From Dimorphilus gyrociliatus (taxonomy: Eukaryota > Animalia > Annelida): a DNA stretch of 64,000 bases. Numbering within the stretch: position 1 is the stretch's first letter; every line of letters starts with the position of its first letter. The notes under the pieces are model-generated. The model did not search any database and was not told where the DNA came from. It saw only the letters and a list, made by a program, of their open reading frames with translations. The position numbers and the translations under genes are program-made. The stretch is from NCBI GenBank assembly GCA_904063045.1, contig CAJFCJ010000011.1, positions 806,001-870,000 of the forward strand. The letters run 5' to 3'. Positions 1-64,000 of the stretch are shown in pieces.

Positions 1-30
1 TTTTTAGCTTACAGTTTTAATACTTCCTAG

Positions 31-2011
31 AAATCATACCAAGATCGATACTGACAACGGTATTTCAAGAACGACACTATCTTATGATAGCTATGGGAGA
101 CGGAACTTTATATTACTTTTTAATCAGTCCATTTGATGGTGAGCTTATACACTGTTTCTTACACCTTGACATTCCTAATAAGAATAACTCCTAGGCAATA
201 TTCACAATCGTAAAAAAGTGACTCTTGGAACGCAGCCTCTTCATATTCGTCATTTCACATGGAGGGGAATTACAAATGTCTTCGTTTGTTCTGATCGGCC
301 GACTGTTATATTTTCTTCAAATCAAAAGCTGGTTTTTTCAAATGTTAACTTAAGGACAGTCAGCTATATGTGTTCTATAAATTCAAAAAACTACAAGGAC
401 ACGTATGTACTATCAATTTGACATTGGAAATACAAAAATATTGTTTTTTGCAGATTATTGTTAGTCAGTAATGATGGTATATTATTTGGTGAAATTGATG
501 AAATGCAAAGACTTCACACTAGAACCTTTGAACTGAACGAAAGTCCGCGAAGAATAGCATATCAACCGGAGACTAAGACATTTGCTTTGTTAACCAGCAG
601 ACGAGACACGAGGGGAAAGGGCAGTAGACAGACAAACCATTTGCGAGAATCTGCTAGCACTGGTTGCTCAAGCGTTACAACAAGTGAAATATCACCTATT
701 ATTCTGAAAAATTTAAGAATACCTAATTTTAAGGAGGGTGATATTATGGAAATGTTTAATGTGCTTTTTTTAGATCAGTATACTTTTGAAGTCATTCATT
801 GTCACAAGTTTCAACCATACGAATATGCTTTGTCAGTTTGTACTGCAAGTCTGGGGAAAAGTAAGGAGACATATTTTGTTGTTGGGACAGCATTCGTTTT
901 ACCAGAAGAAACTGAACCTAAATATGGCCGTCTATTTGTTTTTAAGAATGAGCAGGGATCTATTAGACAAATATCAGATGTTGATGTACAAGGAGCTCCT
1001 TATTCGATGACTTCCTTTATGGATGATAAAATTGTTTGTACTATAAATGGAACAGTACGAGTTTATGAAATGGGAGCTGATAATTACTTAAATTTAGTTT
1101 GCTCCTATTTTAACAATATTGTGGGACTCTATTTAATAGTAGATAAAGAACGAATTTACATCGGAGATTTATTCAGAAGTGTCACTGCCATAGAGTATAA
1201 ACCCGAGACTGATGAGTTAAAAGGTTGTTTATAAATTTTAATTACAAATGTTAAAATTAATATATTTCATAGAAATTGCCCGCAATTATTCTCACCAATG
1301 GCTAACAACTTTCGCTGTTCCTGAAGCTGACACAGCGATTTGTGCAGATCATTGTTGTAATGTTTTTGCATGCACAAGAGAAGAACAAATGAATCAAGAT
1401 GGAGAACTAGATACAGAAATGAAAGATTGTGGGCTTTTTCACTTAGGGGATTCCATCAATGTTATCAAAAAAGGATCTCTTGTTAAACAAGACTTAATGG
1501 ATAGATCTATTGAACTTGGAGTAATGATGCTTTTCGGCACAATAAGTGGTGGAGTCGGTGTTGTTGTTCAAATACCAAAAAACTACTTCGGCCTCTTAAA
1601 AGAACTACAAGACAGAATAGTGAAAATTGTTGGTAGTGTCGGCAAAATAACTTACGATGGGTATTTTTTTACAACTTAATTAAATCTGCCTTTCACATTC
1701 AATATTATTGCTCAAAACAAAGCCTGCTTTATATCAATTTTTTTCAAAATTTTAGGTGGAGAAACTATAAAGATGATAGAGGAGAAAAGCCATCATATGG
1801 ATTTATTGATGGGGACATAATCGAATGCTTTCTAGATCTGCCTATTATCAATCAAGAAGAAATAGTGAAAAATTTAGAGGTAAGTTCTTCAAAAATATAC
1901 TAAAAATCGTCTTCACCTTTATAATTACAGTTGGAAGATAATGGAAGTAGACGTCCAATTGAACATCACGAAATGGTTGGATTAGTCGAAGAATTAAGTA
2001 GAATACATTAA
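31..2011 (+). CDS. DDB1: DNA damage-binding protein 1, 3' part (gene starts upstream of window); exons about 31-138, 195-402, 454-1223, 1273-1660, 1756-1879, 1931-2011
   Basis: Spliced translation gives EIIPRSIL...[58 protein letters not shown] and the C-terminal EELSRIH*, all collinear with DDB1. GT-AG junction phases match. Confidence 0.93.
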
Positions 2012-2159
2012 ACTCTTATAGTCGAAAACCTTGTTCCATTTTGTCTTAAACTAAACTTGTATTTTTGTACCATAAGCTGATGCTTACTAAAATAATAAAA
2101 AATGCTACTGGCAGTAAACAGATGGCGACTCAGTACAAATTATTTTTCGTAAATTAAAT

Positions 2160-3014
2160 ATGGCGGCGCATATAGAGGATAAAGTTATCGATAAATCATT
2201 TTCTAAAGTATACAATCCTTTAAGCAAAGAGCTTAAAAAGGCGATTAACGTTCGCTTAGAGAAGGTGTCAGCTAAATTGGTTTGTCTCAGTGAATAAAGA
2301 TTGAGTAACTACAATATATATGTAATTTTCTATATTATCGCTAACAGCATCCAGAGGCACGTGGTTTTGTGTACATGAAAAGAGTTCCCAACTCTTTAAA
2401 AACACAACAGCTGAAGGAGTATTTCTTGAAATTTGGAGACGTTAAAAACATTAGGCTTTCAGGAAACAAAAAGGTGTAAAATGGTGGCATTTTGTCATGT
2501 GCTTAATCATTTATTCTCATTGCAGAAGAAAAATTTTTTGTCGGGAGTGGTGGAGTTTGAGAATCCAGCACTGGCTGTAGTTATTGGAAATCACTTAAAC
2601 CATTGTGAATCTTTTCTTTCTTATTTACAATGTAAGATTTTATTATAACATTTATGCAATTATGAAAAGTTTAGAGTATAATAGGTAACTATTTGGATGA
2701 AAGTATACTATATGATCAAGTTTACAAAGGAAACAACAAACATCTCAGACCACTTGAAACAGGAGGAAAGCCAAGAAAGAGCTGCTCAAGAAAAATTATT
2801 TATTTAGACTCAAAATTAAAACAAAAGTTGAGAATGATGGAAACTCTTGGTCTCTTTTTGAAATTTAATGCTCCAGTTAGTCTATCATTCTTTTTTTTAA
2901 TATTCTAATTAGAATTCTTTACAGATTCACAATGGTCTCAAATCAAAACGGAAAAGAAAAATCAATGAATCAGATGACCTATTAGACAATTGTTCAAAAA
3001 TTGCTAAGAAGTAA
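2160..3014 (+). CDS. Divergent single-RRM protein, NIFK/Nop15-like (5 exons)
   Basis: Spliced: MAAHIEDK...RGFVYMKRVPNSLKTQQLKEYFLKFGDVKNIRLSGNKKKKNFLSGVVEFENPALAVVIGNHLNHC...KQKLRMMETLGLFLKFNAP...KRKRK. Layout resembles NIFK (GVVY..HLP...YFSQFG.V.RFRLSRS...FVEFE...A.IVAETMNNY) with a basic C-terminus. Confidence 0.6.
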
Positions 3015-3131
3015 AACATCACAGTTAAATAAATTATTTTATTGGATATATTAAACTACTTCAAAAAATTGTTCGACTATTCTTTATATTGTGTTTAACG
3101 GAAAACTTCATCCAGTAAAATCAGTTCAATT

Positions 3132-3825
3132 TTAAAAGACTGGTAAATTCGCTACTATTACAACTACACCCATTAGAAGCGTAAATAGGATAGGGAATGT
3201 AAAAATGTGCCAGATTGGCCATAAACCAATAATCATACTGAAATTTAAATATATATATATATTACTAGGTAAACCGTTATTTAAGAGATTTATGGACAAA
3301 CCACAATGACCCAATTGTAGCACAAGCCGTTGCTGTCGGTATAGCGTATGGATGAAGCTTTTCCCATTGATCGGATGTTCTCTTTTGAATATATGTGACC
3401 CAGACTATCAGGAAAATTGCAATAGATATCATAACGCCAAATAAAAAGATTGCAATATTAAAATAAAATCTGTAAAACATTATATGAAATTTTTTATTCT
3501 TTGTATATATAAGACCTACCGGTCAACTTCAGGATTGTACAAGCAAGTTGAAGCAAAATCGGTTAAATAGAATACCAAAATTGAACAAACCAGCCATATT
3601 ATATTTGAAAAACTTAAAGATTTTTCCTTAGTCTTTTCCAAACCCTTATGGTCATCTTGCTCTGGAGCCACAATTCATTCAACTAATGAACATGGACATA
3701 TGGATACTAAATATTTTAGAAATACTACCATTGATTTTTGGCAGCAAGGGGGCAGTTAAAGTTTCAGCAATTTTAGTTTGAGCTCTGTTACGCAAGTCCT
3801 GGTCTTTAACTAGACAGTCAGCCAT
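3132..3825 (-). CDS. TMEM128: Transmembrane protein 128 (4 exons)
   Basis: Spliced: MADCLVKD...NIIWLVCSILVFYLTDF...WEKLHPYAIPTATACATIGSL...FSMIIGLWPIWHIFTFPILFTLLMGVVVIVANLPVF*. Four hydrophobic segments and a TMEM128-like C-terminal LW.VW...T..LLFT..MGVV motif. Confidence 0.8.
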
Positions 3826-4171
3826 TTTGATAAAAATCTAAAACGAAAGAATGTAAAACTAAAGTAATTCCATAGCTTTCACGGTGTCCACATTATGTTA
3901 TACCCTTCTTAAGCTTCTGAATATGTTTTCTATCTGAAGATTAGTTACAATAGCTTTTAAAGTATTTGAATAAGCTATAATATAGTTGTAAATTCAGTAA
4001 TTTTGTCTTTAATCATGATGTCACAAATCTTCTGGCTTAATAAATTTGATTAATAATTAATTTATTTAGATAATTATTTTATTTTATAACTAAAACTAAA
4101 TGCGCGATAGTATTTAATGTAGGCTTACCAAGGGTCAATTCAAGGTCACAGAGTGCTAATTGTCATTCAAA

Positions 4172-6951
<2,780 letters not shown>

Positions 6952-7546
6952 CTTAAATAACTGACAATTTGTTTATATCCTCTGAACAAGCTGTGTCGAA
7001 AAATAATATCTAATAATAACTGTTAGTAGTAATTCTGTTTTCGAATACTCTTTTAAAAATAGGATTTAATTTATTTCCCCAGAGAGAAAGCCTGTGTGTT
7101 TCTGTTAACTTTCCCATTGTTTTCAAAATTAAAGTAGAATTTTAAATCTAGATAGTCAACTACTAACTATGTTAATGATGAAATTATACATACAAAATGT
7201 GTTCTGCGTGAGACGAAAAAATGCTGAAATTTCCCTTTAACATAATTTCTATATAACTTATTGCCTCATTTTATTGTATGTACTCATCACAATATATTTT
7301 ACGTTTTTAACTCAACTCCATAATAAAAGTATATATACAGTATATATTAATATTCAGTATTTGTATCTAGTCAACTATTAGCAATAGTTGAGGCTATTTT
7401 GCCGAATTTATTTTTTCAAGAAGCTTTATAGATTTCATATTTCTTTCAGCTTGTGCATATCAATTTAAAACACAACGTATACAGTATAAAGCAAAACTAT
7501 TATAAAAGGTTAATTTTAAGTTCACCCAGAAACTTTCATTTGGTGT

Positions 7547-9511
7547 TTAAACCTTATTCATAACATCTCTTTGTCTTTCAGTAATTCCATACAATAGCAA
7601 AGGCGACTTGAATGTTTTGCCTTCAATGCTTTCTTTGAGGTCCTGTAAAGAAATAGATAATATTTTTATTATTTTAATATCAATTTACTATGTGATTTAC
7701 TTACCTCCCCAGAGTAGGACCTCAGAGGAGATATCTCACAGACAAAATCCTCTTCTTTTCTAAAAGGATATTAGCTGTCAATTAAAACAGATGTAACAAG
7801 TTAGCCTACTCTGTATTAGAAAAGCTTCCGCCAGCTTTCACAACATAACGTCTACAGAGATCAAGAAACATATTTTTGCAAGTAGTCGGAGTTGAATCTT
7901 TTGCTCCATCAGCATTTTTAAGTGGTGAAAATTCATCATCTCGAGATACTTCCCATACAACAAAGCGCCTAAATAATAAAGATGAATTAAAATGAACTCA
8001 AATCTTAATGGGGATTTTTTCCGGCTAACATGCCGGAATTTTTAAAAAAATTACTTTGCAAATTGAAAAACATCGAAGACATATTTCTCCATTTTTATAC
8101 CATTAGGCATAGTTGGTTTTTCCGTCTCTCCTTTTTTATTTAAAAACGGAATCTTCTTTTTTGCGACATGATGCAAAAGTTCTTGATTACCACTATAGTA
8201 TTTAGAGATATTTTATTTTTATCTATCTTATTCTAAAAAATACGCACCTACAAACTTTCATTAAAAAATCAAAATGAAAATAATGATTAGTGATATTACC
8301 AACTGAATACAACAAACTGCCATCACAACATCGCTTTTCTGCAGTTTCCGAAGTTATTTCAGTATATTCAACAACCTCAAAATGATCCTTAACTTTGCAG
8401 ATAACTCCAACAGCTTCTGCCGGATCTGTTTTTTCAACAAATTTTGCCCCACAGCAGGCACTTTGAGATAAGCAAAATCCGATGAACGCGGGATCGGCTA
8501 ATTTTACCAATATGTTGTCCACCCCGTAAACATGAACATGTTGAATACCGCGCGTCTTCATGTCTTCAAGAATCTAAAAAAAAGGTTGAATATACTGTAT
8601 AGTATATGATATCAAATAAAAAAATTTATTACATAGTTTGTCTTTAAAGCCTTGTACAATCCTCCATTGCCGTCAGGAGCTTTAGATATCTTAAAGGGAG
8701 ACTCTAAAATAATTTTACCCTCAAAACTAAAACAGGGTAGCATATGCTGCTCAAAGATGATTACATTTTCACTTTTTAAACCAAAATAGTTATTCATTTT
8801 CAGAAATTCCTCTGTGGACTCTTTTGTGTGTTCTGATGTCATAATATACCAAGTGACAGTAGCAGATGGAGAATTTGTATGTTGTTTTGCATTTTCCTGA
8901 ACTTTCAGAATTTTTTCAGCTTGAAGTTGATACAGAGTTTTGTGTGAGGGCAAACCAACATCATACATTCCCTTTGGATAGGGTACGCCGAGACGAGTTC
9001 CTTGACCACCAGCCAACAGGATAAGAGCAACTTTATTTTTTGAAATTTCTTCGTAACCTTATTTGAAATAACAACTAAGTATTATACATATTTTGTTGTG
9101 AATTTGCGCTTGATTTAAAAAGTTTTATTCTTAGTTGAATCTATTGATTGATTTTTTAAAATACGCAGTAAACATTCCTCCTACTCTTTAAAATTATTCA
9201 AGCTGGATCATTCGGGGGATAGTAAAACAAGTTTACAAAATACCTTTTAGAGTGAAGTTTGAAAGTTCATCAGGTGAACTCTTTATGGAAGATCCAATAA
9301 TTTCCTTTGGAAGAGGTTCAATGATCTTATCAAGCTTCGTTGTATTTTTCATTCCTTCAATACACTTTTTGAAAATAGAGTTTACTTCAAAAAAATCAAA
9401 CAATGAAAGATCTTTAAACAATAGTGCTTGCTCTTCCTCGTTTAGCTCATCTAATTTCTCAATCAAATGCGACTGATCTGTGCAGTGCACAACTTGTTTT
9501 ATTTTTTCCAT
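7547..9511 (-). CDS. UAP1: UDP-N-acetylhexosamine pyrophosphorylase
   Basis: [93 protein letters not shown]; multi-exon, stop at 7547-7549. Confidence 0.95.
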
Positions 9512-10190
9512 TTTAGTGATTCAATCAAAGAATGAAAATGCACAACAAAATTTTTATTTCAGTACGTAATAAATCAATTTATTACAGTTGACGTTTGAAC
9601 AACCCAAATGTCTAGATTATAAATGTAATTGAAAATTGATTTTTAAGAATTTACTGAGAGATCAATGCTTCCAGAAATACGCAATAGAATTAGATGGAAT
9701 ATCTGTCGCTTAATGTGGGCGTAGACAATTATCTATTGTGTCTATAAATAGCTACTTGTTGAACCTATAACTGAAATGTTTTAATCTACAAGATAATTTG
9801 ATAAATGTGAGAAAAATGAAATAGTAAATCTGAAAGACGCTAATGGAAATTTATTTGCTAAGTGTAATAAAATTATAGTTTCTAGTTTTAATCAATATTT
9901 GAAATTATAATAAATGTGTTTAGAAAAAATTAAGCTAATTCCATTTGAAAAATAAATGATATTTAAATCGCCCCCTCTGTTGGCTGAAACGAGAAACAAT
10001 ATCTAGGTAAAAAAAGATACTTTCATACTCTTTACCTATTCATATTGATATGCTTTCAAACGAATGATACTATATACTGTGGGTGAAAATAATTTAAAAA
10101 TTTAAAATGGCATAAATCAATGCTCGGTTCGTTTATTAATTCATCTTAAACTTGAACATTTTAGAATAATGTTGAAAGCGGAAACTTAGA

Positions 10191-13100
10191 TTAGTCGTAG
10201 AGGTTATCCGTCTTGGAGTCACTATGATCGATATCATTTATATACTTTGATTTTTGTCTGAACCATTGAAAAAGTTTTTCGTCGAAATATTTATTGTTGA
10301 GAAAGTCTTCCCAGACGGAATATTTAGAAGGATGTTGTCTTTCTGCAGGACTTTCAAGATTTGCAGAAAATTTCTGACTATTCATTGAAGACTGTGTTGT
10401 CTCGTGATCCACCTAGAAAAGTATAAAAATAAAGGTAAAGTACAATAAAGTCTGGACACATATGACATGCTGAAGATATGCTGTATATAAAGAATAACTT
10501 TTTAGTATTTTAGACATAATGTTGATTAATAGAAGAAAGTGAGAGTAGTTGATATCACCAAAATAGCCTCACGAAAACTGCCGAAATTAATGAAACTGAC
10601 ATACCTGGTGATACGACATTTTTATAACTTTCTCTATCTTTTTTTAAAGACTGGTTAAAAATAAAAAAGATGATAAAAAATATTGACATTTTAAAATAAG
10701 TTGTTTGATCTTTATCATGAGATGCTAGCACTAGCAGTATTCGAGCAACATGTTTATATTTTAATAAGTTTACTCACTTTTTCTAAGTTGAGATAATGAT
10801 CAGTGTAGTATTTGGGGTAGTGCACTGTACCATAAAATTTAAAGCTAACGTCCGTTAATCGTCCATAATTATTCTTTCTTTCTCCAGAATCCCTTACAAT
10901 AAGAGTCCATTCACCGTTGGGATTTTCACCCCACGAATGCACACTCATGAAAGGCCAATATTTTAATCCATCACTTGAATTATCAGCTGGTCGTTTTGGT
11001 AGCAGGGTTGTATCTGTTTGAGTCGGAGATTTTAATATAATATGAAGATCTCCCCTTCGTGTATAAGACATGTTGACCATAATAACTACATGTTCAAGGA
11101 AGCGAATCTTACATGTTTCTACCTTGAATTTAATTTTTAATTCATCACCGCTTGTCAATATCTGTGGAAGTTGATGCCTGTTAGACAATTTTTCACAAAT
11201 TTCCTGAGGAGAAACGTTCTCCCAAGTGCTTTTGTCTGCAGCATTGACTAATCCAACCGCATTTAATAAACCAAAGCCGAAACGACTATTAACCCAAAAT
11301 CCGGCTCCATTTTTCTTCCAGCCTTCATTTTCTTGTAAAGGTTCTTTTCTAGATGTGAAAGCGACTAAGTGCTGAAGATCTCTCCAAGTTATTGTTGGGT
11401 TGGCTTGCAGAACTAGTGCGAATATTCCAGCTGCCATTGGAGCTGCGGCCGATGTTCCGGTATGTCTATTTGTACATTTATTATGAAGATCAGTGCTAAT
11501 AACCATTGCTTGATCCGGTCCACTCCCTGAGCAAAAGAATTATCTGACGTTTAGAATTATATAGTTCAAATAGCCAAGCTATTTAAACAGAGTCTTGACA
11601 TGGACGACCAAATTTGTATTAAATATAAGGTTATTATCTTAAACATTCTCACCTGATGAGTAGGCAGTTGTCATGGTACTTGGACATTTTTCAGAATACC
11701 ATGGAGTCGTTCTACTTTGTGTTGCGGAAGATACAGACAGTGTATATATAGAACTAGTATATCCATCGCAACTGCAACTGTCACCATACGCTCCTCCATT
11801 ACCCGAAGCCCAAACATATATAACACCAAGACCTCTTCTGCCATATTTGGCACCCTCTTCTAAAGCTTTACTCGTTAACCTGCTCGGACCTTCCATGGTT
11901 TTTCCATTATCTTTCGGTCCCCAGCTAGAAGAAAAGATATCAACATATTGGTTTTTAAAACTTAATGCTGCGGCCTCCAGTCCATCAGTTACTGTTCCAT
12001 CTAGCATACGAATTCCTCCTATTTTAGCATCGTATGCAACGCCAGTTCCACAAATTTTATTATCAGCCTCCATTGCAACTTCACCAGCGCATCTCGTTCC
12101 ATGACGATTCTCATCTGTTGGATCATATCTTGGGAAGGGATCAGGATCATTACCGTTTAAGTCAGTACTTGCTAATGGATCCTACAGATGTTAAAGGACT
12201 TATAATGATTTTCAGTAAAAAAATACCTTACATAGTTTTTTATCAAATCCGTATGATTATGTTCTAAGCCGTCATCCAATATGGCTACTCGAACATTTTT
12301 TCCAGTGAAGCCTTTGGCCCAACATGGAATAACTCCAAGATCTTCTTTTACAGTTTTTCCTGACTCAGCAAGAATATTATCATTACTGACGCCTAGGTCT
12401 CTTTTCTAAAATAAAAATAAGATGCTAATGAAGAGGCAGTAAAAAGAAAGAGAATCTTTTCAAGTTCGATTGATAGGGTAAGATTGAAGTTTATTCAGGA
12501 CTAAAGAAATTTTGACTGGGGTCAATTAATACGTACGAGATACCATTCATCACCAAAAAGTTTATCATTATAGTAGACATTCCGATAGGCTTTATCTGAA
12601 TCTCTTTTGCTGATAATAGAGCGCTTGACTCTACTAATGGCAACTTGTTGCTCCGCCCATTTTACCTGAAACGGAAGAGAGAACTCTAACAGCTGTTTTA
12701 TTAAATAATATAAAAATTATAGAAAAAAATCAATAGCTTTGTGGTTTTGTATGTAATTGTATAATTAAATGTTTATGGCACAATATGTTGCAAATGCAAA
12801 AAGAAAACTTTTTTGATTGGAAATTCATAGCGATTATAAATCAGATGAAATATTTTATAGTTTTACATTTTTTCTTTTAAACTGATGGCCACGGTACACT
12901 TATCATGGTTTACACTAAAAGAAATAGTCGTCATTTTATATTCATTAAATAATATTTTATTACTTTAAGTCCAATAGAGCTCAAGTTTGACGTTAAATTC
13001 ACTCTATCGTAAGGTAAGAAACTGTTGATTGCATTTTCGCCGCGGGAAGGGAGTTATATTGCAAACAACGCTTAAGCACGAATAGCAACGATAAGGACGG

Positions 13101-13818
13101 CGTTTTCATGCACTTATATAACTCACCCTAGGGTCATCGGCCAGCCTTTTAGTATGTTCATGTTCAGCAGCCCTTCTGGAACGATGCTCTCCTTGTTTGG
13201 AAAAAAGGTAATGATCTTCTAATCCACCTATCTGAAGTTGAATTTTTTTTTAAATAAGGTTTCAATAATGTTCGATTCAGAAAATTTCAATTGAACTTCT
13301 CTGAAAAATAATTTAAAGTGTATGAGCCTATTAGACACTATTATGTGTCTCTACTAACGGAAGTCATTAATTATATTTTTCATTAGAAAACTAATAAGAG
13401 CTCAACAAATACTCCCTGAGAGTTTCATGAAATGTTACCTACGTCCAGAGAGACGGCTTTTGACATTTTTCCTGTTCTCTGAATTACAGATGCTAAAAAT
13501 TATGAGTCAAGTATTACACATGATCACGATTCTGCTTGTTTCATTTTTAAATAATAATTTACAGAAAGAAGATAGCATAAATGCTAATTCTTCAATTCAG
13601 ATTTTACTTAAGTGAATTTATAATCTGTGACTATATGCTTCATTGTGATATATAAGGTTAAAACTTACTTGTCCGATGAATTCAAAATCAAAGAGCTCGG
13701 CAACTTCTCTGGCAACTTTTTCTCCCCCTTTAATTTCGGCAGCCCACTCATTAACGTAGTTGTCTAGTGATTCTACATTATACAAAACTAAATATAACCA
13801 TAATATCCTAACAATCAT
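10191..13818 (-). CDS. PCSK1: Neuroendocrine proprotein convertase PC1/3-like (subtilisin/kexin family)
   Basis: Signal peptide, prodomain ending RVKR, catalytic ILDDG / HGTRCAGE / WASGNGG / [11 protein letters not shown]1-type [23 protein letters not shown]-domain RRGDL, no Cys-rich or TM region (unlike furin). Last exon 10191-10412 joins via LEK|gtgagt...ttctag|VDH. Confidence 0.88.
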
Positions 13819-14713
13819 ATTCAGTTGCCAATTGCTGATGCGGCCTCATGCACAGCAATAACTTAATTTATTAGGCCTGACTTTACGCCACCTGGTGTTA
13901 ACGTTTATTAATAATGACCGCATAATAGCAGTTTATCGCCGGAAAGGCTAAAAATATTAATCTATTAATGGAGTAATAACAATGATTAGAATAAAAGTTT
14001 TTAGTTATATTTGAACCTAATCTCAACCTTTATAAACGCCTATAGACGATTATTTGTGTGAAAATTTTCATGCATACTTTATGAAACACTGATTAAAATG
14101 ATTAATGTTACTTTAATATTTTGAACTTTTAAGTGATTTTGACCGAAAAAACTCAAATGAAAAGAAATTCCTTTTAAGTGTATCCAGCATCATCTTTACA
14201 ATCATCAGCAATTAAGTCAACGAATGATAAATATGAATATCTTAACTAATATTTTAGATGTAGCAAATGTTACTGCTTTATCTCTATGAATAGCAGCCAT
14301 TGTAATGAATACAAAATATAAAGGTATTTTGGAATTGATGATTTTTAGAGTGGATATTCTCAATATTTACCTGTTTCAATTCCACAAGATATTAATTAAT
14401 GTGTCTTAAATATAATATGAGCATTTCAAATATTACTTTTGTGATAAACTCACGAAAAAAAATAAAACCCTTAATGCCATCTGCAGGAGAGAACATCAGC
14501 TGTTTATGGAATTATATAATCTTAAACATAATTCACAAGTATATTACTTAAATAAACCACTATTAAATTATATAATTTATCATCGAAAATTGTATTTAAA
14601 AAACTATATTGGTATAAGAAAGTTTTGATTATCTTAATAACATATTACTAGGGCTTGAATAGGTACCATCTTGTTCAGAAAAAGTGAGAAATATAAAAAA
14701 ATAATCAGATCTA

Positions 14714-16389
14714 TTAGAGTTCGTCTTTTTCACTTCGTCCTTCATATTCTCCTAAACTAATTACACCGTCTCTGTTTATGTCTTGTTTATGGAAGATATG
14801 AGAAACCATTGTATTTGGACCATCTTCTCCTCCTAACGATTTATCTTCAAAAAATTTAGCCATCTGTAAATTTAAGTTGTGTAATGCGAAAAATTTTATA
14901 AATGCGATATAAAAATATGATAAGTATAGACTTTCTCTTAGATACTACTAGATAGATTATTTCGGAAAATTAACAGGTTATTATATATTTTGTAAAGAAT
15001 AAGTAAAATCTAGAATTCCAGTGCCTAAGATATTTTCTTAAGCAAAGGTCTTGAAATAACCTCTAATAATATTATACTGTCACATAATTAAACGTTTGCT
15101 TAGCTTTTCAATTTTATAGGTATCTTTTTCAAAAGAAATATTTATTTGTTTGATTAATTTGTCTGTTTATCTTGTCTCTCTTTCCAATTGTTATATATCT
15201 CATCTTTTATTTTAGCATTTTCCCTCATTTTTGAAAAATTTTCGCCAGCTCTTCTGTATAGAAATGACATAAATTCGTCGTCTTTTATGTCATCTAAAAA
15301 TTCTTCCAAAGTAATAGCATTGTTGTTGTCTCTGTCTTCCAATTCGAAGAGGTTTTTAATAAACAACATCTGTTCGTCATTAGATCTTTCCTGGACACCA
15401 TGTTTTAGATCAACCCAATCGTGAAATGATTTCATCTGTTGGGAAATTTTGCTGATGTTTGACAAAAATTTCAAATTCCATGAACAAATATTTATAGCCA
15501 TAAATTACCTGTTTTTCACTTTTCTATTTGTTGTGCTAATTTATACTTAACAGACGTAATCAAAAAAGCCAAGCAAACACTAAGAAACAAAGTGATCAAA
15601 CCTCCTCTGGAGATATTTCATTATCTCCGTTTACATCAATTTCCCTAAATATGTCTCTTTCCTCCTGCTTCTCCAAAATTTCCAAAAGTGTAACCTCGAC
15701 TAATATGACGGAGTTTCCTGGTATGAGTTCTAAATTCGATATTTATCCGTTAATTATTGATACTTTAAAAAACTTGCTCTAAAACCCACCAGATTCTTCT
15801 TTTCCGTAAGCGAGATGTGGAGGAATTTTTAGTTTTTTTTTTTCGCCGACACACATTCCTTCCATTCCTAGATTTTATTTGAAACAGAAAATAGTAGAGT
15901 AAATTAACCTTAACACAAATATTTCCCATAAGCAGTGATTTTTTTTAGAAAAGCGAGAAAAATAAAATGTTCTTTATATAAATTTATACCTCGTGTCCAT
16001 CCCTCTAAAATATTTGATACGCCTAATCGAAGACGTAATGGGGTTTTCCTATCGTAACTGAAAAATAAAAAGAAAGAAATGTATTTTGTTTATTTCAAGT
16101 AAAAGCTGTACGCTCTTATTTTTTCTTACCTCGAGTCAACGATGATTCCATCTTGCAATTTTACTTCATAGTCTATTAAAATCTCGTCTCCCAGGTCGCT
16201 TTTACTTTCGCAGTTTTCATTGCCTGAAGTACTAATTTCTTCCAGCTCCGGTAGATTTTCATCTGTATCATCGTATATAGGTCTTTCGATAGGTCCTAAT
16301 GGTACTTTTCCAGGTTTAGGGGGGGGTATCTCTTGTAGAATAACATAATTTATTAAGAAGAGGGACAAAAAGTATGTCAAATAGTTCAT
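14714..16389 (-). CDS. Secretory-pathway FKBP-type PPIase with two EF-hands (FKBP7/FKBP14 family); KDEL isoform ends at 14714, alternative terminal exon 15154-15435
   Basis: Signal peptide; FKBP domain (GDEILIDYEVKLQDGIIVDSSYDRKTP.RLRLGVSNILEGW..GMEGMCVGEKKKLKIPPHLAYG...IPGNSVILVEVTLL); EF1 FREIDVNGDNEISPEE; EF2 HKQDINRDGVISLGEY; terminal KDEL*. Confidence 0.9.
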
Positions 16390-17040
16390 CTTGTCCGAAG
16401 AAAATGAATAAGGTGAAGATTTGTCCGTTCAATGAAATAACTACACGTGTCAAGCATCTAAGGGAAGGAACATATGGGAAACGGAATGAAAGAACTTAAC
16501 GAATGCACTTTCAGACATGCGCACTAGCAATCAAAATCAAATCAAATTTGAAACAAAATGTATTGATACTTTTTAGTTACAAATTTAAATATGAAATTTC
16601 TCTCAAAAATAAGTTTTCATGGACTTTGGGAAAATGTATAAAATTTTTCCAATAATTCTAAATATATAATGCTTACCTAGTTAGCTCATGTTAAAAAAGT
16701 TAATTTAAAAAATTATGCTTGTTGAAAATTACTCTAATTTTCTTAACAAAAAGAGCCAAGTTAATATGTTGTAATTGTCTCTATAGTTTATTGAACAGCA
16801 GCATTATATGCTTAAGCAAATATTTTTTAAAAAGGAGCTATAGAATATAATTCATTTACTATTTCTTTGAAGTTCTTGAAGGGGAAAGTAGGCTAAATTC
16901 CGACGCTCATCACGATATTGAACTATACATTGTAAGCATGACATAGCAAAAAGTTGTCATTGAATTCGCCACTGAGATACAATAGCAGGTGTCGCCACTT
17001 TTGGTGTTAAATTTAGTTCATTAGCTCCTGTTCAGGAAAC

Positions 17041-20000
17041 ATGAGCTACAAAATTCGTGTTTGCCTACTTGTGTTTACGATTTTATATGGAAGATTAACT
17101 TTAGCTCACGTCCGCTTAACTTTTCCGCCGGCTCGGAAATACGATTGGGACTTTTTAGACAATGTTAGGACTAGCCATCCTTGTGGAGTTCCCCAAGGTA
17201 TACGCCTTAACAGTTATAGTCAATTTTAACAATATGTAACGTGTTTTATATTCAAAATAATAATTCTAAATTTAGCAAAAGACTCTTTGAGTCTTTTTAT
17301 TATTAAAAATATTTATTTTTTTTTTATTAAAACTTTTTTTGTTTTGTCTGAAAAAGGGGGCGAAATGTTATAGGGCGTATTTCATTGAGTGCCTAATATA
17401 AATATATAAAAATTTCAATATAGGTTTTGGCCCGTTCACCGAATTGGTAGAAGAATCTAGATTGAATGTAACATGGCATCTAGCATACGCTCACAGGGTG
17501 AGTCTTTAAAATAATGTGTATATAGTATTTTACTAAATTTTGTCTTAGTGAAGTTTCATTTATACTATTTTCTCCTGTTTTAAAATACATAGGGAGGTTA
17601 TCGATTACAAATCCTAGAGGGTTCATCTACAAGGTATACTCTAACCAATCCAGACAAGTTTGAAGGTCTAACTGATGGAACGTAAGCAGGAGCAAAAAAA
17701 TTAATAATTAAAATTTAATTCAATCTTAAATATTTTTCAGTCGCCAATTTCATACCATTCAGCTTCCTAAAGGCTATACTTGTGAAAGATGTACTATTCG
17801 TTTACTTCGACAGGCCACCGAATGGTCTGGTGGATACTTGTTTTGGAGTTGTGCCGATGTCAAAATATTGCCCAAATTATCAACAGCACCAAAATGCCCT
17901 AAGCGTTTATTGAATACAAACAACATAGAAAATTCATGCGCAGCAAAATGCGCATCTGGAGTATGCCAAGAAAACAATCCACCCGAAATTTGCCTTGTTG
18001 GCAAGGTCTCAGACTGCGGTGGGGAAACTAGAGGTAAATGTGAAAGAGTAGCCTCTTTCACCAAACCATGGAATCGCTGTTTCTGTACTCCTGGATATAT
18101 GGGAGAGAAATGTGAAAAAGGTATACTATTATTATTTTATTATTTTACAATTTTTAAATGATATCTCATTCTAGAATCCAGCATTAAAGATAAACAAGAT
18201 ATTATGCTTGGAAAAATGAATAAACAAGTCGTCGTCAAAGATAAATTTAATGTATATTATCGTTTAATACAGGTAGTCATGCTAATTTCTCGCAATAAGC
18301 TATAACATTCTTAGAATTCATTTTTAGGATATAAACGAACTGGAAGTTGTTCTAAAAGTAAAGAGTACATCATGGGTGGCAATCGGGTGGAGGCCTTCAA
18401 GTATATATTACATATTTTTAATACATATTTTTAATACTGATCTTGTCATCCTAACAATTCTTTGTAGAAACAAGAAATACATGCAGAGCTTTTCCTAAAC
18501 TTGCAACCAGTCAAGGAAAGCCAGAAGGAACTGCTGAACCAGAGGGTGAAGGGAAACCTGAAGGAACTGCTGAACCAGAGGGTGAAGGGAAACCTGAAGG
18601 AACTGCTAAACCAGAGGGTGAAGGAAAACCAGAAGGTGAAGGGAAACCTGAAGGAACTGCTAAACCAGAGGGTGAAGGGAAACCTGAAGGAACTGCTGAA
18701 CCAGAGGGTGAAGGAAAACCTGAAGGTGAAGGGAAACCTGAAGGAACTGCTAAACCAGAAGGTGAAGGGAAACCTGAAGGAACTGCTAAACCAGAGGGTG
18801 AAGGAAAACCAGAAGGTGAAGGGAAACCTGAAGGAACTGCTAAACCAGAGGGTGAAGGGAAACCTGAAGGAACTGCTGAACCAGAGGGTGAAGGAAAACC
18901 TGAAGGTGAAGGGAAACCTGAAGGAACTGCTAAACCAGAGGGTGAAGGAAAACCAGAAGGTGAAGGGAAACCTGAAGGAACTGCTAAACCAGAGGGTGAA
19001 GGGAAACCTGAAGGAACTGCTAAACCAGAGGGTGAAGGGAAACCTGAAGGAACTGCTGAACCAGAGGGTGAAGGGAAACCTGAAGGAACTGCTGAACCAG
19101 AGGGTGAAGGAAAACCTGAAGGTGAAGGGAAACCTGAAGGAACTGCTGAACCAGAGGGTGAAGGGAAACCTGAAGGAACTGCTAAACCAGAGGGTGAAGG
19201 GAAACCTGAAGGAACTGCTGAACCAGAGGGTGAAGGAAAACCTGAAGGTGAAGGGAAACCTGAAGGAACTGCTGAACCAGAGGGTGAAGGAAAACCAGAA
19301 GGTGAAGGGAAACCTGAAGGAACTGCTAAACCAGAGGGTGAAGGGAAACCTGAAGGAACTGCTAAACCAGAGGGTGAAGGAAAACCAGAAGGTGAAGGGA
19401 AACCTGAAGGAACTGCTAAACCAGAGGGTGAAGGGAAACCTGAAGGAACTGCTGAACCAGAGGGTGAAGGAAAACCTGAAGGTGAAGGGAAACCTGAAGG
19501 AACTGCTAAACCAGAGGGTGAAGGAAAACCAGAAGGTGAAGGGAAACCTGAAGGAACTGCTAAACCAGAGGGTGAAGGGAAACCTGAAGGAACTGCTGAA
19601 CCAGAGGGTGAAGGAAAACCAGAAGGTGAAGGGAAACCTGAAGGAACTGCTGAACCAGAAGGTGAAGGAAAACCTGAAGGCGAGGGAAAACCAGAAGGAA
19701 CTGCTGAACCTGAAGGAGAGCCAGAAGGTGGGGGAGAGTTTCACCCGATGGACTGCACTGATATTGTCATCGGTTCTGCTCGAGGTATATACTCAAACAT
19801 TGGTGACTACTATACGAGAGATAGATCTACCCCTCAAAGAGATAGGTTTTATGGTGGGGAAGATTCTCTAACTGCAGCTTTTGGCTACGAAGAAAATGGA
19901 GAAACCCTAATTGCCTTTAGAAGGAAACTTGACACCAAAGATCCTGCTGACCATGCAATTACCGAAGGCTTCATGCATGCTATATTTGCGAGAGGACAAG

Positions 20001-21772
20001 AGCATGGAAAATATATACATCGTCCGGCTTCGAGCTTAGAAGCAAATAGAGCTCAGGATAAAATGTTTTATCGTAAAGATGAAGTCAAATATCACGGACA
20101 CGGTGATCAGAGAGTAATTAGAAACATTAATTTCTTGGAAAAAAAAGATCTAAAAGAGGACGGATTTTGTTTTGGGGAGAGAAGGTTTCCAGTCAATTGT
20201 GATGAAAATTGTGACTACCATGCTAGCTGGATATACAATGAGAGCACTGATATAATCAGTTTCACAATTATAACAAGACAAGCTCCTAACACTTGGACTG
20301 CTGTTGGTTTTGCTGTAGGCGAAGTTATGGAAAACGTTGATGTTGTCATCGGAAATGCAGAAAGTGGTACAGTTTGGGATGCTTATATTGATGGTAGATA
20401 TAGCGCTCCAGTTCGGGATGAAATACAAAACATTAGGAATACTTCTATATCTCGAATAGACGGTGTAACGACCATGCGTTTTGAAAGGCCTAGGATCTCT
20501 TCAAATGAAAAATTTACTTTTTCTGATACTCAATGTCTTAATTTTTTCTTTCCCGTCTCTCCAGGTTCTTTTGATACTAAAAGTCAGATAATGCAGAGAC
20601 ATATTGCAACACCAATTATACAAAACAATATTTGTGTGGGAAAATGTACACCTGGAACAACTGCTAAACCAGAAGATGAAGGAACTGCTGAACCTGAAGG
20701 AACTGCTGAACCTGAAGGAACTGATAAACCTGAAGGAACTACTAAACCAGATGGTGAAAGAGGACCAAATATCACAGCAACAATTAGAATAACATCACTG
20801 CCATGGTCACCAGATCTGAAGAATAAGGAAAGCCCTATCAGAAAGAAGACAGATAAACTTTTGAGCAAAGAACTTATGGCAGTTTTGAAAGAATCAGTGA
20901 AAAAAATAATAATAACAGACTATAATATTGGAAGTGTAATTGCTTCCACTGTTCTAGTTCTTAATAAAAAAGATTCTAATAACAAACAAACGGTAATTAA
21001 CAAGCTTAAACATCAAATTGACAGAGGAATTTTGGGAAACTTCACAGTCGATAAAGATTATCCACTCATTGACAATCAAAGTGAAAAAACTTCAGGTGAG
21101 ATTTTTAGGTTAGCAGAATTAAATAAAAATTTTCATTTATAGTTAACGACGACGGCTTATCGGAGGAAGATAAAATTATTATTTCTGTTGTCGTATCTGC
21201 TCTTCTTATGCTGTTGATATTTATTATACCGTTGACTATCTGTAAAATAAAGAATAAGAAAATCCCTATCGACAGTCAGGATAAGAAAAAAGTAAAACAT
21301 TATATAAATAAGTTAAAATTCTAAATTTTAAACGTTTTAGATATTTGATGATTTTGCTGATAATCGTGTACAACCAAATGAGTCAAGTGATATTCAAACA
21401 AAAATTGATAAACATGAAAATTTAGGTACAGGTGAAAATGGATATTCAACCTTCGTTTCTTCTTCAGATGAAAAACCTAACAAAGTCCAGTCATCAACTA
21501 TCCAATTATCAAGCCGGAATAATATCGACGAAGCTGGGAAGGACAAAGTCACTGATCCAATTTTGAAACCGTTTCAACCTGTATCGTATCAGCCTCCTTT
21601 TTATAATGGAAGCAACTCTCAAAGTTTAACGAAAACAATAAATACAACCCCACACAACTTTAATGACAGTAACACCTTGCCTAAAAAATCCTCTGATGAC
21701 GGCACAATCTACGAAAGCACTGTTTCACATTCTGATCAACCAAAAATATCTAAAATTCGAGTTGGAAAATAA
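17041..21772 (+). CDS. Type-I membrane protein of about 1359 aa: signal peptide, His-brace LPMO-like domain, Cys-rich/EGF, DOMON (split by PEG repeat), DOMON, SEA, TM, cytoplasmic tail
   Basis: Nine exons: 17041-17197, 17424-17497, 17593-17681, 17741-18120, 18175-18272, 18328-18400, 18468-21095, 21143-21291, 21341-21772; all GT-AG with consistent phases, 4080 nt in total. Motifs: TLA|HVRLTFPPAR, WHLAYAHRGG, FWSCADV, CFCTPGYMGEKC, WVAIGW...HPMDCTDIVIG...KYHG, WTAVGF...MENVDVVIG...RH, GSVIA, TM IIISVVVSALLMLLIFIIPLTIC. Confidence 0.88.
18521..19729 (+). repeat. Coding minisatellite of 36-bp and 54-bp units encoding PEGTA(E/K)PEGEGK with optional extra PEGEGK (27 GGAACTGCT cores, 403 codons)
   Basis: Near-identical units CCTGAAGGAACTGCT(G/A)AACCAGAGGGTGAAGG(G/A)AAA. 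The true frame is fixed by the acceptor at 18467 and runs in frame into HPMDCTD. Confidence 0.97.
20651..20758 (+). repeat. Short degenerate copy of the PEGTA repeat in the DOMON2-SEA linker
   Basis: PGTTAKPEDEGTAEPEGTAEPEGTDKPEGTTKPDGE, built from the same GAAGGAACTGCT core. Confidence 0.85.
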
Positions 21773-22706
21773 AATGGCGAACTTTCGAATTTGAAATTGT
21801 TTTATCTCCATAGAGGACAACTCGAAACAAAGCAATTTTTAATATTATTGTCTTCAATTTTAGTTATTATTTTATCATACTTATAAGACTTGTTTCTTTT
21901 AACGATTATTTTTTGACATTATGAAAGTACTCAAACGGATCTTTGCAATTGAATTTTTCTTGCCTCTGTACAAATGTTTGTAGTCTTAAATACTCAGTCT
22001 ATTTGTTTTCAAGAACTTTTGACGAAAGACTTAAGAATGAAATCTGTATGATTACACATGATAAGTGGAATTTATATTGGCATATTATGATTACTTTCTA
22101 GAATTATGTTGTGCCAAAGTGTTCGTGAGAAAATAAAAGTTTTGCATTGCAACTTGAACTAATTAATAACCGTTTGCGTTTTTTATGAAAGGTCTCGTTG
22201 AAAAATTTCAAAACATTCTTGATTAAAAGTAATAAAATTCTATAAAATACATTGTACAGAGTTCATAACGAATAAAATAAAACCCCTATCAAGAAGCGGA
22301 GGGAATTACAAAGCTAAAGAAACTAACACTTAGAAGATTAATAAAGAGACGGTTAGTTTCAAAAAGAGTATTTTAACATCTCTTATTTCCAATTTATTCT
22401 AAAAATTTGACATTTTTTGACAAACCGGACATAAGCTAGGATAGTCAAATATGATATAGCGACATCTAGTGGCAATTAGCTTTTTAGTTACCGGTTTACT
22501 CTTCGCCTAGGATATCTCATAAAGATAATAAAATATAAATTCATTTTCTGAATTTGACAGCAAAAAAATATATAACAGACTTCAACGTAATTCTACTTGT
22601 TTGATTATTGACCGTAATGCTTTAAAATAAAATATAAATTTATTATCGCTCATTTCACAAATTTGATATTTGTAAGATTTACAGTGAAGATCTTAAAAAG
22701 TCCACG

Positions 22707-24031
22707 ATGTCTGGAACTCTTGCATGCCTAGAACATTTAACTTTTCCTCACTCGATGCAAACCGCACTACAGCATATGGAAGAGTGGCTTTCTAACGGTC
22801 GTGTCCCAGGTATCAACATTTCATCTGAAGAATTTATGAAACAAATCTGTGATGATTACGTTTTTTCGACGAAGTCAAAGAAAAATCCGAAAGTAAACTA
22901 CAGGTGTATGTGAATTTCAGATAGAGCTGATTTTGAATTTTTTTATACAGAGCCAGTTAACAGGGTTACAGGAGCTGTTTCTAGTTACTAAACTAGCCAA
23001 AGCATTTTCAAAAAGAGGATCTCATGAGAGTATACGTCAAGAACTCTTTTGGACTCTTTTCCCTCCCAGTCACATGACCCCTCAGAGGCAACAGGTTTTA
23101 ACGAAAGTAATTGGAATTGGCATTGCAGAAAAAGTTGTTGAGGTTCTTGAATTCGGTGCTCGATTCATCAACGCTTCCGGCCCAACCTCGCCGTCATCAC
23201 AATATATAATACAGCATACAATCGATGATTACGTAAATTTGTTCCCTAATAATCCCTCGTTGCAGAATATACATTACGAATCAGAGTTATTTACTTGTTC
23301 CTTTCTATGTACCTGCTCTCAAATTCTTAAACCACCAAGAAAAATAGAAAAAAATTTTGACATTGAAAAGAAAGAATTAACTTTGGATATTCTTAAAATT
23401 ACATCTAATTGGTTGTACTCAAAGCCAACTATTGGAATAGCTAGCTTGCCAAAGCAAGAGGGAGCTTTACTGCCCCCTGATCCTAATTGCAAGTCTCCGA
23501 CCCCTGTTGTTGGATTAATTATGTGGATATGCAAAGCTGCTTTAATTTGCTATCCACAACAACTTTCGAATGAATGGAAAAAGTATTATTCAAGATTACG
23601 TAAGGGTATATGTGGCTGCCTTTGGGAATTTAAAAAATTAAAAGGATCAGAACAAGCTCCTCTGATTGCAAATACAGATGTCATTCATATGGCTAAAGAT
23701 CTTAGTAAAATGTGTAATGAGCTACAATTGCGGAACGAATGCATTGTAATTGAGACCGTGGATGTATTTTTGGATTTTCTAGATGTTGCAATAGGATCGT
23801 TAACAGTTCGAGCTTCGCCGAGTATAAATTCTAGTCTTTTGTATATAATACAAATTCTGTTAAATTATTTTATTTACAGATGAGATTCGAGAAGTGCTTC
23901 AAAGTTTGCCCTCGACAATATCAGTAAAAAAGTCAAGTATCAAACTATTACCGAAAGATATGTACTTTAAATCGGCTGGCCTTGGTGATGATAGCGAAGA
24001 AGAATTGGAAGAGCAAATGGATTATTATTGA
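22707..24031 (+). CDS. INTS15: Integrator subunit 15 (C7orf26)-like (3 exons)
   Basis: LTGLQELFLV...SIRQELFWTLFPP...RQQVLTKVIGIGIA...VLEFGARFI parallels C7orf26 LNSLQELQLL...VRQIIFSSLFSP...RMSLLGKLVSMAVA...VLECAASWL. Confidence 0.7.
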
Positions 24032-24546
24032 TATACAGTGAAATAAACTTTTATAATTTTATTCAATGACAATACTGATACTGTTCGTAAACTTTTTAAA
24101 CATTTTAGAAAATGTCTTACACGATTGCTGTCCGTAGAAATTATTACAACCATAGAATATTTAGCATTATCCACGAAAAGAAATGATTAAAATATTCTAA
24201 TTGAAGAAATAAAGTTCACTATTTATTAAAATTAAACAAGCTACCTCTAACTAATCTTTTATCATTTTATTAATAAATAAAGATTAGCTTCGAAAAAATC
24301 AAATCTTGTGTCTTACATCAATTCTTTCACAGTCATTAAATTAAGTGTAATAATTTTTGTTACGTAAAACGACTAAAAGAAATCTTAAAATACCTGCTCA
24401 ACAATAAAGACGCCGAATTGCAATTTTTTAGTATAATGTTATCAGTACTCACAGATGGCGCACTTAACAGTAAACAAGGACGATATGTCTCATTTGTTAT
24501 TAGTGTATTGTGTCCTTGTGCTAAGGTTAAAGAAAATATCAAAAGA

Positions 24547-25143
24547 ATGGTTAAGGTATTGGTAGCCGTCGACGACAGCGAGACTTCCTTGAAAGCTTTT
24601 CATTGTAAGACAACATAATAATTATTTATTGTGAATTATTGAATACTTTTATTCCTAGTCTATTTTGAAACTGCACACAAGCCAGATAATGAAGTTTTGT
24701 TTGTCCATGGAATGGAGTATCCATATATCGGCGGTGGTTTTCGTTAGTATAATTTTAAAAAAATACCTCTCTATAAGCTGAACTTTTTAATTAGCTGTCA
24801 GGGAGGAAATCGTTGAAAACATTTTAAAAGAGACAAGGCTGAGCCATAAATCAGTAGAAGAGAGATATAAAAAGATTATCGAAGATAATGAGGCAAGTAA
24901 TCTAATATTTTTAACGAATACTATCTTTATAAAGTGCGGCCTATTTAGATTAAAGGACGATTTGTCAGTGAATTTTGCCCAAGATCAGGAGAATTTATTG
25001 TGAGTATAGCAGAGAAAGAAGATGCGAGCTTAATAGTGATGGGTACACGAGGTATGGGTAAACTTCGTAGAACCATACTTGGATCAGTATCGGATTACGT
25101 CCTTCATCACGCCAAGTGTCCAGTCATAATCGCTCGCCGTTAG
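24547..25143 (+). CDS. Universal stress protein (single USP domain, 4 exons)
   Basis: [18 protein letters not shown]...[45 protein letters not shown]; ATP-binding type G-x2-G-x9-G-S motif. Confidence 0.95.
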
Positions 25144-25543
25144 ACTGGTCTATGATAATCAATTTTATAGTAAAGCAGATTAGCTTGGTTGTTCTTCAAG
25201 CAATCAGATACATTAGTTAGGGAATTATTACTATCCCAGTTTAGTTGCTGTTTTCTTTATATTAAACAACAAGGTATTTCAAATATACACTTTATATAAA
25301 CCATATACGCAAAAATATTCCATAAAAAAGTGTACTGTTTTTAAAACGTCAATAAATCTTAAGCAGTTTTAATGATAGATATTCCATGTTTTCTTTCAAA
25401 CAACATATCTTTCTTGTCCTAATTAATTTCGCACACTTAACCGTCAAAAAGTTGTCAACAAGATTGTTTAATTTCTAAGGATAAAGAAAAGCTTTTCAGG
25501 CGGACGGAAAATAGATTCTTTCAGTTAAAAAATTAGAACGAGC

Positions 25544-28500
25544 CTATGAAGAATCTCCCAAGCCAACACCACTGGATATACATGCTGAACGTAGAAGGTC
25601 TATTTGATGAGAATCAGAATTTTCGGGTGAATTGGGAATAGAGTCCATTTCGTTGATTTCAATATGAGTACTGGCAATAATTTTAACATCTTCGTTGGTT
25701 TCTTTTTTTTGCAGCTTAATATCATAGAAGCATTTTTCTTCAAGCAATTTATTTAAATCAGTTACTTGATGAACAATATTGGTCTTTGAATTCGTTCTTT
25801 TCAGATTATCATAAAATGCTTTGTTTTTTGTTCTTTCAAATTTGCTTATTTTTTCGTCGAATGTTTTTGCTATATCATGTTTTCGTATTCTGCTTTTGAA
25901 AGGACATAGATCAATGTTCATCAGTTCAAGAAATTGGCTATCTTCTTCGACCCATTTTCGTCTAATATCGTCATACTCCATAAAATTCTTAGCATATTCT
26001 CGGCCATCCAGATTGTATTTTTCTTTGAACCTTATCATTATATTCCCAAAAGTTTGTGATCGTAAAATATCCCCAAGCTCTTCCAATAGGTTAACTTGAA
26101 AGAATATATACTCTATCGGTTCCTTTTCCCCTTCAAAAAATTGCAAAACACTTCCATGCTTAAGATTGGTCACATCGTAAAACGAACTTTTTGGTTCCAT
26201 CTAAAATAATACTCAATAAGAACAGAACACAGAAATATATTCAAAAAGGAATACAATACCGGTTTAGAATGGGTTTGCCTATTGTTTATACATTCTAATA
26301 ATAAACTTCCAAGTAACTTAGTAGTTAGTCTTTTCGAATTTTCACTCGCCAAGTGGATAGAATTATTATCTATTTTCATTTTTTCTCTAGCTAGTACTTG
26401 AAATGAATAACTATCTTCCTGTAATTTTATTACATTTAAAAAAGTTTATGTAAAAGAGTACTAACATCGACTAATAATAATGTTCCGTGAGTATTTTCAA
26501 CGTATTTTTCACCAGGACGTTTCACTCGTAATTTTCCATCATATTTACCTAAAAGTTATTGCAAGGGATAAATGTTATGTTGTAAAATGAAATTACTTAT
26601 GAATAGATCGACTGTGGGGTCCATAATGTACAGCCAATCTGTCAAATCATTTGTATTTAACAGGATCGCATAAAGGCGCTTCATGCCAGTTTCTGAAATT
26701 CAGGTTAAGAAAGCATTATTCGAAATATAAAACAAGACAGCTGTATATGTAAAAATTTCCAAAGCTTACTGTAGGCGTGCAATTCAATATCATCGGCAAT
26801 AGTACAAACAGGCTTATCTATACTCTTTGGGAAGTCTTGTTTAATTTGTAGTTTATTTCGTAAACTTTCTTTTGCTAGGCTTCTTATCGCTGCATTATCC
26901 AGCTTTTCAAGAGCATCATCTGAAAAATATATAATAGTAAACAAGTTTAATTTTATCAAATTGCAAATTATTATACCTAAATTTTGCACGTCATCTTGAT
27001 TACAGAGCTTATTCAATTCTTCAGTTATAAGGGCATTACTGATTGCAGTAGCACTCCCTGAAATTGTCAATTTATAAGAAATCATCTATGATAAACTTCA
27101 CATACCGAATTGTGAAATCGAAGGACTTTCAAATTTAGCAATTTCTCCTTTGGTAAATTTAGAAATGTTGCACCCCTGGATAAAGTATAGGCCTTGTTCT
27201 TCACAGTTGCTAATTTTTACATTGAAAAAGCTGTCCTCCAGATATTCTACAATTAGAATTCTAACCAGTTTTTGAATATCTGGATTATCATTAAAGCTTA
27301 TAAAGTTCGTCAATTTCAACCCAAGAATATGCAGAAAGAGTAGATTATCCAAAACCTCTTTACCATATTCATTTTTCACGTACTCCATCAGGTTTGCAAT
27401 ATATTCTGAAGAAGCTTCTTCATTATTTTCGTCCTCTTCTGATATAATGAGTAAATAACTTGCAGGTTTTCTAGAACCTTTTATCTCTACACAGGACTCA
27501 GATGTAATTAATTCGCTATTTTCAAAAGTTGTATTATTTTCTTTCATATCCATATCTACAATTTCCAAACTATGATCATCGCCGTCCATATCATAATCTG
27601 CATCAATTGCCTGAACCTCTGTTTCAAGAGCAATAATACTGTCAGCGTCTGATAGACATTTTGCATTGAATGCATACATGATTTCACGGCTTTTTTCAAA
27701 TGCAATTTCATTCTTAACTTCCTCTTCCCCCTTTCCTGTATTTTCAATTATCTCACTTAAAGATAGCATAACCTTGTCATATTCCTCGTCAGAATATTCT
27801 AATAATAATAGTTCTTCATTCATTGTTCCAAAAAATGGGAATCTTTCCTCTTGAGATTCTAGAAAGGAGTGAATATCTTCAGCAACAGAATTAATACAAT
27901 GTTCTTCATATTCTTGGACTTTTTCATTCTCATTCTGCAAGGAACTGGTGTCTCTTACAACATTTTCACGGTCGTCACTTAAACATTTTAAGTTTTCATA
28001 CAGCGTAAATTTTCTTTTAGCAAGTTTCCACGTGCTATTGAGTTGTTCTTTAAGATCCTCAATTGTGTAGGCATCTCCTACAAAAAATGTCTGATCTTCT
28101 GAGTTTGTTACAAGGCGTCTGAATTCATTTCGTTTATCACACTGTTGGAAAATTACCCATTCAACACTCTTCACATCTACGTCAGATAGTCCAAAAACTT
28201 TAATATATTCCCTTTCCTCTTCGGCGTTTCTGCTGTTTAGCGTGTTGGAAAAATATTCAAATAGACGTCTCTCTTCATCAGTAAACTCAACTTCCGATAA
28301 AATCCCTTCTTTATCAGACATCTCTAATGTTGACATTTTATTTATCTTTTCTAAATCAGTTAGATAGATATCTTCAAATATTGATCTCAATAGATTAGAA
28401 AATTCCCGAACAAACTCCTTTTCTTCTTCATAGTGAGAACTATATTTCTCTTTCTTTAATTTTTCTAATATATAATGCTCGAGTGTTGTGGCCACTAAAA

Positions 28501-31500
28501 GTTTTAAGTTTTTGGGATCAGTTTTGTACTTTTCTGTACTATTATGAAAATGAAAAGACGGATGGGGAATTTGATTCAAAGCCATAACCTTTAACTGAAG
28601 TTGTTTTAGTTTTATCATATTATCAGCCGCTTTAATCCAAGCACCTTTTCTTGCTTTGTCATGAATATTCAAAGAAAATAAGAGGCATTTAAAAGATTTT
28701 GTCAAGTTTGTAAATTCATTTTGAACGATGTGATAAGCTTGAAAGTCCAGGTTTTTTAACTCAGCGTCAATTGCCATCAATCTTTGTTTAAATTGAGAAA
28801 CTACTTCAGCTAAGTCAAAAGAGTCTGTGTTCAGTAGATAGTCGTAAATTTCTTGGAAAAGGTTATTCCATTCAATTACGTTGTCTTCCATGACGTTAAC
28901 ATTAAGGATAACATTAGAGGTAACATTGTGTTCTATTTTATTACAATTTGTTTGAGTATTAAATCCTTTAGAAAGTTTAGTAAATTCATCTTTGGATCTT
29001 GTGTATGAAAATGCTATTAAAATTTCTGCCTCAGACTCAAATCTATCAATAAAACTTAAGTTAGCATGAGCAGAATTTTCTCTAGAAAATGAGCAAATAT
29101 AGCGTGTTATATTCCAAATAAATTGATTTGTGAAGAAAGTCGTCATATGGTAGTCTAATAGTTCAGCTTCTTCAAAAAGTAGATCTACTTGATCAATTAG
29201 CTCTTTTAATCTTAATCCCAATTCTTCTTCATAATTTTTCAAATCATTAAATAGATGACGAAATTTTTGTCTTACAAACTTGAGTATTACTCTTTCGTTG
29301 AATACTATAGTATTATCTTTCTTTGAAACTTCAACACAATGTACTACGTTGTTGCAACTAATAGAATATCCAGAAGTGTGTGCTTCCTCCATGATAGCCT
29401 TGAAGCTCGCATCAGTCGTTTTTAAGGGGTATAAGCCTTTTTTATCCACCACTTTTTGTCTGCCATATCGAAACCGATAATAAATTTCTATGTTGTCCAT
29501 TTGCTTAATAAAATTTTTAGGAATTGGGTTCAATGTCATATTTACTCTAAATTGTGTTTCAGTTGGAGAGTTTTGTTGCAGGCTATCACAGTTCAACGAA
29601 CCGTTATTGTTCGTTAGCTCTTCATTGAAAGAAATATCCTCCATTAGCGATGATTTTGGTATAAAATGAATATCTCCATCTGTCGTTTCAAATTCTTCCA
29701 AATTGGGTAATGAGTCTAAATAGAGTTTTATTTCTTTTGGTGGTTGGTTCAAAGTTTGAGCAATTTTTTCCAAGCGCAAAATAATTTGAAAAATTTTCTT
29801 CCAGATCTCTCTTTTTTCAGGTTCAGATGGTTTAGGTTGGCAACAAAGTGACTCCTTTTTAATGAAAAATTTAATAATGTCGTAAAATTGATTGCCTGCT
29901 TCTTCTTTCAATTGTTGCTCCTCTCTTTTGCTGAGCAATTTAATATCTCTGACAATCTCAGTATCATTTCTTTCATAACCTATTCTTCTTGAATGATCGA
30001 TAATCTAAAATGTACTTTTAAATGAATTTTAATCTTAAAAATTTCAAATTTCGTACCTGCCCACAGTTTCTTACAGCTAGGTCCGACCCAGTGAGAACTT
30101 CCTTTAATAAATTCTGACGAGTTCTGGAATCATCTAGACGCTCAATAACGCAGCGAAAATAGCTTTCACTTCCTGGTAAATCCGGATTACGAAAAGATTC
30201 TTTCTTATTTTCGAATTGAATAGTGATTGCACCTAGTTTTTTGTATTCTTTACAGAGCTTTTCACAAAATTGCTTTGTAATATCATTTAGATCACTTTTC
30301 TCGACGGTAATTGACCTTGCCTTCTCGTTAAGAAGAGAATTGGATTCCTATAGCACAATATTAAAAAATTTAATTTCTTTTCAGAATAATTTCACTTACC
30401 ACAACATGTCTATGGCAGATAAAGCTTGTTGTTTTATAAGTTCTAGGAGGAATACAGCAATCCAAATGATAAGAGTTATCGCATTTAATGCATTTATTTG
30501 TATCTGGTGAAGAGCATACTCTGAAATTTAAAGATTTTGAATCGCTTTTTCATATTCATAAACCTCATATTTTAAGTAATTAATATAATGTTAATTAAGT
30601 TGAAATTACGATGCTCAATACTATACATATACTATATATTTCTTTTAATTGAGTCAAATGCTCACTTTCGACAAACTGGACAGACTACTAGTCCTCTGAC
30701 ATTTGAACTCATTTCTTTAATTCCTATGGAATGTTCGCTTGGTTTCTTATTTTTGCGGTCAAATTTCCGTTTTCGTTCTTTAGGATTTGAACTTTAGTAA
30801 ATATTTAAAATAAAATATTATCTAAGTACTTTTTTTATCTTTTCCACTTTCATTCAGGAGATCATTCATTATATTTTCAAACGATGAAGGATTCCAATTA
30901 GCAAAGAACCTAGCTGATAATTCATCATTTCCAAATATTTGTTGCGTTGCTAGATGCTACAAAGGGTATCAAGTATTATTTTGGGGCCATCATTAAACTT
31001 ATACTCAAAAAAGACCTAACTGCTACCTGTAATAGAATCAAATTATCATACATTTTCACATCATTATCCTGTTTAAAAAAAGGAAGAAAAAAAATAGAGT
31101 AAAATATTAAAACACTTATTATTCAGATAAATTAGGAAAACCGACTGTAATATTGTTGAATTCATTTTCCCTTAAAACTTCAAAATCAGATGCTGTATAA
31201 AAAATTATATATGAAATTAATTAATTCATTCATTGAGAAACCTACTCTTTTTATCATTGTTGTTTGATTTATCTTCAAATATATCAGCAAGGTAGTTGTT
31301 ATCTAATTCAGCTTCTGCAGCAGAAGGAGAAAAATGTTGCCAAAGAAGGGAAAGTTCTTTCTTACGGCTGAGGTAGTAAGCGTCGTCAAATTTGATATTC
31401 TGAAACATTAATACTTTTGATGAACTTAACATTTCTTTCATTTTACATACCGAAATTGGTCCTTGACATTTGCTACATAACCAACTCAAAGGATCAGTTT

Positions 31501-31738
31501 GTGGTGGATTCCTAGGTGAATTTTTTTAACAGAATAAATTATAATTGGCTTAAGGAAAATATTAAAATTCTTACATGCAATATCCATGAATTGAGGCAGG
31601 ACATTTTTCACAAAATGTAAGCCTATCTCCTTTACCACACGAGCAACATCCTTCTTCATGTTTAAAATCTAAATGTTTAACCTCTTTCTTCTTTCGTCTG
31701 CCTCCTGACGAGCCCTGGGCTTGTTCCTGATGGATCAT
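25544..31738 (-). CDS. Highly divergent PHF12 (Pf1/Rco1)-like protein with two PHD fingers, a very large novel central exon and a degenerate FHA-like region; 5' end uncertain
   Basis: PHD1 CCSCGKGDRLTFCEKCPASIHGYCMNPP...WLCSKC. PHD2 CPVCRKVC...CIKCDNSYHLDCCIPP...FICHRH ends C-x2-H as in PHF12 PHD2. EKLDNAAIRSLA helix and HGTLLLVDE.SYSFQVL..EKMKIDNN resemble PHF12 C-terminal segments. Exon phases link these to the 946-aa ORF and the 218-aa last exon. Confidence 0.6.
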
Positions 31739-32789
31739 TAGGTATACATTGAAATTGTTCTATCCATTTTTATTATAACAAACGCCCACCATTTTCTGAA
31801 AAGTTATGATTTGGAAGAAATACAGTAAATAATATCGGGTTATCTGCAAAGCAGCTCAGTACTCTATTACGGTTTTTCCGAAATATTGTATATTATCGCT
31901 CAAAGTTGGAATAAAATTCATTCCCTGCAAAGGCAAGAGACATTCTTGTATTATTACTCCAAGAGATATATGATAGAGCAATTTTAAATATATTGCTACC
32001 TGTCTAAATAAAATTTGAGCTACTAGAAAGTCGCACAAAAAGCTCAAATTTTAAGAAGTATAGTAAATATCGCACTACATTCCGAATGAAACCAAGATTT
32101 TGGTTGGGTTGACTATCAGGACAATAAACTGTTCACCAAAAGATTTTTTTTAAAATAAAAAGTGTATTTCATGGAAAAAAAATATAGTTATATTTTCCTA
32201 CCGAAATAAATATAATTTAAATTAAAAAAAAATCAGATATATAATTTTATTGTGATTTCTTTTGTTTTTAGAATAATTTAGTTTCTCGCGTAAGTTCCTT
32301 ATACCATATAAATAGGGATATTGAATGTACACCAAAAACTAACATTAAGCTATAACATTTAACAACTGTTAGGGTTGTAACTATGAAATAATTTAAAGTT
32401 TAATTGATAATTTTGGCGGTTTGTTCTAGAAGGACTTTCAGACCTCTAACGCTGAAAAATTGTAAATTTTAATGAACAAATTTAAGTGATGAAAGTATAT
32501 GTTAAAATTGCATCAATACTTTTTATTTATTATCTTGCTTCATCATTTTTAAACTGAGTATAATAATCCCTGATACAGTGGCGTTACCAAGCGGGAGGTT
32601 CATTTCCTCTCAACTATCCGCTACTTGATATTATATTAACCGCAAGGTTCGCTGCTGTCGAAATGTTTTCATGATTTCAAAATCTTGACCTTAACTATCT
32701 TTGTATGGGTCAATAGCAGACGATTCTCAAAACTACCAGTTACTAGTCCATTTATTACAGCAGCATTTTGGCAAAATAGCGGTTTTACC

Positions 32790-35393
32790 ATGTCCTTCTT
32801 ACAAGGATTACGACGAATTCATTTTATAAATCATTGCAAATACACCTTTTTATCAGAAAGGTCTTTCAAGAGTAAATTCTTTAAATCAGTATCGTCGATC
32901 GGACTGTACAAGCATTTAATGAAATCTAAAGGTGACGTGCCGAAAGGCTTTGAAAAATACTTCCCTGAAACGCAGAAAAACCCTCTAAAAAAGTCTTCTA
33001 ATAAGAAAAAAGATGGTAAAAAATCAACCTCATTTGGTCAGGATAATAATCCATTTTCATTCAAGTTCGGTGAGAAAGGGAGCTCAGGTGGTGGAGATCC
33101 CAATACAAATCTATACTTTTATCTCTTCGCCTCCGGAGTTGCCATTTTAGGTTTTGTTGGACTTCATCAAGGTCAATATAAAGAAATAACTTGGAGAGAA
33201 TTCATAAATAATTATTTGAATAGAGGAAGCGTGGAAAAACTTGAGGTATTTCTATGTCTTTGCCCATAAGTATATGCTAAAAGTTTATTAATTCTAGTCA
33301 CTGACATAAGATGTTATTATTTATAGGTTATCAACAAACGATGGGTTAGAGTAAAGTTTCAACCTGGTTACCAAACAGATGGCAATCATACAGTATGGTT
33401 TAATATTGGAAGTGTTGAATCTTTTGAGAGAAATTTGGAAAATGCACAATTAGATATGAATATCGAACCCTCTAGTTTTGTTAACGTTGTCTATAAAAGT
33501 GAAACTGAATTGGCATCTCTCCTCACGTCGTCTTTGAATATAATACTTCCATTAGCTTTCATTTTTTGGCTTATAAAAAGGTCATCCAATATGCTGGGGG
33601 GAGGGAAACCAGGATCATCTGGTAGAGGAGCTGGGGGACTTTTTGGATTTGGTCAAAGTACCGCTAAAGTCCTCCAGGAGGATGTAGGGGTTCGATTTGC
33701 TGATGTAGCTGGATGCGAAGAAGCAAAATTGGAAATAATGGAATTTGTTAATTTTTTAAAACGACCTCAACAATATACTGATTTAGGAGCAAAAATTCCC
33801 AAAGGAGCCCTCTTAACTGGTCTGTAATATGAAATAGTACTCTCAATGATTTAAATTACTAACTTTAAACTGAAAATAGGTCCACCGGGTACGGGGAAAA
33901 CTCTTCTGGCAAAAGCAACAGCTGGAGAAGCAAATGTTCCATTTATAACAGTTTCAGGATCGGAATTCCTTGAAATGTTTGTCGGAGTTGGTCCTTCTCG
34001 AGTTCGTGATATGTTCACTACAGCAAGAAAGAATGCTCCTTGTATATTGTTTATTGATGAAATTGATGCAGTTGGTCGAAAGAGAGGAGGTAAAGGCTTT
34101 GGTGGTCATTCAGAGCAAGAGAATACTCTTAACCAACTATTAGTTGAAATGGATGGTTTCACGCCACAAACTAACGTAGTTGTGTTGGCTGCCACCAACC
34201 GAATTGATATATTAGATCCAGCTCTTTTGAGACCTGGACGGTTTGATCGACAAATCTATGTCGCCTCGCCTGATATAAAAGGTCGAGCTTCAATATTTAA
34301 AGTTCATCTTAAAGCACTGAAAACTGATGTAGACAAAAATGATCTTTCTCGGAAAATGGCTGCTTTAACACCCGGTTATTATTCCTATCTTTTTGAATGA
34401 CTTTCCCATAATTTATGATTTTGTTAGGTTTTAGCGGAGCTGATATTGCAAACGTCTGTAATGAAGCCGCCTTGATTGCTGCACGTGACTCGAATGAGTC
34501 AATATTGATGAAACACTTTGAGCAAGCAATAGAACGCGTTATAGCTGGACTGGAGAAAAAAACCCAAGTTCTTCAACCAGAGGAGAAGCAAACTGTTGCT
34601 TATCACGAAGCAGGACACGCAGTGGCTGGATGGTATTTACAATATGCTGATCCCCTCCTGAAAGTCTCTATTATACCCAGAGGAAAAGGTATAGCAAAAT
34701 TCAGTGTTTTAGTTTCTACTTAGATAAAAAATATTTAAGGTCTTGGCTATGCGCAATATCTCCCAAAGGAACAATATCTTTACACTAAAGAGCAGCTTTT
34801 TCATCAAATGTGCATGACTTTAGGAGGGAGGGTAGCGGAGGAGATATTTTTCAAACGTATTACATCAGGAGCACAAGATGATTTAAGAAAAGTTACTAAG
34901 AATGCCTATACTCAAATTGCTCAACTGGGTATGAATGATAGAGTTGGGCAAGTATCTTTTGATTTACCTACTCCAGGAGATATGACTTTAGACAAGCCTT
35001 ATTCGGAAGAAACTGCACGAATTATAGACGAAGAAGTTAGGAAGTTAATTCAAAATGCACATAAGCAAACTACTGAATTATTAACAAAGTATAAAGATGA
35101 TGTTGAGAAGGTAAACTGTATGCTCACAATTTGTAATTATACATTTTCTATAGAACATTATTTCGTGCCAGGTAGCCGTAAAGTTGTTAGAGCAAGAAAA
35201 ATTAGATAAAGAAGATCTTGTTAAGTTATTGGGTGATAGACCTTTTGCTGAAAAAACTACTTATGAAGAATTTGTTTCCGGTACTGGATCTTTTGAGGAG
35301 GATACAACGCTGCCAGAGGGTCTGAAGAATTGGAATAAAGAAGAGGGTGAACAAGATGAAAAAGAAGAACAAGAACAAGATTCAAAGTCTTGA
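32790..35393 (+). CDS. AFG3L2: Mitochondrial m-AAA protease subunit
   Basis: [66 protein letters not shown] zinc motif, GAQDDL. Start Met at 32790 is inferred. Confidence 0.95.
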
Positions 35394-35708
35394 AGTTTTC
35401 AGAATTCACTTCTTAAAAACTGTATAAATAAAATTGTTGAAATTTTTTATATATAATAAGATTTTCATTGTTAATAATAACATATGTTGTTGATCAAGTT
35501 AAGATTCAAGGTACTCTTACATTCACTTATAAATTTATTTAACATGATTAGCACGAAACATCTACGCAATATTTAATTATATATATACTTTTTTACTTAT
35601 AAATCTTCTTTATTGGGGAGGAAAGATTAGATTATGTCTAGTAGTTTAGAGATGTGAATTTGGTAGCCATTGACAACGACAATTTCCGGTTTCAGCCTAC
35701 ATTACAAG

Positions 35709-38700
35709 ATGGCGTACAAACTGCGAGAAGCTCCTGATCTTTTACAGAACGGTAATAAAAAGAATATCACAGCTGAATTTAAAAATAAACTGAAACAAGA
35801 AAACGGAAAAGAATTTGTTGAATATGTGCTTAGTGTCCTTTTCGAATATCCACTTTGTATTCCAGAAGGAGAGGTGATTGATTGGTGTGATATACTGATT
35901 GCGGATGGAAATAGTTTTGAAGAATTTTCAAAAATAGGTTAGTGAATTTAAATTTATGAGTGATATGACAACTAGCAGTAATAGATTATCGTCCATGCCT
36001 AATACATCAATGACTGATCGTTATTTAGTAGTTTATATATTTAAATTTGAGTAATTTTAAAATTATCTTATTTTGAATCGGCACCAGTCCTACCAAAATT
36101 TCTATAATATTCTAATTATTATGTGTTTTAATGAAAGAAATCTCTTTTTGTGATATACGATCAATTATAATGTGACTGGATTATATTACCTGATTATTTT
36201 GCAACAAGAAAAATTAATATAACACCTCAAATTATTGAGTCTTTTTTATTTTTTTGACTTAACTTTATTCTTATTTCCTTGAATAGTGAAAAAATTCGAT
36301 GATTCACCAACTTGTGGTCTTGTGTGGACGAGTAACTTTGTAGCATATCGCTGTCGAACATGTGGCATCAGTCCTTGTATGTCTCTTTGCGCTGATTGTT
36401 TTAATGCTGCTGATCACTCAGGACATGATTATAATATGTTTCGAAGTCAGGCAGGCGGAGCTTGTGATTGTGGAGATGGAACTGTAATGCACAAGAAGGG
36501 CTTTTGTCCAAGACATGGCCCTGGACGTCCATCTAGATGCCAACAAATTCCATCGGACTTGTTACTGTTACCACGAGTAGTTTTACCTAAGCTACTCCAG
36601 TCAATAATAATCCGCATCAGACAAATCTCCGCAACAGCAGGGGATGAATATGAGTCCCTGGACGAATTTTCCAATCGATTGATTGAAGTAAGAAACATTA
36701 TTTATGATTTTGAATTGCTAAGTGAGATTCATGTTTTGCAGATAGTTCAAAAGCTTTTAGATACAGGGACAGTTCTAAGGTCCCTGATTAGTCAAATATT
36801 TATTGATCAAGAGTTATACAAGAATATTAATAGAGGAGATTTGACAAGTGAGAATCAACAACATGCAGCCAAAGCATACCAAAACTATCTTCAGGAAAAA
36901 AAATCTCTCAGCAGTCTAAAGATACCAATGGAATTTGCTAATGTTGCAAATTTAGAAGATAATTTAAATCATATCTGCATATTAGATGAACTAATGTTTT
37001 GGATGGTTAAATATGATTTCCCCCAGAACATTGTCACTCTTATATTATCTATTTTACCAGATAAAGAGTATAAAAATGCCTTTTTACGAGCTTTCATTAT
37101 GCACTATTCACGAACTGCAGCCATTTTAGAACAACCCAGGCAAAAAAAGCATATCGCAAATAGAGTAGTTCATATATCTGTTCAAATTCTTAGTCCTGAA
37201 GAATTAGCAATGAAATTAGTGAGAGACTGGTCTTTGTTACATCGAATGACTGGAGCCCTCAATTCTATGCTTGTTAAAACATACGAACCGATATCTGAAG
37301 ATATAACTGAACTTAAGGTTAGAATTTTAAAAATTTAGCATATCCTAAAAATTCACATGATAATAAGAATATAAGATTTTTAATATCTTAAAAGTAATCA
37401 AAACATGTTACAGGTAATAAATTGCGATAAACCTGTGATGAAGGAACATTGCTTTTGGCCCATTATATCTGATTTTATAAACGTATTATCCCACCGTCCT
37501 GCAGCTTTAACTTTTATGACTGACAATGTCTTGATATCCTTTTGGATGGCTTTTGTTTCAAAGATTCAGGCAGTGAATATCAATACAAGAGAAACTAAAA
37601 CCCATGTTGAAATAGAGCAGGATACTTACTATTCAGCATACAACGCAGAGCTAGAGATTGCCGCCAGTCCTATGTGGTGTTTAGCAGTTCAATGCGATCA
37701 AAAATCACTCGGAGCAGCGAAAAATGTTCTACATCATTCTCTGGTCAATCTATTAAAATGGCTGGATGCATTAAAAATCAAGCCCAACACCAAGCTAAAC
37801 CCCCTTAAAGTCACTTTTCATCTACCCTTGCATAGATATGTTGCCGTTTTCTTTCACACTTTGACAAAGATTCAAGCTGAAAAAACCAATTTAGTGCAAT
37901 TTTTAGCTGAAAATGGTTTAAAAATTGATATTATTGAACTTTTAATTATCCATCCTTTAAATGTTCAGATCAGCTGCGCAGAAATCGCGACTGATATGTG
38001 GAATTTGAATGGATTACAAATTAAAGGTCAGGCTATGACATACAAACAAACGCATTTTTGTAACTCGATGGCAGATCCAGATCTTTATTTATTACAATTG
38101 GCTAGTTGCTGTTTACAACCTGATCATATCATTACAATGATACTAGAGCGATTTCATGTTCTAGAACTTTTAAGCATGGGAGAATCAACTTCAAATTTTC
38201 TCAAAAAGGAGCATTATCAGCCAATTATCGAGGCAGCTCTGACATTGTTGGCTACAATTTTGTCCAATCGAACAATGGTTGGTCTTAAAGAGGAGGAAAT
38301 TATTAAAAATGAAGTCGTAGCACTTTTATCAATGAACAACCGAACCTTTTCCCAATTAGCAGAGCTAATACCTGAAAAATGTGGAGTGTCTACTATGGAA
38401 ACCCCAAAAATTAAGAAACCACTATCTGAAGTTGCTACCTTCATACCACCAAATCTCTCTCCTTATGGCTTGGGTGGTCTACATCAAGGAAATTATGTTC
38501 CTAGTTCAGCTACTTGGCTCAATTTATTTGATCCCATTTTTACTTGTCATAGATCACTGGCCAGAAGAGATTATCAAAATTCATTAAATAGGTTTTTTCA
38601 ATATTTATATCAAAATAATTTTCTTTATACTTCTGTTTTCAGATTCACTAAGTTTGTTAAAACAGAAAATTTATATTCATCAGTCTGTTCTCCATGGCCT

Positions 38701-41700
38701 CCCTATAGAATGCCATCTGTTTTGTGCTCTCTCTATTCAAACCTTACGAATCTTCTTCATTGTAGAACTATGCATGCTCTACTCTTTGTTTTATTAAAGC
38801 AAGGTCTTGAAGGCTGCTTATTGGACGGATGTTTGTCATTAGTAATTCATCTAATTTATATGGCTCTAAAAATTAAGCCCGTTCGTTTGGAATCGGTAGG
38901 ACTTTTTCATTTACTATCTAAAGTTTTTAAAAATTTTAAATTTCAGGCTTCTCAGTCATCAGTGCCTCTAGATGGAGCTTCCCAGTATCCTCATGATAAA
39001 GTTCTATGTGAATTTATGCCAACAGATAATATCATTCAAAACGCTCTACATATTGTAACTCATGTACAAGTAGCTAAATACTTTCCAGATAATGAACAAT
39101 TTGATGGCTCTTTGGAAAATGAGAACCCATCTGAAACTATAAACGCAGAGTCATCGTCAGTCAATAAACCTTTCGAAAAGGAAACAATTAGCTCAGCTTC
39201 AAATAATTTTAAACGAACAACAACCGTTTTGGATGTAAATGAATCCATTTTAAGTTTGTTGACAAAGCTTTTCAGGAAACTTGCACCTAATAAGACTTTT
39301 AATGTAAATGATTACAACGATAACACACCTCCAGTTGGTGATGGAGCCTTTTTTATTGGACGAGTATTGAAAGAGTTCGTTGAAAACTCAGAACTCTGCA
39401 GGAAATTTGTTCATGATTTTTTTTCAACAAATGAAAGACAAAGTTATTCGGTAAGATTGTAAATTTAAAAACTTAAATTTTGTAACTTGTATATTTAGAT
39501 TGAAGAAAAGAGGAAAAAAGCTCAAGAACGTCAGAGAAAAATTATGGCTAAAATGCAAAAACAACAACAACAAGTGCAATCAAAATTTGTAATTAATGAA
39601 CCTGTAGAGAACATGGACGAAGACTTTGACGGTGATAACAATGAGGATCAAAGAGAATTACACTGCACAATTTGCAACACCAAAGGAATACCAACTAATT
39701 TAGATCCAATTTGTCTTGTTGCTGTGGTTTCTTCTAGTTCTGTCTTGGGACATAGAGTTCCTGTACCCGGTAGTAGAAGAGTCTTACCACTTGACAATAC
39801 AATTTCTACAAGACCACCTGAAACTTGTAAAGAATTTTGGAATAAAAGGGTAAAAATACAAAGCCAATTTTAAAAATGTACTAATTATAATTATCAATAA
39901 TCTTAGATTGAGAAATTAAAATTACTTTGCGATGAAAAGTTACTTGGAGAAGCTGTTACATTAGGCTGGAGTAATGGAATCAGAGTCAAAACATGTGGGC
40001 ATTATCTTCACAGCTCCTGTGCAGCTCGTTACCGACAGTCTTTAAGCAGGCGGGATCAACAAATTAAGATTTCTGATTTCGTATGCCCTCTTTGCCGCCG
40101 TACAGCCAATTGCATTCTTCCAGTATTGCAACCATCAAAGTCTTATTGTTCTGACGAAGATTCAGATTTTGAAAGATCTGCATCAATTAACGTAACTAAA
40201 TTAGAATCCCAACCTAACCAAAATAGCTTACTCTTCAAAAATGATCCTCAAAATCCTCAAAATTATTCCTCTAGAAAATTTCCTCATAGTACATTCACCT
40301 CTTTCTCGTCATGTAACTCCTACCAATTAGCAGTTGAACCAATATCGTACTCGGCTGAAAAAGAGTATCAAAATGAAATGAAAAACACGGTTACTGATTG
40401 TCTTCAAAGTAAATCTGTAAAAAACTTGAAAATTCCTGATTCTCATCTCTCCAGAGCGTTCAAAATGATTTATGCTCAGCTTGTTAAATTTATGGATTCC
40501 TCCTACAAAAATGACTCTTTATTAATTATTACCTCAATACTTAGACACAATGTTGTTGCGGATTTAGAAGAAAGGAGTAATTCTCTCAAAAACTTTTCCA
40601 AAGAATCGAGGAACTCCTGCTTACTTCAACTTTTGGATGTATTAGGGACAGTCTTTAAGGAATGTGTACCTCACGGTTTGTTTTCATCATTATCAGAAAT
40701 TTTCTTACAAATATTTTTTTAGGTTATACTGATCAATTATGGGCAATGCTGACAGGGGGCGAGCCTTTATCAAACTCCAGGGAGGTTCAAAGCTACCGCC
40801 AAATTGTACCTTTATTGATACGTGACCCTTTTTCTGTCTTTTTTACCATCCTTTTAAGTTTGCAAACACCCATTACTAGGAGTGTCTATCATGAATTGGT
40901 CAAGGCCGTTTTAACATTAAATCTCGTGCAGAGTATGACATCAATCTTGATTCAGATGACTCCAGATGAGCGGCAGACGTGGAATGATAAAACATTTGGT
41001 ATTCTTTTTAAAACATTTCAGGAAAGTTGTGTTTTTAAGAGCACAGAAGAAAAATCCCAGATAGGCTTATCTAGTTGTATATGGACTCCTGGTTCAGTCT
41101 CTTCAGCTGTTGATAGTGGATGCGTTGAATTTTTGAGAACAGCTGCTTATTTGAAATTTATAATTTTCTCAGATCCTTTATCTATTGAAAACAAAGTCCA
41201 AGAGATGAAAATACTCTTGACATATCTGGACTTAAAAGGTGAAACTGTTCAAGAATCTATCAATAATTTAAATGACCAATTAGTTATATCCTGGTGTCAT
41301 CAAATCAAAGGCATATCTAAAATGCCTCCAAAAGACATCATTTTCATGCTCAAAGCACCACCAATATTTTCAAGTCCAAAATTAATCGAATTACCTGAGA
41401 AATATGAACATTTTTTTTCTTATCATCATAAGGCCAAGTGTCCAAATTGCCAAATTCCACCAAAGGAACCTGCTGTGTGTCTTTCATGCGGACGGATAGT
41501 TTGTTTTAAGGCTTCTTGTTGTAGAGAGGATGGCGTTTACGAAGCGATAAAACATACAAAAGAATGTGGCGCAGGGACAAACCTCTTTCTCCTCGTTAAC
41601 TCTTCTGCCATCTTGGTATTGAAAATTAATAAAGTCGCCTCTTGGGGTAGCGTTTATCTTGATGAACATGGAGAGGAGGATAAAAACCTAAAGCGTGGGA

Positions 41701-41810
41701 AACCATTATTTCTAAGTTCTGAAAGATACAACTTATTGGAAAAGCAGTGGGCAACGAATGCTTTAGAAAATGCTTGCTTGGAGTGGGTCTATCACAGTAA
41801 CCAAATGTAA
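35709..41810 (+). CDS. UBR3: E3 ubiquitin ligase UBR3 (UBR box, RING-H2)
   Basis: CGLVWTSNFVAYRCRTCGISPCMSLCADCF...HDYNMFRSQAGGACDCGD, TFHLPLHRY, YKQTHFCNSMADPDLYLLQ, split RING (CTIC...TCGHYLH..C...CPLCRR), WGSVYLDEHGEEDKNLKRGKPLFLS. Confidence 0.96.
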
Positions 41811-42230
41811 ATTATCCTAAATATCATTTTGAAGCCATTAATCTCCAGTAAACTTCTTTTTGTATAATTCATATTTAAAGACATTTTTAGGCTAAAAGAT
41901 CTAATAAAAAAATTGCATATCTGATTCTTTTATGCTCTTGATAAATAATGTGTGGAAACTTCATGAGTTTTGTGGATAATTTTTAAATATCAACATAATC
42001 TAAAATTCTTTAAGATAGATTTCATGATTAAGGCCTCTTTCGAGGGTATGAGCTATGCATTTATAAATATCTTTAAACACACTATAAAAAGTTAGGCCTA
42101 ATCGATCGATCATAATATACGTAATATATAACCTTTCAGTTATCAATAGGAGTCGCTTTTGCATAATAACCGGAAATACCAGTCTGATCCAAAGCGTAAA
42201 TAGATACTCATATCTCATTTATAGTATTAT

Positions 42231-43069
42231 ATGATGGAGGAAAGAAAGGCCGAAGAAGCAGCTGTCTATCAAATAGACGAACATTTTCAGCGTCTTGACT
42301 TTCCGAAAATTATACATTATATTTCTAACGATATTCTTCTATCAGATGAGAAGGTAAACAGAAATTGTGAATTTACTATTGCTTGTAATTTTTCTCTTAA
42401 GCATCATTTAGTGACTTTCCATGAACGTGAGGGGAAGTCCGCTCGTTTTATTTTTGAATTTCTGGAAACGTTAAAGAGAAGAGAGAATTGGTACTTGGCT
42501 TTTATTCGAGCTTTGAGAAAAGATAAGTTATCGGATATTGCCGATGAAGTAGAAGGTTTTAGTTTCTTAAAATGTTTTGATTATTATACTATATTTCATC
42601 ATTAGAGAGAAAATTTAACCTTTTTCATAGAAATGTTAAAACTACAAATCAGTCAAACAACTTCAATCTTGAATATAAGAGCGCTACTCACAAGTACCCA
42701 AATAAATTCAAAGAATATTATGATCTTCATAACAATGATGATAATCTTAATATTGTGGAAGTCGATAGCGAAGCTGAACAGCGGGATGAATTGAAATTTT
42801 CTAGAAAGCCTATTGAGCAAGATATTGATATTGATATTGCTAGAAATGAGACTAATTCAGAGAAAATCTGTACCACTGATGGTACTATCGAAATTAGTGC
42901 AGAAAAACCTAATTATAGTCTTTCAACGCTTGATTCAAATGAAGTTGTTTTTGCTGAAAATTATCATGATCAAACTAAAGTTGCTCTTTCATTTAGGTCT
43001 TACGCTACGGAAATGCTTGAACCATTATTCCAGTTTATGTGGGAAATTGTTTCAGCAGTATATAAATAA
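42231..43069 (+). CDS. CARD-domain protein with MAVS/IPS-1-type CARD; exons 42231-42353, 42402-42555, then 42606-43069 (or 42631-42794)
   Basis: FLETLKRRENWYLAFIRALRKDKLSDIADEVE matches the MAVS CARD segment [32 protein letters not shown]. Confidence 0.7.
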
Positions 43070-43179
43070 TACAAATTATAGCTTATAAAACCGGTCTATT
43101 GGTTAGAAACATATAGAAAGAAGGTGTATTATATGTTTTAGAAACATGTTCAACGAAAAGTGATACAGATAATCTTTTC

Positions 43180-43643
43180 TTATCCAATTCTATCCAACGA
43201 AGTGACAAGTATAGCACTGTTACCTCGAACAACCTGTATGATAAGAATAAGTGATTGTGATTTAAAACACAGATGATTACTTACACACATTCCAATTTGA
43301 TTCTGTGTCGAATCATTACAATCTTCCACCGTATTGTCCAAAACCATATTCATGAAAGGATCAAATCCACGCAAAATACCCGTCACTTTTCGCTTGCCAT
43401 TTAGTCGAACTGTTCAACATAATTTACTGTAATACTTCGAATTTAAAAATAGTGTATAAGCTTACCAACAACGCGTTTATCCATGTACCTGGAAAGAAAG
43501 ATGAACCGTAATTTTCAGAGTTACAAGATTCCTACTATATGTGTAAACATTGTATATATCTATATTACTTGAATATAAACAGAACATTATAAAAATTAAC
43601 GTTTAGCTTACTTTTTGAGCTCTGGTGGATGTGCTTTGCTCAT
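43180..43643 (-). CDS. SNRPG: Small nuclear ribonucleoprotein G (SmG), 4 exons
   Basis: MSKAHPPELKK|YMDKRV..RLNGKRKVTGILRGFDPFMNMVLDNTVE...IGMC|VVRGNSAIL..LDRIG*. Confidence 0.95.
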
Positions 43644-44329
43644 AATAATTAACGCTTAGTCGAATAGTGTAACAGGACGATAAGAACGGAATAACGCTTT
43701 CAGACCGCTTCTTGACGTTAGGACCGGTCTTAATTTAAAAGATATTTTGCAAATTATAAAAATAACACATTATTTTTGTTCTATGATTTTCTTTTGTATA
43801 AGAAATATTTTGGCTCTTATTCGTATATTTATAATGTTCACTTCCGGTTGAAACTGACTGCGGGACTACAACAGTCGTTCGTCATATATTTTTTTCTCCT
43901 ATAAAATTCAATCTACAGCAGTACTTGTAAGTGAAAAAAAGTAAAAGAATATGAAATGAAAAGTTTGTCTATCCATAAAAATATCTAATTTCGATTGAGT
44001 TTATAAACTCATCTTATTTCCCATCAAGAATGTAGAACAAGCGCGTACTGTCCGCCATTGTTAGAGAATGAGAATGAATTTTTGTCACTGTAATACAAGA
44101 TTTAGCTCGCATATAAGAGTGAATCCCTCGTATAGATAGCTTCTTGCATAAGGAATGCACATCTCATAACAGAAGTTCGTTTTCATAGTTTAGCGTCTCT
44201 TCAAGAGCTTAAATCTAAACGAGCGTGTTCTGTAGTCGAATGAGAAAATTATTTCCTTTTGTGTATATCAATTATATAAAAATAATATCATTTTTTTTTC
44301 AAAAGTGGAATGCGTCTGTATATGTTCAT

Positions 44330-47300
44330 ATGGCTGATCAACTTGACAAAGAAGTAAAAGGAAGAAGTAGACGTCATTCAGCTTCAAAACGAACTGCGTA
44401 AGTGTGTTTACTTTGTAAGTATGAAGTGACGCATCATTTTTTTATATTTGGTGTTTAGGCCAAGTAAACGCACAAGAAGTTCGACCGGTCGATTGGAGAG
44501 TGATAGTCAACTGGAGGGGTAAGTTGAACTTAAAATAATTCTTATGATCTTCTATAAATAAAGGTATCAAAGATGTGGTATCAAACTGTATAAATTTATA
44601 GGAAAATTAAAATTTAAATCTTAAATTAAAATAAAAAAACTTATTGATTATTTATATTTATAGGCTTGGTTCGTACAATACACGCAGTCGAAGGTCAACC
44701 GATTTAAAGCGAGATCGTCCTTCAACATCCACCGAAGACACCGAAGTAAGAAAGAAAGTTACACCGGCTAAGAAAATTAAATCGGAATGTGAGTTGAGTT
44801 GAATTTTGCAACGCTGATAATTAAATCGAAACGTTGTTTATTAAAACTATATTAAAGCCCAAAAAATCTCTTGTATCTTTAATGAAATATTTAATTTCAC
44901 TAGCCGACTCCCCGCCTGATTCTGAAGAACGAGCATTACGTTCAAACAAACGAGCTTCTCTTCTACCAGGATTACCACCAAAAAGAAGATCTAGAAGAAG
45001 TCTATCTATAGAACACGTAAAGAAAAAGAAAACATCTAAAAGACAAGCAAGAAGCAAAGGCAAAACGGGTACTTGTGCTAGCAGCAGGTTAGTAGGTTTT
45101 CTTCAGAATACTACATTGGTCAATCCTAATATACTTTTTAATATTGAATACCAAGAAATTTACTTCAAAGTAATTAGATAACCAATAGGATAGGCACTTT
45201 TTACTCTAATTTTTTTTATTTTATTCTTTCGTTTATTCGTTCTTTGTGAACGAAAAATATCAATTGCTCTATCTAAATTAAAACAAGACCTGACCGATGT
45301 TTGTCTATATAAATTAATGTTTAGTTTATGATTTCTGATGTTGTGGCCACTGCATGTTTTTAGTTCGGAAGAAAGAACAAGAAGCTCATCTGCACAAGTT
45401 AATTCGTCCAAACATTTTTCATCGTAAGTCCTTAGGTTATTTTTTTTGGCCTTAGAATTAACTCCTTAGTTTCTAATTTTAATTGTAACATGAATGTTTT
45501 AACTTTTAGTTTACACTGAGTATATATCATTTGTATAATGTGCATCTTAAATACTACACGTATTACTGACTCACGTTTAGCAGCTATCAAAACGTGAATT
45601 TGTAATTTACTCAGTGAGGACGAAGTAAATTCCTATCGCAATTAAATTTTAGGCAAAGATTATCTATTCTATTAAAATTGTCTACGCTAGTTTAGAGCAA
45701 TAGCTCGTCTTGTATTTACTTAGCGCTTTCGAAGTGAAATGTACTTATTATACATATATATACATATATGATTTTTCTGTTTTCTTAGTGGTCGTCGAAC
45801 TTCGGTTCTGACGTCGTCTGGGCGTTTTGGCACCGGAGTAACCCAAAATCGTTCAGCAGAAGAGGACACAAGAACCCAGGATACAATGGCTGATGAACAA
45901 CCTACTACGGCAGGGGAATCCAAAAGTTTGGGTCCGGGCGATGATAGGACATCCAACGCAGCTTCCTCTGCTTCGCTAACTGTCGTTCCTGGAGGAGCCG
46001 CAGGCCCATCAACTTCTGGTTTGAATAGTGCTGCAGCTGCAGGACCGTCTTCCAGCTTCGCTTTCTCATTACCCTTGAGTGACGAAGATGAAGCAGATGT
46101 TGGACGATTACAGGGTTTGTAAATATTTTGACAGTTAAACAGCTATTTCACCCGGCGATAAAGTCAAATACAATTTCAAAAAATTATTGGGAAATCTTAA
46201 TGAATTCCTTTGTTTTTAATTAAAAACTTTATATATCTCCAGCATTGTTGGAAGCTCGCGGCTTACCGTCTCATCTGTTTGGTTCTATAAATTCTAGAAT
46301 GCATCATTTTCTGCAGAGAACTATGATGTCTGGAAATCATAATTGTAATTTATATAAATATTATTAACTGCAAATTTGTTGATTTTGATCATTTTTAACA
46401 GTGGCCAAAGCTCAACAGTTGGTTCAAGGCCTTGAAGCATCTGGAGATGAAGCTACTCAACTGTCGGCAGTCATGGAATTGTGTCAGGTTTGTAAAAATA
46501 CTATATTCAAATTTATATTTTATCTCATTGAGATGAACATGTTTCGAAATAATTTGAAAATAAACTTACTTTGCAGATGCTGGTAATGGGAAACGAAGAA
46601 ACTTTATCAGGGTTTCCAGTGAAACAGGCCGTACCAGCTCTTATTACTCTTCTTAAAATGGAACATAATTATGAAATGATGAATCATGCCTGCCGTGCTC
46701 TCTGTTATATGATGGATTCTCTGCCACGTTCTTCTGCCATAATAGTAGAGGCTGTCCCTGTTCTATTAGAAAAACTACAATCAATAAGTTGCATGGATGT
46801 TGCTGAGCAGGCTTTAAGTGCCTTGGAAACGCTTTCAACACGTCACAGTCGTTCTGTTATGCAAGCTGGTGGTGTCAACGCCGTCCTCACATACATCGAT
46901 TTTTTCAGTTTAGCAGCTCAACGGAGTGCACTAGCTATTGCGGCTAATTGTTGTTTGAATGCCACCGCCGCTCAATGGTCAGCTGTGAGGGAAAGCTTAG
47001 CTGCCTTATCAGCTCGAATCAATCCTAGTCATGATCAAAAATGTATCGAAAGTGCTTGTTATTGTTTCACAAGGCTGGTGGACAATGTACAGAATGAAGA
47101 AAAATTCTTAAAGGTATTATGGCTTAGTTTTATTTTTTATGTTAAATGAAACTCTTTATATCTAATTCATTGTTTTTAGGAATTGGTAGCACATAGTCTA
47201 CTCACTAATCTTCAACAACTACTCTCTATAAATCCTCCAATCTTATCAACAAATACGTTTGTGGCTGTAATTAGAATGTTGGTCGTTATGTGCTCCAATT

Positions 47301-50300
47301 GTCCAGATTTGGCAGTAGTAATATTAAAACAAAATATGAATGAAACGATTCAGTATTTGTTGGTTGGCAGTGGAGATATTCTTGTTCAAAGGACTCCTCA
47401 AGAACACTATGAGTTGGTAAGTTTAATAGCAGAACTGATGCCAACTTTACCGAAAGATGGAATTTTCGCTATCAATGAAACACTTAGTTCTAAAGTTGGA
47501 ACAACAAACATTTGGCAATGGTGTGACGACGGAGGTGTTTGGAGACCGTATTCTTATGAACATTGCAGGTTGTTATACTTTTAATTAAAAATACTGGCAT
47601 ATCTAAGAAACTTCATTAAATAGATTAATTGATGCGAGTGAGGATGGAGGTGAAGAAGAAGCAAATTTAACCATAAATGGTGAATCTTACACGTTGGATC
47701 TTCTAAACATGACTCAAACAAATGATGATACTGGAACAACTCGATCAATACAGCGAGCTCCAAAAATTATACCTAAAACGCAGCAAAGTCCAAAAGTTGA
47801 CTCTCGAGCTGAAGTCTTGGCTGAAAATGAAGAATTAGCATCATCTCTAATCAAGTCTCTTTTTGGGGTGTTATATCAAATCTATAGTTGCTCCGCAGGG
47901 CCTCAAGTTAGACATAAATGCGTGCAAGCGATCCTCAGAATGGTTCACTTTGCCTCTCCCGAAATTTTACGGGAGGTTTTAAGTCAACACACAGTGTCGA
48001 GTCATGTAGCTGCTATGTTGGCATGTAATGATTCAAAAGTTGTTGTCAATGCAATGCAGTTGGCTCATTGTCTAATGTCAAAATTACCTGATGTTTTTGG
48101 TGTATATTTTGTAAGGGAAGGTGTTATGCATCAAATGTTGTCGTTGCGTAAAACTTCGTCAACAGACTTGGCAGTTCGTAGAAAGAAACCTCAAAAAAGA
48201 AGTCCGAAGAGACATAGCGATCAGAAGGTTGTCTCTAATTCTGATGATAGTAAACCAACAACAAGATCTAGGGCTGCAGCATTACACGAGAAGGAAAAAG
48301 AGAAAGATAAAAAGAAAAGTGGTGGCAAAAGCTTCCTGCAAAACCTAAATCCTACTCGTTGGGGAAAGTCTCAACAAACTATAGGTTGGTAGAACTGATG
48401 CATAAAGTTATCTAATTTCACTCATTTATATAACCATATTTTAGGATCCAATAAAATATCTAAGGAAGCGCCTCCTCCCTCTCTTTCCAATCGAATAGAT
48501 GTTGGAATTAAAGAAAAGGTTCGAGATTGGATTAGGTCAGAAGCAGATACTTTTTTGAAAAGCTACTTCAGTGAGGAAAGTGGAAAAAATCCTGCTTTAC
48601 AAATATTCAACACTCTAGAATCTGCAACAAAACGAATATTTGAAGATGAAGAAGCTTTAATCGAAATAGCTTTGTTAATTCATGAGAGTGACGCGTCAGC
48701 ATTTGAAATAGTTCATTCTGGCTTGATCGAAAAGCTGAATGAGTTTCTTACCGGTGGCGACGAAAGGCTACGAAAGTTTTTGGAGGCATTTGTGACCAAA
48801 GATGAAAATTCTAATAGAAATTTACCTGATTGTGGAAAACCTGATAAACTAAGATCTCTCGTCGTTAGACTCTTAGACTGTCTTCATCACTTGGAGCAAT
48901 TGGAAGTAAAAGTCCATGATATGCCAAGACACGCCAGCAGTAGACACACAAATGCTTTCAGATTCTTAATGACTCAGCAAATGAAATGTCAGCTTAAAAG
49001 ACATCCAATGTGCAGAAACCTTCACCAATGGCATTCTGGTCCAGTAAAGATAGAAGCTTTGGCTACAGCATCAGCAATAGAGAGATATCTAACTGGCCGA
49101 GGTTTACATTTAAAATAATTAAAATATACTAAGATATTTAAATCTGGACTTTATCATTTTAAACTGTTTCATTTGTATAGGTTATGCTACACTGAAAGAA
49201 AATGAAGAGGAAACGGACGGAGAGAATTCTGATGATAGCGATGATATTGGTCCTATACCTGTTAGAGGCGATGTCACACCCGAACTAGAAATTCTTATAA
49301 ATGATACAGTTATTCAACCAAATATGACTATCTACCAAGCTATAAAGCAAATAAAGGGTGATACAGATACAGATACTGAGAATGAACAGACTGTGTTTTC
49401 TCAAACTCATGTTCTTTTTTATCGTCCCGCATCTGACCGTAATTCAACATCGAACACCGTCCCGCCAACAGCAAAAAAGAGTCGGAAGGGGTCTGCAAGC
49501 GCCAAAAAAGATCGCTTGTGGAACGAGGGTGTTTGTCCACAGAGAACCAGAATTTTAGATAGTATAATAAAAAAGAAACTTAATTTTTCTTCTTGGAATG
49601 ATCCCTGTTTATCAGTGGCTCAATTGCTCCGAAATGTTCACTCTATGTGTCAACATTGGTACTCTTTGTACTCTAGAAGCTGCTCAGATGGATCCTTATT
49701 ACAACATTCCGCTTTTCAGTCATCGAAACTAACTGCAAAGGCAAAGAGGCAATTGCTAGATCCTCTTGTGATAATGACTGGTCACCTGCCAAATTGGTTA
49801 ACCCAATTAGTACCCCAATGTCCTTTTCTCTTACCATTTGACACTCGAAAGTTGGTCTTTTGCTTAACAACATTTGACCGAGAAAGGTCACTAAACAGAC
49901 TTCAATCAACGTTTTCTGACCCTCTTACTGAAAACTCAGATAGAATAGGACCCCGATTGGACAGAAAGAAAAAAGTAGTATATAGAGAGAACCTTTTGGC
50001 GGATGCTGAACAAATTATTGAAGAAACAGCCCATATGAGAGCTATTTTAGAAATTCAATATTCTGACGAAGTAGGAACGGGTTTAGGTCCAACGATGGAA
50101 TTTTTTAGTCTTATAAGCCGAGAATTACAAAAAACCGAGCTGAATTTATGGAGGAGTCCAGAAGTGGTTGAAGATCATATTTTTGCTCCCCAAGGACTTT
50201 TTCCTGCTCCACTTGCACGAAATGCAAAAACTTCGGTTGTTAATAAAGTGAAGAGTAAATTTCGATTTTTGGGTAGATTAATGGCCAAATGCCTGATGGA

Positions 50301-51090
50301 CTCAAGATTGATGGATTTACATTTATCAACAGTTTTTTACAAATGGATGTTGGGTTTGGAAAGTAGCCTCGGCAGTGAAGATTTAAAATACATTGATGAA
50401 GATTTAGCTAGAAGTTTCCGGCACCTAGAAAATATGAATGAAAGTCTGGAAAAGGGAGAAAATTGTGAAGTAGAAGATTTGGACCTTAACTTTACTTTAC
50501 CTGGTTATCCAGAAGTTGAACTTAAGAAAGGTGGCAAAGATACAACTGTCACAGCTTGCAATTTAAAAGAATATTTAGACTTACTCGCTTATTGGACGCT
50601 AGTGGAAGGTGTACAACGACAGATGGAAGCCTTCAGAGATGGTTTTGAAAGCGTTTTTCCCCTGTCAAATCTGAGGATATTTTACCCAGAGGAATTAGAT
50701 TGTGTATTTTGTGGGGATCGTTATGCACCGTGGGATTATAATATGTTACTGGAGAGTTCTAAAACAGATCATGGTTACACACATGAATCACAGGCCGTCA
50801 AGTTTCTCTTTGAAATACTCTCATCCTACAGTAAGGATGAGCAAAGGAATTTCCTACAGTTTGTAACTGGTTCACCTAGACTACCCGTTGGTGGTTTTAA
50901 AGCCCTAACTCCACCACTTACTATAGTTCGAAAAACTGTTGTTACGCCGGAAAAAGCCGATGATTTCCTACCCTCTGTTATGACTTGCGTTAATTATTTG
51001 AAACTACCCGAATATTCATGTAGAGAAGTTATGATGGAAAAGTTGACGATAGCTGCAAATGAAGGACAGCTTTCTTTTCACCTGTCGTGA
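44330..51090 (+). CDS. TRIP12: HECT E3 ubiquitin ligase TRIP12 (ARM, WWE, HECT)
   Basis: [53 protein letters not shown]-terminal HECT ending [16 protein letters not shown]...[10 protein letters not shown]-terminal low-complexity exons from 44330 are less certain. Confidence 0.95.
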
Positions 51091-51630
51091 GGAGTATTGA
51101 TGCTTTTAAAACTGCGTTAACTTTTTTGTGTTGTATGGAGTAATGGAAACTTTATGAAAGTAAAAAGACATTGTTTTCTTTATATTATTCAGTAAAATAT
51201 ATAATAAACTCAATCAGTACATATTTTTGAACTAAGATCCTACGCTTTATACATTGGATAAATAAATTTTACACTGAATGCGGATGACTCCAATAGTTAT
51301 GATTTTATTTTACCAAATCGTCAACAGAATAATTCAAAAAAAATTCCTTAAATTCTCCCACAATTTACCATCTATATAGCAGGTTTACAATCTGGAAAAT
51401 TATTTGATAAAGCTGAAAGCAATAACACACAACATTTTTACAAAAAATAGACTGAAAAGATAAAGCTTTATACTAAAAGTTAATAAATCGTGTCAATATT
51501 TCTAACATTGAACATCATTTTTGCATAAAAATGCAGTTCAAAACACACCGTAAAAGTTGTTTTCCAACCCAAATTTAGAATTATCACAAGACAGAGGTGA
51601 ACGAAAAAAAGCACCAGGGAACGCTAGATT

Positions 51631-54600
51631 CTAACATTGATTCAGACCTTCGGATGAATCGGCTCGGCATATAGGACAGGTCCGATTAAGCTGGAAAAAA
51701 GTTAAAAATAAATCATGAAGTTGAATCGTATAATACATACTTTCAACCATTTATCCACACACTTCATGTGAAATCTATGCCGACATGGAAGAACACGAAG
51801 AATTTGGCCACGTTCGAAGTCAGACATGCACACCACACAACTACATTGATCCTTCTCATCAACACATTCTTCGAATTTGCAAGTTGTTATACGATCAATA
51901 TCAGACTTTTGTAGGCCTCTCGGCTTTGCTTCACCAAGCCTCTCGGCTAATGACAAGAGGGCTTCATAGTTATCCAAATTCTCCCTGTCTTCCAAGTAAT
52001 CATTGGAAGAGTAACCAGAATTTCCAGCGATTAGCGTGCCAATTAAATTTAATAGATAGGTATGATAAGCTGGTGCACCGGGAGTAAAAGTAGCCCTACG
52101 TCGTATTGGTACATGTTGGACAAAGTATTGAGGGTGGAAGAAAGTTTGGGGGTATTGTGGAGGCGGTGGTGGTGGTGGCGGAGGAGCTTGTTGTTGATTC
52201 TCCTCCTCTCTCCTATTCCTTATGGGAGCGAAATGAGGAATAGGAGGGGGTGGTTGCATCACGTGACGGTTTGGAATGGGTACCCTATGAAATTGCTGGA
52301 AATGGGGAGTGTCGATGGCAGTAGAGGAAGGCCATTGATGGTGGTGTTGTTGTACTTGATGAACATGAGCGTGTTGTGGTGGTGTACAGAAATGAGTAGG
52401 GCAGATGTTGAACGGGTTCGTTTGAGCAGGCGGAATGTGCACCTGAAATAGTGTAGGTTAAATATTATATTGTTATTAACAAGTTCAATGGATTACCTGA
52501 TCTTGGTGCACGAACTGAGTGGGAACGATTTGTTGGTACGGTTGAACTGGCTGCATAATTGGAATGACTTCAAATTCTAGATCACGCCTCTGAAAGTGAT
52601 GGGCTTGATTTCTTGGCGGATACCTGTATTTTGAAAACAAAAATTAATCTGAAAAGACGATCTTACCCGAAGAAGAGAAGGATGAAAAAACTTCTAATAA
52701 ATACTCGCTACTTTATACATGTTGAATAAGTTAATTATTTTACGTAATTGTTTAAAGCAGAAAAACTAAAAACCGAATACTGTGAAAAAGGTATTATATA
52801 GAATAATTTCCATACCGTTTGTTATTTGTTTTTCTAAAAAAAAATCAATTCCCGGAACAATGAACCTCCGCCAATAAAGAAACAACAGCTTCTATTACGT
52901 CATAGCTAATATTAGTTGCGTAATCATATTGATTGTTTTTGTTGGTGCAGGAAGAACAAAAAGCGAAGGCTTCTCCAAAGGCCTACATGCAACTGGAAAA
53001 AGGATTAATAGGCCAAAAAATAGAAATAGCGCGAAAGGCCTATTATAAGATAGACACCAAGCGCCGGAATTTTTCTAAAGATAACCAGTTAGTGAACGAA
53101 ATTAACAATTAGTAAAACAAATAATCAACAAAAAAACTATATTTCTATTTCATTAAGGTCAACTCTTGGGAAAATGTTTATAGAGTTTACTATACGACTA
53201 TTAAATTCTTTTAAATAAAAAATAAGATAGAAGCAAATGGTAAGTTGGATTATCTTAATATTGTTTAGTAAAATAGAGAATTCTAAAACAAAGAAAATAT
53301 AAATTTATGGGATGAAGGCTTTCAGAGATTAAAGATAAAAAGTTGTTTATCGCTTAATTTGAAATGAGACAAAAAAATGTGCAACAGATATAAAAGTTGA
53401 CCTTAGAAATATAGAATTTCTGTAGTTAATCACAACAATTATTCCAGCATTAAGCTAGAGGAATCGATTTTAAGTATTTACAACCTCAAAATTTTGCCAA
53501 AATACCTTCCTTTTTCACAGTCTTAAATAAGTTGTCAAACAATGAAAAAAATTGTTCTATAATAAAACTACATTCGAAAAATTATGATTGGTGCCAAAAA
53601 CCAACGCCATTTGTGCTATAATATGAATAACTATATAAATACATGGGAAAGGTTATGTATTTATATATATATATGTTTTTTTATAAATGTTTGTATCTTC
53701 ATTATCAATATTTTTTTGTTTTGCACTCACACAGAAGAAGTGGAATATCGATATAGGGAAAAAAATAGGCATCACTCGTCAGGGTCAATTAGGTTAAACG
53801 AGTTTGTCTTGTTTTGAAATAAAATACAACATAGGACCAAACTCTGGACTGTTTCGGAAAATGTTAGCTACATCGAACGTGCAAAAAGATAGATAACAAT
53901 ATTGTTGAATAGAACATTTCGATATCATAATACATATTTATATACATATATTTGTAAATGTATAATCTATGTATATATACATTTTACTCAATCGGGTTTC
54001 ATCAAGTATGTATATAAGCATAATCAATACATAATACAGATATATAATATATATTTAAACAAACTAAAACTTTATATATCTGTATATATAAAATTTTTAT
54101 GATTCAAATATATATATATAGATATATATAATGTTTATCTGAAGTATCACAATGTACGCCCGTTAACCAAATTACGCTTGTTTGACGAGTGCTAATTAAA
54201 TGCTTTCTAACTATCTGAAATATTCTTCATTCCAAAAATATAGGCTTTTAAAGTTCTAGGATATTGAATCTACCCGATTAACAGAAGTACATTGTAAACA
54301 AAATGAGCCTGATCATTCTAATAAAAAATCATGCGAAAGCCATACGCTAGGTGGTGTCTGTATCACACCCGTGATTGTATTAGCAAGACCGACAGATGGC
54401 GTGACTGAATTAGAAGCGATAGAATCAGTGGAATGGACCATTGTTTTTCTAAAAAAATATAGGCTACTAAAGTAATAGACCCTAGACCACACAACAACAA
54501 GCAAATGTTTCTTTGTTTTTTTTCAAAAAAATCTATTGTGGTCAGTAAACAGAAAAAAGTGGCATGAAAAAACAAAAAGACAGTAACAATGTATAAGATA

Positions 54601-56753
54601 CAACTAACCATTCAAAAAAAAACACGTTAAAAAGTGTATTTGTGAGATATAGGCATTTGTTTTTTTGTTTTAATAGAAATAAGCACGAATTAATAAAATA
54701 ATCTAAAAGTGCTAAAAAATATTTAGTCAGTAGAATAGTCATGAGCACCAGCAAACTCACGATTCACCTGTCTGAGAAAATATAGAATAAAGCCATCAAT
54801 TCATGCTTTTTTATATTAAATATGAACAGCATTAATTATATTACAGAGGCATGCAAAACAATAGCAGATCATCATGTTTTATCAGAACACAGTTTTCAAT
54901 TCGCTTTTCTGACAACGAAATTATTATCGCCTTTATAAATACTTTTACTGCACCGGCTTAATGACTTAGAATAAGATATTTCTCTTAAATTTTTCATGGT
55001 TCAACAGAACAAAGAGAAATTGCGAAAGAATTTACTAGTATTGTCTTGATTTCAGAGATTCTTTCTGATACTAATATATAATTTTTGTTTTATCTACGTA
55101 GAAAAAAAAGCTCCCTATTGCACTTAATTGAATTACGTATTATTCTATATTAATCTTCTAATTTATAAAATGATCTTATTTTTTATCAATTCCGAGTCAG
55201 TAAAATCTGGTCCTCCTTTGTTTTGACGTATTGAAAATAGCAATAGATAAAGTAATCTTTTACAAGACACACAGTAATGTCGAATAAAAACAAAAAAACA
55301 TGTATCAATCTCTGCAAATAGTCATGAGCTAAAGAGTATTTAAAACTTAATAAATGAAATCCTAGAAAATTAGGTGTTATCCTTTTTTTTCCAAAAAATA
55401 ATTTTATAAATATTATTGTGCTAAAATACTTGGTTTTAATCATGAGCGCAAAACGTGTATAATTTATGCTATAACAGATTCCAGTATGAGACTAATAATT
55501 GATCGACACTTGTGTTTAATTATGCATGATAAGATTCAAGCTGTTTCTTCTCAAGCCCTTTTCGATGAATACACTAAGCTTATTGTCTTTACTCTTTTAG
55601 TAATACATTGAAAAATCTTGTTTCACATGTTTGCTGAATCATGATGTCGTCTTTGTTCTGTTCGCAGACTACAAACAACGGCAAACTGCAAACTTATCGA
55701 TGGGCAACAACAGTACTTTTGACATGTACGTACACGTTTTAGTATACAATGACTTCAAACAGCAAGGCTCTTTGTGGAGAATGTCGAGTGTGCACTTGTC
55801 AATATAAATTTTGGGCAATAACAGACAAGAATTTACCAAAAATTCATTACATTATTATTTAACGCGTTTGTTTTATGTTCAATATTTGCCTAAAAACTAT
55901 TTAGAATATAATAAAATTAGCATTTAATAACTAATTACTATTCTGAAATACGGCTAACTTATTATACAAGCATGATCATATTCGTATAATCCTCCAAAAC
56001 AACCGTTTGGTGCTTTATTTAATAAATATTTTAATGGAAGATATACCTAAATCTTTTATTCCGCAAAATAGTGCAAACTAACCTTTGGCATGAACTGAAC
56101 CTTGTCTTAGGATTTAAAGTTGCTGTTCTCAAGAGTATCAAATACAGTCACAAATAATGTAAAAAAAGAATAAATAGAAAATACTAATACTTAAACGTTG
56201 AAAAGTAACATAATGAGGTATTAGAGCAGATTAAGCACTTACATAAAGAAAATTTCGTCTAAATTGTTAAAATTTACAATTCAAATTTAGCAAAAGTGAT
56301 GAAATGTGCCGTTCATTAAAATGCATGATAATCTTCAATATTATTTTACTAAACATGCAGTCGTTGAAATTTAGCCGCACTCATGAATCATTTTGAGGAT
56401 CTCTAAACGAAAAATTAAAGGAAAAAAATGCTAATCTCTAAAATATACCATTACTAACCCCAGTAAGAGTGAAACAACAAATACCTGAATTATTAGTAAT
56501 AGAAAAAGGTAAAAATTCTAAAAAAAATAATTCTCTCCTAAACATTAACCCTCCCCCTCCCCTCCCAAAATCTGCACTGAAAAACAATCATGAAAACTGT
56601 GTAGTGACTAGGAAAAAAACATAGGCAGCAGGCCAGCATATAATAGAAATATAGGCAATTTTGGTCAGCACAACAGAACAGAATTTTTTACCCAGCAGAA
56701 TTTAAATTCTGCCATTGATGATGATGAGCAGATCGAACTCGGTGACGGAACAT
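51631..56753 (-). CDS. RING-H2 E3 ligase RNF38/RNF44 family; probable first coding exon 56692-56753 across an intron of about 4 kb
   Basis: [71 protein letters not shown]. Upstream exon MFRHRVRSAHHHQWQNLNSA ends in phase 2, matching the phase-2 acceptor at about 52625. The 5' structure is tentative. Confidence 0.85.
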
Positions 56754-58578
56754 GTTACGGCCTGTTTGCGCCGAACGACTTCTCCTTTCTGGTCGTGGCG
56801 TCTTGTAAACTTGAGTTGTTCAGATTTTCGAAACAAATGTATCGATGCCAGCTCGAAACGTCTTTCTCCTTATAGATTTAACGTCGATTTACGCCGGAAA
56901 ACGGTTTAATATGACGTTTTTCTCAAAGTCCAACGCTGTATGATTGCTGAATGAGTTCACAGTGCTTAGGGGTGCTGATTTATGCATCGCGGACGATACC
57001 ATAAATATCTTGTCAAAAAATTTAGTATTCTATCATCAAAGCGAAAATTTGACTTTTAAAAAATAAACTAATTAACAAAAGAGGTTAATACAAATATATT
57101 GACGGGGAAAATACGTTTTTTAATAGTCGAAACCTACGGACGAGTTTATTTGACTCCATTTTTTTTCTTGGCATATGCGGGTGCTTTATGCAGTAAAATT
57201 ACCTTTGCCCCGTAATTGTTTGTTAATTTCCGGTACTAAGTCTACATAATTTTAAAATAAAGTTTCTAGCTTTATTAAATTTTCTAAGACAAAGGAAAAT
57301 TTTCTACATATTTAGCGCCATCTATTATAAAAACTGTGAAAGTAATTAATTATAGGCCTATATATTTGATGAATTTTATCTTAAATTACTTTCCGGTCGG
57401 ATTAATTTACTGTTAGAAGACTTTTACATATTATGTAAGAAAGCTTAATAAACCCCTGAGGAGGATATATTTTGTTCTTTATTAACCATATTTCATTAAT
57501 TTAGCCTTTTAGAATAAACTTATACTATCTAATAATTCGAAAAAAACTTTCACCTTAACATCGTATTATTCATGATGTTACTAAAACCATTGAAAATATC
57601 TTATTAAAATATAGTAAATGATAAATGATGCATTATACAAAAAAATTAGAATGTATGAATGCGATTCATTGCACACTTTTTGTTCAAAAATCAATTTCTC
57701 TACCTTTAACGGTTGATACAGAATATCTCGATGTAGAAATGTTAAATTCTTTTTGTTTGGCATATAGCGCCATCTATCATTCACAATATTCTAAAAGTAT
57801 ATAAAACATTTGCACTTTACTTCCTTTATGTCTTTGTATCCGCTTATACTTGTGCGGAACTGAATCATTAACAGCATAAAATATATACTATATATATATA
57901 TATTCATATTTATGGCGCTCTGCCTTATGATCTCATCAGTAGCAAATGTTTGTCTTCTATGGCTAAAAAGTCAAAAGGAAATTTTATATTAGATTGAATA
58001 AGATACTTTTTTTCTTGTATTTCCTAATTTGCTTATATCGAGTTTTCCAAACGACGAGTGATAGTGCGAAATATCAACTAAACATTTAGTAATACGACAT
58101 ACACGTATACTTTGTACAAAGAATAACACTGTATACGGTATACAAAATACATTGTTTTTTTACTGCGCACAATAAACCGTCACCGAAAAACGCACATAAA
58201 AAGAAACAAAAAAAACTGTGATCAATAAATAGGCCAGATTGATAATTTAAATGTTGCCCCAGTCTGGACTGGTCAGACTAATTTTTAGAATTATAGGTCA
58301 GTGAACCTCCTCAACGTCATAATGGTAATACATCTGGTGTTAACTGCTTCTTTGTCTAGCTTCATATAGAATGTTTGAGAATTGTAGAGTTCAAAATTAA
58401 AATTATTATCTTAAACATATCTAGAAGTCTATATAAGTTCTTTACGTAGAGGAGTTTTGAGTTTGCCATGGCAATTATAGATCTTAGAAAATTCTATATA
58501 CATTAGTATGAGTACAAAAATAAGTGAATCAAACTTACTTACATTTGTACATACACTTACAAATCAATATACAGACAG

Positions 58579-58582
<4 letters not shown>

Positions 58583-58610
<28 letters not shown>
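58583..58610. repeat. (AT)14 microsatellite
   Basis: Perfect AT dinucleotide run read directly from the sequence. Confidence 0.95.
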
Positions 58611-58615
<5 letters not shown>

Positions 58616-58902
58616 TGACAACTTTCTGCACTGAGTAGACTAGCTAGATATAAAAATTTGTACAATAAGTATGACTATATAACAAAAATAAGTTTTCGTG
58701 AAACGATGAATTTTTTTTGCAAAAAGCTTATGACGCAATGATTAATAAAATTCCAAAACAAAATAAACGTATAAAGAATTTAAATATATGACTTATCAGA
58801 GAGACCTATACAAAAATTAACAGCAATGCTTAAATTATCAATTCTGGCCACAGAAATACAACTTACAAGCTTGGAAAAACGAAGAGAAAAAGAAAACAGT
58901 AT

Positions 58903-61500
58903 CTAAGCAGTTCTCTGCGAAGACCTAGCCCTTTTCGGCGGACTTCGTTTAGTCGGCGTGAACACATAACTTTCAACCGGATGCAATTGTTTTCGTTTCC
59001 GGTTTCTCGCCGATTGTCTCGGCGAAGACGGGGGAGATGATGACGGTGGCAATGGTGATGGTGAAGTTTTAGTTTCTAGCTCCTTACTTTTCTCTTCAAA
59101 TATCTTCCATTTCACCAGTTCCCCTGAAGTAGGATGACCATTGGCCAAAACAATCTTTAAAGGAACAGAAATGTCCAAAAGTTCGTCTGCAGAATGTTGG
59201 TGGTGAACGTGTTTAGCGAATTTTCGTAATGTTAACGTTTCACCGCAAGTTTCGCACTGTACACAAGATGAATCTTTCTTCTCCATTTTATATACAAACA
59301 ATCTACCCAATTGACCACGTGACCTTGTCGAGTTACGGGTAGTAACAACCCTTACAAAGTCGTCTTCGTTTTCATCTGTTTTTCGTCTTTTGCGAGATCC
59401 TGATCGAGAGTCTGTTCCAGTCGTAGAATTTTCGTCTGTAACAGATCGCTGTCGAGGCTCCACATAGAAAGCTATTAGCTTAACTGCATTTTGCTTGGAT
59501 ATAACGAGAGTTGACTTAGATCTTGCAGCATTGGCATAACGCTGTAAGAAATTCCTCTGCATATCCGAACAGTTTAAAAGAGGAAGTGAGAGAAGTTGTG
59601 CACGCTTTTTCAAAATACCGGTATCCTTACTAGGTAGCATTTGTTTGTGAATGTCCACTAGTCTAACATATTGTTCACCGGCTAGCATTAGTCCTGGAAC
59701 GTCGTTGTAGTACATTGTTACTGTTGTTAACTGTGGAGCCTCCTCCTCTGGATTTGTTGTTTTTGAGGGAAGACCAACGCGTTCGAGCTCTTTCTCGAGT
59801 TCTTCATTATTTAGAGAGCACAGCATTGAAGTTAAATTTTCAGCCATTTTATCCAAGTCCTCAGATTGAATAGCTTGTTCTTCTTGCATGCTGGCGACCA
59901 TATCAACGACTTCCTCTTCAGAAGGGGCACCTAGACGATAGTTAAAATTGATCATTACGCCTCTACAACTTGATTAATTAAAAAACAATTAACAATTTGT
60001 GAAAATGTTATTTTCAATATCTCTATTATAAAGTTATGTATTTGTTCATTAAAGAATAAAACCTAAATAATTATTCATTTAAATATCGTGACGGTATACT
60101 ATATATACATATATATATATATATGAAGTGTAATTTTATATTATAAAAACTATTATGTTGTATGAAATACTCTCTTTGTGAATTATGGAATTAGTGTATG
60201 ACTAAATGAGATTAACTAGACACAATTGTTACGAAAGGTTAGCATCACCACAAAAATATTCAAACTATGCCTTCAATCAATGAAGTATTGTTAATGTAAA
60301 ACTAAGGGTTTATGATATATAGCCTAATAGTTTTCAGAATAGTACGATGCAATTGTTATTTATTACGATGGGGAAAATATTCCTGCAAAGCAATTGTTTA
60401 TTATTGAAATCTTCCAAGCTGGACTGTCTTTAATCTAGACTAAGCTCTATCCAAGTGAAAATAATACAAAACATAGAAATAAATATAGCACTTGTTTTTT
60501 AGTGCTAATAAACAATAAGTGGAATTAGAACTAATCAAAAGAATATATCACTATCAAGTTCCTATTTGTACAAGTTTTGATAATGAAATAGAAAAAGCGT
60601 AGTTTACTTAGTGATTGAACTACGGTTTAGGTTAATTAATTCAGTTTATGATAGATTTGAAATTTTCAGATCTTTCACAAAAAAGTTTACCAAAGACAAG
60701 AAATGAAAATGGTATTTACCTCCAAACCTGGCAGTTTTATCAGTGTTAGCCAGGTCCCTATACCAATCTAAGACATTAGGTTGTTGATTTGTAGGTTGCG
60801 CTGCTTCGGTCCGAGACCTAGTCCTAGCTCTTGACCCACTAATTTTCGGAGCGAAGTAAACAAAGTCATCCTGATATGCACCCTGAATTTTGACAAAATT
60901 CTTATCATTGCTGCTTGTTCCCACGCTATTACCCCCATTGTCAGATTTTTTAGATTGTTTTTTCTTTTTATCAACAGCTTTCCAACCAAGTGCTGCGCTT
61001 GTTTCATTATCAACTTTAAGTCCGTACATTGTGTCAGTTTCAGTATCTTCGGAAGAAGCCTTAATAGTTTCAGTAGAAAAGTCTGTTTCTAGAGGTATGA
61101 CTGGTTTAGCTTTCTTTTTTCTTGTCATTCTTATGTTTGGGACAGCTTCAATTCTTGAAATAATATCGCTTTGTACAACGGCTGAAAATTGAGAAAACGC
61201 AACATAATCATGATCTGTCGCTGGATGATAATTCTGAGAATTTTGCCATCGAGCAACCAGTTGCTGAGATGTGTGAGTTGTAGTTTCATTTACAACGTCA
61301 ATTTCATCTGTATCGCCAATAGTTAATAGCCCGTTGCCCGTTCCTCCTCCAGTACCGTTGTCCCCAGAACATTGTTGAATGGCATAGGAATGTTCAGTAG
61401 TGGAGGTGGGTGGCATTTCGTCATCAATGTTCTTTAAAGGATGGTCATCGGCATTACAAGCGACGGCCGGAGAGAGCATACGGGACTGTTTGGCCGGCAT
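58903..61500 (-). CDS. Divergent Ski/Sno/Dac-fold protein (DHD-like domain plus SMAD4-binding SAND-like zinc domain); exons 61500-60720 and 59930-58903
   Basis: LMLAGEQYVRLVDIHKQML...CSDMQRNFL...STLVISKQNAVKL aligns with the Ski DHD (FVVGGEKRLCLPQILNSVL...CTADQLEIL...CGLITKTDAERL). GRLFVYKMEKKDSSCVQCETC....LRKFAKHVH aligns with Ski GLLVPELY....AACIQCLDC....PHKFVVHSH. Phase-1 junction GGA G|gtaaat...tctag|GT. Confidence 0.7.
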
Positions 61501-63759
61501 CTGAAAGCGTTCTCCTATTAAAGGATATCGGCGTGTTGAATCTGTCTATATTTTTCAGTACATCAACATCGATTCTTTTGATTGTGATCTTTATTTGCTT
61601 GATACTATTCAATCTACAAAAAAATTGGAACACTTTTAAGACTGAATATGATTTAAAATGTTTTAAAAATACTAAAAGCTACTTATTTTCTTATATAAAC
61701 CCACTCAGATGGGATGATTTAATAAAGTACCACTTCAAGAAAAAGACGATTTAACCGAGAGTATTTTATAATGACTGAAACCTATTATTTTTTCTAATAT
61801 ATAATTCTATAAAAATACCGAAAGCATTCGCGACTATTAATATTCTAAAGTATTTGATTTTAACCTAAAAAAAGATAAAATTGCGTTTTTGATAAATTCT
61901 TATTTCCATAAAATGTCATCAATTTTATCGTTTAAACTCCGCTTGTCGTTTCTTAAAAAACTTCACAAGAAATTACCGAAGTCGTTATTATTTAATACTT
62001 CTTTTAACAGTGAGAAGTAAATATATAGATCGAAAGACTGGAATCTTCCACGTTGCACAGTGACTAACAGAAAATCCCACTACCAACCTTAAATTTCGCA
62101 ATAGGCCTAAAGTATTACAAAATACATCATATTGATTTTCTTTGGACATATTTTTCTTATCGATTTGCTACTTTTAGGCTAGAAACACTACACATATACA
62201 TATATATTCTAAAATACTAAAGTATATATGTAAAACTAACTAGCTTTCACCCAGTTAGAAACTCTTTATTATCTAAAAGAGGTGTATAGAACATATAGGC
62301 TCACAACGTGACAGCTTTCAAGTTTTGGCACTACTGCCGACTGGCTCTATACCGAAAGTTGTCAACAGCTCAAATAAAATAGCGAAAGTACTAATTACGC
62401 AATAGGCTTACGCATCTCAATTCTTAAAAGAACAGAAAATAAACAAAAAATTGAAACTCGTTAGAAGTAATATTATAGTCGCTAACATAATACATTTTTA
62501 GTTATTTAGGCCTGAATTATTCATATAGAAAACAAAAAATCTAGCATTCGATAATAATTCAAAACTAATTAGAAAATTTTTTAGAAAATACCTAATAACA
62601 AGAACCCAGTGCTAAAAAGGCAGCAAAAATTTCGCTGGAAGCGCACTTAAATACTAGTTTCTTAGGTGCAGACCTATTTATTACAAACCAAAATCGGGTA
62701 TTTTAAATTAATAAATTTTCCCTTCCCCCGTTGAAGACTCCAAAAACACAAGAAATAGATGGCCGCTTTATGCTTCACCAGCTCGTGTTGAACGACTAAC
62801 CTCGTAGTCCTAGCATCGTGTGACATTTTGTATCTATATTGGCCATTACACAATACTACCTACACGCTATTTCATTGAAGTTTAAAAAAGATCGATGAAA
62901 GACTGCGAAACAGAACCCAGAACATCTTGCTGGTATTTGTTGTTACTCTGTACTCAGTAATAGCTTCTCTTAATAGACAACTGATTAGGTGGTTTGAAAT
63001 ATGTACATTTTCTCTCATCCCAAAACTAATACTATTTCGGCAGTTTCTTATGTAGTTTACAACTTATTTCGATAGACAGTCGCAATCTATTAGTAGGGCA
63101 AAATGATATGTGGATGAGTTCCGTTCTGGATGAATTTTCCTTGTCTAAACAGATTTAGGCTATCTTCAACGTGAAAATAGGTTGATCCATATATAGATAA
63201 TCCAACGAACGGCATGATCTTTTCAGTTTACTATTTATTTGAAATTAAGTTACCATTACCTCTTTTTAAGTTGAATTTCTTCTAATAATCAGGTTATATA
63301 GATGAGAAATGAGTTTTTGCAATTGACCTATAGAGTATCCAGCAGAAGATTGTATATCCAAATCATCAGTCTCAGTGACCCAGTTCGAAATTTACCTAGA
63401 AACCCCAGTGGACGTACAGAACCCGCTATTACTAGACCTATGCGAGAAACTAGGTCAATCGATAAAATCGAAGATTCTTGTCTGTCTTCCACTATACATA
63501 TAATCGTACACCAATTCTTAGCACAACTTCCCATACATTAAATAAATGCATGGAATGCATTTCATTTTACAATACTACTACGCGCTCTTTGTTACGAGAA
63601 AAAAAAAGCGCGCCATATAAACCGCGCCAGCTGCCTACATATTTTAGCGCGCTAAATTTCTCAGACAAAAAATTTTTGCGCACCTCATTAACTGATAATC
63701 CGCTTTAATCCGTTCTGTAATAATCTTGCAAAATTCTTGCAAATGGAAAGAAACGTTTA

Positions 63760-63912
63760 AAAATGGCGGCGTTCTATTTTCCGGAGAACGAAATGTATTT
63801 TACGCGCGCTGTACACCGGCGTTCGTTTTGGTATGCGAGAGAAGAGTAGAAGGCCAGCCTCGTTTTCGATTGCCGTAAACACCCACATTTAATACTGCCT
63901 GCCGCCATTTTG
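63760..63912. promoter_or_regulatory. CpG-richer promoter-like region with two oppositely oriented YY1 consensus sites
   Basis: AAAATGGCGGC at 63760-63770 and GCCGCCATTTTG at 63901-63912; several GCGCG/CGCG motifs at 63580-63810 in an otherwise CpG-poor window. Confidence 0.5.
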
Positions 63913-64000
63913 TTTTTTACTTCGGCTTTTATGAGTCATCGCCGCATGACATGACCGGTAACACTCGTATTTTTGTGCGCATAATCAATCCTGCCGCTTT

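What the first reader, a model, noticed from the sequence alone, without database searches (positions are those of the whole stretch)
17041..21772. Candidate self-contained surface redox system: LPMO-like domain fused to two heme-type DOMON domains and membrane-anchored
In fungi, LPMOs receive electrons from the cytochrome domain of cellobiose dehydrogenase, a DOMON-family fold with Met/His heme ligation. Here one polypeptide carries the His-brace domain plus two DOMONs, each retaining both ligand positions: DOMON1 HPMDCTD (Met 19748) with KYHG (His 20093), and DOMON2 VMENVD (Met 20327) with QRHI (His 20600). SEA, TM and a tail of about 160 residues follow. This suggests an intramolecular heme-heme-copper wire for oxidative remodelling of cuticle, chitin or matrix glycans, or for copper/ROS handling, at the cell surface. 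There is no cytochrome b561 or flavin domain, so an external reductant or partner is needed. Related EGF-DOMON proteins probably exist in other invertebrates; I cannot check whether this interpretation is already published.
Basis: partly seen in the sequence, partly recalled or inferred. Interest (0 to 1): 0.92.

Follow-up and report, generated by a model that had tools for sequence, protein, structure and literature searches.

The report
Membrane copper-LPMO domain fused to cytochrome-type DOMONs
This is a real, transcribed nine-exon animal gene of the uncharacterised "nahoda" family; it joins a copper-binding domain of the kind found in polysaccharide-cutting enzymes (LPMOs) to two domains that look built to hold heme, so it may be a self-wired redox device on the cell surface, though none of this chemistry has been tested.

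Summary
A nine-exon gene (17041-21772, + strand, 1359 aa) encodes, in order: signal peptide, LPMO-fold domain, EGF region, DOMON1 (split by a 428-aa Glu/Gly/Pro/Lys repeat), DOMON2, SEA, one TM helix and a 159-aa tail. All eight introns appear as GT..AG joints in spliced RNA contigs.

- **N-terminal domain:** it belongs to the LPMO superfamily. A family profile hits the insect AA15 structure 5MSZ (E 4e-6). An AF2 model of a 51%-identical homolog's domain matches AA15 (Z 12.6) and X325 (Z 11.6). His1 is present in 186/186 relatives, the second His in 221/233, and Phe at the axial position in 200/210.
- **DOMONs:** They are near-invariant: 98/99 and 99/99 in DOMON1, 92/92 and 91/92 in DOMON2. 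The Met aligns with the heme-ligand Met83 of a fungal AA8 cytochrome. The DOMON2 model matches cellobiose dehydrogenase cytochromes (Z about 12).
- **Family:** this is nahoda (named in Drosophila). It occurs in arthropods, molluscs, nematodes, echinoderms, hemichordates and tunicates, with 1-8 DOMONs. I found no functional study.

The heme-to-copper relay is plausible and apparently unpublished, but it is inferred. No metal or heme binding, substrate or electron donor has been shown.

The parts
17041..21772 (+). Whole coding region of the nahoda-family gene: 9 exons (17041-17197, 17424-17497, 17593-17681, 17741-18120, 18175-18272, 18328-18400, 18468-21095, 21143-21291, 21341-21772 including the stop), 1359 aa
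   Evidence: Splice sites and reading frame. All 8 introns seen as GT..AG joints in spliced RNA contigs.
17041..17106 (+). Signal peptide (22 aa, ...GRLTLA|H); predicted cleavage would make His23 the mature N-terminus
   Evidence: Sequence. In relatives the domain starts 17-37 residues into the protein and always with His. Cleavage itself is inferred.
17107..17870 (+). LPMO-fold copper-type domain (about 130 aa over exons 1-4). His23 (His1 of the mature protein) at 17107-17109, His76 at 17492-17494, axial-position Phe141 at 17841-17843, conserved Glu134 at 17820-17822
   Evidence: Family profile vs PDB hits 5MSZ AA15 at E 4.4e-6, aligning with His91 and Tyr184. AF2 model of a homolog's domain, pLDDT 88.5. 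Foldseek and VIA-align give LPMOs only at the top. Pfam BIM1-like and LPMO_10 each hit 34/43 homologs. Conservation; coordinates.
17895..18119 (+). Cys-rich EGF-like region (teneurin-type EGF in homologs)
   Evidence: Sequence. Pfam EGF_TEN, EGF_2 and EGF_Teneurin hit at the same position in homologs. The window's own exon alone gave no Pfam hit.
18120..18514 (+). First half of DOMON1 (exons 5, 6 and the start of exon 7), ending in the strand WVAIGWRPS
   Evidence: joints.
18515..19726 (+). Insert of about 400 aa inside DOMON1, a Glu/Gly/Pro/Lys tandem repeat (PEGEGKPEGTAE-like; DNA periods 18/36/54/90). It ends just before the candidate heme-ligand Met. The full gap between the WVAIGWRP strand and the MDC motif is 428 aa
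   Evidence: Tandem Repeats Finder. Open only in the gene's frame. A 41-540 aa insert at the same point is found family-wide. Transcribed according to depth, but not bridged by one contig.
19727..20134 (+). Second half of DOMON1. Met718 at 19748-19750 and His833 at 20093-20095 are the candidate heme b ligands. His786 and His808 are also conserved
   Evidence: Pfam DOMON 5e-12. Met in 98/99 and His in 99/99 homologs. Coordinates.
20165..20647 (+). DOMON2. Met911 at 20327-20329 and His1002 at 20600-20602 are the candidate heme b ligands
   Evidence: Pfam DOMON 3.7e-18. Met 92/92 and His 91/92. AF2 model of the window's own sequence, pLDDT 89.8. Matches DBH DOMON and CDH/AA8 cytochromes and FRRS1/CYBDOM DOMONs. 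The Met aligns with AA8 heme-ligand Met83.
20677..20748 (+). Short PEGTAE-type linker repeat (18-bp unit x4) between DOMON2 and SEA
20762..21095 (+). SEA domain with a G|SVIA motif (20930-20944) of the autoproteolytic G|SVVV type
   Evidence: Pfam SEA 2.7e-8. The motif is shared by 12 of 81 TM-bearing long homologs. Cleavage is inferred.
21175..21243 (+). Single transmembrane helix (IIISVVVSALLMLLIFIIPLTIC)
   Evidence: A TM helix is present in 81 of 86 long homologs.
21244..21769 (+). Cytoplasmic tail, 159 aa (intron at 21292-21340). It contains a PPFY motif that is not conserved in the family

Best explanation
The gene encodes a type I membrane glycoprotein of the nahoda family. I read its ectodomain as a built-in extracellular redox chain, working as follows.

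1. Signal-peptide cleavage leaves His23 as the first residue. Its amino group and side chain, together with His76, form a histidine brace that binds one copper, with Phe141 at the axial position, as in AA10/AA15 LPMOs.
2. After an EGF spacer come two DOMON domains. [quoted passage not shown]
3. The DOMONs sit on flexible acidic Pro/Glu-rich tethers. They take electrons from an outside donor, such as ascorbate or a b561-DOMON reductase, and pass them to the copper. This is the way the swinging CDH cytochrome primes fungal LPMOs.
4. The reduced copper then acts with O2 or H2O2 on a cell-surface or matrix target. Oxidation of a glycan (chitin-like or another matrix polysaccharide) is my first choice. 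Copper reduction or hand-off in the Bim1/X325 manner is a close second.
5. The SEA domain, TM helix and tail anchor the device and may allow it to be shed.

Shown here: gene structure, transcription, domain folds, and residue conservation and equivalence. Inferred: signal-peptide cleavage, Cu and heme binding, direction of electron flow, the donor, and the substrate.

My odds: nahoda-family architecture 0.95; copper bound at the brace 0.75; heme bound in the DOMONs 0.7; heme-to-copper relay 0.5; glycan substrate 0.3.
For: Gene and transcript.

LPMO domain:
- The family profile hits TdAA15A (5MSZ) at E 4.4e-6. The family His aligns with His91 and the family Phe with axial Tyr184 (ligand roles from PMC5823890).
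- An AF2 model of the homologous domain of P0058 (about 51% identical to the window's) has pLDDT 88.5.
- The Foldseek top 36 are all LPMOs.
- VIA-align gives AA15 Z 12.6, LaX325 11.6, AA16 11.3 and CBP21 11.1. All align from model residue 1 to the mature N-terminal His.
- Pfam BIM1-like and LPMO_10 each hit 34 of 43 homolog domains.
- His1 is present in 186/186 relatives, the second His in 221/233, Phe in 200/210 and Glu in 202/211.

DOMONs:
- Pfam assigns both.
- Met/His conservation is 98/99 and 99/99 in DOMON1, and 92/92 and 91/92 in DOMON2.
- Over 301 DOMON copies, Met is present in 297/299 and Met plus His in 152/157. The only two copies without Met also lack His, so the pair is lost together.
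- The Met aligns with chain residue 65 of 6JT6. That should be heme ligand Met83 of CcPDH if the chain starts at residue 19 of the expression construct.
- Human DBH, whose DOMON is not known to bind heme, has Leu at that position.
- The model of the window's own DOMON2 (pLDDT 89.8) matches CDH, PDH, EBDH and NXR heme domains at Z 9.5-12.4, well above the next unrelated fold at 7.7.
- DOMONs of relatives P0142 and P0144 pass Pfam's CDH-cyt gathering score.

Obligate fusion: all 7 long proteins I scanned that carry the N-terminal domain also carry 1-8 DOMONs.
Against: - Nothing biochemical has been done. I found no paper on nahoda function.
- The strongest single structural match of DOMON2 is the DBH DOMON, which is not known to bind heme.
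- Equivalence of the His ligand rests on position and spacing only. It was not aligned residue by residue with a solved cytochrome.
- The copper domain is minimal (about 130 aa). It lacks most of the loop region that makes up the flat substrate face of AA10/AA15, and it scores as well against non-catalytic BIM1/X325 as against LPMO_10.
- At the position of AA15 Ala89 the family has a conserved Tyr, so the site differs from known LPMOs.
- There is no reductase domain and no redox partner gene in the window.
- The long disordered linkers mean that heme-heme or heme-copper contact cannot be read from the sequence.
- The N-terminal structure model is of a 51%-identical homolog, not the window's own spliced sequence.
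Confidence: 0.5

Rival explanations
1. Copper-handling device rather than an enzyme acting on glycans. The N-terminal domain would behave like fungal Bim1/X325: it captures Cu(II) at the cell surface, and the heme DOMONs reduce it to Cu(I) for hand-off to a Ctr-type importer or for detoxification. It keeps the heme-to-copper step of the main explanation but has no polysaccharide substrate.
For: - Pfam BIM1-like_dom matches 34 of 43 homolog domains over nearly the whole profile (best E 1.6e-7).
- LaX325 is the second-best structural match (Z 11.6, 1..139 vs 1..141) and is of similar small size.
- The protein is membrane-tethered; Bim1 is too (the latter from my own knowledge).
- CYBDOM DOMON hemes have been implicated in ferric and cupric reduction in plants (PMC10784544).
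Against: - AA15, a true LPMO, is the best match by both sequence profile and structure.
- The axial position holds Phe, as in chitin-active AA10/AA15B.
- Known X325 proteins need no fused cytochrome.
- Up to eight DOMONs in relatives seems excessive for a one-electron reduction.
Confidence: 0.22
2. Non-redox surface protein: a mucin-like adhesion, sensor or barrier molecule. The DOMONs would bind sugars or another ligand, the LPMO-fold domain would be a binding module only, and the conserved Met/His/His residues would be structural or would bind some other metal.
For: - EGF, SEA with a G|SVIA motif, long Pro/Glu-rich disordered regions, a TM helix and a tail are the parts list of shed surface mucins and receptors.
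- DOMON-superfamily members include sugar-binding modules: CBM9 appears as a weak structural match.
- The best DOMON match is DBH, which is not known to bind heme.
Against: - His1 is invariant in 186/186 relatives, directly after the signal peptide. The second His and the axial Phe are each at 95%. That pattern is hard to explain without a metal site.
- The Met/His pair is kept in nearly all of about 300 DOMON copies and is lost jointly in the only two exceptions.
- DBH itself has Leu at the Met position.
Confidence: 0.15
3. Dedicated producer or consumer of extracellular reactive oxygen. The reduced copper site would turn O2 into H2O2 (the uncoupled LPMO oxidase reaction) or remove H2O2 or superoxide, for signalling, matrix cross-linking or defence. 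There would be no specific glycan substrate.
For: - It has the same cofactor anatomy as the main explanation.
- LPMOs without bound substrate are known to make H2O2 (my own knowledge).
- The small domain lacks an obvious extended binding face.
Against: There is no direct evidence. Strong conservation of surface residues outside the metal site (D83, T85, E112 and Y52 in mature numbering) hints at a specific partner or substrate.
Confidence: 0.1

Closest known systems
Drosophila nahoda ('DOMON-like domain-containing protein nahoda') and its orthologs in arthropods, molluscs, nematodes, echinoderms, hemichordates and tunicates
   Same: Same domain order: signal peptide, His1 domain, EGF, a DOMON split by a Pro/Glu-rich insert, further DOMON(s), often SEA, TM and tail. 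Identity is 41-47% over the DOMON region and about 50% over the N-terminal domain.
   Different: The window's insert is a very regular Glu/Gly/Pro/Lys tandem repeat of about 400 aa. Its SEA keeps a G|SVIA motif that most insect members lack. No member has a published function in the library I searched.
AA15 LPMOs of arthropods (TdAA15A, PDB 5MSZ) and AA10 LPMOs (e.g. CBP21)
   Same: Same fold (Z 12.6 and 11.1). N-terminal His after a signal peptide. The second brace His is in the same strand motif (family 'PH.GG' against AA15 'APHIGF'). An aromatic residue sits at the axial position before the C-x-D strand; it is Phe, as in chitin-active AA10 and TdAA15B.
   Different: About 130 aa instead of 170-200, lacking most of the loop region that builds the substrate face. 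Tyr replaces AA15 Ala89. Fused to EGF, DOMONs and a membrane anchor. No activity has been shown.
X325 / Bim1 LPMO-like copper-binding proteins of fungi (LaX325, PDB 6IBH/6IBI; Pfam BIM1-like_dom)
   Same: Similar size and fold (Z 11.6, aligned end to end). Full-length Pfam matches, mostly below the gathering score, in 34 of 43 homolog domains. Tethered to the cell surface.
   Different: Animal rather than fungal. TM anchor rather than GPI. Fused to DOMONs. Only 13% identity. Whether an Asp completes the copper site as in X325 could not be tested.
Cellobiose dehydrogenase or PQQ-pyranose dehydrogenase cytochrome domains (AA8) that donate electrons to LPMOs
   Same: DOMON-superfamily beta-sandwich (Z 12.1-12.4). 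The Met aligns with the heme-ligand Met, and a conserved His lies about 90-115 residues later, against 98-99 in CDH and PDH. The flexible tether is comparable.
   Different: In fungi the cytochrome and the LPMO are separate proteins, and the cytochrome is fed by its own flavin or PQQ domain. Here they are one polypeptide with no dehydrogenase domain.
CYBDOM / AIR12 (plants) and FRRS1/SDR2 (animals): heme-DOMON surface redox proteins
   Same: The best predicted-structure matches of DOMON2 are FRRS1 and FRRS1L DOMONs (TM 0.68-0.70), followed by CYBDOMs. In HYP1 a conserved Met/His pair (M90/H174) was modelled as the b-heme site.
   Different: Those proteins pair the DOMON with a cytochrome b561 membrane domain that brings electrons from cytosolic ascorbate. 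This protein has a single TM helix and a copper domain instead.
Dopamine beta-hydroxylase / MOXD1 (DOMON fused to a copper monooxygenase)
   Same: An animal protein that joins a DOMON to a copper oxygenase. The DBH DOMON is the best sequence and structure match of DOMON2 in the PDB (E 4.5e-9, Z 14.0).
   Different: The DBH copper domains are of the unrelated PHM type. Its DOMON has Leu where this family has the invariant Met.

Membership tests
nahoda family (LPMO-like + EGF + DOMON membrane proteins) | Significant full-length similarity to named nahoda proteins | tested here: met
   E 1e-66 to 1e-96 against proteins that NCBI names nahoda (Bombyx, Augochlora, Anticarsia, Pycnogonum, Carabus and others).
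nahoda family (LPMO-like + EGF + DOMON membrane proteins) | Domain order: signal peptide, His1 domain, EGF, split DOMON, DOMON, TM | tested here: met
LPMO superfamily (AA9-AA17, X325) | Immunoglobulin-like beta-sandwich LPMO fold | tested here: met
   On the AF2 model of a 51%-identical homolog (pLDDT 88.5), the top PDB matches are all LPMOs at Z 8.6-12.6. The window's own spliced domain was not modelled.
LPMO superfamily (AA9-AA17, X325) | His as the first residue of the mature protein | tested here: inconclusive
   His23 follows a typical signal peptide (...TLA|H) and is invariant in 186/186 relatives. Structural alignments start at His1 of the solved LPMOs. The actual cleavage site was not determined, and no signal-peptide predictor was available.
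LPMO superfamily (AA9-AA17, X325) | Second histidine of the brace at the equivalent strand | tested here: met
   The family His (His76 in the window) aligns with His91 of TdAA15A and is conserved in 221/233 relatives.
LPMO superfamily (AA9-AA17, X325) | Binds one copper | not testable with these tools
   Needs EPR, ITC or crystallography.
Catalytic LPMO (AA10/AA15 type) | Oxidative cleavage of a polysaccharide; extended flat substrate face | not testable with these tools
   No activity data exist. The domain is about 40-70 residues shorter than AA10/AA15, which argues for caution.
Pfam LPMO_10 (PF03067) / BIM1-like_dom (PF20238) | Score above Pfam's gathering cut-off | tested here: inconclusive
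   Homolog domains score 18-25 bits against cut-offs of 23 and 27. P0058 passes LPMO_10 (24.1 against 23). 34 of 43 match both models at E<=0.01. The window's separate exons gave no hit.
DOMON (PF03351) | Score above the gathering cut-off | tested here: met
   107.7 bits against a cut-off of 32.7, in two stretches.
Heme-binding (cytochrome-type) DOMON: AA8 / AIR12 / CYBDOM | Met ligand at the equivalent position | tested here: met
   The family Met aligns with 6JT6 chain residue 65, which should be Met83, the axial ligand of CcPDH. The alignments are weak (E 0.13-1.1) but reproducible with two different queries.
Heme-binding (cytochrome-type) DOMON: AA8 / AIR12 / CYBDOM | His ligand at the equivalent position near the C-terminal strand | tested here: inconclusive
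   An invariant His lies 91 residues (DOMON2) and 115 residues (DOMON1) after the Met, compared with 98-99 in CDH/PDH and 84 in HYP1. The aligned ranges (model 2..173 against 1D7B 2..180) fit His156 to His163. I could not obtain a residue-level alignment.
Heme-binding (cytochrome-type) DOMON: AA8 / AIR12 / CYBDOM | Binds b heme | not testable with these tools
   Needs spectra of recombinant protein.
SEA (PF01390) | Score above the gathering cut-off; G|S[VI]xx cleavage motif | tested here: met
   34.3 bits against a cut-off of 26.4. GSVIA is present. Autoproteolysis itself was not tested.

The most novel reading that the evidence does not exclude
Invertebrate animals carry a membrane-anchored natural fusion of an LPMO-type copper centre with one to eight cytochrome-type DOMONs. 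Together these form an extracellular electron-transfer chain that oxidatively remodels chitin or other matrix glycans. That would make it the first LPMO with its own built-in cytochrome donor, and an animal counterpart of the fungal CDH-LPMO pair.
Probability: 0.3. Interest if true: 0.85.

Novelty: new variant of a known kind. Interest (0 to 1): 0.62.

Why it matters
- **A natural single-chain test case.** LPMOs need an electron donor. In fungi the donor is a separate cytochrome-carrying dehydrogenase. A conserved animal protein with an LPMO-type copper site and CDH-like cytochrome domains in one chain would allow direct study of heme-to-copper electron transfer.
- **A lead for an orphan family.** It would give a first functional hypothesis for nahoda. 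The family spans most invertebrate phyla, is labelled 'uncharacterized', 'EGF-like' or 'DOMON domain-containing' in the databases, and includes a genetically tractable Drosophila member.
- **An unrecognised surface redox system.** It would point to a cell-surface redox system in animals that is distinct from b561/FRRS1 and DBH.
- **Possible pest-control relevance.** If the target is chitin or cuticle matrix, the protein could matter for arthropod and nematode control, as suggested for AA15.

Tried and rejected
- **Pfam on single N-terminal exons:** only noise. The domain is recognisable only once spliced or in homologs.
- **phmmer of the window's DOMON region against the PDB:** nothing useful. 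A family profile was needed.
- **Finding the window's own annotated protein:** nothing above 47% identity turned up. I therefore modelled the N-terminal structure on the closest full-length homolog (P0058, about 51% identical) rather than typing in the spliced sequence.
- **Conserved signalling motif in the tail:** the window's PPFY (PPxY type) occurs in only 5 of 81 homologs, so I dropped it.
- **Redox partner gene beside it:** the neighbours are CPSF_A/DDB1-like, a furin-type convertase, INTS15, UBR1-like, HECT and SKI-like genes. None is a redox gene.
- **Literature:** searches for nahoda, CG12781, DOMON+LPMO, DOMON+histidine brace and BIM1-like/X325/DOMON found no functional study. One sentence in Voshol et al. 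2019 (PMC6950343) notes an early branch of an LPMO profile tree holding DOMON/EGF and LPMO_10 sequences.
- **The long ORFs at 18446-19744 (-) and 18501-19871 (+):** rejected. They are other reading frames of the tandem repeat, not genes.
- **A cryptic intron removing the repeat:** no joint was seen inside 18476-19630.

Full report
**1. What is in the sequence**

The window is AT-rich eukaryotic DNA, 31-35% GC around the locus. The one exception is a 44% GC block at 18-20 kb, which is a coding tandem repeat.

Three-frame translation and the raw sequence let me build a nine-exon model on the + strand:

| Exon | Coordinates |
|---|---|
| 1 | 17041-17197 |
| 2 | 17424-17497 |
| 3 | 17593-17681 |
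| 4 | 17741-18120 |
| 5 | 18175-18272 |
| 6 | 18328-18400 |
| 7 | 18468-21095 |
| 8 | 21143-21291 |
| 9 | 21341-21772 (including the stop) |

All introns are GT..AG and in frame. The product is 1359 aa.

Contigs of four public runs were laid on 17000-21900. Run X4 is identical to the window, with 0 other letters in its long pieces, and its contigs are spliced.
- One 970-nt contig skips introns 1-6. It therefore links the signal peptide and His exons, the EGF exon and the first DOMON1 exons.
- A 1076-nt contig covers 19630-20705.
- A 1292-nt contig covers 20695-21900 and skips introns 7 and 8.
- Two metatranscriptome runs (coral and marine) show some of the same joints at 90-99% identity.
- No joint lies inside the repeat.

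The caveat is that no single short-read contig bridges the 1.2-kb repeat.

**2. Domain anatomy**

Pfam finds two DOMONs (107.7 bits in all) and a SEA domain (34.3 bits) in the large exon. The order along the protein is as follows (coordinates).

| Residues | Feature |
|---|---|
| 1-22 | Signal peptide |
| 23 to about 152 | His1 domain |
| about 159-233 | Cys-rich EGF region |
| 234-846 | DOMON1 |
| 857-1017 | DOMON2 |
| following DOMON2 | Short PEGTAE linker |
| about 1056-1160 | SEA, with a G\|SVIA motif |
| 1178-1200 | TM helix |
| last 159 residues | Cytoplasmic tail |

DOMON1 is interrupted between the strand WVAIGWRPS and the motif HPMDCTD by 428 residues of Glu/Gly/Pro/Lys repeat, with DNA periods of 18/36/54/90.

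**3. The family**

I searched the DOMON-SEA part while allowing full-length candidates. This gave 122 proteins at E down to 5e-96. They come from mites, insects, crustaceans, horseshoe crab, a sea spider, molluscs, nematodes, sea cucumbers and tunicates. Several carry NCBI's name 'DOMON-like domain-containing protein nahoda'.

A profile of the N-terminal domain, scored against 1.84 billion representatives, found 1326 proteins at E<=1e-3. The named ones add a hemichordate, springtails and an abalone protein of 2975-3266 aa.

All seven long hits that I scanned carry EGF plus 1-8 DOMONs, and often SEA. In two of them the DOMONs pass Pfam's gathering score for 'Cytochrome domain of cellobiose dehydrogenase'. 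The copper-type domain and the DOMONs therefore look like an obligate, ancient fusion.

The disordered insert at the same point in DOMON1 is also family-wide. It ranges from 41 aa in nematodes to 540 aa, and is mostly Pro/Glu/Ser/Lys-rich. A TM helix is present in 81 of 86 long members.

**4. Is the N-terminal domain LPMO-like?** Yes, at the level of fold and key residues.
- **Start position.** In 69 distinct full-length homologs the domain starts with His directly after a signal peptide.
- **Sequence profile.** A 43-sequence profile hits exactly one meaningful PDB sequence, the AA15 LPMO of *Thermobia domestica* (5MSZ, E 4.4e-6). The alignment puts the family His (window His76, in AYAHRGG) on His91 and the family Phe (window Phe141, in YLFWSCAD) on Tyr184. 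The AA15 paper states that His1 and His91 bind the copper and that Tyr184 is the axial residue. It also notes that Phe at that position marks chitin-active AA10s and TdAA15B.
- **Structure.** I modelled the domain of the closest full-length homolog (P0058, about 51% identical to the window's) with AF2; pLDDT was 88.5. Its first 36 Foldseek matches in the PDB are all LPMOs. VIA-align ranks AA15 first (Z 12.6, 24% identity), then LaX325 (11.6), AA16, AA11 and CBP21. Each is aligned from model residue 1 to the mature N-terminal His.
- **Pfam.** BIM1-like_dom and LPMO_10 each match 34 of 43 homolog domains at E<=0.01.
- **Conservation over 253 sequences.** His1 is present in 186/186, the second His in 221/233, Phe in 200/210, and a Glu in the EW motif in 202/211.

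There are differences from known LPMOs.
- The domain is only about 130 aa.
- A conserved Tyr replaces AA15 Ala89.
- An invariant Asp-x-Thr (D83/T85 in mature numbering) has no AA15 counterpart.

**5. Are the DOMONs of the heme type?** Probably.
- **Joint loss.** Over 301 DOMON copies in the enlarged set, Met is present in 297 of 299. Of the 157 copies aligned through the His column, 152 have both. The only two copies without Met (both in P0142) have also lost the His. One Mytilus copy has Met/Lys.
- **Sequence relatives in the PDB.** The DOMON2 profile hits the human DBH DOMON (E 4.5e-9), where the Met column holds Leu. It also hits, weakly, the AA8 cytochrome of *Coprinopsis* PDH (6JT6), where the Met column holds chain residue Met65. 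A Mytilus DOMON gives the same pairing on its own.
- **Identity of that Met.** The 6JT6 paper gives Met83 and His182 as the axial heme ligands and says the construct starts at residue 19. Chain residue 65 should therefore be Met83.
- **Structure.** The AF2 model of the window's own DOMON2 (pLDDT 89.8) matches the DBH DOMON (Z 14.0). It then matches six CDH/PDH cytochrome entries (Z 11.3-12.4), ethylbenzene dehydrogenase gamma (10.7) and NxrC (9.5). Scores then drop to 7.7 for antibody domains.
- **Predicted structures.** Among predicted models the best matches are FRRS1/FRRS1L and then CYBDOM DOMONs. For the CYBDOM HYP1, a conserved Met90/His174 pair was modelled as the b-heme site.
- **Spacing.** The Met-to-His distance here (91 and 115 residues) fits CDH/PDH (98-99) and HYP1 (84).

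**6. How it most likely works**

*Shown:* a transcribed gene encodes a surface-anchored chain that carries an LPMO-fold domain with conserved brace residues. It also carries two DOMONs with a conserved, jointly maintained Met/His pair at cytochrome positions.

*Inferred:* copper sits at the brace and b-heme in each DOMON. The DOMONs, on flexible acidic tethers, accept electrons from an outside donor and reduce the copper. The copper then reacts with O2 or H2O2 at the cell surface.

I put the relay at about 0.5. Within it, I put a glycan (chitin-like or matrix) substrate at about 0.3 overall and a Bim1-like copper reduction or hand-off at about 0.22. A non-redox mucin or receptor reading (0.15) and an ROS-making or ROS-removing reading (0.1) remain open.

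There is no reductase domain and no redox gene among the neighbours. An unchecked note from this scan reports a b561-DOMON reductase gene array elsewhere in the same genome. That is a lead for the donor, not evidence.

**7. Comparison with what is known, and novelty**

The gene is a plain ortholog of a named but unstudied family. I found no functional paper on nahoda. UniProt labels its relatives only as 'EGF-like' or 'DOMON domain-containing'.

One 2019 methods paper noted in a single sentence that DOMON/EGF and LPMO_10 sequences form an early branch of an LPMO profile tree, and left the meaning open.

I did not find the specific idea of a built-in cytochrome-to-LPMO-copper chain in an animal membrane protein in the library. 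Relative to characterised systems (CDH plus LPMO, CYBDOM/FRRS1, DBH) it is a new arrangement of known parts.

**8. Verdict**

Interest is 0.62. This is a family-level hypothesis that could be tested at once in Drosophila or with recombinant domains. It is not peculiar to this genome, and it has been partly foreshadowed.

Noticed in passing
window 18515-19726, and homologs: A large disordered acidic insert always sits in the same DOMON1 loop, a few residues before the candidate heme-ligand Met. It ranges from 41 aa in nematodes to about 540 aa in Lepidoptera. Insect isoforms differ by about 300 aa in total length, which suggests alternative splicing of this insert. Its role next to the putative heme site is unexplained.
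   Followed up: partly
P0142 974-1138 and 1238-1405; P0003 541-698: In a seven-DOMON relative, two internal DOMON copies have lost Met and His together (K/Q and G/A). One Mytilus copy has Met/Lys, a ligand pair I recall from ethylbenzene dehydrogenase.
   Followed up: partly
P0144 / P0266 (Haliotis asinina, 2975-3266 aa): A giant family member has one LPMO-like domain followed by eight DOMONs and seven SEA domains. Its DOMONs score 147 bits on Pfam's CDH-cytochrome model.
   Followed up: no
window 17107-17870 (mature residues Y52, D83, T85, E112): These family-invariant residues have no counterpart in AA15. A Tyr sits where AA15 and AA10 have the Ala that shapes the copper site, and there is an Asp-x-Thr motif and a Glu-Trp motif. 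They may be extra copper-site or partner-binding residues.
   Followed up: no
window 18446-19744 (-) and 18501-19871 (+): Two long ORFs of 432 and 456 aa are merely the other reading frames of the tandem repeat. Automatic ORF callers could mistake them for genes.
   Followed up: yes
window 17000-21900, runs X1-X3: Spliced contigs 90-99% identical to this gene occur in coral, 'invertebrate' and marine metatranscriptomes. The organism or close relatives therefore live in reef or marine samples. Run X3 shows a variant junction at 21092/21141 with 7 extra letters, probably from a diverged relative.
   Followed up: no
window 458-1231 (+), 10754-11503 (-), 22933-23880 (+), 36286-41807 (+), 49324-51087 (+), 58903-59952 (-): The neighbouring genes are ordinary metazoan housekeeping or regulatory genes: CPSF_A/DDB1-like, a furin-type proprotein convertase, Integrator subunit 15, a UBR1-type N-recognin, a HECT ligase and a SKI-like protein. 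The 945-aa ORF at 27098-29935 (-) has no Pfam match.
   Followed up: partly
AFDB cluster hits A0A1X7UB63 and B3S1A9: One hit is a 727-aa 'EGF-like domain-containing protein' with 43% identity to the N-terminal domain. Another is a more distant 549-aa protein. By accession series I recall these as sponge and placozoan entries, but the tool hid the organism names. If correct, the domain predates Bilateria.
   Followed up: no

What the first reader, a model, noticed from the sequence alone, without database searches (positions are those of the whole stretch)
17041..17870. Copper histidine-brace (LPMO-like) domain at the mature N-terminus of an animal membrane protein
The signal peptide ends T-L-A, so the mature protein should begin with His (CAC 17107-17109): HVRLTFPPAR. 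A second His follows in VTWHLAYAH (CAC 17492-17494), and the domain closes with C-x2-C...LLRQATEW...YLFWSCADVKI. N-terminal His, H-x3-P-x2-R, a mid-domain His and a Q...F/Y-x2-CAD-V-x-I last strand are established signatures of LPMO and LPMO-like folds; Phe sits at the axial position as in many AA10/AA15 enzymes. The domain is compact (about 130 aa) and to my eye more like small bacterial/fungal LPMO-like proteins than typical AA15. The motif is split over four exons, so the ORF track misses it.
Basis: partly seen in the sequence, partly recalled or inferred. Interest (0 to 1): 0.85.

Follow-up and report, generated by a model that had tools for sequence, protein, structure and literature searches.

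The report
Copper-brace domain heading a membrane protein
The first ~130 residues of a marine invertebrate's cell-surface protein (the counterpart of the fly gene nahoda) have the fold and the conserved two-histidine copper site of the polysaccharide-cutting LPMO enzymes; databases show this link only patchily and nobody has tested it.

Summary
A 100%-identical spliced contig in a public run confirms this.

They encode a signal peptide ending T-L-A, then His23, then a 129-residue domain. The gene is a 9-exon, 1359-aa orthologue of "DOMON-like domain-containing protein nahoda": signal peptide, LPMO-like domain, EGF-like region, two DOMON domains, SEA, one transmembrane helix.

- In 208 of 208 relatives whose match reaches the domain's first position, that residue is His, sitting directly behind a signal-peptidase-type site.
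- His76 is kept in 160/163 full-length domains and Phe141 in 155/163.
- A family profile hits the Thermobia AA15 LPMO (E 9e-6), pairing His76 with brace His91 and Phe141 with axial Tyr184.
- An AlphaFold model of a 52%-identical orthologue (pLDDT 91.7) has LPMOs or LPMO-like proteins as its 22 best structural matches.

So the LPMO-like reading is supported. The domain fits neither AA15 nor fungal X325/Bim1 fully; the nearest curated sequence family is bacterial SCE4755. Copper binding and activity remain untested.

One 2019 survey mentions the clade in passing. The scan also noted a different LPMO-like gene elsewhere in this genome (s1-080497).

The parts
17041..17197 (+). Exon 1. Signal peptide (17041-17106, residues 1-22, ending T-L-A). 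His23, the mature residue 1, at 17107-17109. Start of the LPMO-like domain, including invariant Asp37 and Cys48 (17182-17184).
   Evidence: Translation; splice join 17197|17424 seen in runs X3 and X2; exon alone hits family profile positions 1-31 at E 2e-15.
17424..17497 (+). Exon 2. Strand and loop carrying His71 (17477-17479), Tyr74 (17486-17488) and the second brace histidine His76 (17492-17494).
   Evidence: His76 aligns with His91 of TdAA15A (role of His91 from PMC5823890). Conservation.
17593..17681 (+). Exon 3. The variable middle strands of the beta-sandwich (residues 78-107).
   Evidence: Contiguous alignment to orthologues across residues 1-159.
17741..17873 (+). First part of exon 4, the last strands of the domain. 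C-x2-C (17781-17792), R130/E134/W135, axial-position Phe141 (17841-17843), Cys144, Asp146. The domain ends near residue 151.
   Evidence: Phe141 aligns with Tyr184 of TdAA15A, and the CAD motif is shared. Exon alone hits profile positions 89-132 at E 1e-16.
17895..18120 (+). Rest of exon 4. Cys-rich EGF-like region (residues 159-233).
   Evidence: Cysteine pattern. Orthologues hit EGF_2, EGF_Teneurin and EGF_TEN at the same place. The window's own piece gave no Pfam hit at E<=0.1.
18175..18400 (+). Exons 5 (18175-18272) and 6 (18328-18400). N-terminal half of DOMON domain 1.
   Evidence: Joins in run X3. Orthologues show DOMON profile positions 2-40 here.
18468..21095 (+). Exon 7. A ~400-residue KPEGEG/KPEGTA repeat (DNA about 18500-19720) inserted in a loop of DOMON 1, then the rest of DOMON 1, DOMON 2, a short PEG linker and a SEA domain.
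   Evidence: Open frame; tandem repeat; Pfam DOMON E 6.8e-31 with 2 stretches and SEA E 4.2e-7.
21143..21291 (+). Exon 8. The single transmembrane helix (about residues 1175-1200).
   Evidence: Hydropathy peak and a closed reading frame for the 9-exon model. tblastn alignment to the transmembrane segment of the Drosophila willistoni orthologue.
21341..21772 (+). Exon 9. Cytoplasmic tail and stop codon.
   Evidence: The only exon combination that gives one open frame of 1359 aa. This junction was not checked with reads.

Best explanation
Residues 23-151 of this type I membrane protein (an orthologue of insect nahoda) form a compact beta-sandwich of the LPMO superfamily.

SHOWN:
- The exons are spliced as read.
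- The domain belongs to a large, mostly animal family.
- Signal-peptide cleavage by the (-3,-1) rule would make His23 the free N-terminus.
- His23, His76 and Phe141 are near-invariant. His76 and Phe141 align with the copper-site residues His91 and Tyr184 of a solved, active AA15 LPMO, and both proteins open with His1.
- The predicted fold matches LPMOs first.

INFERRED:
- The amino group and side chain of His23, with the side chain of His76, clamp one copper ion (a histidine brace), with Phe141 beneath it.
- The domain is held away from the cell surface on a long Pro/Glu/Gly-rich stalk.
- It works as a redox-active copper head (Cu(II)/Cu(I) cycling with O2 or H2O2) acting on an extracellular glycan or matrix component.
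- The two DOMON domains of the same chain, or extracellular ascorbate, supply electrons or hold the substrate. This would parallel the DOMON-fold cytochrome domain of cellobiose dehydrogenase feeding fungal LPMOs, and the DOMON domain fused to the copper monooxygenase DBH.

My odds: LPMO-superfamily fold and homology 0.95; a real copper site 0.75-0.8; a redox or oxidative role rather than mere copper hand-off about 0.5.
For: - Splicing.
- Gene model and transmembrane helix.
- Orthology to nahoda with 42-55% identity over residues 1-159.
- His first in 208/208 relatives; -1 residue G/A/S/C/T in 206/208; 187/208 with a classical presequence.
- H23 162/162, H76 160/163, F141 155/163, four cysteines near-invariant.
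- Pfam LPMO_10 in 49/53 and BIM1-like in 48/53 domains.
- NCBIfam SCE4755 polysaccharide-monooxygenase-like family at E 1e-9 to 1e-13.
- Family profile against the PDB: the only significant hit is TdAA15A (E 9e-6). It pairs H76 with His91, F141 with Tyr184, and shares C-x2-C and CAD: with residue roles from PMC5823890.
- AlphaFold model pLDDT 91.7, pTM 0.88.
- The best Foldseek hits are LPMOs.
- VIA-align ranks 1-22 are all LPMO or LPMO-like, with alignments starting at residue 1 of both proteins.
- ESM Atlas shape search gives LPMO_10 and BIM1-like clusters.
- DOMON x2 in the same ectodomain.
Against: - No coordinates are returned, so the His23-His76 distance and the presence or absence of a carboxylate at the fourth copper position could not be measured.
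- The model is of orthologue P0051 (52% identical), not of the window's own spliced protein.
- No signal-peptide predictor was available. Cleavage is inferred from the (-3,-1) rule and family conservation.
- The domain lacks the long L2 region that forms much of the substrate surface in AA10/AA15.
- An invariant Tyr74 sits where AA10/AA15 have a small Ala (Ala89 in TdAA15A). It could cover the copper.
- Single-sequence Pfam scores sit near the gathering thresholds.
- There is no cytochrome b561 or other obvious electron source for the DOMON domains in this protein.
- Whether these DOMONs bind haem was not tested.
- Run X3 has no recorded library type, although its contig is intron-free.
Confidence: 0.55

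Rival explanations
1. Bim1/X325-like copper handling. The histidine brace binds Cu(II) at the cell surface and passes it on, for example to a Ctr-type importer, without catalysis. The membrane tether and long disordered stalk would play the role of Bim1's GPI anchor and Ser/Thr linker.
For: - Pfam BIM1-like_dom matches almost the whole model (positions 1-136 of 140) in 48/53 orthologues.
- LaX325 is a strong structural match (Z 11.1, 119 residues aligned).
- The domain is small and lacks L2, like X325.
- It is membrane-tethered.
- Invariant acidic residues (Asp37 in 163/163, Asp40, Glu134) are candidates for a fourth ligand.
- X325/Bim1 properties are taken from PMC7529816 and PMC7924993.
Against: - The family profile finds no X325 chain in the PDB even at E<=10, but does find AA15.
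- Most BIM1-like scores are below Pfam's cut-off of 27 bits.
- The defining Asp ligand on a Gly-rich loop could not be located.
- Fusion to two DOMON domains, a fold typical of redox proteins, fits a plain chaperone poorly.
- The anchor is a transmembrane helix, not GPI.
Confidence: 0.28
2. Metal-free binding module. The LPMO fold is kept only as a carbohydrate- or protein-binding domain (the old 'chitin-binding type-4' sense), and the histidines are conserved for structural or binding reasons.
For: - UniProt auto-names several members 'Chitin-binding type-4 domain-containing protein'.
- Many surface residues besides the brace are invariant. That fits a conserved binding partner.
Against: Absolute conservation of a histidine exactly at the signal-peptidase site (208/208), together with the second brace His and the axial aromatic residue, is the signature of a metal site that needs the free amino terminus. 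A mere binding module has no reason to keep it.
Confidence: 0.08
3. Chance motif or wrong gene model. The exons are not joined as read, or the similarity is coincidental.
For: None found. Exon 3 alone does not hit the family profile, but it covers the variable part of the domain.
Against: Spliced contig with no mismatch. E 4.9e-52 against the family profile. 1421 cluster representatives at E<=0.001.
Confidence: 0.01

Closest known systems
AA15 LPMOs (Thermobia domestica TdAA15A, PDB 5MSZ; Drosophila CG4362, CG42749, CG4367)
   Same: It is the only significant PDB sequence hit of the family profile (E 9e-6) and the best structural match (Z 13.3, 133 residues aligned, 25% identity). N-terminal His, His76 matching His91, an aromatic residue at the Tyr184 position, and shared C-x2-C and C-A-D motifs. 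Animal origin.
   Different: About 130 residues instead of about 190-200, with the L2 surface region largely missing. Phe instead of Tyr at the axial position. Invariant Tyr74 where AA15/AA10 have Ala89. Set at the tip of a large EGF-DOMON-SEA membrane protein rather than being a secreted enzyme. Activity is unknown.
X325 / Bim1 LPMO-like copper proteins of fungi (LaX325, PDB 6IBH/6IBJ; Pfam PF20238)
   Same: Small LPMO-like sandwich with an N-terminal His, tethered to the cell surface through a long disordered linker. Pfam BIM1-like matches nearly its whole model length. Structural Z 11.1.
   Different: No detectable profile-to-sequence match to LaX325. The Asp fourth ligand is not established. 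Transmembrane helix instead of GPI anchor. Mostly animal instead of fungal. Fused to DOMON domains.
SCE4755 family polysaccharide monooxygenase-like proteins of bacteria (NCBIfam NF043005)
   Same: The best-scoring curated sequence family (E 1e-9 to 1e-13 over model positions about 22-145 of 146). Atlas clusters of this family carry both LPMO_10 and BIM1-like signatures, as this domain does.
   Different: Scores of 24-50 bits are well under the family cut-off of 75, so the domain is a relative and not a member. The family is bacterial, stand-alone and itself uncharacterised. No paper in the library mentions it.
DOMON-fold redox partners of copper oxygenases: the cytochrome domain of cellobiose dehydrogenase with fungal LPMOs, and DOMON plus copper monooxygenase in DBH/MOXD1
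   Same: A DOMON-fold domain is combined with a mono-copper oxygen-activating domain. Here both lie on one chain. Several orthologues carry precomputed CDH-cyt (PF16010) hits. The role of CDH and DBH is established knowledge, not tested here.
   Different: Haem binding by these DOMONs was not tested. No flavin or b561 domain is present to recharge them. The copper domain is of the LPMO type, not the DBH type.
Drosophila nahoda and its orthologues ('DOMON-like domain-containing protein nahoda')
   Same: Same architecture and end-to-end similarity. The window's gene is the orthologue in this genome.
   Different: The length and sequence of the acidic Pro-rich repeat differ. nahoda has no described function in the papers held here; it appears only in gene lists.

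Membership tests
LPMO superfamily (histidine-brace beta-sandwich) | His is the first residue of the mature protein after signal-peptide cleavage | tested here: met
   The window has T-L-A|H. In 208/208 relatives His is first, the -1 residue is G/A/S/C/T in 206/208, and 187/208 have a classical presequence. No dedicated predictor or protein-level data.
LPMO superfamily (histidine-brace beta-sandwich) | A second conserved His that completes the brace | tested here: met
   His76 is kept in 160/163 domains and aligns with His91 of TdAA15A. Spatial adjacency was not measured.
LPMO superfamily (histidine-brace beta-sandwich) | Aromatic residue (Tyr/Phe) at the axial position on the last strand | tested here: met
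   Phe141 is kept in 155/163 domains and aligns with Tyr184 of TdAA15A.
LPMO superfamily (histidine-brace beta-sandwich) | Immunoglobulin-like beta-sandwich fold of LPMOs | tested here: met
   AlphaFold model of orthologue P0051, pLDDT 91.7. VIA-align ranks 1-22 are all LPMO or LPMO-like, Z 8.6-13.3. The best Foldseek hits are LPMOs.
LPMO superfamily (histidine-brace beta-sandwich) | Binds one copper ion; oxidatively cleaves a polysaccharide | not testable with these tools
   Needs protein chemistry (ICP-MS, EPR, product analysis).
CAZy AA15 / Pfam LPMO_10 | Sequence match above the family threshold over the whole domain | tested here: inconclusive
   LPMO_10 matches 49/53 orthologous domains at E<=0.01, and some score above the cut-off of 23 bits (P0051 29.0, P0119 28.8). 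All matches cover only model positions about 83-183 of 183. dbCAN/CAZy models were not available. The window's own spliced protein could not be submitted.
CAZy AA15 / Pfam LPMO_10 | Full-size catalytic domain with the L2 surface region, and a small Ala two residues before the brace His | tested here: not met
   The domain is 129 aa, against 195-201 aa for TdAA15A. Tyr74 (143/163) aligns with Ala89.
X325 / BIM1-like (Pfam PF20238) | Sequence match above the family threshold | tested here: inconclusive
   48/53 domains match at E<=0.01 over nearly the whole model. Most score 20-27 bits against a cut-off of 27; P0018 reaches 27.7. No LaX325 hit in the PDB profile search.
X325 / BIM1-like (Pfam PF20238) | Asp on a Gly-rich loop as the fourth equatorial copper ligand | not testable with these tools
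   No model coordinates are returned. Candidates are only listed: Asp37, Asp40, Asp105, Glu134 and the G78-G79 pair.
X325 / BIM1-like (Pfam PF20238) | GPI-anchored fungal cell-surface protein | tested here: not met
   A single transmembrane helix plus a cytoplasmic tail of about 160 aa. The family is mostly animal.
SCE4755 family (NCBIfam NF043005) | Score above the curated cut-off (75 bits) | tested here: not met
   24-50 bits, E 3e-5 to 3.5e-13. A relative, not a member.
nahoda orthologues | Architecture: signal peptide, LPMO-like domain, EGF-like region, DOMON x2 with an acidic Pro-rich insert, (SEA), transmembrane helix. End-to-end similarity. | tested here: met
   Named nahoda proteins of several insects are among the best hits.

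The most novel reading that the evidence does not exclude
The nahoda family is an unrecognised family of animal-wide LPMOs, a would-be new CAZy AA family. It would be anchored in the plasma membrane and carry its own electron relay (two DOMON domains) on the same chain. That makes it a self-contained cell-surface copper oxidase that remodels an extracellular glycan or matrix polymer in animals from sponges to amphioxus.
Probability: 0.2. Interest if true: 0.85.

Novelty: new variant of a known kind. Interest (0 to 1): 0.6.

Why it matters
LPMOs and LPMO-like copper proteins are studied mainly in fungi and bacteria. In animals the only characterised family is AA15.

Here a second LPMO-type histidine-brace domain heads a membrane protein found in sponges, nematodes, annelids, molluscs, arthropods, echinoderms, hemichordates and amphioxus, with related domains in a green alga and a haptophyte. 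It is always joined to DOMON domains. Its fly orthologue (nahoda) has no assigned function.

Of the 120 orthologues listed, only four carry any precomputed LPMO-type Pfam label. Most annotations, Drosophila's included, therefore miss it.

The prediction is directly testable, because the domain is about 130 residues and fly genetics is available. If the domain binds copper and is redox-active, it would give a function to a conserved orphan gene. It would also provide a natural in-cis LPMO/DOMON pair for studying electron supply to the histidine brace.

Tried and rejected
- Pfam on the single exon translations of the window gave nothing relevant, because the pieces are too short. The spliced protein has no reference, so it could not go to Pfam, structure prediction or the PDB search. 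I used orthologues and my own hmmsearch instead.
- I looked for a spliced copy in JGI metagenome contigs with a 20-nt junction pattern, to obtain a referable cDNA. There were 0 matches.
- I searched bacterial and archaeal genomes with back-translated family motifs, to get genomic context for prokaryotic relatives. 58 pattern matches came back, and none was a relative.
- A length-limited search with the domain profile returned only eukaryotic members and exon fragments, with no bacterial members.
- A PDB sequence search with DOMON 2 of the window gave no informative hit, so haem-type versus sugar-type DOMON was left open.
- Literature searches for nahoda, X325/LPMO/DOMON, histidine brace+DOMON+EGF, LPMO-like/metazoa and SCE4755 found no functional study. 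The only relevant text is one sentence in Voshol et al. 2019 (PMC6950343).
- I rejected His71 as the brace partner. It is less conserved than His76 (135/163 against 160/163), and it aligns with His86 of TdAA15A, not the ligand His91.
Full report
**What is in the sequence**

An ATG at 17041 opens a 22-residue presequence: basic MSYKIR, a hydrophobic core, then R-L-T-L-A. CAC 17107-17109 (His23) follows and opens HVRLTFPPAR. Exon 2 carries VTWHLAYAH, with His71 at 17477-17479 and His76 at 17492-17494. Exon 4 carries C-E-R-C, LLRQATEW and YLFWSCADVKI. One detail is off: the spacing is H-x5-P-x2-R, not H-x3-P-x2-R.

**Splicing and gene model**

Public runs laid on 16900-18480 include a 970-nt contig of run X3 with no mismatch. 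It joins 17197|17424, 17497|17593, 17681|17741, 18120|18175, 18272|18328 and 18400|18468, all GT..AG. Two marine metatranscriptomes (a coral and a marine metagenome) show three of these joins at about 91-99% identity. The four-exon reading is therefore experimentally supported, although X3's library type is not on record.

Extending the model with the open frame, an orthologue's transmembrane segment and frame closure gives nine exons and 1359 residues:
- signal peptide, residues 1-22;
- the domain in question, residues 23-151;
- a Cys-rich EGF-like region, residues 159-233;
- DOMON 1, interrupted by a ~400-residue KPEGEG/KPEGTA repeat;
- DOMON 2 and a SEA domain (Pfam DOMON E 6.8e-31, SEA E 4.2e-7);
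- one transmembrane helix near residues 1175-1200;
- a cytoplasmic tail of about 160 residues.

"Animal membrane protein" is correct.

**The family**

A search with the DOMON part returned 137 proteins. The named ones are "DOMON-like domain-containing protein nahoda" or uncharacterised proteins of insects, crustaceans, chelicerates, myriapods, molluscs, echinoderms, a hemichordate, amphioxus and a nematomorph. The window's first 159 residues align without breaks to more than 90 of them at 42-55% identity.

A profile of 53 orthologous domains (A1) finds 1421 cluster representatives at E<=0.001 among 1.84 billion proteins, 377 of them at E<=1e-10. Named members include a sponge, nematodes, an annelid, a springtail and a mite. 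A green alga and a haptophyte are also represented. I saw no vertebrate among the named hits, but that was not tested systematically.

I did not test that.

**Is the N-terminal histidine real and conserved?**

- 208 family domains reach profile position 1, and all 208 start with His.
- The residue before it is G/A/S/C/T in 206, and the -3 residue is small or aliphatic in 205.
- 187 of them have a Met-initiated presequence of 14-40 residues with a hydrophobic core. The rest look like over-extended gene models that still show the same site.
- Among 163 near-full-length domains, His23 is kept in 162/162, His76 in 160/163 and His71 in only 135/163. Phe141 is kept in 155/163, Asp37 in 163/163 and Tyr74 in 143/163. 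The four cysteines are near-invariant.

**Relation to LPMO families**

Scanned alone, 49/53 orthologous domains match Pfam LPMO_10 (best E 6.3e-9; only the C-terminal half of the model). 48/53 match BIM1-like_dom (best E 3.8e-7; nearly the whole model). NCBIfam gives a single family, SCE4755 polysaccharide-monooxygenase-like, at E 1e-9 to 1e-13 but far under its cut-off.

The profile against all PDB sequences has one significant hit, the Thermobia AA15 LPMO 5MSZ (E 9e-6). In that alignment:
- the H-x4-H motif lines up with H86-x4-H91;
- Phe141 lines up with Tyr184;
- the C-x2-C and C-A-D motifs are shared.

The paper on that structure states that His1 and His91 hold the copper, Tyr184 is the axial residue, and Ala89 is AA10-like (PMC5823890). 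Here Tyr74 takes the place of Ala89.

An AlphaFold2 model of orthologue P0051 residues 24-156 (52% identical to the window) has pLDDT 91.7 and pTM 0.88, with eight strands.
- The best Foldseek hits are LPMOs (AA10, AA16, AA11, AA15, AA9).
- The Foldseek-independent search puts LPMOs or LPMO-like proteins at ranks 1-22. AA15 gives Z 13.3 with all 133 residues aligned. AA16 gives 12.1, AA10 11.8, AA11 11.5, AA13 11.3 and LaX325 11.1. The alignments start at residue 1 of both partners.
- The ESM Atlas shape and feature searches give LPMO_10, BIM1-like and SCE4755 clusters.

**What it is and how it probably works**

The shown part: this is an LPMO-superfamily domain with a complete, strongly conserved histidine-brace signature, at the outer tip of a stalked type I membrane protein.

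The inferred part: it binds one copper through the amino terminus and side chain of His23 and the side chain of His76, above Phe141.

Two functional readings remain.
- *A redox-active head.* I favour this at about 0.5. The only solved relative detectable by sequence is an active enzyme. The domain is also invariably fused to two DOMON domains, a fold that accompanies copper oxygenases (DBH) and, as the CDH cytochrome domain, reduces fungal LPMOs (established knowledge).
- *Bim1-like copper capture and hand-off*, at about 0.3. The small size, missing L2 region, whole-length BIM1-like match and membrane tether all fit it. Its defining Asp ligand (PMC7529816) could not be checked because no coordinates are returned.

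A metal-free binding module is unlikely, given the absolute conservation of His at the cleavage site.

**Known or new**

In the papers held here nahoda appears only in gene lists. Reviews treat X325/Bim1 as fungal and AA15 as the animal LPMO family.

One bioinformatic survey (Voshol et al. [quoted passage not shown] UniProt auto-labels a few fragments "Chitin-binding type-4". Only 4 of the 120 orthologues listed carry an LPMO-type Pfam label.

The link is therefore detectable and has been glimpsed, but it is neither characterised nor generally annotated. I rate it a new variant of a known kind: a distinct LPMO-like clade with a new architecture. The window's gene is one ordinary member of that clade.

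**Limits**

- The window's own spliced protein could not be submitted to the reference-only tools, so orthologues stand in for it.
- Cleavage, copper binding, geometry and activity are inferences.
- The exon 8/9 junctions were not checked with reads.
- Bacterial relatives and their gene neighbourhoods could not be retrieved.

Noticed in passing
window 18500-19720 (+), inside exon 7: A ~1.2-kb tandem repeat (periods 18/36/54/90 nt) encodes about 400 residues of KPEGEG/KPEGTA. It sits in a loop in the middle of DOMON domain 1, between WVAIGWRPS and MDCTDIVIG. The other two frames and the opposite strand are also open, which produces spurious long ORFs (18501-19871 +, 18446-19744 -). Orthologues have a PARP-like acidic Pro-rich insert at the same place, and isoforms that differ by about 200-300 residues, so the insert may be alternatively spliced.
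   Followed up: partly
window 20677-20748 (+): A second, short copy of the same PEG-type repeat (4 x 18 nt) forms the linker between DOMON 2 and the SEA domain.
   Followed up: no
window 17465-17473 (+), residues N67-V68-T69: An N-x-T glycosylation sequon lies just before the W-H-L-A-Y-x-H motif. It is present in 93 of 163 family domains. A glycan here would lie close to the presumed copper site.
   Followed up: partly
window 17486-17488 (+), Tyr74: A near-invariant Tyr (143/163) occupies the position of the small Ala (Ala89 in TdAA15A) that shapes the copper environment in AA10/AA15. This is the clearest active-site difference from known LPMOs.
   Followed up: partly
window 17312-17345 (intron 1): An A/T-rich low-complexity stretch attracts short unrelated contigs from all three runs. 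It is not evidence of expression of the intron.
   Followed up: no
window 16900-18480, runs X1 and X2: Spliced fragments about 91-99% identical occur in a coral metatranscriptome and a marine metatranscriptome. The source animal or a close relative therefore lives in such samples and expresses the gene.
   Followed up: partly
P0202 (Bryopsis sp., 1293 aa) and P0201 (Pleurochrysis carterae, 213 aa): Family members at E about 1e-22 occur in a green alga and a haptophyte, so the domain is not strictly animal. Contamination was not excluded.
   Followed up: no
window 22933-23883 (+): A 316-aa open frame lies downstream of the gene, presumably an exon of the neighbouring gene. Not examined.
   Followed up: no
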